Shown: positions 1 through 64,000 of the stretch, piece by piece | Layout of the letters: the number at the start of each line of letters is the position of its first letter | How positions within the stretch are numbered: position 1 is the first letter of the stretch | Origin: Gammaproteobacteria bacterium | GTDB lineage: Bacteria; Pseudomonadota; Gammaproteobacteria; Eutrophobiales; Eutrophobiaceae | Assembly (NCBI GenBank): GCA_965222155.1 | Contig: CBDCTH010000012.1 | Span: forward strand, 1,248,001 to 1,312,000 | Reading direction: 5' to 3' | Length of the DNA: 64,000 nt | Translations under genes and position numbers: made by a program | Notes under the pieces: model-generated | The model's input: the letters and a program-made list of their open reading frames with translations, nothing else | Told to the model about the DNA's origin: nothing | Database searches by the model: none

Positions 1-103
1 GCCCTTTCTCGGCCATGCCGAAGGTAGCGCGCAGCCCGGCGCCGCCGGCTCCCACGACGAGGATATCGTATTCATGTTGAATGAGTTGATAGCTTGCGCT
101 CAT
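1..103 (-). CDS. sdhA: Succinate dehydrogenase flavoprotein subunit, 5' end only (runs off the window)
   Basis: Manual translation [34 protein letters not shown] has the FAD-binding GAGGAG motif; directly downstream of sdhD. Confidence 0.95.
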
Positions 104-105
104 TG

Positions 106-477
106 TTACAGGCCCAGGTGGATTTTCATTACCGCCAGGACGGAAGCGAGAGCGCACAGCGTTGCCAGGAACCTTACCAGGATAATAGCCGCCGTCTTTT
201 GCCGTTCATTTGCAACGTAGTCTTCGATTACCTCGTGCATACCGGATTGGGCGTGAAAAAACAAAGTGGGAATGAACAGAATGAACAGGATAACGCTGGA
301 CGGAGTTGTAAGCCAATCCCGCACCACGGCATATTCCAGTGACGCCAGCGTGGATAAATCATAGATGAACCATAACGAGAGAGGGAGCAGGGCAACGGCG
401 GAAAGCCGTTGATACCACCAGCGCCGGATACTTTCTCCGGCACTTTCGGTCCCGGGAAACAGGAGTCGCCTGATCAC
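106..477 (-). CDS. sdhD: Succinate dehydrogenase hydrophobic membrane anchor
   Basis: [11 protein letters not shown] and [14 protein letters not shown] motifs, three hydrophobic segments, sdhC-D-A order. Confidence 0.95.
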
Positions 478-854
478 CAGATACTCCCTGCACAGAAGGT
501 CATGATTGTCAGCAAAACCGTGGCAATCACCACCGCATAACCGCTACGATACGTCGTAGTAATTTCCAGTCCCAGGCCCATATCCCAGAATAGATGCCGG
601 ACACCGTTGCAGAGGTGGTAGTACAGCGAAAACACAAAGCCGATGACGACAACCTGGCCGTACCAGGCGGCAACGTGCCGGTTGATTACGGCGTATACCT
701 CCGCGCCCGCGGCAACCGACACCAGCCAGCAGCACAGCAACACGGCGCCTGCACTCAAAAAGACACCCGTGATGCGGTGCGAGATGGACAGCATCGATGT
801 CAACTGCGGCCTGTACTGCAAAAAAGGCGACAGCGGAGTTTGCGAGTTCGTCAT
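474..854 (-). CDS. sdhC: Succinate dehydrogenase cytochrome b556 subunit
   Basis: PLSP, SISHRITG and HLCNGVRHLFWD motifs. Confidence 0.95.
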   Translation of the reverse strand: MTNSQTPLSPFLQYRPQLTSMLSISHRITGVFLSAGAVLLCCWLVSVAAGAEVYAVINRHVAAWYGQVVVIGFVFSLYYHLCNGVRHLFWDMGLGLEITTTYRSGYAVVIATVLLTIMTFCAGSIW

Positions 855-926
855 TTATTCCCCACTTGAAAAAAGGCACATTATACAGAAACCGTACTAT
901 TCTTTGATGCCTGATGTCCTTAATTT

Positions 927-1027
927 CAGCAACTCCTGCTAAATCGATGTCAACAAGACACAGGGGACAGATTTAAATCTGTCCCCCAAGAGTCACTGTA
1001 TTGATCTCGATTTAGCGGGAGCACTTG
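927..1027. mobile_element. MITE, short copy of the CAGNNNTTCCCGCTAA family
   Basis: Imperfect TIRs CAGCAACTCCTGCTAAATCG / CGATTTAGCGGGAGCACTTG; 9-bp flanks CCTTAATTT / CCTTAATTA; internal palindrome at 963-986. Confidence 0.8.
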
Positions 1028-2054
1028 CCTTAATTATATGAGCATACGAAATCCATCCGTAATACAGCGGGAGCTTCTGTCTTAAGTTCATGTCGCCGTC
1101 AGGACCCGACAAATCAAAGGTGACAAAAAGAGGCAGGTGATCCGAATACTCGCCCGCCCCGGTATCAAAAAACGCCTCCGCCTCAAGCAGCAGGCTATCC
1201 ACAGCTTGGTTGTAAATGATGTGATCGATGGCGTATGGGTATTTCCGATTATAAGGCTGCGGATGCTCAACCCCGTGAAGCGCTTTCTCCAGGTCAACGT
1301 ATGCTCCGCCTTTTCCGCCGGATTCCAGCCGTACCCACACCTCGTCGCCCAACTGGTCAAGCTGCCTGTTGAAATCGCCGGCAATGATGAAATCCTGTTG
1401 CAGGCGGGCACGGGCATTGATCCAGGCGGATAACGCGTCAACCTGTCCATGGAGTATGACGCAATCCGGTTTGAGTTGTTTACCTGATATAGCCTGGTAC
1501 GTACATCTCGATTTCAGGTGTATGGAAAGCAGGTGTAGCGGAGGTCGGGCAGGGATGGATCCGGCTTCAACCTGTTCCAGGATGAGATAGACGCCCCAGC
1601 GCCCGGAATCATGCGTTCCCTGTAGTTCCCTGACGTCCGGTTGACGAACCGCCCTCATCCCCAGTCGTTCAGTAATATCTTTGCGAACGGCAAATCCCGT
1701 GCGCTGCATCAACCTGCTCTGAGGGACGTCATAGCAGTCCAGAAATTTCCGGGTCGGCCTTTCCGAAACATGAATATCATAGTCCGAAGCGGGGAACACC
1801 CTCTTTGCCGCGTGCAGGTCTTCCACTTCCTGGAACGCAACTACGTCCGCATTGGCCCGATTCAGGTATTTCCTGATAGCGTCGTATTCAGCAGTATCCC
1901 TTGGTCGGCAGCCCTGCGCGTTATTTGCCGCCAGGTGTTCAATATTCCAGGCGGCCAGGGTAACAGTCGGGTCTGCGGCAATACCTGAGACAGGCGCTAA
2001 TATCAGCAGTATTGTGGTAACCAGCCGGCCTGTCATCAGTCTGTAGCGTTCCAT
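993..2054 (-). CDS. Secreted endonuclease/exonuclease/phosphatase (EEP) family protein
   Basis: Signal peptide; WNIEHL, AFQEV, IHLKS, AGDFNR, IDHI and SDHLP motifs. Confidence 0.9.
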   Translation of the reverse strand: MERYRLMTGRLVTTILLILAPVSGIAADPTVTLAAWNIEHLAANNAQGCRPRDTAEYDAIRKYLNRANADVVAFQEVEDLHAAKRVFPASDYDIHVSERPTRKFLDCYDVPQSRLMQRTGFAVRKDITERLGMRAVRQPDVRELQGTHDSGRWGVYLILEQVEAGSIPARPPLHLLSIHLKSRCTYQAISGKQLKPDCVILHGQVDALSAWINARARLQQDFIIAGDFNRQLDQLGDEVWVRLESGGKGGAYVDLEKALHGVEHPQPYNRKYPYAIDHIIYNQAVDSLLLEAEAFFDTGAGEYSDHLPLFVTFDLSGPDGDMNLRQKLPLYYGWISYAHIIKASAPAKSRSIQ

Positions 2055-2082
2055 GCCGGCACTTCACCAGCAAGACATGAAG

Positions 2083-2244
2083 TCAAAAATCCACACAACG
2101 ACCCTTTCTTTCCCAGTCTCCGTAGCGGGTGGGTTCCGGCCCTTTGGGTCCGCCGATTTCTTCAGCCTTTTTCTCGTTACTGTTTTCTACCGGACGGTCT
2201 TGCTGGGGCTGGATTTGCTGTTTCGTGATTTCTTTTTTGGTCAT
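2083..2244 (-). CDS. DUF1674 / SDHAF4 (Sdh8)-like small protein, 53 aa, absent from the ORF track
   Basis: Manual translation ends EIGGPKGPEPTRYGDWERKGRCVDF*, the family signature; upstream of and co-oriented with sdhCDA. Confidence 0.9.
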   Translation of the reverse strand: MTKKEITKQQIQPQQDRPVENSNEKKAEEIGGPKGPEPTRYGDWERKGRCVDF

Positions 2245-2807
2245 TGACTTATGCTATCAAAATCTACAGTATCCTGATGTTTTGGGAATTTCCATATGCG
2301 GATACGTCTTTCCCGACAGAAAAAACACAGTATGTAAACAATCAAAATGGAATGCAAGCGAAAGGACCGCCAGACATAATCGGCATGGAAGCCCCACTGG
2401 AACTGCCGATTTTCATTCATTACCGGCCCTCAATGAGGGTTGCCGTGTTCAATACCCTGGTGCATTTCGGGGCGATTTTCTGCCTGTTCCTGGCGGAAAT
2501 TCCAGCCACTGTCATGGGATTAATCGGCGCCTGCGTGCTGATCCATTACGGGTTTTACATAAAGCGATTCCTCTCTCCGGAAAACATCTGTTTCAAGCTG
2601 GATAAACACGACCAATGGCAGATATTGAGGGACAACGACGAAGCTGGCGACCTGAGATTACTGCCCGGTCCGCTAGTCCATCCGCAGCTCGTGGTTCTCC
2701 GCTTCAAAGACACAACGGGCCGGACTTATTCCTGTGTGCTGACCCACGACAACCTGGATAAACAGAGCTTGAGACGATTACGCGTCAGACTGCGCTGGCA
2801 GCATTAA
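2244..2807 (+). CDS. YgfX-like small membrane protein (true start probably further downstream)
   Basis: Two hydrophobic segments and a C-terminal D...LRRLRVRLRW pattern typical of YgfX; sdh neighbourhood. Confidence 0.65.
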   Translation: MTYAIKIYSILMFWEFPYADTSFPTEKTQYVNNQNGMQAKGPPDIIGMEAPLELPIFIHYRPSMRVAVFNTLVHFGAIFCLFLAEIPATVMGLIGACVLIHYGFYIKRFLSPENICFKLDKHDQWQILRDNDEAGDLRLLPGPLVHPQLVVLRFKDTTGRTYSCVLTHDNLDKQSLRRLRVRLRWQH

Positions 2808-3064
2808 TCTGGATGGACGTCAATTGAAATTCTAGCCCGGATTTCTCACCAGATGATGCGATGATCGTCGCCTCTGGCAGCATTAATCTGGATGGACGTC
2901 AATTGAAATTCTAGCCCGGATTTCTCACCAGATGATGCGATGATCGTCGCCTCTGGCAGCATTAATCTGGATGGACGTCAATTGAAATTCTAGCCCGGAT
3001 TTCTCACCAGATGATGCGATGATGTCGCCTCCGGGGTCGGGATGATGTCGCCTCCGGGGTCGGA
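2795..3064 (+). repeat. Tandem repeat: three 79-bp units followed by a short (~23-bp) duplication
   Basis: CTGGCAGCATTAATCTGGATGG... starts at 2795, 2874 and 2953; then GATGATGTCGCCTCCGGGGTCGG twice. Confidence 0.9.
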
Positions 3065-3300
3065 CCAACGTAATCTATTGATCTTGTTATATAAAATGTT
3101 GTTTATAGGCCTGATTTAAGGCTTAAAACGCGTTTTTGACGGTGAAAAACATCACTTTAAGACAGAGTAACAGGCTACGATGGTAAGCGACATTTCTTAT
3201 AATGCTCATTTTCATGACAAAAATCGCCCTTTAAGGTTGAAAAAGGCCATATATAGAAGTGTAAATTCAATAAAATCAAATATTTACCCTGGTCCGACCC
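3057..3300. mobile_element. AT-rich MITE-like element with 11-bp TIRs
   Basis: GGGTCGGACCA at 3057-3067 and TGGTCCGACCC at 3290-3300; non-coding AT-rich interior. Confidence 0.55.
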
Positions 3301-3323
3301 TCACAGAACGGGCCGCATCTACG

Positions 3324-4154
3324 TCATCGACGGGCCGTCCTCCAGGCTATCCAGAGTTTTCTGACAGGGGTTAAGGAGATACGGGCGTGGGTGATTGACA
3401 CAGGGCTGGATTGATATTCCCGGCACAGGGCGCTCAGTATTTTCAGCATGGTCCGGGAAAACAGCAGTTCGTGTGCTTTTTCTCCCGGCAGGTTAGTCAG
3501 GCAGGTCTGTACTTCGTTCTGTATCAGTTCAAATACTTCTGTGAAGAATGCTGTTCCGGCGTCACCGGACTCTGGTTGAATGATTGTTTCCAGGTTGAGG
3601 TTATGTTTGGACAGTAGTTCAGCGGGGAGTATGTTGAGGCCGAGTCTGGCGAAGTGTCTGACGTGGTGGAGCAGTTCAAATGCGCCGTAACAGCAACCTG
3701 CAGTGGCCAGGGTGGCCAGCCTGGCCTGGTTTGTACAGCCGCAGGCCTGGCCTGCGGCTTTCCAGATGTTGCCGGAGGTGGCGTTATGCTGTTCCAGCCA
3801 GTCGCGGTAGGCGTCGGCATCCGACGCGTCAAGCATCTGCGCCATTGTCGCAACACAACCCATCATTTCCTGTTGAGACAGATAGTCAGCGCTATCGAGT
3901 TGGGACAATTCCTGGGTGACGGGGTGCTTCGGCTCGCCGGAAAACAGCCTGCCGATCTCTTCAAACCACCAGTACAGGGTGACACGTGCTGCGCCGGGGT
4001 CTGATGACGAATAGACCACCTCGCTGAGTTCCTGGTGAAAAGCAAACAGGGCGTGCAGTTTCCGCTTGCCTGGTGGGTCATGATACAAGGTCGAGTAATA
4101 CAGGTTGGAACCGGCAGGGGCGGCTTTATTGCGACAGTATTGGTCCGGCGTCAT
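3324..4154 (-). CDS. Squalene/phytoene synthase family protein (HpnD-like)
   Basis: MTPDQYCRNKAAP.GSNLYYS, W.EEI.R.F.GEP.HPVT and LTPVRKLWIAWR; usual position after gph. Confidence 0.85.
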   Translation of the reverse strand: MTPDQYCRNKAAPAGSNLYYSTLYHDPPGKRKLHALFAFHQELSEVVYSSSDPGAARVTLYWWFEEIGRLFSGEPKHPVTQELSQLDSADYLSQQEMMGCVATMAQMLDASDADAYRDWLEQHNATSGNIWKAAGQACGCTNQARLATLATAGCCYGAFELLHHVRHFARLGLNILPAELLSKHNLNLETIIQPESGDAGTAFFTEVFELIQNEVQTCLTNLPGEKAHELLFSRTMLKILSALCREYQSSPVSITHARISLTPVRKLWIAWRTARR

Positions 4155-4861
4155 CAGCCGTCAGCCTGAACCCAGGACAGAATTTCTTCCGGGCTATCTA
4201 CCAGACCGTCGGCGCCCCAGTTTTCCGGGTTCTCAGTCTTATCGATATATCCGTAAGCAGCCACCAGGGTCGTCATCCCGGCGTTTGCTCCTGCTTCGAT
4301 GTCACGCCGCGCATCCCCCACATACAAGGTCTCTTCCGGCCTGCACTGCAATAGTTCACAGGCATGGAACAACGGCGCGGGATGAGGTTTGCGGTACTCC
4401 AGCGTGTCGCCCGAGACGATGCAATCGGTGCGCGTGTCCAGTTGCAGCATCTGCATGAGCGGGTTGGTCAGCCAGCCGGGTTTATTGGTGACGATGCCCC
4501 AGCAGGCATTTATCTCTTCCAGTCTGGCCAGTACCTGCTCCATCCCCGGGAACAGGTGGCTGTGGTTAGAGAGGTTGTCCCGGTATATTGCCAGGAACTC
4601 ATTACGCAACGGGGTAAAATCCGGGTCGGTCTCATCCAGGCCGAACCCCAACTTTATCATTGACACACCTCCCAGGGAAACACTGGGTCGGATCGCCTCA
4701 AACGCTAATGGTTTCCTGCCGTGATTGACAAGGGTCTGGTTCAGCGCATTAGCCAGGTCAGGAGCGGTGTCCACCAGGGTACCGTCCAGATCAAACAGGA
4801 CATGTTTGACGCTATTGTTCATGTGCCTGTTGGTAGAGTTATGGTGAATACCGGTAATCAA
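4154..4861 (-). CDS. gph: HAD phosphatase (phosphoglycolate phosphatase / MupP-like)
   Basis: FDLDGTLVDT, KPHP and YVGD..RDIEAG motifs; follows ubiG. Confidence 0.9.
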   Translation of the reverse strand: MITGIHHNSTNRHMNNSVKHVLFDLDGTLVDTAPDLANALNQTLVNHGRKPLAFEAIRPSVSLGGVSMIKLGFGLDETDPDFTPLRNEFLAIYRDNLSNHSHLFPGMEQVLARLEEINACWGIVTNKPGWLTNPLMQMLQLDTRTDCIVSGDTLEYRKPHPAPLFHACELLQCRPEETLYVGDARRDIEAGANAGMTTLVAAYGYIDKTENPENWGADGLVDSPEEILSWVQADG

Positions 4862-5568
4862 TCTGTGAGCTGTGCATGAAGCAGGTAGTTAATACCGGGA
4901 TCATTGGTCAATGAGCAGTACCTGAGACCGGGGATGTAAAGCATTCCCCTGATATCCATCACCCTGAAATTCGCCTTGCGCAACCAGCGATCCAACTCCG
5001 ACGGGCGGATGAAGCCGGCGTAGTCATGGGTGCCTTTGGCGAGCAGGCCGAACAATCGTTCGGCGCCTATAACTGCGCCTAGATAGGATTTCAGGTTACG
5101 GTTGATGGTTGCCAGGATCAGGTGGCCGCCGGGCCGTAATAAACGGGCGCAGGTAAGCAGGAGCGCTTCCGGGTCAGGCACGTGCTCGAGTAATTCCATG
5201 CAGGTCAGAATGTCAAAATTGTTGGAATTATCCGTGGCGAAATCCTCCAGTCGGGCAGCGCTATATTCGATCTTCAGGCTGTTTTCCCGTGCATGTTGTC
5301 TGGCGACCCGGATTACTGCTTCGCCAGCGTCAAGGCCCTGAACCTGCGCACCCGCGCGCGCCAGCGCTTCCGTCAGAATGCCGCCTCCACAGCCAATGTC
5401 GAGCACGCGCCTGCCATCGAGCGGCACATTGTCAGTGATATAGTTTAATCGAATCGGATTTATGTCGTGCAGAGTTTGCAACGGGCCGCCACTATCCCAC
5501 CAATCATGCGCCAGTCGGCTGAATTTATCTACCTCATCCGGGTTGATATTGTCCTGATGGTTATTCAT
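4858..5568 (-). CDS. ubiG: Ubiquinone biosynthesis O-methyltransferase
   Basis: EVDKF...WWD..G...LH.INP.RL, LDIGCGGG and CMELLEHVPDP. Confidence 0.95.
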   Translation of the reverse strand: MNNHQDNINPDEVDKFSRLAHDWWDSGGPLQTLHDINPIRLNYITDNVPLDGRRVLDIGCGGGILTEALARAGAQVQGLDAGEAVIRVARQHARENSLKIEYSAARLEDFATDNSNNFDILTCMELLEHVPDPEALLLTCARLLRPGGHLILATINRNLKSYLGAVIGAERLFGLLAKGTHDYAGFIRPSELDRWLRKANFRVMDIRGMLYIPGLRYCSLTNDPGINYLLHAQLTD

Positions 5569-5685
5569 GAAGAAAGGATAACGTGAATCTTGTAGAATCT
5601 GATTGTCTTATTCCTTGTCTTATTCCTTTGCCTGTTTGATTAATAAGTGATAATTTATTACAGAGCAACTGAGGTGTGATGAATT

Positions 5686-6912
5686 ATGGCGTCTATTCTA
5701 AATGATCGTGCAAGCGAGCCACAAGAGGTTCCGGCAGATACGCACACGACAGATGAAAATGTAAAAAAATCACAGCTGCGCAAAGAAGAGCGGTTGCTGG
5801 AGTTTATCTCCCGGCGTTTCAGAGAAAGCGCAGTCGGTTTTGAAGTGATACTTCGGGATGGAACTATACACAGCATAGGTGCGGGCTCGCCGCGCTTCAA
5901 AATAAAGATAACCCACCCCAAAGGTATCCGGGCTCTTGCTTCTTTTGATGAAGGGATTGTCGCGAATGCCTATATCAACGGCTGGTTCGACATCCAGGGC
6001 GATATCATTGCAATGTATGACTTGCGCGGGTATTTTCAGGATAGACACCTGTTCAGATGGTTTTGGCGTTTCATAGCGCCGGTGCTGCTAGGGCAGGTCG
6101 CGGTCAATAAATCGGCAATAAGCCGTCATTACGAACGAGACCATTCATTTTACCTTTCATTCCTGGACGAAGAATTCCGTTGTTACACCCAGGGAGTGTT
6201 CAAATCACCTGATGAACCGCTCTCGGTAGCGATACGCCGGAAAATGGATTTTATTCTTAAACAATGCAAGATGACACCCGGTAGTGAAGTACTGGATATC
6301 GGTGTCGGTTGGGGTTCGTTTGCGGAATACGCAGCACGCAAAGGCATAAAGGTGACCGGCCTTACCATTGCCGAGCAGTCATTTAAGTTCATGCAGCAAC
6401 TGACTGCAGAGCAGGATCTACCGATAACCACCAAGTTGATGGACGTCTTGGAGTACAAACCTAAAAAACAGTTCGATGCCATTACCATATTGGGTGTGAT
6501 GGAACACCTACCCAACTATAGTGAGGTACTCAAGTGTTTTAATCGGTTGCTCAAACCAGGTGGTTACGTATTTCTCGACGCCAGCGCCATACCCCGGAAA
6601 TACGAGATTTCATCCTTTGTTTCACAACACATATACCCCGGTAACCATTCCTTCTTCGTGCTTCACGACTTCCTGAAATCATTGGCCTCCATGCCGTTTG
6701 ATTTGAAAGGCGTATGGGATGACAGGCACAGCTACTACCTGACTTTTGTCCATTGGGCGCAGCGTTTCGATAACAACCGGGAATTCATTATCAAAAAATT
6801 CGGTGAGGCAGATTACCGGCGTTTCCGGTTATACCTGTGGGGGTCGGCAAACTGCTTCCTGCGCAACCGTCTGCAATGCTACCGCCTGGTGCTGCAAAAG
6901 CAGATGATGTAG
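5686..6912 (+). CDS. cfa: Cyclopropane-fatty-acyl-phospholipid synthase family methyltransferase
   Basis: HY.....FY..FLD, VLDIGVGWG, GVMEH and RRFRLYL motifs. Confidence 0.85.
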   Translation: MASILNDRASEPQEVPADTHTTDENVKKSQLRKEERLLEFISRRFRESAVGFEVILRDGTIHSIGAGSPRFKIKITHPKGIRALASFDEGIVANAYINGWFDIQGDIIAMYDLRGYFQDRHLFRWFWRFIAPVLLGQVAVNKSAISRHYERDHSFYLSFLDEEFRCYTQGVFKSPDEPLSVAIRRKMDFILKQCKMTPGSEVLDIGVGWGSFAEYAARKGIKVTGLTIAEQSFKFMQQLTAEQDLPITTKLMDVLEYKPKKQFDAITILGVMEHLPNYSEVLKCFNRLLKPGGYVFLDASAIPRKYEISSFVSQHIYPGNHSFFVLHDFLKSLASMPFDLKGVWDDRHSYYLTFVHWAQRFDNNREFIIKKFGEADYRRFRLYLWGSANCFLRNRLQCYRLVLQKQMM

Positions 6913-6973
6913 AGACGCTATTGTATATACCTACTATCGCTAATTTAAGTTATCCCGGATAAAAAACAGGAAA

Positions 6974-7039
6974 GCCACAGAGAACACAGAGAAAAACAGG
7001 TTTGTCAACCTTCTCGGTCCACTCTGTGATCTCTGTGGC
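6974..7039. repeat. Inverted REP-like pair between convergent genes (possible terminator)
   Basis: GCCACAGAGAACACAGAG ... CTCTGTGATCTCTGTGGC. Confidence 0.6.
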
Positions 7040-7065
7040 AAAACAACTCTGCAGATTGATCCAGA

Positions 7066-7722
7066 CTACAAGTTTTTGAGCAGGATACCGCCTCGTTTTT
7101 TGAATCTTTCCGTCGCCAGCTCGGTAAAACGGTCGATGATACTGCCCTGCACCGATGGCCGGGCCAGGATGGCGTCACTCCAGGCCAGCACACGGCTGCA
7201 CCCCGGCGGGATCACATCATCGAGCGCCTGCTTCAACAGGTATTCTATGCGGATAAAAACGGGCGCATAGGCCGCGTCGATCAATGAGAATGCCGCGCCG
7301 TTGAAAAAGGGAGCGGCCGTCAGGTTTTTGTCCAGAAACTCGAATTTGTCCCTCAAGGCCTGTAACGATTGCTCCAGGATGTCCTCGTCGTCCGTAACCA
7401 CCATCCTGAATGACAGGTTGGATAATTCCGAACCGAACTCTATCCATGCCCGGTTTACGGCCTTTTGCAATGGCTCTTCCGGGTGCATGGACGGGGGGGT
7501 AATTTCATCCAGATATTCGTTTATGACTGCCGATTCAAACAGGATGTTGCCGTCTATTTTCAGTACGGGCACTTTCCCCAGGGGCGAGATCCGTAAAAAC
7601 CAGTCAGGCTTATTGGCCAGGTCTATATTGGTCCGCTTATACGGAATATCCTTTTCCAGCAAGGTAATGACCGAGCGCTGCACAAACGGACACAGATCGA
7701 AACTGATCAACTCAATTTCCAT
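7066..7722 (-). CDS. Glutathione S-transferase family protein
   Basis: CPFVQR, SPLGKVPVL and FESAVINEYLDE. Confidence 0.93.
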   Translation of the reverse strand: MEIELISFDLCPFVQRSVITLLEKDIPYKRTNIDLANKPDWFLRISPLGKVPVLKIDGNILFESAVINEYLDEITPPSMHPEEPLQKAVNRAWIEFGSELSNLSFRMVVTDDEDILEQSLQALRDKFEFLDKNLTAAPFFNGAAFSLIDAAYAPVFIRIEYLLKQALDDVIPPGCSRVLAWSDAILARPSVQGSIIDRFTELATERFKKRGGILLKNL

Positions 7723-7824
7723 AGGAAAAAACCAGTGATCAACTACCCGAATACGGATTCGGGATGATGTGCTCTTCAGCTTCTGAACTCATCATTGTCT
7801 GCGGCAGTGATCAACAAGTGTGAG

Positions 7825-8091
7825 TTAGCGGCGTTTTTTTACCCTCTTTCCCCGGGGTTCCTGGAAGTTGACGCGCAGGAACTTACCCTGATACATCTTG
7901 CCGTTCAACCCTTGAATCGCTGCCCTGGCTTCGTGCCCTTCCATATCGATAAAACCAAATCCCTTGCATTTGCCGGAAAAAACATCAGTAGCAAGCTGAA
8001 TGCCCCTGACTTTTCCGTACTCCGAGAATAGTTCAGTCAGGGCGGCTTCGGTCGTTTCCATAGGCAGACTTCCAACAAACATTCTTTTCAA
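7825..8091 (-). CDS. RRM-domain RNA-binding protein
   Basis: RNP2-like MFVGSL and RNP1 KGFGFIDM. Confidence 0.9.
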   Translation of the reverse strand: MKRMFVGSLPMETTEAALTELFSEYGKVRGIQLATDVFSGKCKGFGFIDMEGHEARAAIQGLNGKMYQGKFLRVNFQEPRGKRVKKRR

Positions 8092-8162
8092 AGCAATATC
8101 CTTAATCCAGAGGTCTGGATTGTTGTTGTGAAATAAGAATTACCTGATTACAGGCAATTCGA

Positions 8163-8366
8163 CTAATTAAGTTGAACGTTAACGGCTTGATCGCCTTTTG
8201 CGCCAGCCTTTTTATCAAACGAAACTTTCTGGCCTTCGCCTAAAGTCCTGAAGCCTTCTGCCTGTATAGCAGAAAAGTGGACAAAAACGTCAGCAGTCCC
8301 ATCATCGGGCGTGATAAATCCATATCCTTTAGTTTCATTAAACCATTTAACAGTACCAGTTGCCAT
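8163..8366 (-). CDS. Cold-shock protein (CspA family)
   Basis: [15 protein letters not shown]...DVFVHFSAI. Confidence 0.97.
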
Positions 8367-8728
8367 ATATCACCTCATGCAAATATTAAAAAATCCCTGA
8401 ATAATTCCAGCCCGGAATTTCCAGAACATGAAAATCGAAAACTCGGGTTTTTGATTTTCTCGCATGTTCAATCATATTATGAATGAACACGATGGCGCAT
8501 CCCTATGCCGCAGTAAACTCTGAATGAATAAGAGTTCACTGGTGTCCCATGTGTTGCAAATTCAATAAGGTAATACAGGAAAAACCAACCGGAATTACTG
8601 AATTGACCAGAGAATATATGCAAACTACGTGTATAGTGTGTACGAAAATAGCGAAAATGGCAATAATAATCAACATAATAATCAAGTCTTTTCAACTAAC
8701 AGACCTTATAACGCACCATTGAACGCAT

Positions 8729-9226
8729 TTGCCGACCAAAAAAATCAGGACGCACACCATGAGTATCGAAAAATCCGGTGAGAATGATATGCTGAAACGC
8801 ATCTTCAGGATGCAGGCCGAACTGAACGATTACGTATTCAAAAAGAATAATCTCAAGGATGCTTCGGGGAATATCCTGGCCATGGATACCATTTACTCAG
8901 AAATCAGTAATGGCGCCCTCAAGGTGAATGACCTGCCCAATACATGGCTGTCAAACTATTCCAGGGCAATGCGTGAGGAGACACTGGAGCTTGATGAAGA
9001 GTTATTATGGAAATGGTGGAGCAAGGATGAGATTGACATACAGAATATCCGGGTTGAATTAATCGATATATTACATTTTCTTGTCTCCGCACTGATATGC
9101 TCAGGTCTTACGCCGGAAAAAGTGTACGAAATTTATTGCCAGAAACACGCGGTCAACCTGAACAGGCAGGACAGCGGTTACAATAAGGCAACGAAAAGTG
9201 AAGAGGACAATAAGAATATAGGCTAG
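8729..9226 (+). CDS. Dimeric all-alpha dUTPase family protein
   Basis: WKWWSK, VELIDILHF and Y..K..VN..RQ.SGY motifs. Confidence 0.85.
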   Translation: MPTKKIRTHTMSIEKSGENDMLKRIFRMQAELNDYVFKKNNLKDASGNILAMDTIYSEISNGALKVNDLPNTWLSNYSRAMREETLELDEELLWKWWSKDEIDIQNIRVELIDILHFLVSALICSGLTPEKVYEIYCQKHAVNLNRQDSGYNKATKSEEDNKNIG

Positions 9227-9238
9227 GGCTTTCGGGAA

Positions 9239-9697
9239 ATGCGTTGGAACGGGGATTGCGGGCGAGGCGGCTGTTTTGTATTGTTGCTTCTCACAACTGT
9301 GGTATGTATTGGCCAGACCCATTTCAAGTCAGGTTCACTGACGATAAATACGAAATATGACAACCTGTATTACCGGGTTGAGGTTGCCGATAACGCACGA
9401 TCAAAAAGCATCGGCCTGATGTACCGGTCAACGTTACCGGCAAACCAGGGAATGTTGTTGCTTAACGAAAAACCGCAACAGTTGAATATCTGGATGAAGA
9501 ATACTTTTATCCCGCTTGATATAATCTATATCGATACGAATGGATACATAGTCAAGATCGTTGAGAACGCACAGCCGGAATCCACTGAGGTGATGCCGTC
9601 TGACGGCAGGGTCCAGGCCGTCCTGGAGCTGAATGCCGGGCAGGTACAAAAACGGGATATCGCCATTGGCGATCGCGTAACCTACCAGGTACATTAA
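9239..9697 (+). CDS. DUF192 family protein
   Basis: VEVAD...GLMYR, WMKNTFIPLDII and VLELNAG. Confidence 0.9.
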   Translation: MRWNGDCGRGGCFVLLLLTTVVCIGQTHFKSGSLTINTKYDNLYYRVEVADNARSKSIGLMYRSTLPANQGMLLLNEKPQQLNIWMKNTFIPLDIIYIDTNGYIVKIVENAQPESTEVMPSDGRVQAVLELNAGQVQKRDIAIGDRVTYQVH

Positions 9698-9729
9698 ATC
9701 GCACGCTGCCATGGGGATCACAAGGCTTG

Positions 9730-9905
9730 CAGGTGCTCCCGCTAACTCGAAGTCAATACAGTGATTCTTGCCGGATTCGAAGACAGCGGGGACAGATTTA
9801 AATCTGTCCCCCAGGAGTCACGGGCATTTTCCCCTGGGAGCGAGGGCGTCTCGCCCTCCACGAGAGCAGGATGCCCTAGCTCCCGGGAGTTAGCGGGAAC
9901 TGCTG
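9730..9905. mobile_element. MITE, CAGNNNTTCCCGCTAA family
   Basis: TIRs CAGGTGCTCCCGCTAACTC / GAGTTAGCGGGAACTGCTG; 9-bp flanks CAAGGCTTG / CAAGGTTTG; an inverted homolog lies at 25863-26030. Confidence 0.88.
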
Positions 9906-9939
9906 CAAGGTTTGTACTCGCTGATACATAAATCACAAC

Positions 9940-11088
9940 ATGAAGATAATCCTCGCCCCAGACTCGTTCAAGGGTAGCCTGACCTCCATGGAGGTTGCCG
10001 AGGCTATGGAAAGAGGCATCAAAAGGGTGCTTCCGGGCGCTGACTGTATAAAGATTCCCATGGCCGATGGTGGGGAGGGAACAGTACAGTCCCTGCTTGA
10101 TGCGGTCGGTGGGGAGTTGATCATCTGTCAGGTCAAAGGTCCTGCCGGACAAAGCGTTACGGCCGGCTATGGGATGCTGGCGGATAACAGCACCGCGGTC
10201 ATTGAAATGGCGGCGGCTTCCGGTTTAGCGCTGGTCAGCGGCAAGACCATGAACCCGTTAAAGACTACCTCGTTCGGGACGGGTGAGCTGATCTGTCATG
10301 CCCTTGACAGGGGGGCGCAGAAAATTATTCTGGGTATTGGCGGCTCAGCCACCAACGATGCCGGCGTAGGCATGGCCCAGGCCTTGGGAGTGGTGTTTCG
10401 CAGCGGGGACGGTCGCATTATCAGACAAAACGGGTCCGGTGGGATGCTGCAAGAAATAGAGTCCGTGGACCTGGAAGACATACACCCGAAACTGCGCCAG
10501 GCTCAAATTCTGGTCGCCTGCGACGTCGACAATCCGCTGTCCGGGGAAAACGGGGCGGCCTGCGTGTTTGCTCCGCAGAAAGGCGCCGATGCGAATATGG
10601 TGAAGCTGCTTGATGACAATTTAAAACATCTGGCAAAGGTCATTATGCGGGAAATGGGTATTGACGTAGATGCCATACCGGGAGCCGGTGCGGCAGGGGG
10701 ACTGGGCGCCGGGTTGTTTGTGTTTGCCGGAGCGGAGCTCAAGAGCGGTATTGAGATCATCAGCAGGGCAACGTCCATTGAGACCCATCTACGCTCCGCT
10801 GAGCTGGTTTTTACCGGCGAGGGCAAGGTGGATTTTCAGACGGCATTCGGCAAGACCCCGGCGGGGATCGCCCGTCTTGCCGGCGAATACGGCGTACCCG
10901 TTATCGCCATCGGCGGCGCTCTGTCGGACGACGCCGGAGATGTGTTTACGCACGGGATCAATGGCCTGGAAGCTGCCATTACAAGAGACATGCCCCTGGA
11001 CGAGGCGTTGGCGAACTCAAGGGAATATATCGCTAATGCGGCAGAGCGGGTTATCCGGCTCATAAAAATCGGACAGGGAATGAAATAA
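9940..11088 (+). CDS. Glycerate kinase (GlxK/GarK family)
   Basis: APDSFKGSL, PMADGGEGT, GIGGSATND and TGEG motifs. Confidence 0.95.
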   Translation: MKIILAPDSFKGSLTSMEVAEAMERGIKRVLPGADCIKIPMADGGEGTVQSLLDAVGGELIICQVKGPAGQSVTAGYGMLADNSTAVIEMAAASGLALVSGKTMNPLKTTSFGTGELICHALDRGAQKIILGIGGSATNDAGVGMAQALGVVFRSGDGRIIRQNGSGGMLQEIESVDLEDIHPKLRQAQILVACDVDNPLSGENGAACVFAPQKGADANMVKLLDDNLKHLAKVIMREMGIDVDAIPGAGAAGGLGAGLFVFAGAELKSGIEIISRATSIETHLRSAELVFTGEGKVDFQTAFGKTPAGIARLAGEYGVPVIAIGGALSDDAGDVFTHGINGLEAAITRDMPLDEALANSREYIANAAERVIRLIKIGQGMK

Positions 11089-11114
11089 TCCACAGATGAC
11101 ACAGATGAGAATAT

Positions 11115-11271
11115 ATCCGCAGATTACGCAGATTAGCGCAGATTAAAATAAGTCTAATTTAACCCATTCGTACGTTCGAAAGATTAAATCTTCATTCGCA
11201 TGGAAACTGAAATTATAGAATTAATACCAATGTATCTGCGTTAATCTGCGTAATCTGCGTAATCTGCGGAT
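11115..11271. repeat. Inverted pair of short CGCAGATT(A) tandem arrays
   Basis: ATCCGCAGATTACGCAGATTAGCGCAGATT at 11115-11144 and inverted copies at 11234-11271. Confidence 0.75.
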
Positions 11272-11280
11272 AATATAATT

Positions 11281-12537
11281 ATGAAACTTTCCAACTTTGC
11301 ACAACGATTTTCAGAGCACTCCGGCATTATCCTGCTTATGGATGATTTGGGAGAGGCAATGGCCGGTGAGCAGGAGGTATTGATGCTCGGCGGTGGTAAT
11401 CCCGCGCATATCGCCGAAGTGCAGACATTTTTCCGGGCTCGAATGCAGCGCTTGCTGGACAGACCGGCCGAGTTTGCCCGTGTCGTCGGTGATTATGACC
11501 CGCCCCAGGGTAATAAAGCGTTTTTAACTGCCCTCGCGGACCTGTTAAATCGCGAATATGGCTGGGGGCTTAGTGCCGACAATGTAGCGCTTACAGCAGG
11601 AAGCCAGTCGGCTTTTTTCCTGTTGTTCAACATGTTCGCCGGTGAGTTTGCCGGTGGCAGCAGGAAGAAAATCCTGTTACCCATGGCGCCCGAATATATC
11701 GGTTACGGAGACGTGGGTCTGGTGGACGATATTTTTATGACGAACAGGCCGACAATCGAAAAGGTGGCAGATCGCACCTTCAAATATCATGTTGACTTCG
11801 ACCGCCTGACCGTGGATGAATCGATCGGCGCTATTTGCGTGTCGCGTCCGACCAACCCGACGGGCAATGTGCTGACGGACACTGAAGTGGCAAAGCTCAT
11901 AGATATTGCCGCGGATAACGCCATACCCATGATAATCGACAACGCCTATGGCATGCCGTTCCCCAATATCATATTCACCGGAGCGGAACTGGTTTGGACG
12001 GATAACATCATTCTTTCCATGAGCCTGTCAAAACTCGGCCTGCCCGGTACCCGCACGGGCATCATCGTGGCACGCCCGGACATCATCAAGACCCTCAGTA
12101 ATATCAACGGCATTCTGAATCTGGCGCCGGAAAGCGTCGGCCCGGCCCTGGCCCTGGACCTGGTCCAATCCGGAGAAGTGACTGAAATAAGCAGAACCCT
12201 TATACGGCCTTACTATGAAGAAAAGGCGAAACGGGCGATCACCCTGCTACATGAGCAATTGGCGGGGGTAGATTACTTTATACACAAGGCTGAGGGCGCA
12301 ATTTTTCTGTGGCTGTGGTTTCCCGGCCTGCCTGTCTCCAGCCTGGAACTGTATCGTCGTCTGAAGCAGCGGGGCGTCCTGATTATCCCCGGGGAGTATT
12401 TTTTCCCCGGGCTGGACGATGATCCCTGGCCCCACAAACAGGAGTGTATACGCATGACTTATTCGATGAATGACGACGTGGTGCGGGAAGGCATTGAAAT
12501 TATTGCGGAGGAGGTAAAGAAGTTATGGAAACTCTGA
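11281..12537 (+). CDS. avtA: Valine--pyruvate transaminase
   Basis: MLGGGNPA, SRPTNPTGN, IDNAYG and SLSKLGLPG.RTG (PLP lysine). Confidence 0.95.
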   Translation: MKLSNFAQRFSEHSGIILLMDDLGEAMAGEQEVLMLGGGNPAHIAEVQTFFRARMQRLLDRPAEFARVVGDYDPPQGNKAFLTALADLLNREYGWGLSADNVALTAGSQSAFFLLFNMFAGEFAGGSRKKILLPMAPEYIGYGDVGLVDDIFMTNRPTIEKVADRTFKYHVDFDRLTVDESIGAICVSRPTNPTGNVLTDTEVAKLIDIAADNAIPMIIDNAYGMPFPNIIFTGAELVWTDNIILSMSLSKLGLPGTRTGIIVARPDIIKTLSNINGILNLAPESVGPALALDLVQSGEVTEISRTLIRPYYEEKAKRAITLLHEQLAGVDYFIHKAEGAIFLWLWFPGLPVSSLELYRRLKQRGVLIIPGEYFFPGLDDDPWPHKQECIRMTYSMNDDVVREGIEIIAEEVKKLWKL

Positions 12538-12650
12538 ACAAGTCCGTCCAGGACTTGCCAGAGTGCGCAAAACAAAAATGTGATTTTTGTTTTGCTTCCA
12601 AAATCAATGACATATAGTCATTGATTTTGACGATACGTCCCTGTATCGTA

Positions 12651-12679
12651 GGAACCTCTGATTAAGTCTCAGAGGTTCC
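12651..12679. repeat. Mini inverted repeat resembling fused IS5-family ends
   Basis: GGAACCTCTGA-TTAAGTC-TCAGAGGTTCC; degenerate twin at 15558-15584; GGAACCTCT also precedes the IS5 fragment at 37361. Confidence 0.55.
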
Positions 12680-12681
12680 TT

Positions 12682-12870
12682 ATGATAAACCTGGATAATA
12701 AAGTCGCGATTATCCCCGGCGGTACTACATTAATAGGCAGAAAAGTTGCCCTCGAATTTATCAGGGCCGGCGCCAGGGTAACGGTTTGTGATATCGACGA
12801 AGCGGGCGGCAGTGAACTGGAACAGGAAGCGGGAGACGGTTTGAAGTTTATCCATGCCGACATTACCGAA
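12682..12870 (+). pseudogene. Short-chain dehydrogenase N-terminal fragment
   Basis: LDNKVAIIPGGTTLIG...FIHADIT Rossmann start that breaks off after about 62 aa. Confidence 0.8.
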
Positions 12871-13999
12871 GCGCCAGCAATACAATCACTCCGAACCAGA
12901 TGAGGTCAAAGCCGTAATAATGAGCCAGGGGTACGAATATCGGCAGTGTCAACATCATCATGGATAACTGCTCCATAAATGCGCCCAGCATAAGCATGAT
13001 GACGAACATGATGAGCAAGGCCGCTATAGGGGTGAGGGTCAAAGTTCCGACCCATTCCACCAGACCTGTTGTTGCGCCTGAAAAAGCAAGCACCTTGCTG
13101 AAAGTGGAAGCGCCAAGAATAATCATGAACATCATCACTGTCACCCGGGTGGCGCCGAGAAACGATTTAATGATGACGTCCGTTGTCAGACAACGAAAAC
13201 AGGCGGCAAGAATGATCACGCCGGCAACGCCGCAGGCTGCTGACTCGGTTGGCGTTGCCCATCCCAGCATGATCATGCCGACCACTAAAAAGACAATGAA
13301 ACTCATCGGCAACACGTCCCTGACAACCAGCAGAACTTTTTGTCCGGATGATATTTCAAACACGTCGTATGCCGGAGCCGCATCGGGGTCCATGCGAATG
13401 CTGATGATGATGTAGATTCCGTATAACGTCGCCAGCAACAATCCGGGGACAATCCCGGCAATGAGTAACAGGCCGATATCGATATAGGCCAGACTACCCA
13501 GTAATACGGCAAGAGCAGAGGGCGGGATAAGTATGGCGAGACCGCCCACACCCAGTATCGGCCCAATGGACAAACGGTTTTTATAACCGCGTTTTTTCAT
13601 TTCCGGCACCATTAAAGTACCTAACAGGGCAGTGGACGCCATACTGGAACCGGACAGTGCAGCAAACATGGTGCCGCCACCTACGGTGACAAAGGATAAT
13701 CGCCCGGGCAGACGGCCAAACAATTTATCCAATGCGTTAAAGGCGCGAAACCCCAACCCGGAATGAAAAAATAACTCACCCATAATCAGGAACAAGGGAA
13801 CGGGAACCAGGGAGAAGCGGGTCAACGCATTCGCCGCGTTCCTGACCAGTTGCGCCAGCCCGGCATCACCTCCCATAAACAACATGACCCCAATAACGTC
13901 CGCGCCCAGAAAGGCAAACGCGACCGGCAAACCCAGTGCAATCAGGAAAATCGTGATGCCGAGCATCAGGGCAAACGCGACAAACCAGATCAGGTACAT
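12863..13999 (-). pseudogene. TRAP transporter large permease (DctM), probably C-terminally truncated
   Basis: PLFLIMG, LIPPS and ATPTESAA; ends at FGVIVLLALR, before the usual G..TPP.G motif. Confidence 0.75.
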
Positions 14000-14030
14000 T
14001 TTTCAGTCTTCCGGACCATCATGGTTTGCG

Positions 14031-14540
14031 TTATTCATGGATCCCGATTTCACCGTCATACATGTTGTCAATCCCTATCAGGTAACGGCTGAACTCAATC
14101 GTTAACAAGAAAAACGAGACAGGCATGATGGCGAAAATCAGCCAGCGCGGCATATCAAATGAGCGAACTTCCTGGTCACCCCTGATCCAGGTTTCAATTG
14201 TCACCTGACCGGCGTAATAGCAAATCAGCACACAGGTGATCAGGCAAAGCAGGTAGCTGAGTCTGGAAATAAATGGCCGTAGCGGCGCAGGTATGACGGC
14301 GATAATCAGTTGCATGTAGACATGGTGCTTTTTTCTGACCAGCCAGGGCGCGCCGAGCAGGGTGACGTAATACAGGCCGTATTCCGTCAACGCCAGTGTG
14401 TGGGTGAACGGCGGCAAGCCGATATTTCGGGCTATAACGTCATACAGTATGAACAGAGTAAGCAGCGCGAGAATCCCCGCGCCCAGCGAGAAAAGGCCGA
14501 ATAACAGCTTTTCGTAAACGCCCCCGGGTTGATGATTCAT
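14031..14540 (-). CDS. TRAP transporter small permease (DctQ)
   Basis: Four hydrophobic segments; located between dctP and dctM. Confidence 0.9.
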   Translation of the reverse strand: MNHQPGGVYEKLLFGLFSLGAGILALLTLFILYDVIARNIGLPPFTHTLALTEYGLYYVTLLGAPWLVRKKHHVYMQLIIAVIPAPLRPFISRLSYLLCLITCVLICYYAGQVTIETWIRGDQEVRSFDMPRWLIFAIMPVSFFLLTIEFSRYLIGIDNMYDGEIGIHE

Positions 14541-15544
14541 TCCTGTTGTGTCTCCTCAGCCCGATAAAATTTGTCGAGCAGTCCCGGATAATGCTCGGGC
14601 GAGCGTTTTTTCAAACGCTGCCAGATCACGTCGTGCGCGAGTTTGCGATACTTTTTTTCACCGGACTGATCCAGTTCGACAATATTCATGCCCAGTTGAC
14701 GCATGCGTTCATCCAATGTCCGGGTTAATTTCCGGAAGCGATGGTAACTGCTTGTCTCATACTCGATGGCAGCAGCGCGCAGAGTGTCCCGAATCTGTGC
14801 AGGGAGTTGTTCCCACCTGTCCTGGTTAAAAATGATGCCCACGTCGCTGGAAAAAACGCCGGGGTCTATACGGTATTGAAGATGTTGGCGCCAGGACGCA
14901 TCTTCAAGACCGATAATCGGCCAACCCAGTCCTTGTATCATATTACGCTCCAGGGCCATATAGATATCCGGCGCGGCCACATTGACAAATTGAGCGCCCA
15001 GATTACTGATAAAGTCACGCCATACCGGTCCACCGCGGATCAGCTTGGAACGAAGCTCTGGTATGCCGTCAGCACCTAACAATGGTTGTTCACGAGTAAA
15101 CACGTGAAATTCGATAAACATGGCGCGAGCCAGGTAACGCACGCCTAACTTTTGCTGATGTATTCTATCCATTAATTCGATACCGCCATTGCTGCGCGTC
15201 TCCCAGGGGGGCAGATTACTGGCGAACAACGCTTCAACCTCCGGCAATAAACCGATGTAATAGGTCGCCGGGCCAAATACCAGGTGCACGACGCCGGTCC
15301 TTACCGCATCAGCCTGTTCAAACGTCGGTATTGCTTCCGGTCCACCGACGAAAATAATCTTGAAATTACCTTCGCCCAGCTTATTGACCTGTTTGATCCA
15401 CTTTTCAAAATCCTGGGTATAGTCGGTTTGTCTGGGCAGCATGCTGACAGCCCGAATGATTTCGACATTCGATTGCTGGCTGCACGCGATCAGCGACAGC
15501 ATGGAAAATAACAGTATCGATTTGATAAGATGGGCAGGAATCAT
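14537..15544 (-). CDS. TRAP substrate-binding lipoprotein (DctP family)
   Basis: Lipobox LIAC; GGPEAIP.FEQ..AVR.G and IYMALER. Confidence 0.9.
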   Translation of the reverse strand: MIPAHLIKSILLFSMLSLIACSQQSNVEIIRAVSMLPRQTDYTQDFEKWIKQVNKLGEGNFKIIFVGGPEAIPTFEQADAVRTGVVHLVFGPATYYIGLLPEVEALFASNLPPWETRSNGGIELMDRIHQQKLGVRYLARAMFIEFHVFTREQPLLGADGIPELRSKLIRGGPVWRDFISNLGAQFVNVAAPDIYMALERNMIQGLGWPIIGLEDASWRQHLQYRIDPGVFSSDVGIIFNQDRWEQLPAQIRDTLRAAAIEYETSSYHRFRKLTRTLDERMRQLGMNIVELDQSGEKKYRKLAHDVIWQRLKKRSPEHYPGLLDKFYRAEETQQE

Positions 15545-15602
15545 ACAATAGAGCTTAGGAGCCTCTGATTAAGTCAGAGTTTCCCTTAATATAACATACG
15601 CT

Positions 15603-16835
15603 GTGAATAATAACGTCGCATCGACAGACACTATGAATTTACCTGCAAGACTGGATGGCCACAGCAAGCCGCAACTGCCGGCAACGCACTATCTGGATAA
15701 CCGTATATATACCGACCCGGCCGTATTCGAACGTGAACAACAGCATATTCTGGCGCCTTCCTGGCGTTTTGTCTGCCATGCCTCCGAGATACCGCAGCCG
15801 TTTGATTATCGCCTGGTTCGGGTTGCCGGCCACGAACTGGTCCTGGTCAGGGGAAAAGACCGGCGGCTTCGAGCCTTCTATAACAGTTGCGCCCATCGTG
15901 GCGCACGGGTGGTCAGGCGATCGGCCGGCAAACTGGAACAGGGGCGCATGACCTGTTTCTATCACCTGTGGAGCTATGATGATAGCGGGCGTTGTACCGG
16001 TATTTCTCGACCTTCAGGCTATCGGAATTCATCAGTGCGAAAAGAAGATGTCAGCCTGAAATCCGTCCGCGTCGAAACGCTGTTCGATCTTGTTTTTGTG
16101 TGTCTGGATGAAGATGCGGGATCATTACAGGATTTTCTCGGAGAATCTGTTATTGACACCATACGTACGCCGTTCGGCATGGCCGACCTCGAAGTATTTC
16201 ATATTCATCGTACGGAAATTCAGGCCAACTGGAAATTGTTCGTTGAAACAAATTACGAGGGATACCACGAATTATTGCACTTATTAAACCGCACCACCGG
16301 CGTTGCGCAGCAGGACTACCAAAAGCGGCAATGGAGGATTCATCCACGCGGACACGTCAGCTTTGATCATGCCAGGATCAGTTACCGGAATTTAAACTAC
16401 GAGCAACGTGAAGACGACAGGGTGCCGGGTATGGAACCTAATGGACATGTGGTAATAAACCTGTTTCCTGATATGTTGTTGAACTGTCGCTCAACCGTGG
16501 TTCGCATTGATTCATTAATACCGTTATCACCCGATCGCACGTTATTGGAATGTCGCGGTTTAGGCCTGGCTAATGACACTGAAGCAGTGCGGGCGATGCG
16601 AGTCCGGCACCATAACCAGGTATGGGGGCCGACCGGGATTAACCTGGCTGAGGATGTCTGGGCAGTGCAGGCGCAAATGCGTAATATGAAAAATGGCAGC
16701 AGCCACTACAGCGTCATCGCACGCGAGGAAGACGGTCCCATGAGTGATTCTTCATTACGTGGTTTTTACGCGGAATGGAGTCGCCTGACCGGTTACAGAC
16801 CATATGATCTCAATACTGTGAACACCGGCACATAG
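15603..16835 (+). CDS. Rieske aromatic ring-hydroxylating oxygenase, alpha subunit
   Basis: CAHRG...CFYHLW Rieske ligands and ANWK....NYEGYHE.LH iron site. Confidence 0.93.
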   Translation: MNNNVASTDTMNLPARLDGHSKPQLPATHYLDNRIYTDPAVFEREQQHILAPSWRFVCHASEIPQPFDYRLVRVAGHELVLVRGKDRRLRAFYNSCAHRGARVVRRSAGKLEQGRMTCFYHLWSYDDSGRCTGISRPSGYRNSSVRKEDVSLKSVRVETLFDLVFVCLDEDAGSLQDFLGESVIDTIRTPFGMADLEVFHIHRTEIQANWKLFVETNYEGYHELLHLLNRTTGVAQQDYQKRQWRIHPRGHVSFDHARISYRNLNYEQREDDRVPGMEPNGHVVINLFPDMLLNCRSTVVRIDSLIPLSPDRTLLECRGLGLANDTEAVRAMRVRHHNQVWGPTGINLAEDVWAVQAQMRNMKNGSSHYSVIAREEDGPMSDSSLRGFYAEWSRLTGYRPYDLNTVNTGT

Positions 16836-16836
16836 C

Positions 16837-17307
16837 ATGTCAGAGGAGATCAATACGCAATTTGAATTGAATCGGTTGATTCATGCTTCTGCGCGTTACC
16901 TGGACAGCCACGATTTCCAGGCGTACCTGGATCTGTACAAGGAAGAGGGCGTCTATACGGTTATTACCAAAGCGCCAGAACTGGCGGAGCCTATGGTATG
17001 GATGCAGCATTCGTGCAGTGAATTACGGGAACGTATTGCTGCCATGACTGAACAGGAATGGGAGATTGCCGATGTGGAACAGACGCGTGTATTGTCTGTT
17101 GACCTGGTTGAAGTTAGCGCAGATACGGCAAATACATCCAGTAGTTTTGCCTTGTACCATACCGACCAGGAGGGCCTTACGTCATGTTATGCGGTAGGTC
17201 GTTATGATGATTGTTGGGAGAAAGATACGAACTCATGGATGTTGCGCAGTCGCCGGGTCGGACTAAAAACCCGGCAACTGAGCATGCCTTCACCATTGCC
17301 CATATAA
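16837..17307 (+). CDS. Ring-hydroxylating oxygenase beta subunit (SnoaL/NTF2-like)
   Basis: A.YLD..DF..YL and GRY.D motifs; coupled to the alpha subunit. Confidence 0.85.
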   Translation: MSEEINTQFELNRLIHASARYLDSHDFQAYLDLYKEEGVYTVITKAPELAEPMVWMQHSCSELRERIAAMTEQEWEIADVEQTRVLSVDLVEVSADTANTSSSFALYHTDQEGLTSCYAVGRYDDCWEKDTNSWMLRSRRVGLKTRQLSMPSPLPI

Positions 17308-17405
17308 AGCTGCTTCCTGGAAAAAAGAGATACATCAGCAACTGCCCTTTTCTTTTTTCGTAATAACTCTTACTATTCATCAGGATTAATTTAAATTGAT
17401 AAAGT

Positions 17406-19724
17406 GTGAAACAGGCATCGAAAAAAAGTAAAATCGACGCAGAGTCAGGAAGCCAATTCGTACGCTATATCAAGGAAATCAGCGTTATTGTCCTGGGAGC
17501 CATCGCGTTATTTATCGCACTGGCATTAATCACCTATCACCCATCGGACCCGGGCTGGTCCCAGGCAGTCAGCGATGCTGAAATCCACAACGGTGGAGGG
17601 ATTGTCGGTGCATATATTGCTAACTTACTGCTTTATATTTTCGGCTACCCGGGCTATTTATTCCCCCTTGTATTTGTCTTTGACGGCTGGCGCATTTTTA
17701 AATCACGCCGGGTTGAGGTATCGGTAACCCGTCTCATAAGAGCAATCAGGATGTTTGGGTTTGTCATGTTGGTTTCCGGTTGCTGCACGTTGGCATGGTT
17801 GCACCTGGAAGCAGGAGCGCACCTGCCCGAGCATTTACCTGATCAAACCAGCAGCGCAGGCGGGATTCTGGGGATTGCCTTTGGTTCAATTCTATTTGAT
17901 GTCTTCAGTTATTCGGGCAGTACCCTGCTTATGCTTACCATTTTGTTGGTAGGAATCACCTTGTACATAGATCTATCGTGGTTGTGGCTGATTGATAAAA
18001 TCGGATATATTACAATAAGAATATCCTCAAAATCATTCATTTATGCAAATAAGTTAAGGCAATATATACATTCTGTGGAAGTCAGGAAGGAAAGAGAAAA
18101 CCTGGTCCGGAAACAACAGAAAAAAATCAGGGACAGGGCGCCGCCGCGCATTGAACCGGTTATGGCTCAAGTGGAAATCAGTGGTCGCGCCGAGGCGGAA
18201 AAACAGGAACCTTTGTTTGAGATGCCGGCTGATTCGGCATTACCACCCCTGGGTTTGCTGGATCTGCCCAAGCCGTCCACGGGCAGGTATTCAGAGGCGA
18301 CCCTTGAGGCCATGTCGCGCCAGGTGGAACTGAAGCTGCTTGATTTCAACATTCAAGTGGACGTGGTAGCGGTTAATCCCGGGCCTGTAATCACCCGGTT
18401 TGAACTGCAGCCGGCGCCGGGAGTGAAAGGCAGCCAGATCAGCAACCTCTCTAAAGACCTGGCCCGTTCACTCTCAGTAGTCAGTGTTCGCGTCGTTGAC
18501 GTGATCCCGGGAAAATCCGTCATCGGATTGGAAATACCCAACGCTACTCGTGAACTGGTTACCCTGAGCGAGATATTGAGTTCCAAAGAATATGAAGAAC
18601 TCAATTCGACTACGGTACTGGGGCTGGGAAAAGATATCAGCGGCCATCCCATTGTCATGGACCTGAGCCGGATGCCGCACCTGCTGGTTGCCGGTACGAC
18701 CGGAGCGGGTAAATCCGTTGCCGTTAACGCGATGGTCCTGAGTCTGCTTTATAAGTCTCCTCCGCGTAAAATCCGCTTGATTATGATCGACCCGAAGATG
18801 CTCGAATTATCCGTATACGAGGGAATCCCCCATTTATTGACACCGGTAGTCACGGATATGAAAGAAGCGGCAAATGCATTGCGCTGGTGTGTGGCTGAAA
18901 TGGAACGCCGTTATCAATTGATGGCGGCTCTGGGCGTGAGAAATATCAATGGTTACAACAAGAAGGTCAATGAAGCCGCCAGCCGGCGCCAACCCCTGCA
19001 AGATCCTTTTCATACGCCCATCGATGACGAGGATGAAGTGCCGGTGTTGGAAGAGCTTCCGTATATCGTCATCCTCATTGATGAACTGGCGGACATGATG
19101 ATGACTGTGGGCAAAAAGGTGGAGGAATTGATTGCCAGGCTGGCGCAGAAGGCCCGGGCCTCCGGCATTCACTTGATCCTGGCCACGCAACGCCCGTCCG
19201 TAGACGTTATCACGGGACTGATCAAGGCCAATATTCCCTGCCGGATTGCATTCCAGGTCTCATCAAAGGTGGACTCCCGAACCATTCTGGACCAGATGGG
19301 AGCGGAAAATCTCCTCGGAAATGGAGATATGCTGTTCCTGCCGCCCGGCACAAGTCTGCCGATAAGGGTGCATGGCGCCTTTGTTGATGATCATGAAGTG
19401 CACAAGGTTGTTGAAAATATCAAGAGGCGCGGCGCTCCGAACTACCTGAATGACATTACCAGGGATCCGGGCGATGGCGGGACAGCGCCCATTCCGGGCC
19501 TGGAAACCGCCTCTGACGATATGGATCCGCTCTATGATGAGGCCGTGCGGATTGTCACGGAAACCCGCAAGACGTCTATTTCCTATATCCAGCGCCGGCT
19601 CAAGATAGGTTATAACCGCGCCGCCAGGATTATCGAAGAAATGGAAGCCAGCGGACTGATAGGCCCACTGCAAGCCAATGGCAACCGGGAGATACTTGCG
19701 GGGCCTCCACCGCCAATGGATTGA
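17406..19724 (+). CDS. ftsK: DNA translocase FtsK
   Basis: N-terminal TM region, [26 protein letters not shown] and gamma-domain IGYNRAARI. Confidence 0.98.
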
Positions 19725-19923
19725 CAATACGAAAATACAGAGAAGATGAGAAAACTGATTTTATCCGCAGATTACGCAGATGAAAGGCATAATATTACTT
19801 CAAGGTTTTGTAAAACCTTGTAGCGAACAAGGAATGCCCGCTAGCCAGTCACAGAGCTTGTCCCGGTATGTCGTAAGCCGAGGGATATAAACATGACTGA
19901 TTACCTCTCGTTTAAATGATTTT

Positions 19924-20592
19924 TTGTTATTCCTGTTCTTCTCTGTGATACCTATAGCTTTTCGATCATTTTATCTGCGTGTATCTGCGTGTATCTGCGG
20001 ATTATTTCTTTGTCTGTCGGTGAACGCAGGCAACAACCCGTTGGATGTCTTTCTCGACGGTCTGGAAACGTTCTCGGCCGATTTTGAGCAAACATTGCTC
20101 GATTCATCGGGTGAAGTGCTGGAAACCACCAAAGGCACTGTGCTACTACACCGTCCCGGCATGTTCTCTTGGTTATACAGCGAACCATACATACAGAAAA
20201 TCATAAGCGACGGCAAGACCTTATGGGTTTATGAGGAAGACCTGGAACAGGTTACAATCAGCGACATGACTGATGCCATTGAAGACACGCCTGCGCTGAT
20301 ATTCAGTGGAAACTACCGCCTGACTGAACATTACGTGATTAATGAACTTGAAAATGGCGATGAACACGCCTGGCTGGAGCTGACACCCAGGGATATTGAA
20401 TCACACTATCGATCGCTGCGCCTGGCATTCTCCGACAATGAACTGACAGCCATGATACTGTTTGACAGCCTGGGGCAGACGCTGTTGATCACATTCATGA
20501 ATGGCAGCAGGAATCCGGACCTGAACAGGGAGCTTTTCCGGTTTGCTCCTGCAGACGATATTGACGTCATAGATGCCAGACAGGCTGATTAA
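19924..20592 (+). CDS. lolA: Outer-membrane lipoprotein chaperone LolA
   Basis: ADFEQ, RPG.F.W.Y..P..Q.I.SDG..LW.Y..DLEQV; ftsK-lolA-rarA-serS synteny. Confidence 0.93.
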   Translation: MLFLFFSVIPIAFRSFYLRVSACICGLFLCLSVNAGNNPLDVFLDGLETFSADFEQTLLDSSGEVLETTKGTVLLHRPGMFSWLYSEPYIQKIISDGKTLWVYEEDLEQVTISDMTDAIEDTPALIFSGNYRLTEHYVINELENGDEHAWLELTPRDIESHYRSLRLAFSDNELTAMILFDSLGQTLLITFMNGSRNPDLNRELFRFAPADDIDVIDARQAD

Positions 20593-20603
20593 CGAGCTTT
20601 CCA

Positions 20604-23194
<2,591 letters not shown>

Positions 23195-23343
23195 CCACAG
23201 GGGACACAGATTGGGCTGAGTAACTTTTTGCGCATGGGTAAACCTGTATGTTTATCGTCATCTTACCCGCTATACAAAAGCAGCCGGGGACAGGTTTAAA
23301 CCTGTCCCCAGTCAATTAAAACGACAGGACTGAGTTGAGATGA

Positions 23344-24292
23344 TCAGGGTAGAGCGTAAGGCCCAAGGAACCGCGGGCCATTAAAGTGGATCAGGTGCGA
23401 TGGGGCATCGGCTACCCAGACCTCTGTTTCCCAGGCAATCTCGGCTAGATACTGCCCCATGAGAATACGGTTTGGGAAAGCGGTCACATATACTAAGCCG
23501 GCCGTTGAACCCACGAACAGCTTGCCAAGTTCGTTGTGTCGTTTGCTATCGACAGGACCATGACTGGTAACGGACTCAACTAAAAGTAACCAGTTTTTCC
23601 TGGTGTAATACAGCACCACATCGGGCATTTTGCCATGTGTATCAACATTGACACCGAGCCCGGATAGGAGGGTTTCATCAAAGTAGCCCCACTTGTCACC
23701 TGCATCACCTGCATAGACCAATAAACTACCCGGTGTAAAACGCGGTGCAAATTCCTCTATGACTGATCAGTTCACTATGGGCGCCGGGACTGAGAGTAAT
23801 CTGCTTACCCGAAGCTACTACAACAGGTATGCGCTCCAGTTCACGTTCTTTGGCATAACGGGATATTAAAGTTTCGCGCACAGCCAGATAGTCTGTCAGC
23901 GCTTCAGACCATTCAGGGGTGTTGAAGATGCGCAGCAAAGCCAATGTAGCAGGTTTAATCTGATAGACAGCTTTTGGGCTGTTTACCGGACGGTCAGGCC
24001 TATCAGGGTTATATAGCGCGATACCCGCATCACAGAACTGGTGTATTGTTTGGCGGCGTATAGTTTCGCGAGTATTCGGAGCGTACTCCTTATCATAGTG
24101 ATCCCTTATCCATTCCATAATGGGTGTAATACCCATGAGCGGGTTTTCTGCTTCAGACCATGCTTTGTCGGGCGTCAGGTTCAGTAATGCCAATAAGCTG
24201 AGTGCAGAACGTTCATTCTGCTGTGCTCTCGGTAGGCCCAAAGCGGTGATGATCTCTGACGCGGTCTCGATATAATCCTGTTTATCTTTCAT
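23344..24292 (-). pseudogene. BsuBI/PstI-family type II restriction endonuclease, frameshifted
   Basis: YAPNTRET.RRQT.HQF and HGKMPDVV...ESVTSHGP lie in different frames; the shift is near 23763 (GAHSELI / VIEEFAPRF). Confidence 0.88.
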
Positions 24293-25755
24293 GCGTTGAG
24301 CGTATCAATCTTGTCGCTAATCATGGTCTGAGAGATTTCTCCACACTGTAAAGCCCAATTACCAAGCTCAACCAGAGCGGCGCGACTTGGGTATTTCATT
24401 AGTCTGAGGTCGGTTGCATTGACTTGGGTATGACCACTGAAACGTCGGAAATGATTATCAATGACGCTGGAATTAAGATACACAGCCAGCCCATACGCTA
24501 AGGCCTGCGGTAAACCATGCTTGTTTTCATGGAACAGGTTTAAGTGGTTTTCGAAACCCAGCAAAGGGGCGTTATCGAATATGGCGGGTTCTACTACACT
24601 TGCAATGATTCGACGTTTTTCCTCTTTGGAGGAAAAACGTCTTACCACGCAATAAAAACCGGACGGATACAACCATTTTTCGGTATCTCTGGTATGCCGG
24701 ATCGCATTCGGTTTTTTCATCCCATAAACAGGCCAGCTGGCGCCATTGCTGTCGAAATGACCGGGATAGAGCAACGGAACGCAACCTGGCTCAGGTACAT
24801 CAAGCAAATGCTCCTTCAAGCGGAAGTCAACGACAGGGCCGGTAGAAACTGTGATGCCGAGTTCACTAAGCGAGTAACGAATAGCTGGGTTTAAATTGAG
24901 ACAGTCCACAGGAGACGCAGGGATGTGAATAAATCGTTCTGCATCATCCGGGAATACGACTTGATTAAACGGATAATTATGGATAGTCAGGTCAGAGAAA
25001 CTGTCATCGGTCGAAGTGGAAACAGTTACCTGTCCTTGTCTTCCACCACGCTCAAGTCGGATAATGATGTTTTCTTGGAGTACGTCATCGTCCTTAAATG
25101 CCTTTTTGCGAGATTCGAATAAATGCAGGCGCCGAATAGCTGTATGAGTCAGGATAAAGTCACGGAAGGGACGATAATACGGGCCATTGCAAAAGCTGCG
25201 GGGAATGATCGCAACAATCTGTCCACCAGGCACGGACAGCGCAACAGCCAACGCCACAAATGCTGAATAGAGGTTGACTGTTTCAATTCCAACCTGACGT
25301 AAGAGCAAGCGGTATTTGGAGTTGCTTCTGATTTTCTTATAAGGTGGGTTTAGAATAGCGTGTGTGAAATCGTATTTTTGAAACTGAAGCGCATTTACTG
25401 CTTCTTCTATGAAATCGTCTCCAATGGCTTCAAATGAAAAGTTACATTGTTGAATATAATGCAAAAGGGACTGTTCAAGTTCTCCATGGATACTACGGTC
25501 AATTTCAAAAGCCTTTAGTTGAATCTCCTCGAAATTGAGGTTGCCGTTTACGCAGCGCTCAAGAAATGCGCATGAAAGAGAGCCTATACCCGCTCCTGCA
25601 TCAAGCAGACGACAAACACCACCGGATGCCGGGAAAAGTCCCGCCATGAATGATGCGATATTTGCAGGAGTGAGGAATTGACCCAGTTCCGATTTCTTTT
25701 TCGCGGTGGTGCGTCTCGAAACTTTCAAACGTGTCTGGTCGACGAGTGATAACAA
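24289..25755 (-). CDS. BsuBI/PstI-type N6-adenine DNA methyltransferase
   Basis: GQFLTP, LDAGAGIG, NPPY and RRFSGHTQVNATDL; overlaps the cognate endonuclease start. Confidence 0.92.
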   Translation of the reverse strand: MLSLVDQTRLKVSRRTTAKKKSELGQFLTPANIASFMAGLFPASGGVCRLLDAGAGIGSLSCAFLERCVNGNLNFEEIQLKAFEIDRSIHGELEQSLLHYIQQCNFSFEAIGDDFIEEAVNALQFQKYDFTHAILNPPYKKIRSNSKYRLLLRQVGIETVNLYSAFVALAVALSVPGGQIVAIIPRSFCNGPYYRPFRDFILTHTAIRRLHLFESRKKAFKDDDVLQENIIIRLERGGRQGQVTVSTSTDDSFSDLTIHNYPFNQVVFPDDAERFIHIPASPVDCLNLNPAIRYSLSELGITVSTGPVVDFRLKEHLLDVPEPGCVPLLYPGHFDSNGASWPVYGMKKPNAIRHTRDTEKWLYPSGFYCVVRRFSSKEEKRRIIASVVEPAIFDNAPLLGFENHLNLFHENKHGLPQALAYGLAVYLNSSVIDNHFRRFSGHTQVNATDLRLMKYPSRAALVELGNWALQCGEISQTMISDKIDTLNA

Positions 25756-25862
25756 AATCTTACCTCCTGTACCCGCTTGAGTGCATAACAGGGTTACGGC
25801 CTATTACCTGACACTAATATATCACATGCTAATGCACTTTGTTGACTGCGCTCAGCAGGTTT

Positions 25863-26030
25863 CAGCAGTTCCCGCTAACTTCCGGGACCGATGGCATCCT
25901 GCCCTCGTGGAGGGCGAGACGCCCTCCCTCCCAGGGAAACATGTCCCCTTGGGGACAGATTTAAATCTGTCCCCCTTGCCCGAATCCGGCAAGAATCACT
26001 GTATTGACCTCGATTTAGCGGGAACGGCTG
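25863..26030. mobile_element. MITE, CAGNNNTTCCCGCTAA family
   Basis: TIRs CAGCAGTTCCCGCTAAC / TTTAGCGGGAACGGCTG; perfect 9-bp target duplication AGCAGGTTT at 25854-25862 and 26031-26039. Confidence 0.9.
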
Positions 26031-26234
26031 AGCAGGTTTTGTGATATCGACAGCCATTTCGGAAGTCTATGTGGAGGCAACCAACTAAGAACTTTGGAAC
26101 TATCTGACCTCACGGCAACAAGCGACCTGGGAGAAATCCGGGCTAAACATAGATAGCTTCTTTCCAGAAATGCTGTCTAATACTTATTTAAAATCTCTGT
26201 GCCTTCTGTGGCGCAACATTTACTGCAGACAGGT

Positions 26235-27599
26235 TTATGAACTGAACTCCCGCACCAACGCACCGATGGATTCCTTGGCGTCCCCGAACAGCATACGGGT
26301 GTTTTCACCGAAGAACAGCGGGTTGTCGACACCGGCAAAGCCGGCCGCCATGGAGCGTTTCAGTACGAATACCGTCTTCGCGTAATCCACGTTGATGATC
26401 GGCATGCCGTAAATGGGGCTGTCCTCCATCTCTCTGGCTGCCGGGTTGACCACGTCGTTGGCGCCGATGACGATGGCTACGTCCATCATCTCCATGCGCG
26501 GGTTGATATCCTCCATTTCGATGAGCAGGTCATAAGGCACGTCCGCTTCTGCCAGCAGGACATTCATGTGTCCGGGCATACGGCCGGCCACCGGGTGGAT
26601 GGCGTAGCTTACTTCAGCGCCATTTTTTTCCAGCAGTTCTTGCAGCTCCTTGACCACATGCTGGGCCTGGGCCACGGCCATGCCGTAACCGGGTACGACG
26701 ACGACACTGCTGGCCGCCTCGAGGATGTAATAAGCGTCATCCGGGGTAATGGGCTTCACTTCGCCCTCCACCTTGGCCAGGGCCGTCTTGACGGCGCCGA
26801 AACCGCTGAACAGCACGTTGGCCAGGGAGCGGTTCATGGCCTTGCACATGATGTTGGTGAGAATGATGCCGGTGGCGCCCACCAGGGAACCGGCGACGAT
26901 CAGGATGTTGTTGTTGATGGCAAAACCGGCGGCACAGGCGGCAAGGCCGGAATAGCTGTTGAGCAATGAAATTACTACGGGCATGTCGGCGCCGCCGATG
27001 GGGATGACCGCCATGACGCCGAACAGGAACGACAAGCCAATCAGGATATACAGGTAGTTGGTGTTCGCCGGTTCCTGGCAGAACATCACACCGACTATAA
27101 TGATGGCAAGCAGCAACAGGCTGTTGAAAATACGCTGTCCGGTGAAGATATAGGGACGTCCTGAGATGACCTCACTTAATTTTCCATAGGCGATCAGGCT
27201 GCCGGTAAACGTCAAACCGCCGATGAGGATCGACAGGAAGATGGTTACGATGGTAAAGGTGGAGTCGGCGCCGGAATGCAGTGCGGCCCAGCCCACGAAC
27301 AGGCTGGCGATACCGCCGAAACCGTTGAGCAGCGCCACCATTTCCGGCATGGCAGTCATGGCAATCAGGCGGGCGGCCAGTGCGCCAATCATGCCGCCGA
27401 CCACCAGGCCGACGATAATCCAGCGGAAATCGACGATGGAATGATCCAGCAGGGTGACGACGATGGCGAGTAACATACCCAGCGCCGACACCAGGTTGCC
27501 GTTACGCGCGGTTGCTGGCGAACTCAGCATTTTCAGGCCGAATATGAATAATACGGCCGCAGCCACGTAAGTCAGGTTGATCAGTAATTCATTACTCAT
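26235..27599 (-). CDS. pntB: NAD(P) transhydrogenase beta subunit
   Basis: GGADMPVVIS.LNSYSG, PGYGMAVAQAQ and HPVAGRMPGHMNVLLAEA. Confidence 0.98.
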   Translation of the reverse strand: MSNELLINLTYVAAAVLFIFGLKMLSSPATARNGNLVSALGMLLAIVVTLLDHSIVDFRWIIVGLVVGGMIGALAARLIAMTAMPEMVALLNGFGGIASLFVGWAALHSGADSTFTIVTIFLSILIGGLTFTGSLIAYGKLSEVISGRPYIFTGQRIFNSLLLLAIIIVGVMFCQEPANTNYLYILIGLSFLFGVMAVIPIGGADMPVVISLLNSYSGLAACAAGFAINNNILIVAGSLVGATGIILTNIMCKAMNRSLANVLFSGFGAVKTALAKVEGEVKPITPDDAYYILEAASSVVVVPGYGMAVAQAQHVVKELQELLEKNGAEVSYAIHPVAGRMPGHMNVLLAEADVPYDLLIEMEDINPRMEMMDVAIVIGANDVVNPAAREMEDSPIYGMPIINVDYAKTVFVLKRSMAAGFAGVDNPLFFGENTRMLFGDAKESIGALVREFSS

Positions 27600-27886
27600 T
27601 TTTCAGCACCTTCCCTTTTCTTGAACATGGACAGCATGCGGTTGGTCACCATGTAACCGCCGACCACGTTGATCGAGGCGAACGTGACTCCCAGGGTGCC
27701 GAGCAACGTCGCCATTTCAGCGCTGCCTGCGCCGGCAGAGGTCAGGGCGCCGACCAGGGTGATGCCGGAAATGGCGTTGGCCCCGGACATAAGCGGGGTA
27801 TGCAGGGTGGCTGGTACTTTACTGATCAACTCAAAGCCCAGGAATATGGACAGGACCAGGATGAATGTCAGGTATACGGCTTCCAT
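27596..27886 (-). CDS. pntA: NAD(P) transhydrogenase alpha subunit, part 2
   Basis: VPATLHTPLMSGANAISG and NVVGGY.VT.RML.MF. Confidence 0.95.
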   Translation of the reverse strand: MEAVYLTFILVLSIFLGFELISKVPATLHTPLMSGANAISGITLVGALTSAGAGSAEMATLLGTLGVTFASINVVGGYMVTNRMLSMFKKREGAEK

Positions 27887-27896
27887 TGATAGCTCC

Positions 27897-29030
27897 TTAG
27901 CGTTGCAGGTTCTTGATGGTTTCGTTGACGATGGCGCCGCCGTGGGTTATCAGGCAGCCCTGGATGATGTCGTTCTCGGCGTTGAGTACAAAGGACTTGT
28001 TTTCTTCGTCCCAGTATTCGTTCAACATGTTATACAGGTTGGACGAATACATCTGGCTGGCGTCACGGCATACGTAATTGGGCCAGTTGCCCTGGCCGAT
28101 GATGGCGACGCCGTTGACAAGGACTTCCTGTCCGGCCTCCGAGCCTTCCACGTTGCCGCCGGTTTCCGCAGCCATGTCGACGATCACGCTACCGGGTTGC
28201 ATGGCTTCCACCATGTCACGGGTCACCAGCACAGGCGCCTTGCGCCCGAATACCTGGGCAGTGGTGATGACGATATCGGATTCGGCAATGGCCGCCTTCT
28301 GGCCCTGGCGTTGTATTTCAATCTGTTCCGGGGTCAGTTCCCGGGCATAGCCGTCCTTGGTCTCGCCCGTTTCACCCAGGTCAATCTCAAGGAATTTTGC
28401 GCCGACGGAACGCACCTGCTCGGCCACGACGGGGCGGGTATCGAAGGCCGTCACCTTGGCGCCCAGCCGTTTGGCCGTGGCGATGGCCTGCAATCCGGCG
28501 ACACCGGCGCCGATGACGAATACCCGGGCCGGTTTTATGGTGCCGGCGGGCGTCATCATCATGGGCAGGAGACGGTCTAACCTGTTGGCGGCCATCATCA
28601 CGGCGACATAGCCGGCCAGGTTGGCCTGGGAGCTGAGCGCGTCCATCTTTTGCGACAAGGTGGTGCGGGGGATCATCTCCATGCTGATAGCGCTGACACC
28701 CTGTTTTGCCAGGGCATCCACCAACTCGCCTTCATTAAAAGGGTCCAGGTAGCTGATATGAATACAGCCCTGTTTTATCTGTCCGACTTCCCCTGACTCC
28801 GGCTTGCGGATGCGCAGTATGATATCGGATTTCGTAAGTATATCGTTCCGGTTGGAAGCAATCGTGGCGCCGGCCTCGGTATAGGCCTCATCGGCAAAGC
28901 CGGCACCTTGCCCCAGCGCGGCCTCCACCGTTAATTCCGCACCGAGTTTGACCAGTTTTTTTACCGTATCAGGGATAACGGCGACCCGGTTCTCACCCGG
29001 ATGAGTCTCCTTAAGAACACCAATTTGCAT
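27897..29030 (-). CDS. pntA: NAD(P) transhydrogenase alpha subunit, part 1
   Basis: KE...GE.RVA..P, MDALSSQANLAGY and GAGVAGLQAIATA. Confidence 0.97.
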   Translation of the reverse strand: MQIGVLKETHPGENRVAVIPDTVKKLVKLGAELTVEAALGQGAGFADEAYTEAGATIASNRNDILTKSDIILRIRKPESGEVGQIKQGCIHISYLDPFNEGELVDALAKQGVSAISMEMIPRTTLSQKMDALSSQANLAGYVAVMMAANRLDRLLPMMMTPAGTIKPARVFVIGAGVAGLQAIATAKRLGAKVTAFDTRPVVAEQVRSVGAKFLEIDLGETGETKDGYARELTPEQIEIQRQGQKAAIAESDIVITTAQVFGRKAPVLVTRDMVEAMQPGSVIVDMAAETGGNVEGSEAGQEVLVNGVAIIGQGNWPNYVCRDASQMYSSNLYNMLNEYWDEENKSFVLNAENDIIQGCLITHGGAIVNETIKNLQR

Positions 29031-29390
29031 AAAAAAGCCCCTCTGGCAGGTTTGTAAGTGTCAGGTATCAGTGCACCGGGCCTCGCCCCCTCGGCATCCA
29101 GTATCCGGCGCATATATGGTGTGTGGCGGCCGATTGCAGCCGCCATTGCTAAAGCGGCACAAATACTAACACAAAGAAAAATGCAAAACTACCAGTAGTT
29201 GTGAACCAGTAGTTGTGAAGTTCGCCAACCGTCTTTCAATGTTCCGGCAGGACTGCGTGGAGAATATCTGCGCATACGTTATGGTATTGAGCTGGAAGAG
29301 CGGCTATAGTGATGCCGACCAAATCATTTATCCGAAGTAGAAGTAGATTATACACCCCCAACTACATAACAGAAAAAGAGAGACCATAAG

Positions 29391-29621
29391 ATGAAAGAAG
29401 TTTTAACGGCAGTATTTGAAAAGTCATCGTATGGATACATCGGGTATGTTGAAGAATTGCCCGGCGCCAACACGCAAGGTAAAACTCTGGAAGAGACCAA
29501 AAAAAACGTGATTGAAGCCATCCAACTTGTATTACAGGCAAATCGGCAATTGGCGGAAGAACAAATAACCGCTACCAAGTCAGATGTTGTGAAAGAGGCT
29601 CTTGGCAGCATATCTATATAA
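29391..29621 (+). CDS. HicB-family antitoxin (short)
   Basis: YIGYVEELPGANTQGKTLEE...N..EAI.LVL. Confidence 0.88.
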   Translation: MKEVLTAVFEKSSYGYIGYVEELPGANTQGKTLEETKKNVIEAIQLVLQANRQLAEEQITATKSDVVKEALGSISI

Positions 29622-29794
29622 AACGGCGGGTATTAATACGCCGTATTGAAAAAATGGGCTGTGAATTGTTGCGAGAAGGTGGTAACCATAGCGTCTACGT
29701 CAACCGTCTAAAAAAGAAGGTCACTACTGTTCCGAGGCACAGGGAAATTGATGAAAATCTTGCCAAGCGGATATTCAAGGATTTAGAAATATAA
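29618..29794 (+). pseudogene. HicA-family toxin with ATA in place of the start codon
   Basis: (I)KRRVLIRRIEKMGCELLREGGNHSVY...TVPRHREIDENLAKRIFKDLEI*; the start overlaps the hicB stop as ATAA rather than ATGA. Confidence 0.8.
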
Positions 29795-30042
29795 ATTTTA
29801 AAGATGAGTCTCCTTAAGAACACCAATTTGCATAAAAAAGCCCCTCTGGCAGATTTGTAAATGTCAGGTATCAAAGCGCCGGGGATCATCCCCTCAGCAT
29901 TCGGTATCCGGCGCAGATATGGTGTGTGGCGGCCGATTACAGCCGCCATTGCTAAAACGGCGCAGATGCTAACATAAACATAAATTCAAAACTACCAGAA
30001 GTTGTAAACCAGAAGTTGTAAAGCCTGCAGGACAAGTACTCT

Positions 30043-30121
30043 CGTCATTCCGGCGAATGCCGGAATCCAGTAAACAAGGAATACTTTATTTGACTGGATT
30101 CCGGCATTCGCCGGAATGACG
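30043..30121. repeat. REP-like long inverted repeat
   Basis: CGTCATTCCGGCGAATGCCGGAATCCAGT ... ACTGGATTCCGGCATTCGCCGGAATGACG, perfect arms. Confidence 0.85.
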
Positions 30122-30146
30122 GGTTGCTATTTGATAGAATACGCTG

Positions 30147-31187
30147 ATGAAACTTGGCGTTGTTGTCGGCTACTCACAGAATGAAGTCAAACTGCCCATG
30201 GAGGAAATCCTGGAGGCGGAACGGCTCGGCTATGATTCCGTCTGGACGGCGGAGGCTTATGGTTCCGATGCGCTGACCCCGGCGGCCTGGATACTGGCAA
30301 AGACCACAAGGATTAAGGTGGGCACCGCCATCATGCAAATCCCCGCCCGTACCCCGACCTCTACCGCCATGAGCGCCATGACGCTGCAGAGCCTGTCCGG
30401 CGGGCGCTTCATACTAGGCCTGGGTCCTTCCGGTCCCCAGGTGGTGGAGGGCTGGTACGGGGCGACATACGCCAGACCCTTGACGAGGATGCGGGAATAC
30501 ATTGATATTATCCGGCAGGTAATTGCCCGGGAGGCGCCGGTACAGTACAGCGGTTATCATTACCGGTTGCCGTATCAGGGCAAGGACAGCACCGGCCTGG
30601 GTAAACCGTTGAAAAGCATCCTGCACGGCGACCCCGACATGAACATCTATACCGCCGCTATTACCGCCGGCGGCATCCGACTGGCCGCAGAAATGGCCGA
30701 CGGATTTTTCCCGTTATGGATGAACCCGGACAGGTACGATTTGTTTGCCTCCGCCATCGAAACCGGGCTGGCAGCAGCAGGCAGGGAAAAAAGCAAGGAG
30801 GAGTTTGACGTGGCCCCGTTTGTCCGCGTCTGCATGGGCTATGACCTGGAAAAATGCCGTAACGTGGCAAAACGGGAACTGGCCCTGTACATCGGCGGCA
30901 TGGGCGCCAGGGATAAAAACTTCTACAATAACTATGCCAGGCAGTTGGGGTATGAAGAAGCCGCCATAAAGATTCAGGACCTGTTCCTGACCGGGAAAAA
31001 ACCGGAGGCTGTTGCAGCAGTCCCCGATGAACTGGTGGACGACGTCGCCCTGGTCGGTCCGCCTGACCGTATCAGGCATAACCTTGAGCGCTGGAAAGAA
31101 GCCGGTAAAAAAGGACATGTCGGCACCTTTCTGGCATCCGGGGCATCGATACAGGCGTTACGCTTGCTGGCTGAAGAACTGCTATAA
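30147..31187 (+). CDS. LLM-class (putatively F420-dependent) oxidoreductase
   Basis: AE.LGYDSVWTAEAYGSDA, GRFILGLGPSGPQVVEGW and ALYIGGMGA..KNFYN. Confidence 0.88.
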   Translation: MKLGVVVGYSQNEVKLPMEEILEAERLGYDSVWTAEAYGSDALTPAAWILAKTTRIKVGTAIMQIPARTPTSTAMSAMTLQSLSGGRFILGLGPSGPQVVEGWYGATYARPLTRMREYIDIIRQVIAREAPVQYSGYHYRLPYQGKDSTGLGKPLKSILHGDPDMNIYTAAITAGGIRLAAEMADGFFPLWMNPDRYDLFASAIETGLAAAGREKSKEEFDVAPFVRVCMGYDLEKCRNVAKRELALYIGGMGARDKNFYNNYARQLGYEEAAIKIQDLFLTGKKPEAVAAVPDELVDDVALVGPPDRIRHNLERWKEAGKKGHVGTFLASGASIQALRLLAEELL

Positions 31188-31228
31188 ATAATTGTCGTTA
31201 TGGATGAAGGCACCGTATGCCAATCCGC

Positions 31229-31256
31229 TTGACAAGTATACATATATGTGTACTAT
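31229..31256 (+). promoter_or_regulatory. Sigma70-like promoter with a palindromic operator for the hicAB pair
   Basis: TTGACA-N16-TACTAT overlapping the near-palindrome AGTATACATATATGTGTACT. Confidence 0.6.
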
Positions 31257-31262
31257 GGCCAG

Positions 31263-31433
31263 GTGAAAAGGAGAGATTTGGAAAAGGCGCTCATCAACCT
31301 GGACTGGTACTTCCTGAGGCACGGAAATAAACACGATGTCTGGACGGATGGAGAACGGCAGGAAGCAATTCCGTGACACAAGGAAATTAATGAAATATTA
31401 GCCAAAGCTATCATACGAAGGGCAGAAAAATGA
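31263..31433 (+). pseudogene. HicA-family toxin with an internal stop
   Basis: MKRRDLEKAL...RHGNKHDVW...EAIP*HKEINEILAKAIIRRAEK; TGA at 31374 sits where PRH has Arg. Confidence 0.85.
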
Positions 31434-31849
31434 AATTACAAGGCAAGGCATTTAAAAATGGCAAGTTCTGGTTAGCGGATATCCCTTTCCTTGAGTTGAT
31501 GACTCAGGGCCGAACAAAAAAGGAATTACTCCTGATGGTAGAAGATCTAATTGTCACATTAGCTGATAAAAAAGAATTTGAGGTAAATGTCAAATGCACT
31601 AAAGACGGAATTCTCGAAATTGGTTCGAATGATAATAAGGTGATGATAGGCTTGCTGCTTAAACGCAAACGGCAATTAAACAACTTAACCATTAAACAAG
31701 TAGCTGAGCGCATGGGTTCAACATCCAAAAACGCTTACGCCCGTTATGAACAGGGCAAAACTCTGCCAAGCATTGATAAACTCCAGGATCTGTTAAATGC
31801 GACCGGCCCATTTTCCGACCTGGTGATCTCGCAAGCCCGGCTTGCATAG
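31430..31849 (+). CDS. HicB-like antitoxin with a C-terminal XRE HTH
   Basis: WLA.IP.L..MTQG.T..E and QVAERMG....AYARYEQG...PS. Confidence 0.85.
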   Translation: MKLQGKAFKNGKFWLADIPFLELMTQGRTKKELLLMVEDLIVTLADKKEFEVNVKCTKDGILEIGSNDNKVMIGLLLKRKRQLNNLTIKQVAERMGSTSKNAYARYEQGKTLPSIDKLQDLLNATGPFSDLVISQARLA

Positions 31850-32120
31850 CGAAGTACTGGGTAAGAAGCTACTATCGACTTTCCCGATCTTTAACGATTA
31901 ACACAATCACCATGTCGTTAACAACTTCTTACGACATCACCATTACCTCCCGGCCGGAGGTTGGCAAGAATGAACTTCAGGTCTCACATCACAGTCAATG
32001 GACACCGCTGGCTGATACAACATAGAAAACCCGCCCCCGGATCAAGGCGGGATACGTGAATACTTACCGGGTTACGACAGGTGGTTTACGGCTGAACCGC
32101 AATGAGGCACCTGTGGGCAT

Positions 32121-32153
32121 ATCCAACCGATGCACAACTGCGCATCGGTTGGA
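32121..32153. terminator. Hairpin downstream of yccA
   Basis: ATCCAACCGATGC ... GCATCGGTTGGAT. Confidence 0.55.
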
Positions 32154-32169
32154 TTGACATTAGCTGTTT

Positions 32170-32838
32170 TCAGTCTCTGCCGGCAAATGCACCGAGCAGG
32201 TGCAGCAGGCTGGTGAACAGGTTAAAGATGGCGACGTACAGGGTTATCGTGGCCATGATGTAGTTGGTTTCGCCACCGTGGATCATCTCACTGGTCTGGT
32301 ACAGGATCAGGCCGGACATCAACAGGATGAATATGGCTGACACGGCCAGCGCCATGACCGGTATGCTGAATATGGCAGCGCAGATCCCCATCAAGAAGGC
32401 GACCAGTATCCCGACCATGAGGAACCCGCCCATGAAACTGAAGTCCTTGCGGGTGGTCAGGGCATAGCCGGACAATCCAAGAAAGATAACGCCGGTGCCG
32501 CCCAAGGCCAGCATTACCAGTTGCCCGCCGTTCGAGAAGTATTGCATATAGGCGTTCAGGAATGGCCCTAAGGTCAGGCCCATGAAACCGGTCAGGGCAA
32601 ACACCGCAGCCAGTCCCCAGGCGCTGTTTCTCAGTGCAGACGTCAGGTACAACAGACCGAAATAGCCTCCCAGGGTAATGAGCAGGCCCATGCTGGGAAA
32701 GTTTAATACAATGGAGATGCCCGCCGTCAGCGCACTGAACAGTAAGGTAAGGGACAGCAGGATATAGGTATTACGTATCAACTTGTTCGTGGCCAGCACC
32801 GACGGGGCCGGTTGCGCTACTGCATAACGTTGATTCAT
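32170..32838 (-). CDS. yccA: Bax inhibitor-1/YccA family membrane protein
   Basis: NKLIRNTY.LLS.TL, TTRKDFSF and GGETNYI.AT..LYV..FNLF.SLL. Confidence 0.93.
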   Translation of the reverse strand: MNQRYAVAQPAPSVLATNKLIRNTYILLSLTLLFSALTAGISIVLNFPSMGLLITLGGYFGLLYLTSALRNSAWGLAAVFALTGFMGLTLGPFLNAYMQYFSNGGQLVMLALGGTGVIFLGLSGYALTTRKDFSFMGGFLMVGILVAFLMGICAAIFSIPVMALAVSAIFILLMSGLILYQTSEMIHGGETNYIMATITLYVAIFNLFTSLLHLLGAFAGRD

Positions 32839-32873
32839 TTCAAACCTCCGGTGATTATAAAAATAACAGAATC

Positions 32874-32919
32874 ATATTAAGTGCTATAACGTTGCTTTTC
32901 AAGTTATAGCACTTAATAT
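32874..32919. repeat. Perfect 17-bp inverted repeat upstream of yccA
   Basis: ATATTAAGTGCTATAAC-N12-GTTATAGCACTTAATAT. Confidence 0.7.
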
Positions 32920-33130
32920 ATGGTGACTTCTACTCCCTGTATACTAGCGCAGAATTTTGAAAATTCAATAACAATATAAAGCCGGGATATACGGGTTGTG
33001 ATAATATCCCGCATTCTGTCCTGCAGAGAGGCTGGCCCGCAAGGGTGACCTACAGGGAAGTAGGTCACAGTGCATCGGTCTGCGGTGCGTAGTAACCTGG
33101 ACTACGTTGAAAATATCGAGTATCCAGTTT

Positions 33131-33221
33131 GGAGAGGTGGCAGAGCGGTTGAATGCACCGGTCTTGAAAACCGGCAAGGGTTAGTAGCCCTTCGTGGGTT
33201 CGAATCCCACCCTCTCCGCCA
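33131..33221 (+). tRNA. tRNA-Ser(TGA)
   Basis: GGAGAGG/CCTCTCC acceptor stem, CCGGT-CTTGAAA-ACCGG anticodon arm, long variable arm, GTTCGAATC T-loop and encoded CCA. Confidence 0.97.
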
Positions 33222-33290
33222 TAGGTGTTACGAAATTGTTGCTAAAATAGGGCTTTCGCGCCAACTCCTTGAATATTCGGGAGTATTTTT

Positions 33291-33560
33291 ATGAGCGCCC
33301 GCCCGAGAGTGCCTGTCGATGTATCGAATCCCTTAACTGACACCGCGGGTAGGATTCAGGTCAATCATTGCCGTATGCCGGATTGCGACAATTATGGTGT
33401 CGCGGCCCGCACGACCCCTGTCAAACCCGGCCCGTCTACAGACAACGACCCGCATTACAAGGTCGCCAGTACCAACAAGGGTCGGGTGTCCGCGCTGGTT
33501 TGCAAGTGTTGCGGTGAGAAACCGCCCATTAAATCCAACCAAGGGATTGCCGAGTATTGA
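33291..33560 (+). pseudogene. N-terminal fragment of the Zn-finger/DDE-like protein (paralog of 43475)
   Basis: IQVNHCRMPDCDNYG...NKGRVSALVCKCCGEKPPIKSN is shared with the 43475 ORF; ends just before the IS5 element. Confidence 0.85.
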
Positions 33561-34008
33561 CAACAACGCCGAGACCGGTCCTAATTAGTCGTCCCTGAAT
33601 AACCCCAAAAGCTATTCTAACCTATTGATTATATTTATGTAACCTGCATTTTTTCCTGCATTTTTTCCTGGACTGATATTGCCGGTTTTGGTATCATGGA
33701 CCTTCATTTTCTTGCAATATCGGAGATAAAAATGACGCCCAGACAACCTGACGCCGCTACCCGCACCTCAACCGACCTGTTCCGCGAACGCCTGGACACT
33801 ATGCTCAACCAACGCCATGCTTTATATCGCCTGGCCGACCGGGTGGACTGGTCGGTGTTTGATAAGGCATTCGGTGCGCGGTACTGCCCGGATAACGGCT
33901 GTCCGGGGAAACCGACCCGGTTGCTGGTGGGGTTGCACTATCTGACGCATTGTTACGGGTTATCCGATGAGGCGGTGGTGTCGGGCTGGGTGGAGAATCC
34001 GTACTGGC

Positions 34009-35868
34009 GTGTGCCACGAACATCAGCGGGGACGCTGATGGAGCTGTGTTGAAGATGGGAGTGTGGCCTCCCGGAGTCGGCCTGCAGGGGCAGGCTCCAA
34101 ACCACCGCCTGCTGCTGCGTGTAAGAGACGTGGTGGTGAGCGATGAGGAAAAGGCGGCAATAAAGCCGTCAGGTGAGTGATGAGAAGATGCGCGCGAGCG
34201 AACCGCTGATGACGCATCGAAATGGGGTCAAGACGCGGTCAAAACGGGTGCCGGTCAGTAGCACCCGGATAAGTGTGGACGGTGCCTGCGTACGCTCTGC
34301 GCGCCACCCGGTGATTAGGCGGCATGCTCGCATCACAGGCGTCAACACGGCACGTGGGCACCTGGCATGGGGTGGTAAGGAAAAGCCACAAGTGGCTCAC
34401 ACCACGAGGGAGAATACCGATACCCATGACAGGGTCGGAGCAACCCGTAGTAGTGCCGAAGGGGCGGTAATGGCGCTGGAGCGAAGGGGTTGCGTTATCC
34501 AGTCTGAGCCGTCACATCAACCGGGCCGAGCGGGAGGAGTGTGAGGGGTTCAGACAAACCGTTACCGGTCACCAGGCGCAGGGTCTGGGAGGCCTATACG
34601 TGGGTGAACGGGAAGGGAAAAGCGGCGGGCGTCGAGGGCCAGCGCCTCGCTGACGTTGCTCAGGACCTTGAGACTAACCTGTACAAGTTGTGGAATCGGC
34701 TGGCGTCGGGCAGTTACTTCCCGCCACCGGTACGGCGTGTAGCGATTCCCAAGGCCGCGGGCGGGGGCCGACCGCTGGGTAGTCCGACGGTCTCGGACCG
34801 CATGGCACAGAGGGTGGTCAAGCAGTATCTGGAGCCGGAGTGGGAGGTACTGTTCGACTCTGATTCCTACGGCTTCGGACCGGGCAAATCGGCCCATCAA
34901 GCGGTGGAGCAGGCGCGTAGGCGCGGCTGGGAATAGGACGGGGTCGTAGACCTCGACATGAAAGGCTTTTATGACACGATTGACCAGGAGCTGCTGAGGC
35001 GTGCGGTTCGCCGGCACACCCAGGAGAACGGGGTGCTGAGCTACATCGAACGATGGCTGAAAGCGCCGGTGGAAGTACCCGAGGGGTCAAGTCAGGAAAG
35101 ACTGACCGGCACGCTGCAAGGCGGGGTGGTCAGTCCGCTGCGGGCGAATGTGTGTCTGCATTATGCGTTGGACCAATGGCTGCGACGGAGTTACCCGAAC
35201 GTCCCGGTCGAGCGCTATGCTGATGACGCTGTTTGCCATTGCCGCACGCGGTGGCAGGCGGAGAAGCTGAAGTCGGCGCTGGAGGAGCGATGTGCCACCT
35301 GCCAGTTGACGCTACACCCGGAGAAGACCCAGGTGGTCTACTGCCAGGACAGCAATCGACGGGGGTCTTAGTCCCACCTCCGGTTCACCTTTCTTGGCTG
35401 TTGCTTCCGACCGCGCAGGGCAAAGAACCGTTGGGGGAAGCTCTTGACCAACTTCCTGCCGGCGGTAAGCCCGCAAGCACTCAAACGGATGCGGGCCCGA
35501 ATACGGAGGTGGCGCGTGCCGCAGCATGCGCCATGACCGCTGGAAGATAGTGCGCGTAGTCTCAATCCCGTTCTACGGGGCTGGGATCAGTACGACGGGC
35601 GATGCTACCCCACAGAGATGTGGACACTGTTCAAGTACGTTGACGAGCGACTCGGGGCCTGGCGCCGAAGGAAGTATAAGTCGCGCAAAGAGCACCGCGG
35701 GCGTAGCCGGCGGAGAGTGAACAACCGGGCCCGGCGAAACCCGTATCTTGTTGTCCATTGGGAACGACTTGGTCATGCAACGGTTGGATAACAAGAGCCG
35801 GATGAATCGAGAGATTCACGTTCGGTTCTGTGAGGGGCTGGGGGTGAAACTCCCCCGGTCTACTCGAC
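34009..35868 (+). mobile_element. Group II intron (RmInt1-like)
   Basis: 5' GTGTG; domain V GAGCCGGATGAATCGAGAGATTCACGTTCGGTTC at 35795-35828; domain VI ending AC; removal restores the transposase frame ENPYWQSVCG. Confidence 0.9.
34541..35791 (+). pseudogene. Group II intron reverse transcriptase/maturase, disrupted
   Basis: NLYKLWNR..SGSYFPPPVRRV.IPK, QGGVVSP and ERYADD; in-frame stops at 34934 and 35369 plus a later frameshift. Confidence 0.9.
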
Positions 35869-37430
35869 AGTCTGTCTGCGGGGCGGTGTACGTTCAGCAT
35901 GAGGCGCCGGTCGACCCGAGCAGCCTGACGCGCTGTCGCCGACGCATTGGGGAGTCGGGGTGTGCGCGGATTTTACAGGTGACGGTGGTGGCGGGGGTGC
36001 AGAGCAAGGCAGTGAAGACGACGGACTTCAAACGGGTGACGGTGGATACCACGGTACAGGAGATAAGCGGTGAGTTATGCGACCGACAGCAAGTTGCTGA
36101 ATCGGTCACGAGCGCGTCGGGTACGGTGATGTCGCAAGCAGGGGGTCACAGTACGTCAGAGCACTGCCCGCCAGGGACCCAAGGCGCTGCAACAGGCCAA
36201 TCGCTACGGTCATGCCAAACAGTATCGGCGGCTGCGGCGCGAGGTGAAGCGATTACGCACCTCCCCCTGCTCAACTCCATACAGGGGCAGGCTCTGGGGC
36301 GGGTGGTGCGTGACAGTGAGCGTAACACCGCGGGCAATCCGGCACAGCAGCGTATCTTTGCCGATGAATTGGCCTTAGCCAAGCGGCTGCTGGCGCAGCA
36401 GAAACAGGATAAACACAAGCTGTACAGCCTGCACGACCCGGAGGTGGAATGTATCAGTAAAGGGAAGGCGCACAAGCGGTATGAATTCGGGGTGAAGGCG
36501 AGTATTGCCACCACGAACAAGAGTAACTTCGTGGTGGGGGGTATGGCCTTGCCGGGCAGTCCGTATGACGGGCACACCTTGAAGGAAGCCCTGGCACAGG
36601 TGCGGCGCTTGACCGGGACGAGTATTGATGAGGCGTTTGTGGACAAGGGGCTATCGGGGGCATGATGAAACGGCGAGTACGGTGTATATCTCCGGGCAGA
36701 AGCGCGGCATTAAAACCCAACGATTGAAACGGTCGCTCAAGCGCCGCCAGGCAATTGAACCGGTCATCGGTCATTTGAAAGCCGACGGGCTGTTAGGGCG
36801 CAATCACCTGAACGGGACACAAGGCGACCAATTAAATGTCCTGTTGAGTTGTGCTGGCCACAACCTGCGCCTGATCCTGAGACGACTCAGGTTTTTTTGT
36901 CTCGAAAAAAGGATACTTATACTGGCTTGGCTCCGCGTGTTGGTGCCCGCAGAGCGTCTGTCAGGCATCGGCACACAGTTGAACCAAAAGCTGGCTGGTC
37001 TGGCTCCGCTACCGACGCCCATAATGGCAGCCTGAAATCGGGTTTTTCAGGATCGACTAACTATTTGTTCCAGTTCAGTTTATGTGCCATATGCGCCTGT
37101 TATTTCCCCTTACCCCCCCTTTTTGCAATCAAAATCAAGGTGGTAACATCCCCATGCCAGTTTGATGATATTACTCTCCTGATTCGCTGTAGTCTGCTTG
37201 TGCAACGTCTGATACTTCTTCCTTAAAGTCCTTTTGTGGCGTATGAAAATCGCTGTTTAAGCCTATTGAAAGCACGTCTTTTGTAACAGTTTCCCTTTAT
37301 TATCAGTAGGCTCCGTCAGGCTGGACTGGTCTGACCCTATACTGGTATCACACATTAAAGGGAACCTCTATTTATTTAGCCCATGATATAATATCGGTGA
37401 CTGATTTCAACACGTTGGTATGGAGATGCT

Positions 37431-37875
37431 ATGAAGACACAAGACCTGTTCGGTTCCTTTTTTGACCCTCAAGACAAACGACTGGCTAAACTGGGTGATC
37501 CGTTACTGCGCTTAGCGGAGACGGTAGACTGGGAGCAGTTTCGGCCGCTGTTGGAGCAGGTCAAGCCATCGGTGCGCAAGAGCAATGCGGGGGCGCCGCG
37601 GCGGGATGTGGTGCTGATGTTCAAGGGGTTGGTGATACAGGATTTGTACGGATTGAGTGATGAACAGTTGGAGTATCAGATTGAGGACCAGCGTAGTTTT
37701 CAGCGATTTTTGGGGTTGGACAGTTATCGTCGGGCACCGGATGCGAAGACGTTCTGGGCGTTTCGGGAGCGGCTGGTGGCGTTAGGGCTGATGGGAGATT
37801 TGTTTGAGCAGTTTGCAGGGCAGTTACAGGGTTTGGGGTATCGGGCACGCAAGGGGCAGTTGGTAGATGCCTATC
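37431..37875 (+). pseudogene. IS5-family transposase N-terminal fragment
   Basis: LAKLGDPL.RL...VDWE.FRP.L, MFK.LV.Q.LY.LSDEQ.EYQI.D..SF.RFLG and GQLVDA, then the ORF runs into the repeat. Confidence 0.85.
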
Positions 37876-38939
37876 GGGCGCTCAGGATAGGGTCGGACCC
37901 GCCTAACTATTTGTTCCAGTTCAGTTTATGTGCCATATGCGCCTGTTATTTCCCCTTACCCCCCCTTTTTGCCATCAAAATCAAGGTGGTAACATCCCCA
38001 TGCCAGTTTGATGATATTACTCTCCTGATTCGCTGTAGTCTGCTTGTGCAACGTCTGATACTTCCTCCTTAAAGTCCTTTTTTGGCGTATGAAAATCGCT
38101 GTTTAAGCCTATTGAAAGCACGTCTTTTGTAACAGTTTCCCTTTATTATCAGTAGGCTCCGTCAGGCTGGACTGGTCTGACCCTATACTGTAAACTAAAA
38201 CCATGGCACACCGCAAAAAAATGAACATCCGTGACCTGAACCGCAACCAACTGATCAAAACCAGCACGGCAAACTCCGTATGCAAATCCGGCACGAACTA
38301 CAGCACAACGAACACCCTTTTTAACCAGTACAAACCCAATCCGGTCCACACTCTGCTATAAACCATGAACATCCCTTTTTTGCATCGGCCCTCTTCATCA
38401 GTTTACTGGTTGCGATCAGACATCAAACACCTCAGAGATGATTTGAAAGAACGTCTGGACAAACAGGAGGAACGATTAAGTGATCTCTCACCCAGGTAGC
38501 TGCGCTCAAAGCCACGATAGAAACATTCTTCCGGGTCCGAATTATCCGCCGCCATCGCCGGAAAAACACGACCAGGCCGCCTGACCTCGCCGTCAAGACC
38601 AACAAAACACACGCAACCTCTCAACCGGCCCGACACCGACAATAAACACCGCGCGCCGCACCCTGCCTGCGGGCGCTCAGGATAGGGTCGGACCCGCCTA
38701 ACTATTTGTTCCAGTTCAGTTTATGTGCCAATGCGCCTGTTACCTTACCCCCCCTTTTTGCCATCAAAATCAAGGTGGTAACATCCCCATGCCAGTTTGA
38801 TGATATTACTCTCCTGATTCGCTGTAGTCTGCTGCAACGTCTGACAGTCCTTTTTTGGCGTATGAAAACTGTTTAAGCCTATTGAAAGCACGTCTTTTGT
38901 AACAGTTTCCCTTTATTATCAGTATCCGTCAGGCTGACT

Positions 38940-39392
38940 CGTATTTCACAGCAAAGCTGCCACCGATTACACGGCAAAGCTGCCACCCCCAAGCAGGTAG
39001 ATAACCGGCGCGTTTGACGTGGATAACCAAGGGTATCTGTCCTTATTTCTACTGAAACAGGTAGATGCGCTCAAATGGTTGTCCATGAGAAAGATAAAAG
39101 ACGTATTACGCCTGTGCTGGAGACATAGCAAACACAGGAGTTGTGGCATCTTCAGCCGAGATTGATTTGGAAAGCCCCAACCTGGTCACACATTCATCGG
39201 GAAACCGGAATGAACGATCACCCGCAAGGCTATCAACGGATCGTCAGGCTGGTACGCCAGGTAGCCTGCGCTCAAAGCCAACCGGGGAAGTCGTGAGGCA
39301 GAGGTGTTTGTGGCAGCGCTGGGCGCGTCGAACTACACCTATGCCGAGGCCACCTGGACCCAGGGCCTGGAAGATTGGATCGGCGCCCACGT
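38940..39392 (+). pseudogene. IS21-family (istA) remnant
   Basis: MRKIKDVLRL and [32 protein letters not shown] fragments; repeated GCAAAGCTGCCACC end motif. Confidence 0.75.
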
Positions 39393-40007
39393 CTTCCGGG
39401 TCCGAATTGATCCGCCGCCATCGCCGGAAAAACACGACCAGGCCGCCTGACCTCGCCGTCAAAGACCAACAAAACACACGCAACAACCGGCCTCTGCCAC
39501 CGACAATAAATACCGCCGAGTGGAAGCAGGCGCGGGATCGACTACACCGACAATAAACACCGCGCGCCGCACCCTGCCTGCGGGCGCTCAGGATAGGGTC
39601 GGACCCGCCTAACTATTTGTTCCAGTTCAGTTTATGTGCCATATGCGCCAGTTGTTATTTCCCCTTACCCCCCCTCGCCGAGCAGACCGAGTTTTGCCAT
39701 CAAAATCAAGGTGGTAACATCCCCATGCCAGTTTGATGATATTACTCTCCTGATTCGCTGTAGTCTGCTTGTGCAACGTCTGATACTTCCTCCTTAAAGT
39801 CCTTTTTTGGACTCCTCCAGGACAACGTATCGCCAAGGGCTTAAAGTCCTTTTTTGGCTGTTTAAGTTTAAGCCTATTGAAAGCACGTCTTTTGTAACAG
39901 TTTCCCTTTATTATCAGTAGGCTCCGTCAGGCTGGACTGGTCTGACCCTATACTGGTGACCCTATACTGGTATCGATAGCAGCGGCAGGTCTTATCTCCT
40001 GTATGGG

Positions 40008-40054
40008 TTGACATCTGTACGTTCATTACATATTATATTGTTATTAACGAACAG
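40008..40054 (+). promoter_or_regulatory. abiE promoter with an inverted-repeat operator
   Basis: TTGACA-N17-TATTAT; imperfect inverted repeat CTGTACGTTCATTACA / TGTTATTAACGAACAG. AbiEi proteins are known to autorepress through such repeats. Confidence 0.65.
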
Positions 40055-40075
40055 TTATCAGGGTGTTTAAATTCC

Positions 40076-40612
40076 ATGAACCAGGTCCGTGCCATTCACC
40101 GGTTAACGGCTCAGGACAGGCAGGGCAGGCAGGTATTCACTCATCGCGACCTCGCCACACTGTTCCCTGAGGACAACCCGCGCACGCTTCAGGCCGGCCT
40201 GGACAGGCTTGTCAAAAACGGTGTGCTGGTGCGCGCCGTGAACGGGGTCTATATCAATGCATTGTCGGCCGGCGGGTTTACTCACACGCTGGAAAACATT
40301 GCCAAGGCGATGCGCCGGGGCGAATACAGCTATGTCAGCCTCGAGTCCGCGTTATCCGAGTATGGGGTGATCTCGCAGATTCCGATGCGCCTGACCATCA
40401 TGACCACCGGTCGAAAAGGCGAGGTCACTACCTCATTCGGCACCATTGAGTTCACGCACACGGCACGCCCAGTGCATGACATTCTTGATGATATTCACGA
40501 TGTCGGCAGGCCGCTCAGACTGGCCGGCAAGCACAAGGCCTGTCGCGACCTCAGGCGGGTGGGGCGCAATACAGAACTTATTGATGAGGAGATGCTCCAT
40601 GAAAGTGACTGA
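40076..40612 (+). CDS. Type IV TA antitoxin, AbiEi-like
   Basis: Winged-HTH start (L.RLVK.G.L.R...GVY) and SYVSLESALSEYGVISQIP. Confidence 0.88.
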   Translation: MNQVRAIHRLTAQDRQGRQVFTHRDLATLFPEDNPRTLQAGLDRLVKNGVLVRAVNGVYINALSAGGFTHTLENIAKAMRRGEYSYVSLESALSEYGVISQIPMRLTIMTTGRKGEVTTSFGTIEFTHTARPVHDILDDIHDVGRPLRLAGKHKACRDLRRVGRNTELIDEEMLHESD

Positions 40613-41528
40613 GGTGGATTTCGACACACTGGTTGACAGGGCAATGAGTGACCCGCATGTTGCCGACATGGGTCCCGTCATTCGAAAGGAACTGTTGCAC
40701 TACGACATTCTGTTCTGTCTGGCTCAGTCCGGTATGCTGGATGATCTGGTCTTTCAGGGCGGCACATCATTACGCTTATGCTACGGTTCCAGGCGTTACA
40801 GCGAGGACCTGGATTTTGTGGGCGGCAGGGGGTTTACATCATCCGCCCTCAAAGACATGAAAAATTCTCTTGAAGATTATCTTGTTGCCCGGTACGGATT
40901 AGAGGTCACGGTTAAAGAACCCCCGGTTCTGAGGCAGGAACCGGATTATTCAGCGCTGAAAGTTGACAAGTGGCAAATATCAGTCGTGACCTATCCCGGA
41001 CGCCGTGACCTGCCCAGGCAACGCATCAAGATTGAGGTGGCCAACATTCCTGCCTACACGAGAGAAGTACTTCCATTGAGGAAAAACCACCCGTATTTGC
41101 CGGACGGCTACGATGATATCCTAATCGCCGTAGAGTCACTTGATGAGATTATGGCTGATAAGTTAGTGTCGCTTGCAGCGGCGGAGCATGTGCGCCATCG
41201 CGATATCTGGGATCTGTCGTGGCTGCAGCAACAGGGGGCCGGTATTCGATCTGATCTGGTAATGAGTAAGATTGATGACTACCGGGTAACCGGTTATCCG
41301 GCTCTGGTTGACAACATCATTGACCGATGCCCTTCTATCATAGATGGAGATTCCTTTCAAAATCAGATGAGACGGTTCCTGCCGACCGACATCCACAAGC
41401 AGACTCTGGGCAAGAACAGGCACAGGGGGGCACTGGCCGTTTCAATAACCGATTTGTATAAGGAGCTCAAACAGCGCTTGCTTGATGAGACAGACGACAA
41501 CGACGGCGGGGAGCAGTCACTTTCCTGA
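40599..41528 (+). CDS. Type IV TA toxin, AbiEii nucleotidyltransferase
   Basis: FQGGTSLRLCYG..RYSEDLDF, MADKLV and RHRDIWDL; the likely start at 40599 overlaps abiEi. Confidence 0.92.
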   Translation: MKVTEVDFDTLVDRAMSDPHVADMGPVIRKELLHYDILFCLAQSGMLDDLVFQGGTSLRLCYGSRRYSEDLDFVGGRGFTSSALKDMKNSLEDYLVARYGLEVTVKEPPVLRQEPDYSALKVDKWQISVVTYPGRRDLPRQRIKIEVANIPAYTREVLPLRKNHPYLPDGYDDILIAVESLDEIMADKLVSLAAAEHVRHRDIWDLSWLQQQGAGIRSDLVMSKIDDYRVTGYPALVDNIIDRCPSIIDGDSFQNQMRRFLPTDIHKQTLGKNRHRGALAVSITDLYKELKQRLLDETDDNDGGEQSLS

Positions 41529-41677
41529 ATTTGGGAACGCCTAGCTCTCCGCCATAGGCGTTCAAAATATACTGGCATAACAACAGGCCAGTCCCACCAT
41601 TTCCAATATTGTGATATAATGCACAATATACTTCACATAAACGTTAATAATGTCTATAATAGTGTTTGTTATAACTA

Positions 41678-42016
41678 TTGTATCAACCTGTAATCAGTAT
41701 GAATCAGACACCAAATAAAGCCTATCACATGTCCATACATGTCAAGCGTGCATTACGTGAACTGGGCGATGATATCCGCAAGGCCAGACTACGCAGGCGC
41801 CTGCCGATGGCTGTTGTCGCCGAACGCGCATCTATCAGCCGCGCCACGCTTACCAAAATTGAACGGGGCGACGGTGGTGTTGCGCTGGGCAACTACGCAA
41901 TGGTGCTTCATGCCTTGGGGCTACTTGAAGGTTTGCGTGAATTGGCTGCTTCAACGAATGACATAGTAGGACTTGCACTAGAGGAAGAGAAGTTGCCGCG
42001 CAGGGTACGCATGTAA
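41678..42016 (+). CDS. XRE-family HTH antitoxin (HipB-like)
   Basis: LG..IR.ARLRR.L....VAERA.ISR.TL.KIE.GD..V; upstream of hipA. Confidence 0.85.
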   Translation: MYQPVISMNQTPNKAYHMSIHVKRALRELGDDIRKARLRRRLPMAVVAERASISRATLTKIERGDGGVALGNYAMVLHALGLLEGLRELAASTNDIVGLALEEEKLPRRVRM

Positions 42017-42033
42017 CGACAGTAGGAACCAAC

Positions 42034-43365
42034 ATGAATGAAGTGTACGTGTATGCTGATCTGGAAGGTGCGCCGCAATTTGTCGGACGTCTGTGGACAC
42101 GTTCGCGCAAATACCATGAAGCCGCATCATTTGAGTACGATAAAACGTGGCTGTCATCAATTCAAAGATTTGCTCTGGAACCGGCACTGGCGCTCGGTAA
42201 AGGAGCGTACCATACCAATCAATCAGAACGGATGTTTGGCGCCATGGGCGACTCGGCGCCAGATCGTTGGGGTCGCTCACTCATGCGGCGCGCCGAAAAC
42301 AAGCGGGCAAGGAAAGCAGGCGAGACACAACGCACATTGATGGAACGGGACTATCTTCTTGGAGTCAATGATATGGCCAGGCAGGGTGCCCTGCGGTTTG
42401 CAGAGAAGCAGGGGGGACCGTATCTGTCAGAACCTGACGGCGGGCGGGGAGGTGCCATACCCCCCCTTATTTTTCTGCCTCGCCTGCTTGCTGCATCAGA
42501 CAACATCATCAATGAGACGGAAAGCGATGATGACCTGAACCTGCTGCTGGCACCCGGGGCGTCATTGGGCGGTGCGCGTCCCAAGGCTTCAGTCTTGGAC
42601 AGGGATGGTCATTTGTTGATCGCCAAGTTCCCGCGCGGGGATGATGAACATAACAAGGTTTTGTGGGAAGCTGTTGCGCTGGAACTCGCCAAAAAAGCCG
42701 GTGTTCCTGTACCGGATTACGAGGTAACATATGTTGCTGAAAAACCTGTTCTGCTAGTCCGCCGTTTTGACAGAAATGCCGGTACCCGAGTCCCGTATTT
42801 ATCCGCCATGAGCATGCTTGGCGCACAGGACCATGAACATCACAGTTATCTGGAAATAGTTGATGCGCTTCGTCAGCATGGCGCCGAAGCGCGCGCGGAC
42901 ATTGCCCAATTATGGCGTCGTATCGTCTATAACGTGATGGTGACGAATACGGATGATCACTTGCGCAACCATGGTTTTTTATACCAGAAACAAACCGGTT
43001 GGAGGTTGTCGCCTGCGTTTGATCTCAATCCTAGGCCAATTGATGCGGGTCACCGCATACTAACGACAGCGATTGACCTTGATGATAACGAGGCATCTCT
43101 GGCACTGGCATTACGCGTAGCAGGGCATTTTGAGTTGACCCTTAATGACGCCATAGAAACAGCCCGTGAGGTGGCTCAGGCAGTATCCAAATGGCGAGAT
43201 GTGGCTACCAAATTCAAATTATCCAGACAAGAGATTGGGCGCATGTCTTCAGCGTTTGAACATCGGCATCTTCAAGATGCGCTGAACAATTCAGTGACAT
43301 CATCCCATTCTTTTCCTAGCGAAACCACGGAAAGAAAAGATATCAACAAACCACCAAAGAGATAG
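42034..43365 (+). CDS. hipA: HipA-family kinase toxin
   Basis: DSAPDRWG, SLGGARPKA, AKFP, RRFDR, NTDDHLRNHGF and LSPAFDLNP. Confidence 0.93.
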   Translation: MNEVYVYADLEGAPQFVGRLWTRSRKYHEAASFEYDKTWLSSIQRFALEPALALGKGAYHTNQSERMFGAMGDSAPDRWGRSLMRRAENKRARKAGETQRTLMERDYLLGVNDMARQGALRFAEKQGGPYLSEPDGGRGGAIPPLIFLPRLLAASDNIINETESDDDLNLLLAPGASLGGARPKASVLDRDGHLLIAKFPRGDDEHNKVLWEAVALELAKKAGVPVPDYEVTYVAEKPVLLVRRFDRNAGTRVPYLSAMSMLGAQDHEHHSYLEIVDALRQHGAEARADIAQLWRRIVYNVMVTNTDDHLRNHGFLYQKQTGWRLSPAFDLNPRPIDAGHRILTTAIDLDDNEASLALALRVAGHFELTLNDAIETAREVAQAVSKWRDVATKFKLSRQEIGRMSSAFEHRHLQDALNNSVTSSHSFPSETTERKDINKPPKR

Positions 43366-43474
43366 CTGTTATGCCAGTATATTTTGAACGCCTAGCTCTC
43401 CGCCATAGGCGTTCAGAATTTACTGGCAAAATTAAAAATGGTATTATTTCTTATATATTACAAGGAGTTATGCC

Positions 43475-45428
43475 ATGATTGCACGGCCAGGAGTCCCTGT
43501 CAGTGTAGAAATTCCTATAGTCGGCAAGAAAAGCGATATTCAGGTCAATCATTGCCGCATGCCAGACTGTGATAACTACGGAATTCCCGCCATAACGACC
43601 CAGATTAAGCCCGGACCGTCACCTGACCGGGACATGCATTACAAGGTGGCAACCACAAATAAAGGTCGTGTGTCCGCACTGGTCTGCAAGTGTTGCGGTG
43701 AGAAACCACCCATTAAGTCCAACCTGGGGATTGCGGAGGAATTGGCCAGAATCAGCGATTTGCTTCTGGGGCCCGACCCGGGATGTCCTCGCAAGGACTG
43801 TGAAAATCATGGCAAAAGCACGGAAGCACATCCAAAACGTTACCATAAGCGCGGTCTTGATAATCACACGGGAAGGCCGGTAAGAGGCTGCAAGGCATGT
43901 GGTGGACGATTTCTCATCGGCATGGTTCCCCCACGAGTTCATCCGCAACACCATCACTTGGCGTCATCTGTCTTCAGCAGAGTGGTGAACAAAGCGCCGG
44001 TACGCCGCACCCTGCAAGGCATCGGCCTACTAGACAAGCCACAACTGTATTACGACATCATCCGCTTCATTCGACGGCGCTGCAATCACTTGATCGGCGG
44101 TCTGGAGCGGGGCATGTTGCGCGGGCAGGTACCGTTACCTGCAAACCTGCACCTGGTCACCGACCTGCAGCAATACCAGCTCAACTGGACAGACCGGTTG
44201 GACAAGCGCAATCCGATGTTCTCGGCCGTCTGTACGGTAGACCGTGACAGCCGTTACGTGTTCGGCCTGCACGCCAACTATGACCCCGATGCCGACGCCT
44301 TCGCCATTGCCAAGGAGGCCGCTGAGCGAGGGGATTTCGAGCAGTCGGAAGCATTTCGCCGTCATGCAAGGCTCTGGTTGCCGGGCGCTGAATTGATGGG
44401 TGGGCGCGCTGCCGGCGAGCGCCTGGGACTGGCTCGAGTGCGGGCACTGCAGAAACAGTTGACGGAGATTTATGCGTCCGCGGTGAGCCGGGCTGATGTC
44501 GAGGACCGGGAACTGCAGGAGATGCACCCGGGGTTGCACAACTCGCAGGCCGGCACTGGCGCAGGTGCACGTGCTGTACACGGTGTACGCACACTTCTTC
44601 CTGATGCGCCAGTTGCTGCTGGGCGCCGGGGTCAGGCAGGTAGAGTACTCCATGGATTGTGAGTCCCTGCTGCGCGGCGCTTTCCTGAGTGCCTACCGGG
44701 ACGAGGTAAAGGACGGCACAGCGCACGGGTTTTACGTGCGTCATCATAAATACCTGACCGTCACGGAGCGGGAAACGGCTAAAAAAGAAGCCCGAGCACG
44801 TTTGGCGGTCTTTCGGGCAGGCTTGCCGGAAGATCAGCAGCGTGAGGCGGCACTGCTGTTGATGATGCGCAATATTGAGGCCGCTACCGCTTATGGAAAA
44901 TGGCAGGACCGCTGATTTAACCACCCGCTGCCGACCATGAACGAGCCGGAAAAGGCCGTGTGCTGGTTGACGTAGCGTAATGTTGACCTGAACAGCCGGA
45001 CACTGGCAGGGATGGCCATGCGGGCTGGTCTGGGGCCGGTGGATAACGTGTTCCAATTGACGCGCCGTTTCATGAACGCCCTGGTGCGTCCCATCGGCAC
45101 GTCGTCCGGCTATAACACCGTCTGGCATGGTTATGCGCCGTACAACCCCGCCATGCTGCAGCAGTACCTGGATTTGTTTCGCACGGCGCACAATTTCTGT
45201 CACACGGGGGATGACAAACAGACGCCAGCCATGCGTCTGGGGCTGGCAGAGCAGCCGCTCAGCTACGATGACGTGCTGTGGCCGGGGCAAGTACCGCCGG
45301 CACCACCGGTTGAACCGCAGACAGCCGGTGTGGACCTGTTATCCCGTTGGGATGGAGAGAATGAGACGGTAACAGCAGAGCAGGATCTGCCGGCCCAGGA
45401 TCAACACCTGCCCGCGCCGGGTTTCTGA
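43475..45428 (+). pseudogene. Zn-finger plus putative DDE-like transposase of the tRNA-targeted elements (unit 3, left end at 43406)
   Basis: Cys clusters; acidic motifs VTD, SMD and VDNVF; C-terminal HNFC...QTPAMRLGL; frameshift near 44550 and stops at 44913 and 44973. Confidence 0.65.
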
Positions 45429-45452
45429 TGACTACAAGAGGAGATTAGTTCC

Positions 45453-45938
45453 ATGACAACTGAAATACATCATGGTCAAGCCGAGGCCAATGACAGTGGT
45501 GCTGTGTCACCGGCTGTTTCGCCGATAAATTCTGTACACGGTGAACTTACTGAATATGAATACGAATGTGAACTGGAAGCCACCCAGGCCGAGCGTGCCC
45601 GGATAGTGCAGGAGACTGCATGGGATTCTGACCCGGACTGGCATGCGTTTCGGACATTGTGTTATCCGGACACCGAGACGCCCGATGCAGTGGCCATCAA
45701 AGAGGGAGTAAATCACTTGATTGCAGCCGCCCAACGCGGCCATGCGCCGGCCCAATGCCGATTGGCCACGGAATTGCACCTGGGAGAGGGTCGGTTGGGC
45801 ATTCAGCCGGACGTTTGCAAGGCAGTGGCCTGGTATCGGGCAGCGGCGAAGAACGGTGACCCGATTGCGCTTCAGTCCCTGGTTGTGTTGGAGGTAACCC
45901 ATCCCGATATCATGAAGCAGGACAGTGATGCATGTTGA
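45453..45938 (+). CDS. Sel1-like repeat protein
   Basis: AAQRGHAPAQCRLA and D..KAVAWYRAAAKNGD..A; GAGGAG ribosome-binding site. Confidence 0.7.
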   Translation: MTTEIHHGQAEANDSGAVSPAVSPINSVHGELTEYEYECELEATQAERARIVQETAWDSDPDWHAFRTLCYPDTETPDAVAIKEGVNHLIAAAQRGHAPAQCRLATELHLGEGRLGIQPDVCKAVAWYRAAAKNGDPIALQSLVVLEVTHPDIMKQDSDAC

Positions 45939-46038
45939 GCGGCATTCTCTGGTGGGCAAGGACTACAGCACCCCCGCCATGCGGCAAAATTCCCGGTAAA
46001 TCGTAAAAAGCCAAACCGCCGCCGGGAAATTTTCCGAA

Positions 46039-46068
46039 TTGACACTGTTTCGAGGATTGCCTTATAAT
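46039..46068 (+). promoter_or_regulatory. Sigma70 promoter of kinase 1
   Basis: TTGACA-N18-TATAAT; homologous copies precede the other two kinase genes. Confidence 0.8.
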
Positions 46069-46111
46069 CCTTAAACATCCTCGCACTGCAACCGGATACC
46101 TGTTTCAGTCC

Positions 46112-48805
46112 ATGACTTTCGACCACTTACATGCGCTGCCGCCCGGCACGCGCTTTGAGGAATACCGGCTGGATGTGGTGCTGGGCGCCGGGGGCTTCGG
46201 CATCACCTACCGGGCGTACGATGAAAACCTGGACAAGGTCGTGGCCATCAAGGAATACCTGCCTGATTTTGCTACCCGGACGGGGGCCAGCACGGTGGTG
46301 CCCAAATCCAGCACGGACGCTCAGGATTATCATTGGGGTTTGACCCGGTTCCTGGACGAGGCCCGCACCCTGGCGCGGTTCGACCATCCTCACATGAACA
46401 AGGTGCATCGCTTTTTCGAGGCCAACGGCACGGCCTACATGGTGCTGGAGTACATCCACGGCGAGACCCTGGCAAACCGGTTGAGCCGCGAACCGCGCTT
46501 ACCGGAGGAGACTTTGCTGCGGTTGCTGGACGAAGTCTTGTCTGGCCTGGCAGTGATACACGAAGCTAGGTACGTCCACCGTGACATCAAGCCGGGCAAC
46601 CTGATGTTGCGCGAAGAGGACGGGAGTGCGGTGCTGCTGGACTTCGGCGCGGCGCGCCAAGCCGTGGGGCAGCGTTCGCAGCGGTTGACGACGATTTTGA
46701 CACCGGGGTATGCGCCGATTGAGCAGTATGACGGCAAGGTGGACCGCGTCGGCGCGTGGACGGACATCTATGCGTTGGGGATGGTGGCGTACCGGTGTAT
46801 CAGCGGGACCGGTGATGGAGACCTGACGGATGCGGTGGCGCGTAAGCTGGCGCAACACGACGATAACGCGGGACTGGCCTCGGCTGTGGAAGCAGGAAGA
46901 GGCCGGTACAGTCCGAAGTTACTGGCGGCGATTGACTGGGCGATAGAGGTGGATGAGGAGTCTCGGCCGCAGGGGGTGAGTGAGTGGAGCGAGTCACTGG
47001 CCGGGGGGGTGAGCAAGAAACGCACAGCCAGGTCGGCACGCAAGCCCGCGACCCGGTCTGCAAAGCCCCCGACAACGGAGCGCACCGGCATGAGTTGGTC
47101 GAGCATGGCGCTGACGGTAGTGATTGTCGTGCTGCTGGGGGCGAGCGCCTGGCAGGGCTGGCGTTTGTACCAGGGGATGCCCGGGGTTGGCATGGCTGAC
47201 ACCGAAACAACGGCGGAGCCGCAGGCGGGTATTCAGACTGAACCACGAACAGGCACAGAGTCAGATATCCAGCTCGACAGTCCGGCACAGACCGCGCCAG
47301 AAACACCCGACACCAAGTTAGCGTCGGTAGACAGCACAAAGCCGGAAGCGAGCCAGCCGGTTACAGGGCCGAGCGCTTCACCGCCTCCTGAAGAAGATGA
47401 AGTCTCTCGTTTACTGGCGGCAGCCGAGGCCGACATCACGGCGCGGCGCTTGACCAGCCCTGTCGGGAACAATGCCTGGGAGAAGTATCAACGGGTATTG
47501 AGTTTATCCCCTGCCCACCCCGAAGCCATGGCGGGGATGGAGCGGGTGATGGGGAGTTACCTGGAGTTGTTCGGGGCTGCGCTGGAGCAGGAGGATTTTG
47601 ACAAGGCGGGTAGTTACCTGGGACGTATTCGTGAGTTACACCCGGACTCACCGGTGCTGGAGGAAGGTGTGCGCCGTATTGAAACGAGCAAGCAGGAGCA
47701 GGCGGACCGGTTGTCAAGGAGGCAGGCCATTCGGGCACGCCTGGACTCGTTTGAGACGGCGTTACGGCAGGATAAGCTGGACGAGGCGGCGGGTTACCTG
47801 GATCGAATACGCGCCCTGGATGCAAATGCAGCGGGGTTGGCAGAGGGGGAACAGCGTCTTGCCGAGGCCCGGCAGGCGGAGGCGGAGTTGGCGCGGCAAC
47901 GGCAGGCGGAGGCCGGCCGGCATGTAGCGCAGTTTGAGGAAGCGATGCAGGAAGGAGGCCTTGACAAGGCGGCGAGACACATCGCAGGCATTCGTAGATT
48001 ACACCCGGACTGGCCTGAACTGGGGGATGCAGAACAGCGTTTTGCCAAGGCCCGGGAGACAGAGAAGGAACGCCAGCGCAGAGAGGGCGAAGCAAGAGCG
48101 AGGGAACTGGCCGATGAAATGGTCTCGATACCCGCCGGCACGTTCCGCATGGGGGACATGAGTGGCGATGGTCAGAGTGATGAAAAACCGGTCCACCGCG
48201 TAAGGGTGTCGGCCTTCAATCTGGGCAAGTACGAGGTGACGTTTGCCCAATGGGACGCCTGCGTAGCGGACGGGGGTTGTGGCGGTTACCGGCCGGAGGA
48301 TTATGGCAGCGGCCGGGATAATCACCCGGTGATAAACGTCTCCTGGGACTATGTCCAGACGTTCATCTTCTGGTTGAATAAGAAGACCGGCGGTAATTTC
48401 CGCTTGCCGAGCGCGGCGGAGTGGGAGTATGCGGCCCGTGCCGGGAGCAAGACCAAATACTCTTGGGGGAACAGCATCGGCAGCAACCGGGCGAATTGCG
48501 ACGGTTGCGGCAGTCGATGGGATGATGACCGGACTGCGCCGGTGGGGAGTTTCTCTGCCAATGCCTGGGGGTTACATGACATGCACGGCAACGTGTGGGA
48601 GTGGACAGAGGACTGCTGGAACGACAGTTACGCGGGGGCGCCGAGTGACGGCCGCGCCTGGGAACTGGGGAACTGCGGCCGGCGTGTGCGTCGCGGCGGT
48701 TCCTGGAACGACGGGCCGTGGAACCTGCGTTCCGCCAGCCGTGACAGGTTTACCCGCTCGGACCGCCTCAACTTCATCGGCTTCCGCTTGGCCCAGGACA
48801 AGTAG
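46112..48805 (+). CDS. Receptor-like Ser/Thr kinase with TM helix, helical repeats and a C-terminal FGE-sulfatase (CLec-fold) domain; putative DGR target
   Basis: GAGGFG, VAIKE, HRDIKPGN, DFG and GYAPIEQ; TM segment ALTVVIVVLLGASAW; RLPS.AEWEYAARAG, GLHDMHGNVWEW and RGGSW...GFRLA. Confidence 0.93.
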   Translation: MTFDHLHALPPGTRFEEYRLDVVLGAGGFGITYRAYDENLDKVVAIKEYLPDFATRTGASTVVPKSSTDAQDYHWGLTRFLDEARTLARFDHPHMNKVHRFFEANGTAYMVLEYIHGETLANRLSREPRLPEETLLRLLDEVLSGLAVIHEARYVHRDIKPGNLMLREEDGSAVLLDFGAARQAVGQRSQRLTTILTPGYAPIEQYDGKVDRVGAWTDIYALGMVAYRCISGTGDGDLTDAVARKLAQHDDNAGLASAVEAGRGRYSPKLLAAIDWAIEVDEESRPQGVSEWSESLAGGVSKKRTARSARKPATRSAKPPTTERTGMSWSSMALTVVIVVLLGASAWQGWRLYQGMPGVGMADTETTAEPQAGIQTEPRTGTESDIQLDSPAQTAPETPDTKLASVDSTKPEASQPVTGPSASPPPEEDEVSRLLAAAEADITARRLTSPVGNNAWEKYQRVLSLSPAHPEAMAGMERVMGSYLELFGAALEQEDFDKAGSYLGRIRELHPDSPVLEEGVRRIETSKQEQADRLSRRQAIRARLDSFETALRQDKLDEAAGYLDRIRALDANAAGLAEGEQRLAEARQAEAELARQRQAEAGRHVAQFEEAMQEGGLDKAARHIAGIRRLHPDWPELGDAEQRFAKARETEKERQRREGEARARELADEMVSIPAGTFRMGDMSGDGQSDEKPVHRVRVSAFNLGKYEVTFAQWDACVADGGCGGYRPEDYGSGRDNHPVINVSWDYVQTFIFWLNKKTGGNFRLPSAAEWEYAARAGSKTKYSWGNSIGSNRANCDGCGSRWDDDRTAPVGSFSANAWGLHDMHGNVWEWTEDCWNDSYAGAPSDGRAWELGNCGRRVRRGGSWNDGPWNLRSASRDRFTRSDRLNFIGFRLAQDK
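48681..48774 (+). other. Putative DGR variable region VR1
   Basis: 23 differences from the paralog (55367-55460), 22 of them at codon positions 1 or 2, inside otherwise identical sequence. Confidence 0.85.
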
Positions 48806-48884
48806 ACCGAAGGCATTATGCCAACTATCTGTACGAAACTTTCTATCAGGATTCCCTTTAAACTTTTCCCTTTTTCCCTTTTCT

Positions 48885-48905
48885 GCCCGGCGCATAGCGC
48901 CGGGC
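48885..48905. other. GC-rich hairpin downstream of VR1
   Basis: GCCCGGCGC-ATA-GCGCCGGGC. Confidence 0.7.
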
Positions 48906-49741
48906 CACGATTTTTTTAGGGTTTGCCTGTTCAATCACCTCCCTGACGGAACCCCAATCACACCCCTCACGGAGAACAACCTGAGCCTCTGGTTACGTCA
49001 GCTATCATCTGTCTCCATGTATCCAACCACTCCAGACTGCATCGGTACAGTACCGGCTCCCCTGTGTATTCGCGGTGGAAGCATGACTCGAATGCATCAA
49101 TATGGTCATGCATGTCGCCCCACATTTTTTGACATGAAAAAGTTTCGAGATACTCGGGCAAGACAAGATTGTCTGTCCAGTTTTCGAAATCTGCCCGGAC
49201 ATGGGAACAAGGGTCGTCGACGGGATAAAGCTCCGGCGAATCACACGAAGCATTAAGGTCCAGGTCCGATTCGGGTAACGGCCGGTTATCGCCCCTGCCC
49301 CCTGGATTTTCATCCATCGATTCTGCGAGTTGCCTTGCACGTTCCATCCTTATCCATCTCTTCGTAATAGCTGTCTGTCGGATTCGCTGCCTGTTCCCGG
49401 GCGGCCCGGGTTTACCTGTCCAGGTAGGCATTGGCATCCTCTACGCCGCGTTCCAACTGTATCTCGCGATACTCTCGGGCCACGCTCCTGTCCGATCGCA
49501 GCAGGTCGGTCTGCGTCTTGATTTTTTCACGCTCCCTGCGTTCCTGCTCCTGATGGTGCTCTTCAATTTGCGGGGAAATAATATGTTCGTCTATCTCGGA
49601 ACACCAACCTGGTCCCGAACTCCCAGGAAGTCGTCAGCTTCCCGACCACTCCCAGAGCACGCGGCGCGGTCCTCGCTGCTGCGCTGAGCGTGCCCATTCC
49701 CAGCCTGCCCAAAACCTTGCCGATTTGCTTGAGTCCTGTAT

Positions 49742-51055
49742 TCACGACGCTGTCCTCGATTTCCCCTGCAACATAGTCTTGGGATATATCGACCAGCGTA
49801 TCCCGGCAGACCACGCGGTTTGCGGACAGGTTCTCACCGGTGCAGTCTGCAGCGCGGGACATGGCGTCCATGGCGGTCTCCACCCCTTTCGGGTCGACCG
49901 TGTCTCAATCGGCGTGGCGCTGGTCATCCACGCGGGCGCGACCGGCGTCGCGGCATCTGCGGCGCTAAGCCGTTCCCCAGGCACGATCCGGAGTTCGCTG
50001 ATACGGTACGCGGAATCAACCGTGCGCTCCCAGTAAGTCAGCAAGGCGACGTCCAGCAGCGGGTTGTAGTAGAGCGCCGCGGGCGTGGGCGTGTCCGCGG
50101 CGCGTGTTTCGATGACGGCATTCTCAAAAAACGGCCCCCAGGTTTGTTTGAGCACGCTGTTGCGCTGCGCTTCCGTCGCATCCGGCGGCACCAGCCAGCT
50201 TACGCCCGGTATCAGTCCCAGTACCCGCATAGACATATCGTCGCGGTCTACGACCGAGCGGCGTAACGCCGCCGCCTGTCCGGGGAACCCCGGCGTCTCG
50301 GCAGGTTCAGCCTGCGGAACGGCCGCAACGGGAGGGGCTTCGGCCGGCGGGCCGGTAGCTGTCTCCGGCTCTGCCGCTACTGCTTGCGTCACTGTAACCG
50401 GCAGGGCAGCCTGTTCCTGCTCTGTCGGTGGCGTTTCCGGCGGCGCCGTGACCAGGTCGTAGGTCTCGATCAGGCCCAGCCGTCCCCGGACCGCGACAAA
50501 CGAACCCGTATGGGGCAGTTTGAACATGGTGACCGGCTGTTTTGCGCCGGACCCCTTGTCAGTCCAGATCAGGGAACTGGTGACGACTTTTTCCGTGAGG
50601 CTCGCCGGCACACAACGGTAATCTGGCAGGGACGGTTTTTCATATCCTGCCTGGGGAACGCTGCCCAGGCAGCGGTATTGATCGCCGGGCGGGACGGCCC
50701 GCCACATCGAACCGTCCTGCCGCGCCCCGCTGCCCTTGTCCTTCCATATCAATTCCCAGTCTACCGGTACGGCCAGTTGCGCCGAGTCCTTTACTGTCAG
50801 CACACAGTCGACACCGGTTAGTTCCTTTAGGCGGGACCCATAGCCGCCGATAATGAAATACGTCGGCTCTGCAACCGGGAGGTAAAAATAGCCGTCCAGG
50901 TCCGCGCCCGAGCCCTTGTCATCCCAGGTCTTTTCCATGGAGCACGCCGGCCTGGTATCAAGCCGGGCGCCTGTTGCCGTGGGATTGTCAACCTGGGCAA
51001 GAACGCCTGCGGAGATGAACCAGGCAAGGAACAGGAAGCAGGTAGGGCGCATCAT
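49742..51055 (-). CDS. Secreted Vps62/DUF946-like repeat protein, probably rearranged or frameshifted at its 3' end
   Basis: Signal peptide; three W.DKGSGA repeats; Pro/Ala-rich linker; coding frame appears to switch near 49890. Confidence 0.6.
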   Translation of the reverse strand: MMRPTCFLFLAWFISAGVLAQVDNPTATGARLDTRPACSMEKTWDDKGSGADLDGYFYLPVAEPTYFIIGGYGSRLKELTGVDCVLTVKDSAQLAVPVDWELIWKDKGSGARQDGSMWRAVPPGDQYRCLGSVPQAGYEKPSLPDYRCVPASLTEKVVTSSLIWTDKGSGAKQPVTMFKLPHTGSFVAVRGRLGLIETYDLVTAPPETPPTEQEQAALPVTVTQAVAAEPETATGPPAEAPPVAAVPQAEPAETPGFPGQAAALRRSVVDRDDMSMRVLGLIPGVSWLVPPDATEAQRNSVLKQTWGPFFENAVIETRAADTPTPAALYYNPLLDVALLTYWERTVDSAYRISELRIVPGERLSAADAATPVAPAWMTSATPIETRSTRKGWRPPWTPCPALQTAPVRTCPQTAWSAGIRWSIYPKTMLQGKSRTAS

Positions 51056-51205
51056 CAGTGTTTGTTCAGTTTCCTTAAAGTCCGGTTAGTCCTGCTCATT
51101 CCGGGAATGGGATAGATACACCGGATTGTAGTCAGGTGGCGCTGATGTTGCAAGCTTTGAGGATATCCTGTATGTGGCAAACAACTACTTCGGTCCGAAG
51201 GAAAG

Positions 51206-52839
51206 CAGCTATTCCCGCTAACGCCTGGGTCGTCACGAAATCCCGATAAATACGGGGTTTTTGAGAAGGCTGAAAAAAGGTTTTCGTAAACGTTTGGCAT
51301 TGCTTCAGTATAGTAGGGAGTATTATTCAAGTCAAAAGTGAGGTGAGAAGCCATGTCTCGACCTTCGTTTCGCAAAACTTTGAGTCTCCCCGGTCTGTTA
51401 GCTGAGGTACGTCGTTGTTTTCAAGCCATCCCGGACGGCAAGGTGGGTCGGGGCTTGACCCTGACGGAGTATCTGCTGTCGGGGTTGGCGGTATTCGGTT
51501 TGAAGTACCCGTCATTATTGCAGTTTGATGCAGGCCGTCAGAACGAGGTGGTGCGTTCGAACCTGCGCACGTTATACGGGATTGTGCGGGTCCCCTCGGA
51601 CACGGCGTTGCGTGAGCGGCTGGATGAGGTGGACCCGTCCCGGTTACGGCGGGCGTTCCGGCGGGTGTTACAGGTGTTGCAGTGTGGCAAGGGTCTGGAG
51701 GACTTTCAGTGGTGGGCCGGTCATTACCTGTTATCGGTGGACGGGACGGGCTATTTTTATTCGGACCAGGTGCATTGCGAGCAGTGCTGTGAGACACACC
51801 ACCGGGACGGTCGGGTGAGTTATTATCATCAGTTGTTGGGGGCGGTACTGGTACATCCTGACCAACGTGCGGTGTTGCCGTTAGCACCGGAGCCCCTCTT
51901 ACGTGCGGACGGGGTGGCTAAGAATGACTGTGAGCGCACTGCGGCGTAGCGCTTGCTGACGGACGTGCGGCGCGAGCATCCCCACCTGAAACTGGTTGTA
52001 GTGGAAGATGCGTTGGCGGCCAACGGGCCGCATATCAAGTTATTACAGTCGTTGAAGCTACGTTATATCCTGGGGGTGAAGCCCGGCGACCATGCGTTTC
52101 TGTTTGATTGGGTGGCTACCACGCCGGGGGTGCAGAGCGCGGCGTTGACCGGGGAAGACGGCACCGTGCACCGGTTTCGTTACCTTAACGGTGCGCCGTT
52201 GAACGAGAGTCACTTTGACCTTCAGGTGAACTTCCTGGCGTATGAAGAGCAGCGTCCCTCAGGCAAGGTACGGCATTTTACCTGGGTGACGGATATACCG
52301 TTACACGAGGCCAACCTGCTGCGGGTGATGCGCGGGGCGCGGGCGCGTTGGAAGATTGAGAATGAGACATTCAATACCCTGAAGCACCAAGGCTATCACT
52401 TTGAGCATAACCTCAAGCATGGCTATCAGCACCTGTCCACGGTGCTGGCGTACCTGATGATGCTGGCGTTTCTGGTAGACCAAGTGCAGCAGCACTGCTG
52501 CGGACTGTTTCAACAGGCGTCGGCGAAGGAGAAATATAAACGCTACTTCTGGGAGACGCTGCGCAGCTTCTTCTTCACCTGGCTGCTGCCGGACTGGGAG
52601 ACGTTGTATCGGGCGCTGGCCTATGGCGCTGCCCCGCGCGTGCTGACCCCCTATGATACCTCTTAAGGGTGAGCCGTGACCGGGTAGCTCAAGGCGAGGG
52701 ACTTCAGGGGATACCAAGCTGAATACAGAACACCGGGGACAGCCGGAGGGCCGCCCATCCCCTGCTGGTCGGGTCATTGTGAAAAAAATGAATCTGGCCC
52801 GATAATGCTGCCGATCGCAGGAGTTAGCGGGAACACCTG
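51206..52839 (+). mobile_element. Insertion sequence (DDE transposase, IS4-like/ISNCY type)
   Basis: TIRs CAGCTATTCCCGCTAACGCCTG / CAGGAGTTAGCGGGAACACCTG; flanks GAAGGAAAG / GAAGGAAAT. Confidence 0.85.
51353..52666 (+). pseudogene. DDE transposase with one internal stop
   Basis: SVDGTG, KNDCE, VEDAL and RARWKIENETFNTLK; TAG at 51947 splits two in-frame ORFs. Confidence 0.88.
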
Positions 52840-52856
52840 GAAGGAAATCTTCCGTA

Positions 52857-52886
52857 TTGACACGGTTTCCGGGACTACCTTACAAT
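52857..52886 (+). promoter_or_regulatory. Sigma70 promoter of kinase 2
   Basis: TTGACA-N18-TACAAT. Confidence 0.78.
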
Positions 52887-52926
52887 CCTTAAACGCCTCA
52901 GCACTATAAATTGAGATCACAAACCC

Positions 52927-55491
52927 ATGACCATCGATCACATCCATGCCCTGCCGCCCGGCACCCGCTTTGAGGAATACCGGCTGGATGTGGTGCTGGG
53001 GGCCGGAGGCTTCGGGATTACCTACCGGGCGTACGATGCCCACCTGGACGTGCATGTCGCTATCAAGGAGTACCTGCCCGGGGAGTTTGCAACGCGGTCG
53101 GAGGGCAGCACAGTGGTACCCAAATCCAGCACGGACGTCCAGGATTATCAATGGGGCTTGAGCCGCTTCCTGGACGAGGCCCGTACCCTGGCGCGCTTTG
53201 ACCATCCGCACCTGAACAAGGTGCGCCGCTTTTTCGAGGCCAACGGTACGGCCTACATGGTGCTGGAGTACATTCACGGCGAGACCCTGGCTGCCCGACT
53301 GGGCCGCGATGCGCGCTTGCCGGAAGCGGCGTTGCTGCGCCTGCTGGAAGAAATCCTGTCGGGCCTGGCGGTGATACACAAGGCGGGCTACGTGCACCGG
53401 GACATCAAGCCGGGCAACCTGATGTTGCGGGAAGAGGACGGGAGCGCGGTGCTGCTGGACTTCGGCGCCGCCCGCCAGGCGGTGGGCCAGCGATCCAAGT
53501 CGATCACAAGCATCCTGACCCCGGGCTATGCCCCGATAGAGCAGTATGACAGCAAGGCGGACGACGTGGGGCCGTGGAGCGATATCTATGCGTTGGGCAT
53601 GGTGGCCTACAAGTGTATCAGCGGGACGGGTGACGGGGCGTTGCCGGATGCGGTGACGCGAGGCCGGGCACAGCGCAAGGGCGGGGTGGACCTGGCCTCG
53701 GCGGCGGTAGCGGGCAAGGGCCGGTACAGTCCGAAGTTATTGGAAGCGATAGACTGGGCGATTGAGGTGGATGAGGAGGCCCGTCCGCAAGGGGTAGCTG
53801 AGTGGTTGGAAGCATTGGCGGGGGGTAGTAGCAAGCATCGTAAAACCGGCACCGGGCACAAGCCCGCGACCCGGCCTGCAAAGGCCCCGGCGACCGAGCG
53901 CACCGGCATGAGTTGGTCGAGCATGGCGCTGACGGCGGTGATTGTCGTGCTGCTGGGGGCGAGCGCCTGGCAGGGCTGGCGGCTATACCGGGGTATGCCG
54001 GTGGTTACCCCGGATGAAACGACCACCATGGCGGAGTCACAGGATGAATCACAGACAGACAGGGAATCAGACCCACAAACAACAGGGACACCGGTGGACA
54101 CAGGGTCGGACAGTCCGGCGGAGACTGCACCAGTTATGTCCGAAACTGAGCCAGTAGCGTCGGCGGACAGCGCAGCAGCGCAGCAACCGGCGGCGGACCC
54201 GGCCAAGGATGCGCCTGCTGAAGAAGACGAGGTAACCCGGTTGCTGGCGGGGGCTGATGCGGACATCACGGCGTGGCGCTTGACCAGCCCTGTCGGAAAC
54301 AACGCCTGGGAGAAGTATCAACGGGTACTGAGTTTATCGCCGACGCACCCGGCGGCCATGGCGGGGATGGAGCGGGTTATAGGGAGTTATATGGCGTTAT
54401 TCGGGGCGGCGCTGGAGCAGGAGGACTTTGACCAGGCTGACAGTTACCTTGAGCGTATCCGCGCCCTGCACCCGGACTCCCCTGCTCTGTTGACGGGGAA
54501 AAAGCAGTTGGAAGTGGCCAAACAGGCGCGTGCCGAGCGTCTGGCTGAGCAGGAGAGGCAACGTCAGGCGGAGGAAGCGGCGCGCCAGGCGGAACTGGAG
54601 CAGCAACGCATTGCCCGTGCCATTGAGGGACATTGGGAAGCGTTTGAGACTGCAATGCAGCGGGATGGGTGGGATGAGGCGGCGGGTAACCTCAATCAGG
54701 TACGCGACCTGAATCCCGATGAGCCGGGTCTGGCAACAGGGGAGCGGCGTCTGGCAGCGGCGCGGGAGGCCGCCCGGCAGAAGGCGCTGCAATATGTCGG
54801 TGAAATGGTCTCGATACCCGCCGGCACGTTCCGCATGGGGGACATGAGTGGCGATGGTCAGAGTGATGAAAAACCGGTCCACCGCGTAAGGGTGTCGGCC
54901 TTCAATCTGGGCAAGTACGAGGTGACGTTTGCCCAATGGGACGCCTGCGTAGCGGACGGGGGTTGTGGCGGTTACCGGCCGGAGGATTATGGCAGCGGCC
55001 GGGATAATCACCCGGTGATAAACGTCTCCTGGGACTATGTCCAGACGTTCATCTTCTGGTTGAATAAGAAGACCGGCGGTAATTTCCGCTTGCCGAGCGC
55101 GGCGGAGTGGGAGTATGCGGCCCGTGCCGGGAGCAAGACCAAATACTCTTGGGGGAACAGCATCGGCAGCAACCGGGCGAATTGCGACGGTTGCGGCAGT
55201 CGATGGGATGATGACCGGACTGCGCCGGTGGGGAGTTTCTCTGCCAATGCCTGGGGGTTACATGACATGCACGGCAACGTGTGGGAGTGGACAGAGGACT
55301 GCTGGAACGACAGTTACGCGGGGGCGCCGAGTGACGGCCGCGCCTGGGAACTGGGGAACTGCGGCCAGCGTGTGATTCGCGGCGGTTCCTTGTTCCACGG
55401 ACCGGGGGGCCTGCGTTCCGCCTCCCGTGGCTGGAATACCCGCTCGTACCGCGGCTCCTACATCGGCTTCCGCTTGGCCCAGGACAAGTAG
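52927..55491 (+). CDS. Receptor-like Ser/Thr kinase with a C-terminal FGE-sulfatase (CLec-fold) domain, paralog 2; putative DGR target
   Basis: Same architecture and intact catalytic motifs as the 46112 gene. Confidence 0.93.
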   Translation: MTIDHIHALPPGTRFEEYRLDVVLGAGGFGITYRAYDAHLDVHVAIKEYLPGEFATRSEGSTVVPKSSTDVQDYQWGLSRFLDEARTLARFDHPHLNKVRRFFEANGTAYMVLEYIHGETLAARLGRDARLPEAALLRLLEEILSGLAVIHKAGYVHRDIKPGNLMLREEDGSAVLLDFGAARQAVGQRSKSITSILTPGYAPIEQYDSKADDVGPWSDIYALGMVAYKCISGTGDGALPDAVTRGRAQRKGGVDLASAAVAGKGRYSPKLLEAIDWAIEVDEEARPQGVAEWLEALAGGSSKHRKTGTGHKPATRPAKAPATERTGMSWSSMALTAVIVVLLGASAWQGWRLYRGMPVVTPDETTTMAESQDESQTDRESDPQTTGTPVDTGSDSPAETAPVMSETEPVASADSAAAQQPAADPAKDAPAEEDEVTRLLAGADADITAWRLTSPVGNNAWEKYQRVLSLSPTHPAAMAGMERVIGSYMALFGAALEQEDFDQADSYLERIRALHPDSPALLTGKKQLEVAKQARAERLAEQERQRQAEEAARQAELEQQRIARAIEGHWEAFETAMQRDGWDEAAGNLNQVRDLNPDEPGLATGERRLAAAREAARQKALQYVGEMVSIPAGTFRMGDMSGDGQSDEKPVHRVRVSAFNLGKYEVTFAQWDACVADGGCGGYRPEDYGSGRDNHPVINVSWDYVQTFIFWLNKKTGGNFRLPSAAEWEYAARAGSKTKYSWGNSIGSNRANCDGCGSRWDDDRTAPVGSFSANAWGLHDMHGNVWEWTEDCWNDSYAGAPSDGRAWELGNCGQRVIRGGSLFHGPGGLRSASRGWNTRSYRGSYIGFRLAQDK
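55367..55460 (+). other. Putative DGR variable region VR2
   Basis: Aligned with VR1; encodes QRVIRGGSLFHGPGGLRSASRGWNTRSYRGSY. Confidence 0.85.
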
Positions 55492-55570
55492 ACCGAAGGC
55501 ATTATGCCAACTATCTGTACGAAACTTTCTATCAGGATTCCCTTTAAACTTTTCACTTTTTCCCTTTTCT

Positions 55571-55591
55571 GCCCGGCGCACAGCGCCGGGC
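55571..55591. other. GC-rich hairpin downstream of VR2
   Basis: GCCCGGCGC-ACA-GCGCCGGGC. Confidence 0.7.
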
Positions 55592-55794
55592 TGCGATTTT
55601 TTCAGGAGTTACCCATACAAATTCCTGCACCGACCTGAAATTCCCTCATATTTTCCAATTCACGTAACTTAACTAGAAAAAGTCCACCACAACCGCGACT
55701 CATTTCTAAAACCGTATTTCTAAAACCGTATTACTTATAGACAAACCCCCCATACTTGATTAGCATAAGTCACAAGGAGGGGCTACCGTAAACG

Positions 55795-56256
55795 TTGATC
55801 CCGTTACAAAGCGTCAGTCTGACATTCTCATGCGAACGCCAACCGTCCATGTCCAGGATTCGTTGTTATATCGTCGGGCGTGACCCCTCCGCATCCATCG
55901 TCCTGCAGCATGAGACGGTGTCGCGCAGGCATGCAGAACTGATTCCCGTGTCCGGCGGGCAGGTATACGTGACGGACTGCGCCAGCACCTGCGGGACTTT
56001 TATCGATAAAGGCGGCCGTTGGGAGAAAGTCAGCCAGGATTTCGTCAGCGCCGGAGGCAGGGTACGCTTCGGCGACGTAGAGGTTAGCGTGCAGAGTTTG
56101 CTGGCCGATATTGCCCGCCTGCCTGCCGGCGATGGAGCGGCTCCCGGCGGTTCGGCAGATCCCGGGGGTTCCCCAGGTGTTGATAAGAAGAAACAGGTGG
56201 ATGCCAGCCACGGGGTCGTGCGCGACCCCGACACGGGGGAGCCGATCGCCATGTGA
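55795..56256 (+). CDS. FHA-domain protein (start probably 55849)
   Basis: VGR, VSRRHAEL and D..S..GTF. Confidence 0.88.
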   Translation: MIPLQSVSLTFSCERQPSMSRIRCYIVGRDPSASIVLQHETVSRRHAELIPVSGGQVYVTDCASTCGTFIDKGGRWEKVSQDFVSAGGRVRFGDVEVSVQSLLADIARLPAGDGAAPGGSADPGGSPGVDKKKQVDASHGVVRDPDTGEPIAM

Positions 56257-56271
56257 TCGGATTGACAGACC

Positions 56272-57075
56272 ATGAACCAGAGAATGACGATATTCACAGG
56301 CGCACTGGGCGCAGGCGTAGTCTTCATCGGCGTGCTCAGCCTGTTCCTGTCTGAAGGCTTTTTCGCCGATTTCCTGCTGGACAGGAATTCAAAGTTCATG
56401 CCGTATCCGGTCACCATACAGAATATCATGTGGCTGGTATTCTTCATCGGGGCAGGAGAACTGTTGTTGCGCTACCTGCAAACAGACCGGGAAATAAGTC
56501 AGATCCGCCTGGGACTCCTGCCGGAGGACAGCACGACCTTGTTGCGCAAGCAGGACCTTGGCGGCGTATATCAGCGCGTCAAGGAGACCATGTATCCGGC
56601 ACCGGGCGAGGTAGGCACGTTCGGGCGCAGCAAGGGTGCGGCTGATGATTCCTATTTCCTGCAACGCCTGTTGTCCCGTTGTATCCTCCAGTTCCAGGTC
56701 AGCGGAGCCATCGACAAGGCGAACAACATGTTCAACTCCAGCCTGGAACTGTTCCAGCACGAGGTCGAACTGAGATACAACGCCATACGCTATATCGTCT
56801 GGCTGATCCCAACCCTGGGTTTTATCGGCACCGTCGTCGGCATCGCGCTGGCGCTCAGTGACGCAGGCAGCGTCGAGAACTACCAGGACCCCACTCTGCT
56901 TAAACAGCTCACGCAGAGTCTCGGCGTCGCCTTTTTTACCACCCTGCTGGCACTGTTGCAGTCCGCTGTGCTGATGTTCGCGCTGCATGTCGTCCAGGGT
57001 CAGGAGGAAGCATCGCTGAACAGGATTGGACAGTATTGCCTGGATAACCTGATTAACCGGTTGTATGAGACCTGA
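56272..57075 (+). CDS. MotA/TolQ/ExbB proton-channel family protein
   Basis: IPTLGFIGTVVGI and LGVAFFTTLLAL transmembrane motifs. Confidence 0.9.
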   Translation: MNQRMTIFTGALGAGVVFIGVLSLFLSEGFFADFLLDRNSKFMPYPVTIQNIMWLVFFIGAGELLLRYLQTDREISQIRLGLLPEDSTTLLRKQDLGGVYQRVKETMYPAPGEVGTFGRSKGAADDSYFLQRLLSRCILQFQVSGAIDKANNMFNSSLELFQHEVELRYNAIRYIVWLIPTLGFIGTVVGIALALSDAGSVENYQDPTLLKQLTQSLGVAFFTTLLALLQSAVLMFALHVVQGQEEASLNRIGQYCLDNLINRLYET

Positions 57076-57181
57076 TGCGCGGCGCTTGTGAATTCCGCCG
57101 ACCGGACGGGCCTGTAATTTGAATACGCCGTGTTTGTCTGTTAAATTTTAATGCACTGAAAACTGCGAAGGGGAGAAAATC

Positions 57182-57844
57182 ATGCCGGTAAAACGCGACG
57201 CGGACGGGAATATCATCGAGGAAAAGACAAGAATCGCCGGGGGGTTCGATCAGGTTTCACCGACGTTAGCGGGGCAATCACCCGTTGGCGCCACGGTCGG
57301 TCCCGGCAAAAACCCCCAGTCCGATCCTGGCCGGCAATCGGGTTATGAGGCCCAGACGGTCCTGGCAGGCTCAACCCGCGCCGCCGGTGGGGAAGCCAAG
57401 ACCAGGATATACCGGCCCGGCAGGACGGAGCGGGGGCAGCCGGGGACGACGTTGTCAAGTACGGATACTGAGGATTCGCCGTCCGCTGCCATGGACGACC
57501 CGCCGGTAGGGTGGCTGGTTGTCATCAAGGGGCCGGGACAGGGGAATTTCATGGCCGTCGGCAACGGTTCGAATTCGGTCGGACGCGATGAGGGCGAGCG
57601 CGTCCGTGTAGATTTTGGCGACGAGATGATCTCCCGTAGCGGCCATTCGGCGATTACCTACGACCCCAGGGGCAAGAAGTTTTACCTGCAACACGGCGCT
57701 GGAAAAAATCTGACTTACCTGGAGGGCAATCCGGTCCTGTCGCCGACGGAACTGTCCAGATTCTCCCGGATCACCATAGGGAACACCGAATTACTGTTCG
57801 TCCCGCTCTGCTGCGAACAGTTCGACTGGGATGAATATACGTAA
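57182..57844 (+). CDS. FHA-domain protein with a Thr-containing disordered N-terminus
   Basis: VGWLVVIKGPGQG, VGR, D..ISR..H..I.YDP and NLTYL. Confidence 0.88.
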   Translation: MPVKRDADGNIIEEKTRIAGGFDQVSPTLAGQSPVGATVGPGKNPQSDPGRQSGYEAQTVLAGSTRAAGGEAKTRIYRPGRTERGQPGTTLSSTDTEDSPSAAMDDPPVGWLVVIKGPGQGNFMAVGNGSNSVGRDEGERVRVDFGDEMISRSGHSAITYDPRGKKFYLQHGAGKNLTYLEGNPVLSPTELSRFSRITIGNTELLFVPLCCEQFDWDEYT

Positions 57845-57853
57845 CAGGTCATT

Positions 57854-58837
57854 ATGAATGCCGTCAAGCAGTGGGTGGCAGGGGAGCAAATCCAGGGGGA
57901 CCGAAATTACCAGGAAGACGATTTCTCGATTCGCCTTCTGTTTCAAGACCGGGACTCTCTGGATGAGGACCAGCTGCTGCTCGTGCTGGCCGACGGCATG
58001 GGCGGCCATGCCGGCGGCGCCGTTGCCAGCAAGACGGTAGTCCAGGCTTTCCAGGAGGGCTTCTACCGGAATGCGTCCGGCATCGCAGAACGCTTCAATG
58101 CCGGCATTGAAACCGCCAACAACGCCGTTAAGGAAAAGCAACTAGCCGACCTGAACCTGTCCGAAATGGGCTGCACCCTGGTCGCCGCATTGGTTGTCGG
58201 GTCGAGTCTTTACTGGACCAGTGTCGGCGACTCCATACTGTGGCTGTTCAGGCAGAACCGCCTGCAGCGGCTGAATGCGGATCATTCCATGAAGCCCCTG
58301 CTACTGGACCTGGTTGAGTTGGGTAGGATGACCGAAGAAGAGGCCTTGAGCGATTCCAGGATCAACCAGTTGCGCTCGGCCATCTTTGGCGAGGAGGTCC
58401 CGTTAATCGACATGAACGCGGACGGTTTCCAGTTGGAAGCCGGCGATCTGATTTTGCTGGCCACTGATGGCCTTGAAACCCTGTCGGAGGAAGGAATGGC
58501 GGATGTCATCAAGGCAGGCGCAAACGATGCCGATGAGATAGTGAACGCCCTGCTTGACGCCGTCGCCATGGCGGGCGTGCGCGGACAGGACAACACCACG
58601 GCGCTGGTGTACCGGGTTGGTGAGGGGAATGATTCACTGCACGGCGCGCTGGCTGGTATAAGCGCAACTGGCCAGGGAGCCGGTTTCGAGCAACAGATTA
58701 AACCCTCCCGGACATGCGAGATTCGTCCTGAACAGGATGGAGAAGCTCCGGAAAAGCGACCGGGGATTTTCGCCAGAATTATGCACGCCTTTTCGGGTAA
58801 GCCTGCGCAGGAAAACACACGGGGAAAAACGCAATGA
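57854..58837 (+). CDS. PP2C-family Ser/Thr phosphatase
   Basis: R.YQED, ADGMGGH, MGCT, VGDS, DHS, ATDGL and QDNTT. Confidence 0.95.
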   Translation: MNAVKQWVAGEQIQGDRNYQEDDFSIRLLFQDRDSLDEDQLLLVLADGMGGHAGGAVASKTVVQAFQEGFYRNASGIAERFNAGIETANNAVKEKQLADLNLSEMGCTLVAALVVGSSLYWTSVGDSILWLFRQNRLQRLNADHSMKPLLLDLVELGRMTEEEALSDSRINQLRSAIFGEEVPLIDMNADGFQLEAGDLILLATDGLETLSEEGMADVIKAGANDADEIVNALLDAVAMAGVRGQDNTTALVYRVGEGNDSLHGALAGISATGQGAGFEQQIKPSRTCEIRPEQDGEAPEKRPGIFARIMHAFSGKPAQENTRGKTQ

Positions 58838-60921
58838 TAGCAATGCGACCAATATTATGGTGCGCGATCCTGCTGTATCTGCCGGTCGGTATCAGCCAGA
58901 CACCAGACGCCGGGTCTGAGTCTCCGGCGGAGACGCAGAATGCCCCAGCGACCGCGGAAGGGACAGGGGAAACAGCCGGCGCTGTCACCGGTACCACGAG
59001 TACCACCGTTACTCCACCCGCTGATGTCACCACACCTCCTCCTGGAGACACACCTGATCCGGCCACGGCGCCTGCTGCCACCCCGGAAACCTCTGCTGAT
59101 GCAACACCGGCCGCTCCACAAGCAGGTGCTGCTGCGCTCGCAACTGCACCCCCTGACCCGGCGGAAGAAATTGCGGCACCCGCAGATGCGCCTGCCACTC
59201 CAGCTGACGCCTCACCTGCGCCTGCCGCAGCAGTCACAGACGCCGTTGTCGAGTCGCCAGAGACTGCCGAGGTGACCACGGACACCGCTGCCGAAGCGTC
59301 CGCGGCACCAGGGAGCCCTGCGCAGGCCCCCGCCTCCTCACCGGATACGGCCGCGGCAACTGTCGCTGCACCTGCAACGCAGGTTCCCGCAACCGTCGAT
59401 TTCAGCGCAGTTCGACCCTACCTGGTCGTCGTGAAAGACGGGATGGATGCCGCCGCCCGCCAGACGCCGGGATTCAGCATCAGCGATCAGGGACATATCC
59501 TGACATACTCGGGCGAATTACGCGCCCGGGATTCTTATCTTGTCTCGATTGCCGACGGCCAGATCTTTACTGCGGCGCTGCTTGATAAAGATAAAGAAAC
59601 CGGTCTCATGCTGGTCAGGATTGCCGAAGGCGGTCACGGCCTCGGCGCCTTGAAGTTTGCGAGAACAGCGCTTGAAGCCGCGGCGCCGCTGTATGCAGTC
59701 AAATTCGACCCGGCGCAGGCAGAGCCGTTCATGCCTGTTGCCGGCACGGTCTCACGGCTGCCCGACATTGATGAGGATATCCCGTCGATCGTGCATAACG
59801 CCTTGTTCAATACGGCGGCGGCCGGGACGCCGTTGTTTAACCGGTGTTACCAGATGGTGGGGGTCAACGTGCTGCAAAAAGAGGGGTTTTCGTCGAAAAC
59901 CATCGATCCCGAGAAACAGGGCAGCGCGAGTTCCCTTGCGGCCTACCCGTTGAGTGTGTTCCTGGCTGCGGCAAACCTCACCCTGCCCATTAGTGAGGCT
60001 GAGTGCCTGAGTGTGGAAGAGGAAGCGCGGCTGCGACTGGAACTGGCCCAGCGGGAAAAAGAGGCTGCCCTGCAGGCAGAGCGGGAAAGCGCCGAAGCCC
60101 GGGCCAGGGTCGTTACGGAGGAAGCGCAACGCAGAGAAGCGGAATTGAGCAGGGAGAGGGAGGCGGCGCAGCAGCAGGTCGAGCAGGCGCACCGGGAGAG
60201 AGAGGCAGCCCTGCAAGCGGAGCGGCAGCAGGTCGAGGCCGAGAAACGCCGGCTCGAAGAAGAAGCGCAACAACGCCTTGAACAGGCGCAGCAGGAAAAA
60301 GAACAGGCCCTGCAGGCGCAACAGCAGGAGAAAGAGCAAGCCCTGCAGGCAGAGAGGCAGGAGACCGAACAGGCCAGGCAGGAAGCCAGGCAGGCAACGC
60401 ACATGGGGAAACAAATCCTGCAATTTTCCCTGATGGTCGGCCTCGCCCTGCTGCTTGTCTTCTTTCTTGTCATACGCGCCAGGCGTAAACGTTTGCAAGG
60501 CGTAGAGCAGGAAAAACAGCAGATTGCCCATGCCCTGGACAAGGCCCAGGCCGATTTGTCCGACGCCTCCGAACGGGAACAGTTGCGCGCCGTCGCCCCC
60601 GATGTCTTTATCGAGGGTATCACGCCGCAAAATGAGCTGATTGCCCTGAAAATCCCTGGCGCCTCACTGGTAGAACCCTCGGGTGCCACGGTAGGCAGGA
60701 GCCCTGTCGAATCGGCGTTCGTCATCAATCACGAACAGGTTTCACGCCGCCATTTCCGCCTCTTGCTGGTTTCCGGGCAAGTCATGATCGAAGACCTGGG
60801 TTCCACGAACGGGACCGTTGTAAACGGCGTGCCCCTCAATCCCGGCGCCCGGCAAGCACTGGGCAACGGCAGCCGCCTTGGTACCGGCCACCTGGCGTTT
60901 ACGGTGCGTTTAGGTCCTTGA
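58834..60921 (+). CDS. Membrane protein: signal peptide, Pro/Ala/Thr linker, degenerate trypsin-like domain, coiled coil, TM helix, FHA
   Basis: GF.ISDQGHILT and GTPLFNRC..MVGVN trypsin-like frame; TM segment FSLMVGLALLLVFFLVI; VGR, VSRRH and DLGSTNGT. Confidence 0.8.
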   Translation: MIAMRPILWCAILLYLPVGISQTPDAGSESPAETQNAPATAEGTGETAGAVTGTTSTTVTPPADVTTPPPGDTPDPATAPAATPETSADATPAAPQAGAAALATAPPDPAEEIAAPADAPATPADASPAPAAAVTDAVVESPETAEVTTDTAAEASAAPGSPAQAPASSPDTAAATVAAPATQVPATVDFSAVRPYLVVVKDGMDAAARQTPGFSISDQGHILTYSGELRARDSYLVSIADGQIFTAALLDKDKETGLMLVRIAEGGHGLGALKFARTALEAAAPLYAVKFDPAQAEPFMPVAGTVSRLPDIDEDIPSIVHNALFNTAAAGTPLFNRCYQMVGVNVLQKEGFSSKTIDPEKQGSASSLAAYPLSVFLAAANLTLPISEAECLSVEEEARLRLELAQREKEAALQAERESAEARARVVTEEAQRREAELSREREAAQQQVEQAHREREAALQAERQQVEAEKRRLEEEAQQRLEQAQQEKEQALQAQQQEKEQALQAERQETEQARQEARQATHMGKQILQFSLMVGLALLLVFFLVIRARRKRLQGVEQEKQQIAHALDKAQADLSDASEREQLRAVAPDVFIEGITPQNELIALKIPGASLVEPSGATVGRSPVESAFVINHEQVSRRHFRLLLVSGQVMIEDLGSTNGTVVNGVPLNPGARQALGNGSRLGTGHLAFTVRLGP

Positions 60922-62160
60922 ATGAACCGTCCCTTGTTACACTGGGTGATAATTCTAGGCCTCTGCGGCCTAAACAACGGAGCCCGCGCCGATTTTGTTG
61001 GCCGATCAGGGAGCGCAATGCCGCACTTCATTGACGGGTGGGCTCATATAGCGGCAACCCCGGGCCGGAACTTGCCAGGGGTTGACTGGATGGATTATAT
61101 CCCGGCCATCGTTGATATATTGCCCGATGTAGTCGATCTTTTCGATCGACCTCCCAAGGACAAGGAAGAACAGTATAGAGAGGAGCAGGAAGCGCAACAG
61201 GAACAGGATGCGGCGCAACAGGAACAGGATGCGGCGCAACGGGAACGCCAGCGGGCACAGCAGGCCGAGCAGGAAGCGCAACGGCAGCGGGAAGCGGCGC
61301 AACGGGAACGCCAGCGGGCACAGCGGGCTGAGCAGGAAGCGCAACGGCAGCGGGAAGCGGTGCATCAGTCGAGGGAAATGGCGGAAGAAGCCAGGGGCGC
61401 GGCAGAGGAAGCGAAAGGAACTGCCCGGGAGGCGAAAGGAATCGCACAAGATGCAAAAGGCGTGGCCCAGGAAGCCAGAGGTGCGGCGCAAGAGGCTAAG
61501 GGAATTTCGCAGGAGGCGAAAGGTGAGGCGCAGGCGGCAAAGGGTACGGCGGAAGAAGCCAGGGGCGTGGCGCACGAGGCGAAAGGCACGGCGGAGCAGG
61601 CACGAGGCACTGCGGTTGAAGCCCAGAGACAGGTTGAGGTAGCGCACGTACGCGTGGGCCAGCAAAACACGTTTGTGGCTCTGCTGGCCCTGTTGACCCT
61701 GCTGGCCCTGATCCTGGCCCTGAGAAAGCCCAGGCAGGCCATCGTCCGGGCTGCCGGGCACGCGATGGAACCATTGAGTCGGCGCTTCAAGCCAGCAGCA
61801 CACAAGCTGGCTCCCGGCGCAGGTCACGCCGGAACTGCAAACGTTGTACTCACGGGATTTAACAACAAAGGCAGGCCGGTCAATGTTCCGCTGCCGGAGT
61901 CGGAACTGGACCCGAAACTGGGCGGTTTCACCCTGGGACGCCATCACCTGCTGGTTGATAAGGTGCTGGACGATGATCGGGTATCGAAGCGACATGCCAG
62001 GTTCTCCCATAACGGGTGCGGTTATTTTGTCGAAGATCTCAATTCAAGGAACGGTACCGTCATTAACGGCACCCAGCCGTGCGCGCCCTTCAAACCGATA
62101 CAAATCAGATCCGGCGATACGGTGCGACTCGGTGGCATGGAGTTGATCGTGTCCGCCTGA
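60922..62160 (+). CDS. Membrane protein: signal peptide, repetitive coiled coil, TM helix, FHA
   Basis: A.EAKG heptad repeats; TM segment FVALLALLTLLALILAL; LGR, VSKRHA and DLNSRNGT. Confidence 0.82.
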   Translation: MNRPLLHWVIILGLCGLNNGARADFVGRSGSAMPHFIDGWAHIAATPGRNLPGVDWMDYIPAIVDILPDVVDLFDRPPKDKEEQYREEQEAQQEQDAAQQEQDAAQRERQRAQQAEQEAQRQREAAQRERQRAQRAEQEAQRQREAVHQSREMAEEARGAAEEAKGTAREAKGIAQDAKGVAQEARGAAQEAKGISQEAKGEAQAAKGTAEEARGVAHEAKGTAEQARGTAVEAQRQVEVAHVRVGQQNTFVALLALLTLLALILALRKPRQAIVRAAGHAMEPLSRRFKPAAHKLAPGAGHAGTANVVLTGFNNKGRPVNVPLPESELDPKLGGFTLGRHHLLVDKVLDDDRVSKRHARFSHNGCGYFVEDLNSRNGTVINGTQPCAPFKPIQIRSGDTVRLGGMELIVSA

Positions 62161-62173
62161 TGCAGGAGAACCT

Positions 62174-62998
62174 GTGAGGTTACGCAGTAAGGAGATCAAT
62201 GTCTTCAACATGTCCGCGCTGGACCTGTTTGCCTCCGCGCTGGGCGCTTTTATCCTGATCTCCGTTGTCCTGTTTCCCTATTTCCCCAATACGGGCGATT
62301 CACAGGAGCGCGTGGATGATGTCAAGGCGCAGTTGGAACAGGCCAATGCCGAGCTGGAGGAAACCAGCGCGGAACTGGAACAGACCAGCACCGAACTGGA
62401 AGAAGTCCGTGCGCAATTGAACCCCAACCTTCAACAGGAACTGCAGGCCGTGCGGGGACAACTCGGTTCCTGTGAGACCGAGCGCCGGGAAGCACAGGCC
62501 GCCCTCAATTCCTGCCAGACAGAGCAGCGACAGGCCGCATCGATGAATTCAGCTCTCGGCGCCTGCGAGAGCCGCAACCAGCAGATGCAGCAGGAACTTC
62601 AATCGTGTGAAACACAACTGCGCAAGAAATTCGTACTGGTCGTGATCAGCTGGGGTACGCCGGATGACATTGATCTGCACGTGACCGACCCGGCCGGGCG
62701 GGAGTTCTTTTTCGGGCGCAAATACCACTCCGGTTCCCTGGCGAAACTGGAAGAGGACAACACCCGCGGCCCCGGCAACGAAATCTGGCTACACCCGGCC
62801 GCGGAGCCCGGCAGGTACCAGGTGCACTATAAATATTTTAGGGGATCGGGCGACAGTGTATCGGTACGTGGCGCGGTGCTGACGCCGCGCGGCAGGACGG
62901 AGTTACCGGGAACGACCTTGAGGTACGTCGACGACAAGCCCCTGGTTGCTACCGTTATAGTCGATGATGAGGGCTACGCCGAAGTAATAGCGAGGTAG
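62174..62998 (+). CDS. ExbD/MotB-like membrane anchor, coiled coil and YfaP/DUF2135-like domain
   Basis: N-terminal MSALDLFASALGAFILI with an Asp in the TM helix; ISW...DIDLHVTDP.G and D.T.GPG.E. Confidence 0.7.
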   Translation: MRLRSKEINVFNMSALDLFASALGAFILISVVLFPYFPNTGDSQERVDDVKAQLEQANAELEETSAELEQTSTELEEVRAQLNPNLQQELQAVRGQLGSCETERREAQAALNSCQTEQRQAASMNSALGACESRNQQMQQELQSCETQLRKKFVLVVISWGTPDDIDLHVTDPAGREFFFGRKYHSGSLAKLEEDNTRGPGNEIWLHPAAEPGRYQVHYKYFRGSGDSVSVRGAVLTPRGRTELPGTTLRYVDDKPLVATVIVDDEGYAEVIAR

Positions 62999-63023
62999 TG
63001 ATAGTGCCGGGAATTCTTCCGCA

Positions 63024-63053
63024 TTGACACGGCTTCGCTGGCCGTCTTACAAT
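63024..63053 (+). promoter_or_regulatory. Sigma70 promoter of kinase 3
   Basis: TTGACA-N18-TACAAT. Confidence 0.75.
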
Positions 63054-63093
63054 CCATAACCACCCGAGCGCCATAACCGGAGACTGACATCCC

Positions 63094-64000
63094 ATGACCA
63101 TCGACCACCTGCATGCCTTGCCCCTTGGCACGCATCTTGAGGAATTCAGACTGGATGCGCAGTTGGGCGCCGGGGGGTTCGGGATTACCTACCGGGCGCA
63201 TGATGAACTCCTGGACAAGGTGGTGGCCATCAAGGAATACCTCCCGAGGGATTTTGCCACCCGCACTGCCGGCAACACGGTGGCGCCCATATCCGATGCA
63301 GATGCAAGGGACTATCAATGGGGCTTGACCCGGTTTCTGGACGAGGCCCGCACCCTGGCCCGTTTTAAGCACCCGCACCTGAATCAGGTCTATCGTTTCT
63401 TTGAGTCCAACGGCACGGCCTACATGGTGCTGGAGTACGTTCACGGTGAGACGCTGGCAGACCGGTTGAGCAGGGAGCCATTTTTAGAAGAAGCGGACTT
63501 ACAACGTGTGCTTGATGAAGTTTTGTCAGGTCTGGGAGTCATGCACGAGGCCGGTTACGTCCACCGGGACATCAAGCCGGGCAATCTGATGTTGCGCGAG
63601 GAGGACGGGAGTGCTGTGGTGCTGGATTTCGGTGCCGCCCGTCAGGCGGTGGGGCAGCGTTCCAAGCCTATTACCAGCATCTTAACCCCGGGGTATGCCC
63701 CGGTGGAGCAGTATGACGGCAAGGTAGACCGCGTCGGCGCCTGGACGGACATTTATGCATTAGGGATGGTGGCGTACCGCTGTATCAGTGGGCTGGGGGA
63801 TAGTGAGTTACCCGATGCAGTGGCGCGGATGCTGGCGCACACCAGGAGAGAAGCAGTATTACTCCCTGCCATAGAGGCAGGTAAGGGCAGATACAGTCCC
63901 AAGCTGTTGGAAGCGATAGATTGGGCGATGGAAGTGAACGAACATGACCGGCCGCAGAGTGTGGACGCATGGCGTCAAGCCCTGACCGGGGGCACTCGCA
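63094..64000 (+). CDS. Ser/Thr kinase paralog 3, partial (runs off the window; absent from the ORF track)
   Basis: MTIDHLHALPLGTHLEEFRLDAQLGAGGFGITY...VAIKEY...HRDIKPGN...DFG; no stop codon seen by eye. Confidence 0.92.
   Translation, partial: MTIDHLHALPLGTHLEEFRLDAQLGAGGFGITYRAHDELLDKVVAIKEYLPRDFATRTAGNTVAPISDADARDYQWGLTRFLDEARTLARFKHPHLNQVYRFFESNGTAYMVLEYVHGETLADRLSREPFLEEADLQRVLDEVLSGLGVMHEAGYVHRDIKPGNLMLREEDGSAVVLDFGAARQAVGQRSKPITSILTPGYAPVEQYDGKVDRVGAWTDIYALGMVAYRCISGLGDSELPDAVARMLAHTRREAVLLPAIEAGKGRYSPKLLEAIDWAMEVNEHDRPQSVDAWRQALTGGTR

Follow-up and report, generated by a model that had tools for sequence, protein, structure and literature searches.

Genomic islands linked to tRNA genes are credited to tyrosine or serine integrases. 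Integrase-borne islands of this kind, including tycheposons, sit at the 3′ ends of tRNA genes, leave the tRNA regenerated, occur as tandem arrays, and bring accessory or defense genes with them; their tyrosine or serine recombinases act on direct att repeats, and terminal inverted repeats are absent. Casposons target tRNA-Pro, Tn7-like elements depend on TnsB (rve), TnsC, and either TniQ or TnsD and leave duplications of 5 bp, and IS1 duplicates about 9 bp of its target.

In the accessible parts of the reports on casposons, these elements are described with inverted repeats, a target duplication, site-specific insertion at tRNA-gene 3′ ends, and tandem copies (PMC4779613, PMC4046053). Tn7-like and CRISPR-associated transposons, as covered by the excerpts available, are DDE elements inserted in a specific orientation at a safe site by a conserved gene, with defense and toxin-antitoxin cargo (PMC8649781). 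According to the portions at hand of two further papers, the eukaryotic Dada elements belong to the DDE transposons, carry a CCCC zinc finger at the N-terminus, are specific to tRNA and snRNA genes and distantly IS256-like, make 6–7-bp duplications, and insert inside RNA genes (PMC3706591), and IS1202-group elements form a DDE IS family with a strict dif/pdif target (PMC10132070).

The locus analyzed here lies in a stretch of 64,000 nucleotides, herein referred to as the window. In our interpretation (probability about 0.8), site-specific DDE transposons inserted repeatedly at the tRNA-Ser(tga) 3′ end and left the fossil stack seen in this region. The stack was apparently moved by a large unnamed transposase family and not by the usual island-building integrases. 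No description of a tRNA-end DDE transposon family was found in the literature searched, and the transposase family has no Pfam or NCBIfam model of its own, in line with an earlier reading of the sequence alone (the sequence-only reading), which did not recognize a described family.

Junctions and Units of the Stack

The insertion target, tRNA-Ser(tga), is located at positions 33131–33221 (+ strand; ARAGORN and sequence) and is intact, including the CCA. Its last 10 nt, CTCTCCGCCA, consist of the last 6 nt of the acceptor stem, the discriminator G, and CCA. The recurrence of these nucleotides further downstream, noticed in the sequence-only reading, was confirmed as exact: CTCTCCGCCA occurs exactly three times in the window (33212–33221, 41545–41554, and 43396–43405), always on the + strand, against 0.15 expected copies, and three copies were reached in 0 of 100 shuffles. 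Directly after the tRNA, the sequence reads CTCTCCGCCA-TAGGTGTTA. Both internal junctions, at 41535–41563 and 43386–43414, read GAACGCCTA-G-CTCTCCGCCA-TAGGCGTTC, i.e., right inverted repeat, G, target copy, and left inverted repeat.

The inverted repeats of the elements start with (C/A)TAGSCGTT. The segments had been described as starting with TAGG(C/T)GTT, and five of the eight TAGGYGTT matches in the window are indeed junction copies, but the motif count alone is not significant (2.7 matches expected; eight reached by 1 of 100 shuffles). The suggested duplication of about 10 bp also needs adjustment: the 10-nt target copies are real, but the G preceding each internal copy (at 41544 for the second one) is part of the element and lies outside the duplication, the length of which is 9 or 10 bp. 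The right element end has C, and the left end begins with A or lacks the terminal C. Either the element is asymmetric at its ends, or only 9 bp are duplicated and the element supplies the last A of the tRNA.

Unit 1 (33222–41544, + strand), bounded by a left inverted repeat TAGGTGTTACGAAATT... and a right inverted repeat ...AATTTGGGAACGCCTAG, is degraded. It contains a transposase remnant limited to the first 88 codons (33291–33560, +; 73% identical to the intact homolog P0003), debris with fragments of an IS5-family (DUF772) transposase and a reverse transcriptase and with four tandem repeats of ~790–940 bp (33696–39957, +), and a toxin-antitoxin pair of DUF6088 (AbiEi-like) and AbiEii proteins identified by Pfam (40076–41528, +), which abuts the right end. 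Unit 2 (41555–43395, +; 1.84 kb) is non-autonomous, with genes for an HTH protein (41678–42016) and HipA (42034–43365) as its sole content. The perfect 28-nt inverted repeats bounding it (41555–41582 and 43367–43394) bear out the terminal inverted repeats that had been claimed.

Unit 3 (43406–64000, +) begins with a left inverted repeat at 43406–43431 and runs off the window; no right end was found for it within the window. The transposase reading frame of this unit (43475–45428, +), with 84–90% identity to P0003 (651 aa, intact), is a pseudogene, broken by two in-frame stops and by one frameshift near 44560. The first cargo (45453–48805, +) encodes a protein with Sel1 repeats and a Ser/Thr-kinase/FGE-sulfatase fusion; paralogs of this fusion begin near 52925 and 63092. 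Position 45428, taken in the sequence-only reading as the end of the array, is merely the end of this pseudogene. In the source genome, the stack runs past the window to window-equivalent position 99,474 and comprises five units in about 66 kb, with two more junctions and a terminal right end beyond the window, followed by unrelated flank. Beyond 64000, where the sequence-only reading had suggested looking for the closing of unit 3, the next junction is at window-equivalent 68112; its core is degenerate, and no recognizable right repeat was found at this junction or at C12:1019442. With both of its transposase copies dead, the stack in the source genome is a fossil and, unless a helper enters, currently immobile.

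The Cys-Rich Protein and Its Relatives

The same Cys-rich gene had been reported 69 bp inside the left ends of units 1 and 3. This observation holds: the open reading frames begin at 33291 and 43475 (ends at 33222 and 43406), share 78% identity across 201 nt, and encode proteins that are each 73% identical to the same homolog. The two genes are dead copies encoding a transposase-like protein of ~650 aa, the size of the full-length homologs. In total, the family includes 2742 representatives at 50% identity, and RefSeq labels its members “hypothetical protein.” None of 81 homolog matches carries a Pfam domain, and a Pfam scan of five family members at E ≤ 10 gave no family above the cut-off.

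In the structure model, the protein has an RNase H-like DDE fold; Foldseek alone gave no match at E ≤ 0.001, the best one being ISCth4 (7e-3). Two residues located at strand ends of the model, D230 and D395, are conserved without exception in 24 sequences and are the putative catalytic residues; candidates for the third one are N574 (on a helix, within structural-alignment range), E491, and E538. The N-terminus aligned with IS1 InsA by hhalign (probability 78.6%, E 1.7e-5, 64 columns) and with positions 5–82 of NF033558 at 1.9e-8, below the model cut-off (score 34.5 vs. cut-off 100). The proposed domain layout combines a pair of zinc ribbons at the N-terminus with a helix-turn-helix similar to that of IS1 InsA and a catalytic domain of RNase H fold. 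The modeled fold and the InsA-like zinc-finger/HTH part agree with the DDE-type transposition previously deduced from the ends.

Distant relatives (~35% identity) are ordinary insertion sequences of ~2 kb with the same terminal motif as in the window, C-N-A-G-S-C-G-T. Their ends CTAGCCGTT, CAAGCCGT, and CGAGCCGAT match CTAGGCGTT of the window, and their inverted repeats are 25–28 nt long. For the 26 IS-sized relatives with recognizable termini, perfect flanking repeats of 9 bp were found in 12, perfect 10-bp repeats in 4, and one-mismatch repeats in 2; no flanking direct repeat was found in the remaining 8. The perfect repeats (16 of 26) differ in sequence between sites. One IS of 1982 bp occurs in one genome as two copies with 100% identity (L071 and L072), which are flanked by different direct repeats of 9 and 10 bp. 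The shared terminal motif together with the 9–10-bp duplications of these relatives indicates how the enzyme family works. An element of more than 13 kb was also found twice in one genome with 99% identity (L007 and L008), both copies ending at the right repeat and core.

Association With tRNA Genes and Alternative Explanations

Closer relatives were found in other genomes at the 3′ ends of tRNA-Ser and tRNA-Arg genes, where they are stacked and loaded with cargo; miniature derivatives of 425 bp also occur. A tmRNA-like end is possibly a further target. A tRNA-type core lies beside a family-type repeat at 11 of the 14 closest loci; no core was found near the transposase gene at the other three (L002, L006, and L010). 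Locus L001 directly follows tRNA-Ser(tga), L013 directly follows tRNA-Ser(gga), and in another genome an element is placed at the end of tRNA-Arg(tcg). In the source genome, a left end of the type seen after tRNA-Ser(tga) also follows the tRNA-Ser genes cga and gga. The core-plus-repeat motif occurred 21 times in five genomes vs. 0 times for reversed-pattern controls. In the tree, the IS-sized sequences lie on one side of a branch (99 SH-aLRT) and the tRNA-end sequences on the other. Most of the closest homologs thus lie next to tRNA-type cores; tRNA targeting is confined to one clade and not general to homologs. In unrelated genomes, the transposase gene lies at a fixed distance from one end, starting about 60–70 bp or about 175 bp inside it in autonomous copies. 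No empty/filled site pair was found for tRNA insertion, the site being always occupied or rearranged in genomes of the same genus.

The island cargo includes HipBA, AbiE, and VapBC pairs, a type I restriction system, GmrSD, Fic, and metabolic genes, which matches the toxin-antitoxin or defense cargo anticipated earlier. Likewise, no tyrosine or serine recombinase had been visible, and no PF00589 or PF00239 match was found within the island (C12:1281222–1347474) or at two other occupied tRNA-Ser loci examined. The island also contains no rve gene and no Cas1 gene, all five Cas1 matches of the genome being outside, and TniQ had no match in the whole source genome. The candidate recombinase of the island is the Cys-rich protein itself.

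The proposal of site-specific transposons that insert at tRNA 3′ ends, regenerate the target, and stack up is supported by the anatomy, the fold, and the relatives; on these grounds we infer transposition of the elements, its chemistry, its target recognition, and the insertion order. The zinc-finger/HTH part of the transposase would bind the inverted repeats, and the catalytic domain would cut within the final bases of the tRNA gene, with a stagger of 9–10 bp, and join the element there. Repair would duplicate CTCTCCGCC(A), keeping the tRNA intact and leaving a second target copy at the far end of the element. This new copy, or the tRNA itself, would be open to further insertion, resulting in head-to-tail stacking. 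Elements without a transposase, such as unit 2 with only HipBA and the 425-bp miniatures elsewhere, would be mobilized in trans via their inverted repeats.

A conservative site-specific recombination is an improbable alternative. Here, inverted repeat, 11-bp spacer, and inverted repeat would form a crossover site comparable to lox, dif, or attC for the exchange of the segments as cassettes, either by the Cys-rich protein with another chemistry or by a host enzyme such as XerCD in trans. The junctions do look like recombinase cores, with inverted arms of 9–28 nt flanking the spacer, the orientation relative to the tRNA is constant inside each clade, and unit 2 is cassette-like, without an enzyme of its own. 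However, the fold of the protein is DDE/RNase H and not that of a tyrosine or serine recombinase, the tRNA-proximal site has no matching left arm, and the sole PF00589 matches lie far from the island. Moreover, the IS-sized relatives with the same end motif have 9–10-bp repeats of unrelated sequence at each site, a signature of staggered-cut transposition and not of a fixed crossover core.

Even less probable is a classical integrase-built island that lost its integrase genes, with the CTCTCCGCCA repeats as attL/attR leftovers and the Cys-rich gene as unrelated cargo, e.g., a chance IS. Such an origin would fit the common use of tRNA-Ser genes as integrase targets, the degraded state of the island with its IS5 and reverse-transcriptase debris, and the distance from tRNA-Ser(tga) to the conserved flank gene, which ranges between 2 and 66 kb in the genus. 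It does not account for a repeat of just 10 bp always bracketed by family inverted repeats, the fixed gene-to-end distance in unrelated genomes, the same architecture at tRNA-Arg, or 66 kb without an integrase or its remnant. A third alternative, in which the repeats arose because islands at different tRNA-Ser genes recombined homologously or segments were duplicated locally, and not by successive insertions, is just as hard to credit: related ends at three tRNA-Ser genes of the source genome and one low-depth contig joining both transposase copies (33554 to 43982; depth 2.8, side 25) speak for it, but unit contents and repeat variants differ, and the inverted repeats and IS relatives are left unexplained. 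Recombination may have reshuffled the stacks, not created them.

Beyond the transposon stack at this locus, a broader scenario can be put forward tentatively and is rather doubtful: single-protein DDE transposons would form a superfamily that is widespread but unnamed, and one of its clades would have switched targets, from hairpin/terminator loops to structured RNA genes at their 3′ ends (tRNA-Ser, tRNA-Arg, perhaps tmRNA), building integrase-free, integron-like stacks of defense and toxin-antitoxin cassettes. This would be a natural case of retargeting within one transposase family. The target might be chosen by reading DNA shape or a T-arm-like sequence resembling the element's own end; compared by eye, TTCGAATCCCACC and TTTGAACGCCTAG have 7 of 13 positions in common. 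If true, one protein with simple ends placing kilobases at a defined harmless site would be a candidate targeted-insertion tool, and such a compact one-protein site-specific system is directly testable.

Comparison With Known Systems

The family resembles IS1/IS1595-type elements in its N-terminal zinc ribbon and helix-turn-helix, detectably similar to IS1 InsA, in its inverted repeats, and, for IS1, in the target duplication of ~9 bp. The nearest named Atlas cluster carries DDE_Tnp_IS1 (score 0.85, a lead only). In contrast to IS1, the protein is about three times longer, with an extra zinc ribbon; its catalytic domain had no Pfam match at E ≤ 10 (PF03400), the NF033558 match is N-terminal only, and no profile similarity to InsB was detected (hhalign probability 0.3%). 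Element sizes run from 2 kb up to tens of kb, and specificity for tRNA ends is a feature of one clade. Compared with the solved structures of the IS256-family ISCth4 and Tn5 transposases, the identity is 6–8% and the N-terminal domains differ; Transposase_mut and DDE_Tnp_1 of Pfam had no match in the family members scanned.

As far as the available parts of their descriptions go, IS1202-group elements are, like the window family, of the DDE type and have a strict sequence target but differ in transposase family, target, and size, and carry no cargo. Dada, compared by description only and from a partial source, is alike in DDE type, zinc finger, and RNA-gene targeting; it is eukaryotic, makes 6–7-bp duplications, and inserts inside RNA genes. 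Tn7-like and CRISPR-associated transposons, in the excerpts available, have DDE insertion beside a conserved gene and defense cargo in common with the stack, which has neither rve nor TniQ and a single protein as the sole candidate. Casposons, as far as the accessible reports cover them, have the same combination of inverted repeats, target duplication, tRNA 3′-end site, and tandem copies but use Cas1 and PolB, and the island has no Cas1 gene.

TIGER/Islander, the largest island-mapping pipeline, requires an integrase gene (PMC12424338), so islands of the window type are not called and stay invisible to it. A DDE transposase family apparently built the 66-kb island, and this would represent a second, mechanistically different route to tRNA-anchored defense islands. 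The site, tRNA regeneration, tandem arrays, and cargo of the island are those of integrase-borne tRNA islands, including tycheposons; it differs from them in its terminal inverted repeats and in having no integrase match.

Stacked elements at the tRNA-Ser genes

The single tRNA gene of the window, tRNA-Ser(tga), is located at 33131-33221 (ARAGORN). Its last 10 nt, herein referred to as the core (CTCTCCGCCA), are found exactly three times in the 64 kb, at 33212, 41545, and 43396; the expected number is 0.15, and three or more copies were obtained in 0 of 100 shuffles. The recurrence of the tRNA end claimed in the sequence-only reading is therefore real. Both internal copies share a 29-nt context, GAACGCCTA-G-CTCTCCGCCA-TAGGCGTTC, and the tRNA-proximal junction reads CTCTCCGCCA-TAGGTGTTA. 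In the segment 41555-43394, belonging to unit 2 of the array, the terminal inverted repeats proposed in that reading are perfect over 28 nt; several other element ends are degenerate. The 8-mer TAGGYGTT is not significant by itself (8 matches in the window vs. 2.7 expected); the evidential weight lies in the core combined with the repeats, not in this 8-mer alone. Immediately 5' of the core, the tRNA has a C and all internal copies have a G, so the G is part of the right end of the element and the duplication would be 10 bp long. Alternatively, the duplication is 9 bp long, with the final A of the tRNA coming from the first base of the element.

The right end of unit 3, which begins at 43406, is absent from the window: GAACGCCTA with at most one mismatch has 14 matches there vs. 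11.5 expected, and matches exact in context are found only at the known junctions. Closure of this unit had been anticipated past 64000, and a junction was indeed found at 68112 (window numbering extended), although its core, directly 5' of TAGGCGTTCAG, is degenerate. Further downstream are a junction G-CTCTCCGCCA-TAGGTATTAC at 96150 and a terminal right end, GTAACGGCTA-G-CTCTCCGCCA, at 99456-99474, followed by unrelated DNA. In total, the stack contains five units and covers about 66 kb. Thus, the array first described at 33212-45428 exists but is longer than proposed.

The same type of left end was found 3' of two other tRNA-Ser genes of this genome, tRNA-Ser(cga) on contig C4 and tRNA-Ser(gga) at C12:1013048. 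For the tRNA-Ser(cga) island, no distal core copy with up to 5 mismatches was found within 44 kb. The tRNA-Ser(gga) island has a distal G+core copy 6.4 kb downstream, and no recognisable right repeat was found at this distal end. Two more tRNA-like ends bear the core once, without an element. Additionally, on the minus strand at C12:1040957, the sequence GGGCCCGAAACCCTCCCCTCTCCGCCA has a T-arm-like hairpin followed by the same core at its end; this could represent either a fragment of a tRNA or another site that was targeted in the past.

Unit 1 (33222-41544) retains 88 codons of the Cys-rich gene, together with fragments of an IS5-family element and of a reverse transcriptase gene; its right end is occupied by a DUF6088/AbiEii pair. 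The only genes of unit 2 (41555-43395) are an HTH gene and hipA. Unit 3 begins with the Cys-rich gene, in which comparison with the intact 651-aa homolog P0003 reveals a single frameshift near 44560 and two in-frame stops; the gene sharing reported for units 1 and 3 is accordingly between a remnant and a frameshifted copy. Genes past the window encode a reverse transcriptase, a second DUF6088/AbiEi protein, a Fic protein, GmrSD, the S and R subunits of type I restriction, and metabolic proteins, and a MazE/PIN pair adjoins the last right end of the stack. The 6.4-kb tRNA-Ser(gga) island carries genes for HipBA, a PIN protein, and an FGE-sulfatase protein. The toxin-antitoxin or defence cargo predicted from sequence is represented here by DUF6088/AbiEii, HipA, MazE/PIN, type I restriction, and GmrSD. 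No further copies of the Cys-rich gene were found in this genome by a profile search. A working enzyme is now missing from every element of this genome, and the copy in the window is a fossil.

Several other features were observed in this region. Four tandem copies of a unit of about 790-940 bp, up to 99-100% identical, lie inside unit 1 at 37054-39957; these hold N-terminal fragments of a DUF772 (IS5-family) transposase, an odd amplification of an IS fragment. RVT_1 reverse transcriptase genes are located at 34541-35371 in unit 1, split in fragments, and at 65525-66607 in extended window numbering (L084:1525-2607) in unit 3, as a 360-aa ORF. Three paralogs of a Ser/Thr protein kinase/FGE-sulfatase fusion were found at 46112-48805, about 52925-55600, and 63092-64000, each with a conserved 63-nt block upstream (46025, 52843, and 63010). 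The FGE-sulfatase protein of the small tRNA-Ser(gga) island is related to these paralogs, and the fusion may be a module that these elements typically carry as cargo. At 59995-61622, repeats with a 21-bp period form a long run, whose predicted product would have heptad-like repeats rich in Gln, Ala, and Glu. Upstream of a luciferase-like monooxygenase gene, at 30043-30121, there is a 32-nt inverted repeat (97% complementary, 15-nt loop).

The Cys-rich protein and its family

The homolog search yielded 81 proteins, mostly of 560-655 aa. None of the 81 has a Pfam domain, and no Pfam match above the cut-off was found for five members scanned at E ≤ 10. Only sub-threshold matches were found in NCBIfam, between residues ~120-200 and the N-terminal 80 positions of the model for the IS1 transposase as well as to the zinc-binding models of IS1, IS1595, and IS256. 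Profile comparison revealed similarity to Escherichia coli InsA (probability 78.6%, E 1.7e-5) and none to InsB. A weak match to a 'transposase' family of PHROGs covers the HTH region only. The sequence-profile search of the PDB gave only C2H2 zinc-finger noise (best E 0.011), and the ESM Atlas neighbours have no Pfam family in common.

In the alignment of 24 members, C104, C109, C139, C142, D230, D256, D395, and E491 are invariant, and C27, C32, C71, and C74 are nearly so; these four invariant and four nearly invariant Cys residues make up two zinc ribbons. The AlphaFold model has a mean pLDDT of 77.5 and a pTM of 0.79. Its best structural alignments span residues ~160-593, and the top Foldseek rank belongs to ISCth4, with an E of only 7e-3. 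D230 and D395 are located at strand ends in the model, as expected for the first two catalytic residues. A candidate third residue is N574 of the motif R570-x3-N574, located in the last long helix, inside the structurally aligned range, with E491 and E538 as alternative candidates; in IS1595, the position of N574 is also occupied by Asn. We read the protein as a putative transposase of the DDE type whose DNA-binding head is IS1-like.

The family includes 2742 representatives at E ≤ 1e-3, 1750 at 1e-10, and 720 at 1e-30, annotated in their sources as 'hypothetical protein' or 'transposase-like protein'. Full-length remote homologs (about 22% identity, 650 aa, annotated as hypothetical) were observed on a Staphylococcus aureus plasmid, adjoining dfrG and cadD (L088), and in 90 Enterococcus plasmid records. 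The superfamily thus extends to clinical plasmids of Gram-positive bacteria.

Related elements in other genomes

Loci from species-representative genomes were analyzed for the best 80 of 280 confirmed relatives, found among 456 pattern matches. For the 14 closest of these loci (43-83% identity), a search up to 450 bp from the gene revealed no second repeat, except for one spurious pair in L012, so these are larger elements. Homologs had been expected at tRNA ends with matching repeats. Such a tRNA-type core adjoining a family-type repeat was found in 11 of the 14, but not in L002, L006, and L010, where no core was found near the gene. L001 directly adjoins the 3' end of tRNA-Ser(tga) and has its gene 60 bp inside the element, an arrangement also seen in the window; L013 is at tRNA-Ser(gga). 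A Ser-type core lies upstream of the gene in L003, L004, L005, L009, and L012, and the core is at the far end in L007 and L008. The cores of L014 and L011 are GGGGCGCGCCA and GGGCTCCACCA, respectively. The junction of L014 was also found in its genome exactly at the end of tRNA-Arg(tcg). The L011-type core lies 3' of a T-arm-like hairpin with a weak tmRNA match; tmRNA as a third target (Rfam 20.1 bits vs. a gathering score of 47; none found by ARAGORN) is kept as a lead only.

The core+repeat pattern occurs 21 times in five genomes and 0 times in the reversed-pattern control. These occurrences include runs with a spacing of 425 bp, formed by miniature elements of ~414 bp with full inverted repeats (L004:5392-5828 and genome G002); up to three of them lie in tandem, with the 10-bp tRNA-Ser core between each. 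An element of >13 kb is present twice in one genome with 99% identity. Both copies are closed by the right repeat, G, and core, and are followed by another element in one case and by unrelated DNA in the other. In genome G003, junctions at 2849424 and 2869565 bound a 20-kb unit, at the start of which lies a transposase gene free of interruptions. Within each sub-clade, the gene always has the same orientation relative to the core, which fits orientation-specific insertion: the gene is at the tRNA-proximal end in units 1 and 3 of the window and in L001, and at the distal end in eight loci of the other sub-clade.

Relatives with ~35% identity, again among the best 80 of 280, are elements of only 1.93-2.3 kb with inverted repeats of 25-28 nt. 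These repeats open with CTAGCCGTT, CAAGCCGT, or CGAGCCGAT and have GGTGTTG inside; their end motif matches the right end in the window read inward, CTAGGCGTT. One genome has two copies (100% identity) of a 1982-bp element at different loci, flanked by CAGATTGTG in one case and by GAATTCGTTC in the other. In the 26 IS-sized loci with recognisable termini, the flanking repeats are perfect over 9 bp in 12 loci and over 10 bp in 4, have one mismatch in 2, and are lacking in 8. These 9-10-bp repeats indicate that the IS-sized relatives probably act as staggered-cut transposons, and the duplication length equals that of the core in the window. The DNA just outside the duplication is self-complementary at 8 or more of 10 positions in 11 of the 26 loci, and the targets resemble terminator hairpins by eye. 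A structure-directed target choice is suggested for the ancestral clade. In L042, L063, L071, L072, L074, and L077, among others, the IS lies in the loop of a GC-rich, terminator-like hairpin followed by a T-run. A quick maximum-likelihood tree built from 37 of the 80 loci has a branch (SH-aLRT support 99%) with the 24 IS-sized rows on one side and all tRNA-end rows, except the frameshifted L013, on the other.

Alternative explanations and proposed mechanism

Contigs, rather than raw reads, from four runs of three studies were compared with the region; some of them probably derive from the source sample. Segment 40318-44266 is bridged by contigs of two sets, X1 and X2, and one X3 contig diverges from the window after 43422. 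Among the contigs, a joint that skips unit 2 was not found, which at the contig level is no evidence against excision. Recombination between islands may shuffle the units, as hinted at by one weak contig joint, and would leave the unit ends unexplained. Empty sites were searched for in 31 genomes with the right-flank gene of the island and in 23 genomes with the tRNA and the left flank. No clean empty/filled pair was found in either set, and neither the tRNA nor the core was found within 1.5 kb of the right-flank gene in 8 loci. G025 has a degenerate left end and AbiE remnants 3' of the tRNA, without a right end.

A crossover site of the lox, dif, or attC type would agree with how the junctions look; both the protein fold and the varied 9-10-bp duplications found in the IS-sized relatives are at odds with it. 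As the sequence-only reading had it for tyrosine and serine recombinases, no match to PF00589 or PF00239, nor to Cas1, rve, or TniQ, was found in the island (C12:1281222-1347474) by whole-genome searches, whose controls were detected for all families except TniQ (below its cut-off only). A decayed island built by an integrase would account neither for the inverted repeats nor for a transposase gene that keeps its position from genome to genome, and no integrase remnant was found.

Our data support the reading of site-specific transposons that stack at tRNA 3' ends, as judged from sequence and structure comparison. The zinc-finger/HTH head of the transposase would bind the inverted repeats. The enzyme would then capture the last bases of the tRNA gene, make a 9-10-bp staggered cut, and join the element directly after ...CTCTCCGCC(A) of tRNA-Ser(tga); movement may be by cut-and-paste or by copy-out/paste-in. 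Repair would restore the tRNA and leave a second core at the distal end, and repeated insertion at the tRNA or at a distal core copy would build the stack. Elements with repeats only would be mobilised in trans, and the toxin-antitoxin pairs at element ends may stabilise the insertions.

In the open full-text literature, neither this family nor any bacterial DDE transposon with specificity for tRNA 3' ends was found to be described, and the sequence-only reading had likewise recognised no described family. As far as could be searched, these elements would represent an undescribed clade of a large, unnamed family of DDE transposases, one whose targets are tRNA 3' ends and whose islands form without an integrase.

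What the first reader, a model, noticed from the sequence alone, without database searches (positions are those of the whole stretch)
46112..55591. Receptor Ser/Thr kinases with DGR-type hypervariable ligand-binding tips
Seen: two paralogs are identical over 48115-48680 / 54801-55366 and again after the variable block. They differ at 23 sites in 94 bp (48681-48774 vs 55367-55460), across 16 codons. 22 of the 23 are at codon positions 1 or 2, 11 codons are NNC/NNT, 15 sites have A in one copy, and 14 codons change the amino acid; one pair is AGC/TCC, both Ser. Scaffold residues RGGS, LRSA.R and IGFR are untouched. Known: DGRs randomise template adenines, typically in AAC codons, within C-terminal CLec/FGE-fold domains, and remote or kinase-linked targets are reported in cyanobacteria. 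Inference: catalytically intact transmembrane kinases with diversified extracytoplasmic sensors, forming an adaptable receptor repertoire in a proteobacterium, mutated in trans. Predicted template, approximately: GTG AAT CGC GGC GGT TCC TNG AAC AAC NNA CCG AGG AAC CTG CGT TCC GCC AAC CGT AAC AGG AAT ACC CGC TCG AAC CGC AAC AAC AAC ATC GGC TTC CGC. Caveats: the TGG/TTG site fits less neatly, and no template or DGR RT is visible in this window.
Basis: partly seen in the sequence, partly recalled or inferred. Interest (0 to 1): 0.93.

Follow-up and report, generated by a model that had tools for sequence, protein, structure and literature searches.

The report
DGR-diversified receptor Ser/Thr kinases
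Three paralogous membrane Ser/Thr kinase genes have their outer sensor tips rewritten by a diversity-generating retroelement lying just past the window's end, a real but already described kind of bacterial hypermutation system.

Summary
The two paralogs differ at 23 sites in 94 bp inside otherwise identical blocks. The missing DGR lies about 2.6 kb past the window end. It runs: a third kinase-FGE target, bAvd, a reverse transcriptase, then a 119-nt template repeat (TR) overlapping the RT stop codon. A metagenomic allele of kinase B differs at 17 of 854 residues, 14 of them in the VR. Contigs of other runs carry non-reference letters at TR-A sites of VR3, while the TR is unchanged.

The targets are single-pass kinases with intact catalytic motifs and a predicted periplasmic, non-catalytic FGE/C-type-lectin domain. 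They sit in a high-GC island beside FHA, PP2C and trypsin-FHA genes. Kinase-CLec DGR targets are already in print, so this is a new member of a known kind. The ligand and the biological role are inferred only.

The parts
46112..48805 (+). Kinase A: 897-aa Ser/Thr kinase, one TM helix, helical-repeat linker and C-terminal FGE/CLec domain
   Evidence: Pfam Pkinase 7e-32 (aa 19-233) and FGE-sulfatase 3e-59 (aa 667-894). GAGGFG, VAIK, HRDIKPGN, DFG and APIE motifs are present; hydropathy peak at aa ~326-350; 9 K/R before the helix and 1 after it.
48678..48796 (+). VR_A, 119-nt variable region; remote target 17.8 kb upstream of the TR
   Evidence: 17 mismatches to the TR, 16 of them at TR adenines and 1 at a T. 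Fisher p = 8e-11.
48885..48905 (+). GC-rich hairpin followed by a T-run (terminator-like) after kinase A
   Evidence: Exact 21-nt palindromic stem. The same element follows kinase C, where the terminator scan lists it, and follows kinase B with 1 mismatch.
48115..48868 (+). Duplicated cassette, copy A: FGE domain, VR, stop codon and 3' flank. Identical to copy B except inside the VR
   Evidence: 0 differences over 48115-48680 and 48775-48868; identity collapses to the left of 48114 and beyond about 48920.
52927..55491 (+). Kinase B: 854-aa paralog with the same architecture
   Evidence: Pfam Pkinase 1e-31 and FGE-sulfatase 6e-60; same motifs and TM helix. The metagenomic allele P0005 differs at 17 of 854 residues, 14 of them within VR residues 813-852.
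55364..55482 (+). VR_B, 119-nt variable region; remote target 11.1 kb upstream of the TR
   Evidence: 20 mismatches to the TR, 19 at adenines and 1 at a G (the TGG to TTG site). Fisher p = 2e-13.
54801..55554 (+). Duplicated cassette, copy B
55571..55591 (+). Terminator-like hairpin after kinase B
   Evidence: 1 mismatch to the copy after kinase A.
55795..56256 (+). FHA-domain protein (153 aa)
   Evidence: Pfam FHA 1e-13. Homologue in the same position of the G073 operon.
56272..57075 (+). MotA/ExbB-family membrane protein
   Evidence: Pfam MotA_ExbB 1e-10; 62% identical homologue in the G073 operon; weak ZorA hit 7e-6.
57182..57844 (+). FHA-domain protein (220 aa)
   Evidence: Pfam FHA 6e-6; 53% identical homologue in G073.
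57854..58837 (+). PP2C-type Ser/Thr phosphatase
   Evidence: Pfam PP2C_2 8e-15; 44% identical homologue in G073. PP2C also lies directly after kinase-FGE genes in L056 and L057.
58834..60921 (+). Trypsin-like peptidase fused to an FHA domain (695 aa); candidate effector
   Evidence: Pfam Trypsin_2 6e-9 and FHA 7e-15. Two trypsin-FHA genes occupy the same place in G073.
60922..62160 (+). FHA-domain protein (412 aa)
   Evidence: Pfam FHA 9e-16 (L001:922-2160 equals window 60922-62160).
62174..62998 (+). 274-aa protein of unknown family, probably coiled-coil
   Evidence: Only sub-threshold Pfam hits. Its first 51 residues are 80% identical to the G073 counterpart, which carries a VWA_2 domain just below Pfam's gathering cut-off (26.7 bits against 27).
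63094..64000 (+). 5' part of kinase C, the cis target. The ORF runs off the window to L001:4977 (L001 = C12:1308001-1324000, so L001 position = window position - 60000). The rest of the system lies BEYOND THE WINDOW END and cannot be listed as parts: VR3 at L001:4910-5029; bAvd at L001:5168-5521; RT at L001:5525-6607; TR at L001:6596-6714; conserved structured element 3' of the TR at L001:6715-6850
   Evidence: Kinase C: Pfam Pkinase 5e-34 and FGE-sulfatase 2e-53, with the FGE profile cut at 223/255. The ORF ends inside VR3 because of a 1-nt insertion.

VR3: 18 substitutions relative to the TR, all at adenines, plus 1 inserted base. Contigs of runs X1-X3 lack one base there.

bAvd: Pfam 63 bits against a cut-off of 40; NCBIfam DivGenRetAVD 92.5 bits against 80.

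RT: RVT_1 6e-23; IGNLTSQ and YVDD present, no stops; the only such RT in the genome.

TR: 119 nt with 30 A, overlapping the RT stop codon; unchanged in the run X1 contigs.

3' element: a 10-bp hairpin; 13 of 36 predicted pairs are compensatory across 5 related DGRs.

Best explanation
This is a chromosomal diversity-generating retroelement with three targets.

Shown: a bAvd gene, a reverse transcriptase gene and a 119-nt template repeat (TR) lie just beyond the window end. Three paralogous genes upstream on the same strand end in 119-120-nt variable regions (VRs). These VRs differ from the TR almost only where the TR has adenine. All but one of the 30 TR adenines occupy codon position 1 or 2, mostly in AAC codons.

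Inferred from the established DGR mechanism: the TR is transcribed, and RT/Avd copies it into cDNA with random misincorporation opposite adenines. The cDNA then replaces the VR of the adjacent gene (kinase C) and, in trans, those of kinases A and B, 11 and 18 kb away.

Each target is a Hanks-type Ser/Thr kinase with intact catalytic motifs, one transmembrane helix and a C-terminal FGE-fold C-type-lectin domain lacking the FGE cysteines. The charge bias places the kinase in the cytoplasm and the variable domain in the periplasm.

Inferred function: the cell holds a small, re-writable repertoire of periplasmic ligand sensors. Ligand binding changes kinase activity, and phospho-threonine marks are read by the neighbouring FHA proteins, including a trypsin-FHA protease. 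The PP2C phosphatase resets the system. I put roughly even odds on the ligands being phage or competitor surface molecules (a conflict or defence sensor) rather than other environmental cues.
For: TR, Avd and RT were found by BLAST of the VRs against the whole genome and by Pfam and NCBIfam. Avd scores above NCBIfam's curated cut-off (92.5 against 80). The RT is uninterrupted and carries IGNLTSQ and YVDD.

Adenine specificity is 16 of 17, 19 of 20 and 18 of 18 substitutions. The TR has 30 A in 119 nt. Fisher p = 8e-11 and 2e-13. 29 of the 30 TR adenines are at codon position 1 or 2, and 18 codons are variable, giving about 1e17 peptides.

Diversification came after the duplication: A and B share 566 + 94 identical flanking bases yet differ at 23 VR sites, 21 of them at TR adenines.

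Variation in nature: P0005 matches kinase B at 837 of 854 residues. 14 of the 17 differences lie in the 40-residue VR, 13 of them on A-containing TR codons. In run contigs the unique flanks and the TR show 0 differences. VR3 positions 16942-16955 of L019, all TR-A sites, show 2-3 alleles per run, including letters absent from all three reference VRs.

Family-wide pattern: among 70 of 120 Pkinase+FGE homologues with the same spacing, columns matching the 18 A-codons average 2.89 bits of entropy against 0.45 for the rest.

The related RTs examined (52-58% and 80% identity) keep the order target-Avd-RT-TR, with A-specific mismatches of 17 of 18, 12 of 12, 23 of 23 and 13 of 14.

Kinase motifs, TM helix and charge bias. 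FGE cysteines absent: alignment.

Signalling module: FHA x4, PP2C, trypsin-FHA and MotA-like genes. They are conserved in the same order in another genus, where the kinase carries a PEGA ectodomain and no DGR was found nearby.
Against: No experiment or raw-read data show retrohoming in this strain.

The read evidence comes from assembled contigs laid at 85% likeness. Contigs from one VR can therefore land on another, and only 40 of 619 differences were displayed, none of them in VR_A or VR_B.

Two substitutions are not at adenines (T to G in VR_A, G to T in VR_B). This means either some drift since the last homing event or RT errors.

No convincing hairpin or cruciform follows the VRs (fold z-scores -0.26 and +1.08), so the target-recognition element is undefined.

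The cis target is frameshifted in the reference assembly.

The topology rests on hydropathy and charge only. Kinase activity, FHA coupling and the ligand are untested. PADLOC assigns no known defence system; the kinase-domain hits to PD-T4-6 and mad6 are generic. The DGR-free orthologous operon lies next to a LuxR-type response regulator, which fits ordinary envelope signalling as well as it fits defence.
Confidence: 0.88

Rival explanations
1. The DGR is genuine but no longer active. The VR differences would then be fossils of past homing, and the kinases would now evolve as ordinary paralogs.
For: Two non-adenine substitutions occur in VR_A and VR_B. The cis target has a frameshift in the reference. 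A decayed VR fragment with 6 of 27 non-A mismatches lies 870 kb away. In the same genus, one relative (G019) has only a partial RT beside five FGE genes.
Against: RT and Avd are full-length with catalytic motifs. All 30 TR adenines are available for mutagenesis, and VR-TR identity outside the adenines is 87 of 89 or better. An allele of kinase B from another assembly has 14 of its 17 differences in the VR. Run contigs show several alleles at TR-A sites of VR3, and in runs X1 and X3 every contig laid there lacks the extra base (most of the depth in X2).
Confidence: 0.08
2. The DGR diversifies these kinases for 'regulatory pathway tuning'. They would sense abiotic or self-derived envelope signals, or mediate kin recognition, rather than detect phages or competitors.
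For: This role was proposed for cyanobacterial STK-CLec variable proteins (PMC7517822, passages read). The same operon without a DGR exists in another genus, with a PEGA-domain kinase next to a LuxR-type response regulator. No PADLOC system was recognised.
Against: The closest RTs diversify nSTAND1-FGE proteins with TIR or DUF4062 N-termini, an architecture read as a conflict system (for the published reading). The island is flanked by AbiE, Abi_2/abiF RNA and HipA modules. A protease-FHA effector suits an abortive response. None of this is decisive.
Confidence: 0.35
3. There is no retroelement involvement. The two copies diverged by point mutation under diversifying selection after a partial gene conversion.
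For: Gene conversion or a recent duplication of the FGE-VR-terminator cassette did occur, given the identical blocks.
Against: 21 of the 23 differences sit on adenines of a non-coding repeat beside an Avd-RT pair. There are 0 differences in 660 flanking bases. The same pattern appears in a third copy and in related genomes.
Confidence: 0.01

Closest known systems
Cyanobacterial Ser/Thr-kinase-CLec DGR variable proteins and their remote paralogs (Vallota-Eastman et al. 2020, PMC7517822; passages read)
   Same: N-terminal Hanks-type kinase grafted to a C-terminal CLec/FGE domain. The VR lies at the 3' end, and one DGR serves several paralogs, including targets outside the cassette.
   Different: The host here is gammaproteobacterium-like by RpoB. 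All three proteins have a predicted single TM helix with the variable domain outside, whereas that paper predicts most cyanobacterial variable proteins to be cytosolic. Here the genes sit in an FHA/PP2C/trypsin-FHA operon.
Thiohalocapsa PB-PSB1 and other 'clade 5' DGRs diversifying putative antigen sensors (Dore et al., bioRxiv 10.1101/2023.09.22.558884 / PNAS 2024 PMC10907252; passages of the preprint read)
   Same: A proteobacterial chromosomal DGR with several FGE-type CLec targets in multi-gene signalling or conflict loci. A Pkinase domain is among the target domains named in that paper's figure legend. The closest RTs to ours diversify nSTAND1-FGE proteins with TIR, like its clade 5D.
   Different: The targets here are kinases, not STAND NTPases. 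The genome has one DGR, not nine. I could not place the RT in that paper's tree, because no reference set was available and supplements were closed.
Category b12 (kinase + FGE-sulfatase) of the DGR target survey (Wu et al. 2018, PMC5758913; passages read), and 'Pkn1/PknD' targets in MAGs (PMC11661182; passages read)
   Same: A CLec1-type VR in an FGE-sulfatase domain with an appended kinase domain. Non-adjacent targets lie within tens of kb.
   Different: Those surveys list the architecture without the FHA/PP2C/protease context or the membrane topology.
Treponema denticola TvpA (PDB 2y3c) and the Bordetella phage BPP-1 Mtd/Avd/TR/Brt prototype
   Same: FGE-type CLec fold with the VR at the C-terminus. 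TvpA matches the FGE domain at E = 3e-12. Adenine mutagenesis and the Avd accessory protein are shared.
   Different: The gene order here is target-avd-RT-TR, with the TR overlapping the RT stop codon. The BPP-1 order (avd-TR-brt) is recalled, not tested. No BPP-1-like hairpin was found after the VRs.
PvdO (PDB 5hha), a non-catalytic FGE-fold protein
   Same: It is the best solved-structure match to the variable domain (E = 8e-42 over residues 8-236 of 237).
   Different: PvdO is a stand-alone protein. Nothing here suggests it is a DGR target or fused to a kinase.

Membership tests
Diversity-generating retroelement | Reverse transcriptase of the DGR type (RVT_1 with the IGxxxSQ motif and YxDD) | tested here: met
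   RVT_1 6e-23. IGNLTSQ and YVDD are present and there are no stops. That IGxxxSQ marks DGR RTs is recalled, not computed. NCBIfam has no DGR-RT model; the best hit is group II RT at 137 bits, below its cut-off of 300.
Diversity-generating retroelement | TR/VR near-repeat whose mismatches fall on TR adenines | tested here: met
   16 of 17, 19 of 20 and 18 of 18 substitutions are at adenines; Fisher p = 8e-11 and 2e-13.
Diversity-generating retroelement | Accessory variability determinant (Avd) | tested here: met
   NCBIfam DivGenRetAVD 92.5 bits, above the cut-off of 80. Pfam bAvd 63 bits, above the cut-off of 40.
Diversity-generating retroelement | VR at the 3' end of a target ORF within a CLec/FGE fold, with variable adenines at codon positions 1 and 2 | tested here: met
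   The VRs end 9 nt before the stop codon. FGE-sulfatase scores 3e-59 and 6e-60. 29 of 30 TR adenines are at position 1 or 2.
Diversity-generating retroelement | IMH and hairpin/cruciform target-recognition element at the 3' end of the VR | tested here: inconclusive
   TR-VR homology ends at the same base in all VRs, followed by a VR-specific GACAAGTAG stretch shared by all four VR copies. That stretch is also coding sequence. Only a 4-bp hairpin is predicted; z = -0.26 and +1.08.
Diversity-generating retroelement | VR varies in populations while the TR stays constant | tested here: met
   P0005 against kinase B: 14 of 17 differences lie in the VR. Run contigs show multi-allelic TR-A sites in VR3 and 0 differences across RT and TR (caveats are cross-mapping and a truncated table). 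This is not a direct demonstration of retrohoming.
Hanks-type (eukaryote-like) receptor Ser/Thr kinase | Pkinase domain with glycine loop, VAIK lysine, HRD catalytic loop, DFG and APE-like motif | tested here: met
   Pkinase at 7e-32, 1e-31 and 5e-34. The glycine loop, VAIK, HRD and DFG motifs were found by search in A, B and C; the APE-like motif was found that way in A and B, and C has APVE in the alignment.
Hanks-type (eukaryote-like) receptor Ser/Thr kinase | Single transmembrane helix, kinase inside and sensor outside | tested here: inconclusive
   There is one hydropathy peak (KD19 1.73-2.12) at aa ~326-350, with 7-9 K/R in the 30 residues before it and 1 after it. No dedicated topology predictor or experiment was available.
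Hanks-type (eukaryote-like) receptor Ser/Thr kinase | Phosphotransfer activity | not testable with these tools
   It needs an autophosphorylation or substrate assay.
Formylglycine-generating enzyme (catalytic FGE) | Active-site cysteine pair in the C-terminal loop | tested here: not met
   In the alignment to a solved FGE, one enzyme cysteine falls in an insertion the query lacks and the other aligns to W in the VR. The protein has the FGE fold but is not an FGE enzyme.
Published 'conflict systems' with DGR-diversified CLec sensors (Kaur et al. 2020; Dore et al. 2024) | CLec sensor joined to an NTPase or kinase regulator, with adaptor and effector genes such as a peptidase in the same locus | tested here: inconclusive
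   Kinase + FGE sensor, FHA adaptors, PP2C and trypsin-FHA are all present. No effector-associated domain or described ternary/STAND core was found. PADLOC returned only generic kinase hits.

The most novel reading that the evidence does not exclude
A hypervariable, DGR-written FGE/CLec ectodomain has been grafted onto the receptor kinase of a pre-existing, conserved phospho-signalling operon: FHA, MotA-like, FHA, PP2C, trypsin-FHA, FHA, kinase. The DGR-free counterpart of this operon in another genus carries a PEGA ectodomain. The receptor was then triplicated. This would give the cell a small, anticipatory repertoire of periplasmic antigen receptors. On binding a phage or competitor molecule, a receptor would trigger a phospho-threonine/FHA-gated protease response. 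That would be a transmembrane, kinase-based counterpart of the cytosolic STAND-type DGR sensors. The 70 metagenomic homologues with the same hypervariable columns suggest it is a large, unstudied receptor class.
Probability: 0.3. Interest if true: 0.7.

Novelty: new member of a known kind. Interest (0 to 1): 0.4.

Why it matters
The locus is a clean, complete, multi-target DGR on a chromosome. The output domain is a recognisable signalling enzyme, and the likely downstream readers (FHA proteins, a PP2C phosphatase and an FHA-linked protease) are encoded next to it. This makes a long-standing question testable: what DGR-diversified proteins of cellular, non-phage hosts sense, and what happens once they bind. 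Phosphorylation gives a readout. Three paralogs give internal comparisons. An orthologous operon without a DGR gives a natural control. The element itself adds no new principle, since kinase-CLec targets, remote targets and adenine mutagenesis are all in print.

Tried and rejected
Hairpin or cruciform after the VRs: the 74 nt downstream of VR_A and VR3 fold no better than shuffled sequence (z = -0.26 and +1.08). I make no claim about a recognition structure.

Known RNA family for the TR region: an Rfam E-value search of L001:4500-8500 gave only abiF RNA and a sub-threshold hit.

Known defence system: PADLOC on 10 island proteins gave generic kinase hits (PD-T4-6, mad6) and weak ZorA-, ZorB- and JetC-like hits. 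No system was assigned.

Other possible targets: the FGE gene at C12:1018332-1018450 has 44 mismatches to the TR, 20 of them not at adenines, so it was rejected as a current target. The fragment at C12:443888-444006 (27 mismatches, 6 not at A) is a truncated relic. The 68-nt hit at C12:3351937 was not followed.

Read laying: only 40 of 619 differences and 12 of 18 indels were printed. No rows fall in VR_A or VR_B, so nothing can be said about them from that call. Long contigs stop on either side of each FGE-VR cassette, as expected for a repeat. X4 is too shallow to use. At 85% likeness, paralog contigs can cross-map. The word shares (0.82 down to 0.29) were not used as evidence.

Class-wide protein search: 190 of 400 genomes matched, but only 2 candidates per genome were scored and most matches cover the kinase or the FGE part alone. 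I did not use it to count fused proteins. One genome (G276) was not scored. The unpublished genomes G336, G169 and G067 are counted in that tally only.

L005 (a Nitrospira locus) gave no TR/VR pair because the contig starts at the RT.

Not run: structure prediction, fold search, complex prediction and the protein atlas. The fold is already clear from Pfam and PDB sequence matches, and I make no binding claim. RT phylogenetic placement in published clades was not possible without reference sets. Paper supplements, which may list this or a near-identical locus, were closed.

Literature: the three-term search for DGR, kinase and FHA returned 3 papers. In the one whose passages I read on this point (PMC7159879), a DGR-diversified kinase is not linked to an FHA/PP2C operon. 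The other two (10.1101/2022.05.30.493841 and PMC8195603) I saw only as search listings and did not open. This is a statement about those searches only.

Full report
**Observation**

The window is G000:C12:1248001-1312000. Two ORFs, 46112-48805 (897 aa) and 52927-55491 (854 aa), each carry an N-terminal Pkinase domain and a C-terminal FGE-sulfatase domain.

At an ungapped offset of 6686, the copies are identical over 48115-48680. They differ at 23 sites between 48681 and 48774, and are identical again to 48868.

**Finding the retroelement**

BLAST of the two VR regions against the whole 4.55-Mb genome gave two further strong hits just past the window end:
- a third copy at C12:1312810-1313047;
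- a 119-nt match at C12:1314596-1314714.

The second match is non-coding apart from overlapping the last codons of an upstream ORF. It has A at almost every site where the copies vary.

The genes around it are as follows:
- a third kinase-FGE gene at window 63094 to L001:4977;
- a 117-aa bAvd (Pfam 4e-17; NCBIfam DivGenRetAVD 92.5 bits against a cut-off of 80);
- a 360-aa RT (RVT_1 6e-23, IGNLTSQ and YVDD present, no stops);
- the TR, whose positions 10-12 form the RT stop codon.

No second Avd or DGR-type RT exists in the genome. The only other RT hits are four copies at 24.5% identity. The copy inside the window is a group II intron.

**Adenine specificity**

| VR | Substitutions vs TR | At TR adenines | Other |
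|---|---|---|---|
| VR_A (48678-48796) | 17 | 16 | 1 at T |
| VR_B (55364-55482) | 20 | 19 | 1 at G |
| VR3 | 18 | 18 | plus one inserted base |

With 30 A in 119 nt, Fisher's exact p is 8e-11 for VR_A and 2e-13 for VR_B. Of the 30 adenines, 16 are at codon position 1, 13 at position 2 and 1 at position 3. The 18 A-containing codons, eleven of them AAC or AAT, allow about 1e17 peptides. Of the 23 A-versus-B differences, 21 are at TR adenines.

**Evidence that the element has been active recently**

- Kinases A and B share 660 identical flanking bases but different VRs, so diversification followed the duplication or gene conversion.
- A protein from an unnamed ENA assembly (P0005) is 98% identical to kinase B. 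Of its 17 differences, 14 lie in the 40-residue VR, 13 of them on A-containing TR codons. The 14th restores the TR-encoded Trp at the TGG/TTG site.
- Contigs of four public runs were laid on a 19.8-kb stretch. Unique flanks match perfectly (for example 2,549 nt with 0 differences), and so do RT and TR (L019:17111-19800 in run X1). VR3 positions 16942, 16945, 16946, 16947, 16951 and 16955 are all TR-A sites. They show two or three alleles within single runs, including letters found in none of the three reference VRs.
- In X1 and X3, every contig laid at VR3 lacks one base there: 105.4 + 32.4 of 137.7 depth in X1, and 14.6 of 14.6 in X3. In X2 the figure is 77.3 + 57.3 of 182.1. The frameshift that truncates kinase C in the reference is therefore either an assembly artefact at a heterogeneous site or a minority allele.

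Two caveats apply to this read evidence. These are assembled contigs laid at 85% likeness, so cross-mapping between VRs is possible. Only 40 of 619 differences were printed.

**The targets**

All three proteins have GAGGFG, VAIK, HRDIKPGN and DFG, and an APE-like motif: APIE in A and B, APVE in C. Each has one hydrophobic helix near residue 326-350, with 7-9 Lys/Arg in the 30 residues before it and 1 after it. A and B have a Pro/Glu/Thr-rich stretch and helical repeats before the FGE domain.

The FGE domain's best solved relative is PvdO (8e-42). Catalytic FGEs follow (about 1e-23), and TvpA scores 3e-12. Aligned to an FGE, the enzyme's cysteine pair is absent and falls inside the VR. These are therefore receptor-type Ser/Thr kinases with a predicted periplasmic, non-catalytic, hypervariable lectin-fold tip. 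The orientation is inferred.

**Family context**

A search with kinase A returned 7,294 proteins at E <= 1e-20 among 8,000 scored candidates. The best 120 all carry Pkinase plus FGE-sulfatase, and several lie on the same contig.

In the 70 of 120 with the same spacing across the VR segment, columns matching the 18 A-codons have a mean entropy of 2.89 bits, against 0.45 for the other 21 (Mann-Whitney p = 3e-7). The regular expression used for selection fixes columns 2, 5-8, 34-37 and 39. The unconstrained non-A columns are still at or below 1.5 bits. Many members of this family therefore look DGR-diversified in the same register.

**Relatives of the RT**

The nearest RTs in one-genome-per-species contigs are from Nitrospira MAGs (55-58% identity) and a Pseudomonadales MAG (52%). 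They keep the order target-Avd-RT-TR, with A-only mismatches of 17 of 18, 12 of 12 and 23 of 23. Their targets, however, are nSTAND1-FGE proteins with TIR or DUF4062 N-termini, or FGE alone.

Within the window's own genus, 2 of 22 other species genomes have this RT: one complete at 80% identity and one partial. In the complete one, 13 of 14 TR-VR mismatches are at A. In both loci only the FGE part of kinase A found a match.

The island (C12:1292000-1315000) has GC 0.597 against 0.529 for the genome and 0.52/0.48 for its flanks. The cassette thus looks horizontally mobile, with the FGE-VR module attached to different signalling domains in different hosts.

**Signalling context**

Between kinases B and C lie, in order, an FHA protein, a MotA/ExbB-like protein, a second FHA protein, a PP2C phosphatase, a trypsin-FHA protein, a third FHA protein and a 274-aa protein of unknown family.

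Another genus of the same class (G073) has the same genes in the same order, at 39-62% identity. They are followed by a kinase 59% identical in its catalytic domain but carrying a PEGA domain instead of FGE. No RT or Avd was found within the 19.9 kb read. Two other genomes have kinase-FGE genes directly followed by PP2C.

This supports, but does not prove, a model in which the kinases feed a phospho-threonine/FHA network with a protease output and a PP2C reset. In that model the DGR-written ectodomain is an exchangeable sensor module.

**The TR 3' element**

The 136 nt after the TR contain a 10-bp hairpin. In an alignment of five related DGRs, 13 of 36 predicted pairs show compensatory changes, and an invariant GGTGTCCATG block follows the hairpin. 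By analogy with the spacer RNA needed for priming in the Bordetella phage DGR (PMC6182149, abstract seen), this may be the priming scaffold. With five sequences the evidence is only suggestive.

**Comparison with what is known**

- Kinase plus FGE-sulfatase is category b12 in the 2018 survey, which also documents non-adjacent targets.
- Ser/Thr kinases are the commonest domain in cyanobacterial DGR variable proteins and their remote paralogs.
- 'Pkn1/PknD' are among the frequent annotated targets in MAGs.
- A Pkinase domain appears among the targets of a gammaproteobacterium in the work proposing DGR targets as antigen sensors.

The element is therefore a new member of a known kind. Less well covered in the papers I could search is the combination seen here: a membrane-receptor topology, three paralogs, and an FHA/PP2C/trypsin-FHA operon that has a DGR-free ortholog. 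Supplements were closed and may hold more.

**Verdict**

The mechanism is well supported at the DNA level, with about 0.9 confidence that this is a functional or recently functional multi-target DGR. The biological role is open: I give roughly even odds to a conflict sensor and to a regulatory sensor. Interest is 0.4.

Noticed in passing
L001:4910-5029 (just beyond the window end): The cis target's VR has one extra base in the reference, which truncates kinase C at 627 aa. Contigs of three other runs lack one base there, so this may be a consensus artefact at a heterogeneous site or a DGR-made null allele.
   Followed up: partly
L001:6715-6850: The 136 nt downstream of the TR form a conserved structured element. 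It has a 10-bp hairpin with compensatory changes across five DGRs (13 of 36 pairs) and an invariant GGTGTCCATG block. No Rfam family matches it.
   Followed up: partly
L058 (G073:C218:48001-67900), 2077-11951: A syntenic operon in another genus: FHA, MotA-like, FHA, PP2C, two trypsin-FHA genes, a protein with a VWA_2 match just below Pfam's gathering cut-off (26.7 bits against 27), then a Ser/Thr kinase with a PEGA domain instead of FGE. No RT or Avd was found nearby, and a LuxR-type response regulator lies downstream.
   Followed up: partly
window 34057-35868 (+): A group II intron (Rfam D1-D4 at 107.9 bits and domain V/VI at 59 bits) with an RT ORF. tblastn finds four copies in the genome: C12:32706, 1282706 and 2850047, and C1:17552.
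   Followed up: partly
window 33131-33218 (+): A tRNA gene lies just upstream of a run of mobile and toxin-antitoxin genes, with the high-GC DGR island beyond them. It is a possible integration site for a composite genomic island.
   Followed up: no
window 40076-43365: DUF6088/AbiEi-like (40076-40612) with AbiEii (40446-41528), and HipA (42034-43365). These are toxin-antitoxin or abortive-infection modules upstream of the island.
   Followed up: no
L001:7230-7823 (-) and L001:8784-9404 (-): An Abi_2 gene preceded by an abiF RNA motif (RF03085, 40.2 bits against a gathering score of 37), and a DUF6088/AbiEi gene. Both lie directly downstream of the TR.
   Followed up: no
window 49742-51055 (-): A 437-aa protein with a Vps62 domain (7e-12) lies between kinases A and B on the opposite strand. 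A 60-residue match to it lies near a related kinase in G040 (L061). Its function is unknown.
   Followed up: no
G000:C12:443888-444006: A relic VR, 870 kb away. Only the last ~55 codons of an FGE domain remain, with the same 3' flank. It has 27 mismatches to the TR, 21 at A and 6 not.
   Followed up: partly
L024 (G019:C6:111001-130900): A same-genus relative has five tandem FGE-domain genes beside a partial RT and a partial Avd. This looks like a decaying multi-target DGR.
   Followed up: no
TR position 13 (ATT codon), L001:6608: The same non-adenine T-to-G change next to an adenine occurs in VR_A of this genome and in the VR of the related DGR in G022. It may be a recurrent RT error or an older TR state.
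   Followed up: no
window 56272-57075 and 62174-62998: The MotA/ExbB-like protein and the 274-aa protein give weak hits to ZorA (7e-6) and ZorB (9e-5). These are too weak to call a Zorya-like module.
   Followed up: no

Follow-up and report, generated by a model that had tools for sequence, protein, structure and literature searches.

The window analysed here (the whole stretch of DNA, 64,000 nucleotides) raises the question of whether seven genes near its end, read in an earlier note as a phospho-signalling operon building an FHA-linked trans-envelope complex, form a unit of their own and, if so, what that unit might do. All seven ORFs were found on the + strand at the coordinates given before, with ATG 55849 being a likelier start of the first one than 55795, as it matches the start of the closest homologue. 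The intergenic gaps are 15, 106, 9, -4, 0, and 13 bp, which confirms a co-oriented and, apart from the one gap of 106 bp, tightly spaced operon (Table 1). The gene order is FHA (FHA1), MotA/TolQ-like, FHA (FHA2), PP2C, pseudo-trypsin-TM-FHA, coiled-coil-TM-FHA, and an Asp-helix partner with a TerD-like sandwich; the corresponding Pfam matches are FHA (55795-56256), MotA_ExbB (E 1.4e-10), FHA (E 5.7e-6), PP2C_2, Trypsin_2 plus FHA, and FHA, the last gene being without any meaningful Pfam family. Purifying selection acts on all seven genes (dN/dS 0.03-0.27). Kinases stand on both sides, as had been claimed: K1 and K2 before the operon and K3 after it, on the same + strand. In a genome-wide Pfam search, every FHA match fell at this locus, together with three of the four over-cutoff Hanks kinases.

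Table 1. Position of the genes, repeats, and putative signals of the locus (coordinates refer to the window; those preceded by C12 refer to the contig and lie beyond the window end).
Feature	Position	Strand	Remarks
K1	46112..48805	+	Hanks kinase, single TM (326-344), helical stalk, FGE/C-type-lectin domain
VR1 of K1	48678-48796	+	Versus TR: 16 mismatches at A, 1 at T
K2	52927..55491	+	Kinase, TM (327-345), stalk, FGE/CLec
VR2 of K2	55364-55482	+	Versus TR: 19 mismatches at A, 1 at G
9-bp GC hairpin + T-run after VR2	55571..55591	+	Putative DGR cis-element and/or terminator
Sigma-70-like site ahead of FHA1	55738..55766	+	9/12 matches
FHA1	55849..56256	+	N-terminal FHA, conserved C-terminal hairpin-like motif (consensus GPVRRNPxTGEII)
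MotA	56272..57075	+	MotA/TolQ/ExbB-fold pentamer subunit (predicted), invariant pore threonines T181, T187, T223, T224
FHA2	57182..57844	+	Poorly conserved N-terminal half, C-terminal FHA
PP2C phosphatase	57854..58837	+	Metal-binding motifs intact, no TM
Pseudo-trypsin-TM-FHA	58834..60921	+	Signal-like N-terminus, inactive trypsin-fold domain, coiled coil, TM (528-546), cytoplasmic FHA
Coiled-coil-TM-FHA	60922..62160	+	Coiled coil, TM (249-267), FHA
Putative motor small subunit	62174..62998	+	Asp17 transpore helix (16-34), helical stalk of ~105 residues, TerD-like beta-sandwich
Sigma-70-like site ahead of K3	63024..63053	+	11/12 matches
K3	63094..64000	+	Kinase, TM, FGE/CLec; extends beyond the window to ~C12:1313038
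VR3 of K3	C12:1312910-1313029		One extra base in current assembly
Avd	C12:1313168-1313521		NF033474, 92.5 bits (cut-off 80)
DGR reverse transcriptase	C12:1313525-1314607		
DGR template repeat (TR)	C12:1314596-1314714		

Judging from the sequence, K2 and K3 are probably transcription units separate from the operon, because K2 is followed by a hairpin with a T-run, and a sigma-70-like site lies ahead of both FHA1 and K3; four such sites were found against 4.1 expected by chance from shuffles, so that the promoter signal is weak. Near-identical copies of the same hairpin and T-run also follow VR1 and VR3.

The kinase motifs VAIKE/HRD/DFG are intact, and directly behind K3, past the window end, lies a complete DGR (Avd, reverse transcriptase, and template repeat). 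The substitutions between TR and VRs fall at template adenines in 53 cases out of 55, A accounting for 30 of the 119 TR positions; the DGR thus rewrites the C-type-lectin tips of K1, K2, and K3, which had previously been called hypervariable and are here confirmed as DGR targets. The differences listed inside VR3, which might reflect ongoing mutagenesis in the population, are all (6/6) at TR adenines, although contigs of paralogues can also align there. The DGR is an optional add-on, outside the core: a close DGR reverse transcriptase occurs in only one of the nine congeners carrying the operon, and there far from it. A Latescibacterota locus (L080) has an independent linkage to a DGR (Avd, RT, and TR), with 16 of 19 VR mismatches at A, and Avd relics were detected at L049 and in G009. 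Up to six receptor paralogues stand in tandem. Among the ectodomains of 50 locus kinases we found ankyrin (16), Sel1 (9), FGE (5), PG-binding (4), and PDZ (2) domains, one each of PEGA, TonB_C, TerB-DnaJ, RDD, and zf, and 12 without a family; lectin, ankyrin, Sel1, PDZ, and PG-binding ectodomains swap freely.

The MotA protein (267 aa, PF01618) has T181, T187, T223, and T224 invariant in 33/33 sequences. Foldseek placed MotA, ExbB, and TolQ as its best matches at E 1e-3 to 1e-2, with nothing at E<=0.001, and its profile retrieved from the PDB sequences only PomA/TolQ at E 0.45-0.8; it is homologous (hhalign 99.4%) to the protein of a second locus in the same genome (L003), which has paired vWA-type partners of the kind described in PMC12204202. 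As for the last gene, the anchor had been described as ExbD/MotB-like, and this stands for the Asp helix (TM 16-34), whose D17 is invariant in 17/17 sequences, but not for the periplasmic domain, a TerD-like beta-sandwich rather than an ExbD/OmpA-like one: the head is all-beta and matches TerD (Foldseek E 2e-4; Z 10.5, rmsd 3.1, 120 aligned), and no ExbD family was matched in the operon by Pfam and NCBIfam profiles. A "YfaP-like" head was discarded, since no Pfam family matched and the fold search led to TerD. In 52 of 80 related loci a vWA-type partner takes the place of the TerD-like head; the window operon has one partner gene, two being present only in L052 and L054. Minus-strand partner genes of Gemmatimonadota, once suspected to be antisense artefacts, turned out with cleaned profiles to be real convergent vWA-type partners.

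The motor pair belongs beside the predicted family of TolQ-like pentamers with transpore-helix (TPH) vWA partners, mostly heterologous pairs (PMC12204202, Williams-Jones et al. 2025). As far as that source was available, the two share a TolQ-like gene without neighbouring tolR/exbD, an Asp-bearing helix partner, and a threonine ring, whereas the window operon has a single partner with a TerD-like head and no vWA, and its motor shares the locus with a kinase, a PP2C, a protease pair, and four proteins with FHA domains; "kinase", "phosphatase", and "trypsin" do not occur in the available main text, nor "FHA" or "TerD" in the supplement.

Regarding the remaining genes, the PP2C motifs ADGMGG/TDGL/DN are intact, and T16, T59, and T74, conserved in the N-terminal half of FHA2, are candidate phospho-acceptors. 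The hairpin motif of FHA1/FHA2 resembles HU arms, a likeness which we take to be too generic to use. The trypsin domain of the fifth gene lacks the catalytic His and Ser, so that the label "pseudo-trypsin" holds; the sixth is the positional counterpart of the relatives' active trypsin-TM-FHA, with the trypsin domain absent. One active and one inactive trypsin-FHA occur in 27/44 loci; no active protease domain is encoded in the window operon, this copy having lost the active protease.

The best 80 of 281 GTDB loci were annotated, and 41 of these 80, from several phyla, harbor the complete seven-part core. The genes do co-occur elsewhere, and since the same set recurs across phyla, their association in the operon is not due to chance. 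Among the best 80, kinase, FHA, and FHA2 were present in 42/42 loci with full flanks having FHA2 or PP2C; in the 22 Gemmatimonadota loci without FHA2/PP2C the kinase is missing or degenerate, and FHA2 was detected in one of 21 searched genomes of these carriers. The motor without FHA/PP2C was found in 23 loci (these 22 and L100), and kinase-FHA-FHA2-PP2C without this MotA in G025, while G017 and G036 have kinase-ankyrin arrays but no operon. The kinase clade is thus wider than the motor, and both the motor and the kinase trio are found on their own as well.

Over 48 loci, the trees built for MotA, FHA2, PP2C, and the kinase are in agreement (rho 0.71-0.85, a value inflated by kinship), and in all four the nearest neighbours are two congeners, followed by Ca. 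Binatia loci; six congeners carry a more distant version of the operon (58-60%). The proximity to Ca. Binatia, together with the distant version in the six congeners, suggests a transfer as a block. The distribution is patchy (9/22 congeners and 6/300 genomes of the class), with a decayed relic in one genome (G014), a variant on plasmid pRlBT01d of the cultured Rhizobium leguminosarum BT01, and a further copy in a cultured isolate (L059); no relative of this MotA was retrieved from viral contigs.

Taken as a whole, the seven genes form a module that is conserved, moves horizontally, and has as yet no name; receptor kinases with exchangeable sensor tips probably switch on its predicted proton-driven membrane motor. 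To the more explicit reading of a self-contained mobile periplasmic recognition-and-response module, running from receptor kinase through FHA scaffold to a 5:2 motor and a protease pair, with reset by PP2C, we assign a probability of roughly 0.55. According to this reading, single-pass Ser/Thr receptor kinases, whose architecture is evident, would bind ligands through an interchangeable periplasmic domain, in the window copy a tip of lectin fold which the neighbouring DGR rewrites. A ligand would dimerise the kinase, leading to phosphorylation of the threonines conserved in FHA2's flexible half, by analogy with PpkA/Fha1 and EsrE/EsrG; the phospho-scaffold might then gather FHA1, both TM-FHA proteins (as a rule, one protease and one pseudoprotease), and the motor at the sensing spot. 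The MotA-like pentamer and the Asp-helix dimer, whose fold and key residues are recognizable, could act as a 5:2 ion motor, the stalk of which would carry a head of metal-binding type (TerD-like or vWA); once switched on, it would exert periplasmic force or open an ion flux, until PP2C resets the pathway. Most likely, the pathway would be triggered when something foreign, be it phage, competitor, epibiont, or host protein, enters or damages the periplasm. Several results weigh against this reading: the DGR is dispensable, kinase trio and motor can stand apart, the window copy has no active protease, and the flanks show neither an excess of defence genes nor a partner gene conserved across clades.

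We propose only tentatively that this is a periplasmic receptor-kinase immune pathway, in which eukaryote-like or DGR-hypermutated receptors detect envelope intruders and phosphorylation switches on the 5:2 motor and the protease/pseudoprotease pair. The phage or defence role suggested earlier receives no support from the neighbourhood: PADLOC matched 11/150 flank proteins (three of them RTs) versus 7/150 controls, and its kinase matches PD-T4-6 and mad6 were rejected as generic kinase-domain matches. The comparison of conserved neighbours revealed no effector, nuclease, or outer-membrane partner conserved across clades. Of the former trans-envelope phospho-signalling interpretation, recurrence, DGR-target kinases, and independence from T6SS stood, but not the MotB-like periplasmic domain.

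The lack of enrichment in defence genes also speaks for a module of host or surface contact, in which the receptors read cues of a host or neighbour surface and the vWA/TerD-headed motor drives adhesion, surface remodelling, or gliding-like movement. The relatives' lineages presumably include sponge-associated ones; the ankyrin, Sel1, LRR, and lectin ectodomains are eukaryote-like domains discussed, in the sources available, for sponge symbionts, and outer-membrane force, possibly gliding, has been suggested for vWA-coupled motors in the available text of PMC12204202. We regard this explanation as unlikely, since ectodomains placed behind one inner-membrane helix, several of them PG-binding, should not reach the surface, no outer-membrane or Glt-type partner is conserved across clades, the genome has no further FHA gene, and the module also occurs in a cultured isolate and on a Rhizobium plasmid. 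Somewhat more doubtful is an envelope homeostasis resembling PknB/PstP/FhaA-FhaB, with peptidoglycan or misfolded periplasmic proteins being sensed and the protease pair and motor acting in quality control: PG-binding and PDZ ectodomains, a weak DegS-like match of the trypsin fold, and FhaB as the NCBIfam model closest to the FHA proteins, though well under its cut-off, point to it, but the module has a patchy distribution, has moved horizontally, and is decaying in certain genomes, and tandem receptors with DGR hypervariation fit an arms race better than housekeeping.

In Zorya, ZorA has a long cytoplasmic tail, ZorB an OmpA-like PG-binding domain, and ZorC/D/E are cytoplasmic effectors. A Zorya-like antiphage system, with the motor pair as sensor or depolarising channel and the kinases as regulators or toxic output, seems improbable to us. 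It would share the 5:2 MotAB-type pair (ZorA5B2), and is suggested by weak PADLOC matches to ZorA2 (E 7e-6, spanning 86/505 model positions) and ZorB1 (E 9e-5), ZorAB at rank 44 in the fold search, AbiEii and HipA genes 12-16 kb upstream, and OLD/UvrD genes adjoining the Rhizobium copy; however, this MotA (267 aa) has no long tail, its partner ends in a TerD-like sandwich instead of an OmpA-like domain, ZorC/D/E were not matched by PADLOC in the operon, no nuclease/helicase effector is conserved, and defence neighbours are not enriched. Lastly, a regulatory accessory of a T6SS encoded elsewhere, suggested by the writer-reader-eraser logic of PpkA/Fha1/PppA and by weak TagH matches far below cut-off, is largely refuted and scarcely credible, VipB being found in 0/25 genomes of the family and 1/41 complete-core carriers, and both Hcp and VipB being absent from the source genome (100% complete), in agreement with the former remark that the window contains no T6SS genes.

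The earlier note had recognised no named system, and none matching was found. TagR has an FGE fold. The T6SS pathway PpkA/PppA/Fha1/TagQRST, in the available text of PMC13713981, shares with the window module an inner-membrane Hanks kinase activated from the periplasm, a PP2C eraser, and an FHA reader assembling an envelope machine; here, in contrast, there is no T6SS, the sensor is variable and fused to the kinase, and the predicted output is a 5:2 motor. The Esr epibiont-sensing system of Actinomycetales (PMC13622651, a preprint available in part) likewise has a diverse sensing domain, a kinase/phosphatase pair, and, as key switch, a phosphorylated Thr within a disordered stretch of an FHA protein, but it employs MoxR-vWA, transglutaminase, and beta-propeller sensors, and its output is Esx secretion in monoderms, with motor and DGR not found in the available description; conversely, neither the MoxR-vWA pair nor a beta-propeller sensor or Esx link was found in the operon or among conserved neighbours. 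DGR-diversified kinase-CLec proteins (PMC7517822) and DGR antigen sensors (PMC10907252) share the kinase-CLec fusion, the C-terminal VR, and several targets per TR, whereas those targets are mostly predicted as cytosolic or tied to STAND/MoxR systems; in the available portions of both texts "FHA" and a downstream motor pathway were not found. The KKP kinase-kinase-phosphatase module, a small mobile unit with an antiphage role, also unites kinases with PP2C and an FHA domain, but, from the available text (PMC11341870), it needs kinase-CSD and kinase-FHA fusions in prophages, while the window kinases carry FGE only. The component parts are already in print, and their combination was not found in the open-access PMC and bioRxiv literature.

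No pathway was known for the DGR-diversified kinase-lectin proteins described so far, and no job for the predicted TolQ-like/transpore-helix motors; the module links both in a unit moving between phyla. The recognition-and-response reading, if true, would give bacterial conflict biology a recognition system that is based on receptor kinases and works in the periplasm, and would mean that 5:2 motors can be controlled in a new way. If the immune reading held, this would be, to our knowledge, the first phosphorylation-gated motor of MotAB/ExbBD type, giving a named output to DGR-diversified kinases and a job to many ankyrin/Sel1/LRR proteins of host-associated marine bacteria. Concrete handles are T16, T59, and T74 of FHA2, D17 of the motor, kinase-dead alleles, and a carrier available in culture. 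As a minor observation, the Ter system, reportedly treated by Anantharaman et al., may be relevant both to the TerD-like head and to triads of PP2C, kinase, and vWA.

Seven ORFs in the same orientation, with intergenic gaps of 15, 106, 9, -4, 0 and 13 bp, make up the operon; the kinase-FGE (C-type-lectin) genes K1 and K2 precede it and K3 follows it. The first six genes matched the Pfam families FHA, MotA_ExbB, FHA, PP2C, Trypsin_2 plus FHA, and FHA, respectively, and the seventh no meaningful Pfam family. These gaps and matches agree with the earlier note, which had described a co-oriented, mostly tight seven-gene set with kinases on both sides. The motifs of the flanking kinases (VAIKE, HRD, DFG) and of the PP2C (ADGMGG, TDGL, DN) are intact. 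K1 and K2 have a single predicted TM separating the kinase from the FGE domain, and both long FHA proteins have one immediately ahead of the C-terminal FHA; this, in turn, would imply that kinases and FHA domains are cytoplasmic, and that the lectin, trypsin-fold and coiled-coil parts are periplasmic. The source genome has three Pfam FHA matches, every one at the operon locus, where three of its four over-cutoff Hanks kinases also lie, the fourth being a truncated paralogue; dN/dS against two congeners (same-genus genomes) is 0.03-0.27 across all seven genes. The set very probably functions as one unit.

Coordinates of the operon, its surroundings and compared loci (bare numbers refer to the window; G000:C12, source contig; L, individual loci)
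Feature	Coordinates	Strand	Basis
AbiEii-type toxin-antitoxin pair (DUF6088 + AbiEii) and HTH + HipA pair, upstream of K1	40076-43365		
K1 kinase-FGE	46112-48805	+	Pfam
Secreted-looking protein, eukaryote-like Vps62 domain, between K1 and K2	49742-51055	-	
Two ORFs between K1 and K2	51353-52666		
K2 kinase-FGE	52927-55491	+	Pfam
Seven-gene operon	55849-62998	+	Pfam (six genes)
21-bp length polymorphism, gene six	~61192 (L126:13592)		three public runs
K3 kinase-FGE	from 63094	+	Pfam
Avd, reverse transcriptase, template repeat, just beyond window end	G000:C12:1313168-1314714		Avd above NCBIfam cut-off
Remote VR-like copy	G000:C12:443888-444006		
Lipoprotein-like genes, TPR-like, PEGA-FGE, TolQ-like, unknown, two Asp-helix vWA-type genes	L003:3964-16096 (G000:C12 ~3.309-3.321 Mb)		
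MotA, TerD-type partner, TM-coiled-coil protein (Ca. Spongiihabitans)	L100:10001-12746		
Decaying copy (G014)	L131:7952-10736		
vWA-TM-FHA protein with trypsin-TM-FHA	L140:4067-5476		
Genes resembling a CRISPR-Cas set	L004:8480-15003		
OLD-family ATPase/TOPRIM + UvrD pair adjoining Rhizobium module	L139:201-2865		
1610-aa protein inside Rhizobium module	L139:14108-18940		

The 119-bp DGR template repeat contains 30 adenines. The variable regions of K1, K2 and K3 differ from it at 16 A and one T, at 19 A and one G, and at 18 A, respectively, the last also carrying one inserted base that frameshifts K3. Since all contig depth of three public runs over that site is one base shorter than the assembly, the frameshift reflects either a rare allele or a mistake in the assembly. 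The six VR3 substitutions listed from these runs are all at template adenines, but paralogue contigs may also align there. Next to the operon of a Latescibacterota locus (L080) stands a separate set of Avd, RT and template; of 19 mismatches in its kinase-FGE target, 16 are at A. A close DGR RT is present in three of 41 genomes, one without the operon and another ~1.8 Mb from its operon. Avd relics are kept in L049 and in G009. The latter genome (L034, L035, L129) has two such relics, no close RT and an array of kinase-(PG-binding)-FGE genes, six in tandem, in which the FGE domain is sometimes doubled; this may be read as a frozen receptor array made by a DGR. A congener without the operon (G015, L128) has a DGR with several FGE targets, one bearing ankyrin repeats. 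The remote VR-like copy differs from the template at 21 A and six other positions and is possibly an old or remote DGR target.

The four pore threonines of the MotA-like protein are invariant in all 33 aligned homologues, and a fold search with its structure model (pLDDT 87) ranks MotA, ExbB and TolQ first (E 1e-3 to 1e-2). Gene seven had been called an ExbD/MotB-like anchor: the Asp helix holds (D17 in 17/17 aligned sequences), but a stalk of ~105 residues leads to a TerD-like head (Foldseek E 2e-4; Z 10.5, rmsd 3.1 over 120 residues). The pair is arranged as predicted for TolQ-like/transpore-helix (TPH)-vWA motors in PMC12204202; kinase, phosphatase and trypsin are not mentioned in the main text of that paper, nor FHA or TerD in the supplement consulted. 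The second motor locus of the source genome (L003), of a type present in most congeners and resembled in layout by L137 and L138, is the paired-vWA form, its pentamer subunit being homologous to the window MotA.

Trypsin-TM-FHA proteins are of two classes, active (39) and inactive (32), which occur together, one of each, at 27 of 44 loci; a further 12 loci have the active class alone and five the inactive class alone. The window protein belongs to the inactive class, as the name pseudo-trypsin had implied, and its second TM-FHA gene is without a protease domain, likewise in G003 and G008; the repeat-rich coiled coil of this gene varies in length by 21 bp in the three public runs. The vWA-TM-FHA protein of L140 shows that the periplasmic part of these proteins is swappable too. 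The N-terminal half of FHA2 is poorly conserved overall, yet has two invariant threonines and a near-invariant one; a hairpin-like motif is common to it and the FHA1 C-terminus. Among 50 of the 64 listed kinase C-termini scanned with Pfam (short kinase-FGE proteins being excluded by design), we found ankyrin (16), Sel1 (nine), FGE (five), PG-binding (four), PDZ (two) and, once each, PEGA, TonB_C, TerB-DnaJ, RDD and zinc finger; 12 had no Pfam match.

A GTDB scan retrieved 281 relatives, and the best 80 were taken together with flanks of at most 10 kb. In this set, which is biased to close matches, with some genomes duplicated or overlapping the congeners, and by profiles made from these same loci, we counted FHA2 in 55, PP2C in 51, a kinase in 55, trypsin-TM-FHA in 44, the Asp-helix partner in 70 (head vWA-type 52, TerD-type 17) and kinase-FGE in 19; 41 hold all seven parts. 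The neighborhood is recurrent, a check that the earlier note had proposed, and in L080 again beside a DGR. Record titles name Gammaproteobacteria, Alphaproteobacteria, Ca. Binatia, Latescibacterota, Gemmatimonadota and Acidobacteriota. Gene order varies, MotA then FHA2 being nearly fixed; a Rhizobium leguminosarum BT01 plasmid has PP2C, FHA2, kinase-PDZ, PP2C, FHA1, MotA, TerD-type partner, TM-FHA and kinase-PDZ-PAN. The distribution is patchy (9/22 congeners, 6/300 class genomes, one plasmid), and no copy was found on viral contigs. Trees of MotA, FHA2, PP2C and kinase from 48 loci correlate at 0.71-0.85, values inflated by kinship. In all four the window's nearest relatives are two congeners, then Ca. 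Binatia loci, and the version held by six congeners is more distant; these topologies point to transfer of the operon as a whole block, from a donor we leave unnamed.

Parts also occur separately. The motor is without FHA and PP2C at 22 Gemmatimonadota loci; in five inspected individually, the receptor that lies upstream is built as TM-PG-binding-coiled-coil-LRR without a kinase, or with a degenerate kinase in L114. Of 21 genomes with such loci that were searched for FHA2, one has it, at a second locus with kinase, MotA, FHA2, PP2C and a convergent vWA partner. The Ca. Spongiihabitans locus lacks kinase, FHA and PP2C within its flank. The kinase clade is broader than the motor (12/22 congeners and 8/18 more distant genomes): G025 has kinase-FHA-FHA2-PP2C without window-type MotA, and kinase-ankyrin genes occur in G017 (a fragmented assembly) and in G036, neither of which has the operon. 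In the G014 relic the kinase is fragmented, FHA2 truncated, PP2C of intact length and MotA absent.

The anatomy, the intactness of catalytic and pore residues, targeting by the DGR and co-inheritance are established, and we favor, at a probability of about 0.55, a periplasmic receptor-kinase pathway controlling the motor. By analogy with PpkA/Fha1/PppA and Esr, binding of a periplasmic ligand would dimerize the kinase, which would phosphorylate the FHA2 threonines; FHA readers would then bring the TM-FHA proteins and the motor together at the sensing spot, where the stalked head may apply force or the pore pass ions, and PP2C would reset the pathway. The phospho-steps are modeled on threonine phosphorylation in PpkA/Fha1/PppA, as described in PMC13713981; in Esr (PMC13622651), the switch is one phospho-Thr in a disordered part of an FHA protein. 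That receptors multiply, exchange domains and are hypermutated, and that the module is patchily spread and decays (as in G014), speaks for an arms race against shifting ligands, whose source may be phage, competitors, epibionts or a host. A module for host or surface contact is an unlikely but serious alternative, envelope homeostasis a weaker one. A Zorya-like channel is improbable, matches to ZorA and ZorB being weak and confined to membrane-proximal parts. A T6SS accessory can practically be dismissed, the earlier note having seen no T6SS genes in the window: VipB was found in one of 41 complete-core carriers and in none of 25 family genomes, and Hcp was not found in the source genome.

The kinds of parts are each known: the literature describes kinase-CLec DGR targets (PMC7517822, PMC10907252, PMC11661182), kinase/FHA/PP2C threat pathways (PMC13713981, PMC13622651, PMC11217815, PMC11341870, PMC7159879) and TPH motors (PMC12204202). 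Their union was not found in the open-access text searched (PMC and bioRxiv); the operon is a real, unnamed system assembled from such parts, as its non-recognition in the earlier note had anticipated.

The defense context for which a PADLOC check had been proposed did not emerge, the flanks not being enriched (11/150 PADLOC matches, three of them RTs, vs. 7/150 in control windows placed arbitrarily; the proteins submitted were 150 of the 199 in the flanks and 150 of the 193 in the controls). The clades share no further gene, and hence no candidate effector can be put forward. Individual neighbors include the toxin-antitoxin and HipA pairs upstream of K1 and, beside the Rhizobium module, a Gabija-like OLD-family/UvrD pair; the 1610-aa protein inside that module has no Pfam match. 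The L004 genes resemble a type I-U/I-G CRISPR-Cas set. By eye, an apparent relative of the C-terminal part of the Vps62 protein lies near a kinase-ankyrin gene (L135). The two ORFs between K1 and K2, without a transposase Pfam match, resemble a split DDE transposase, and the raised read depth there suggests more copies.
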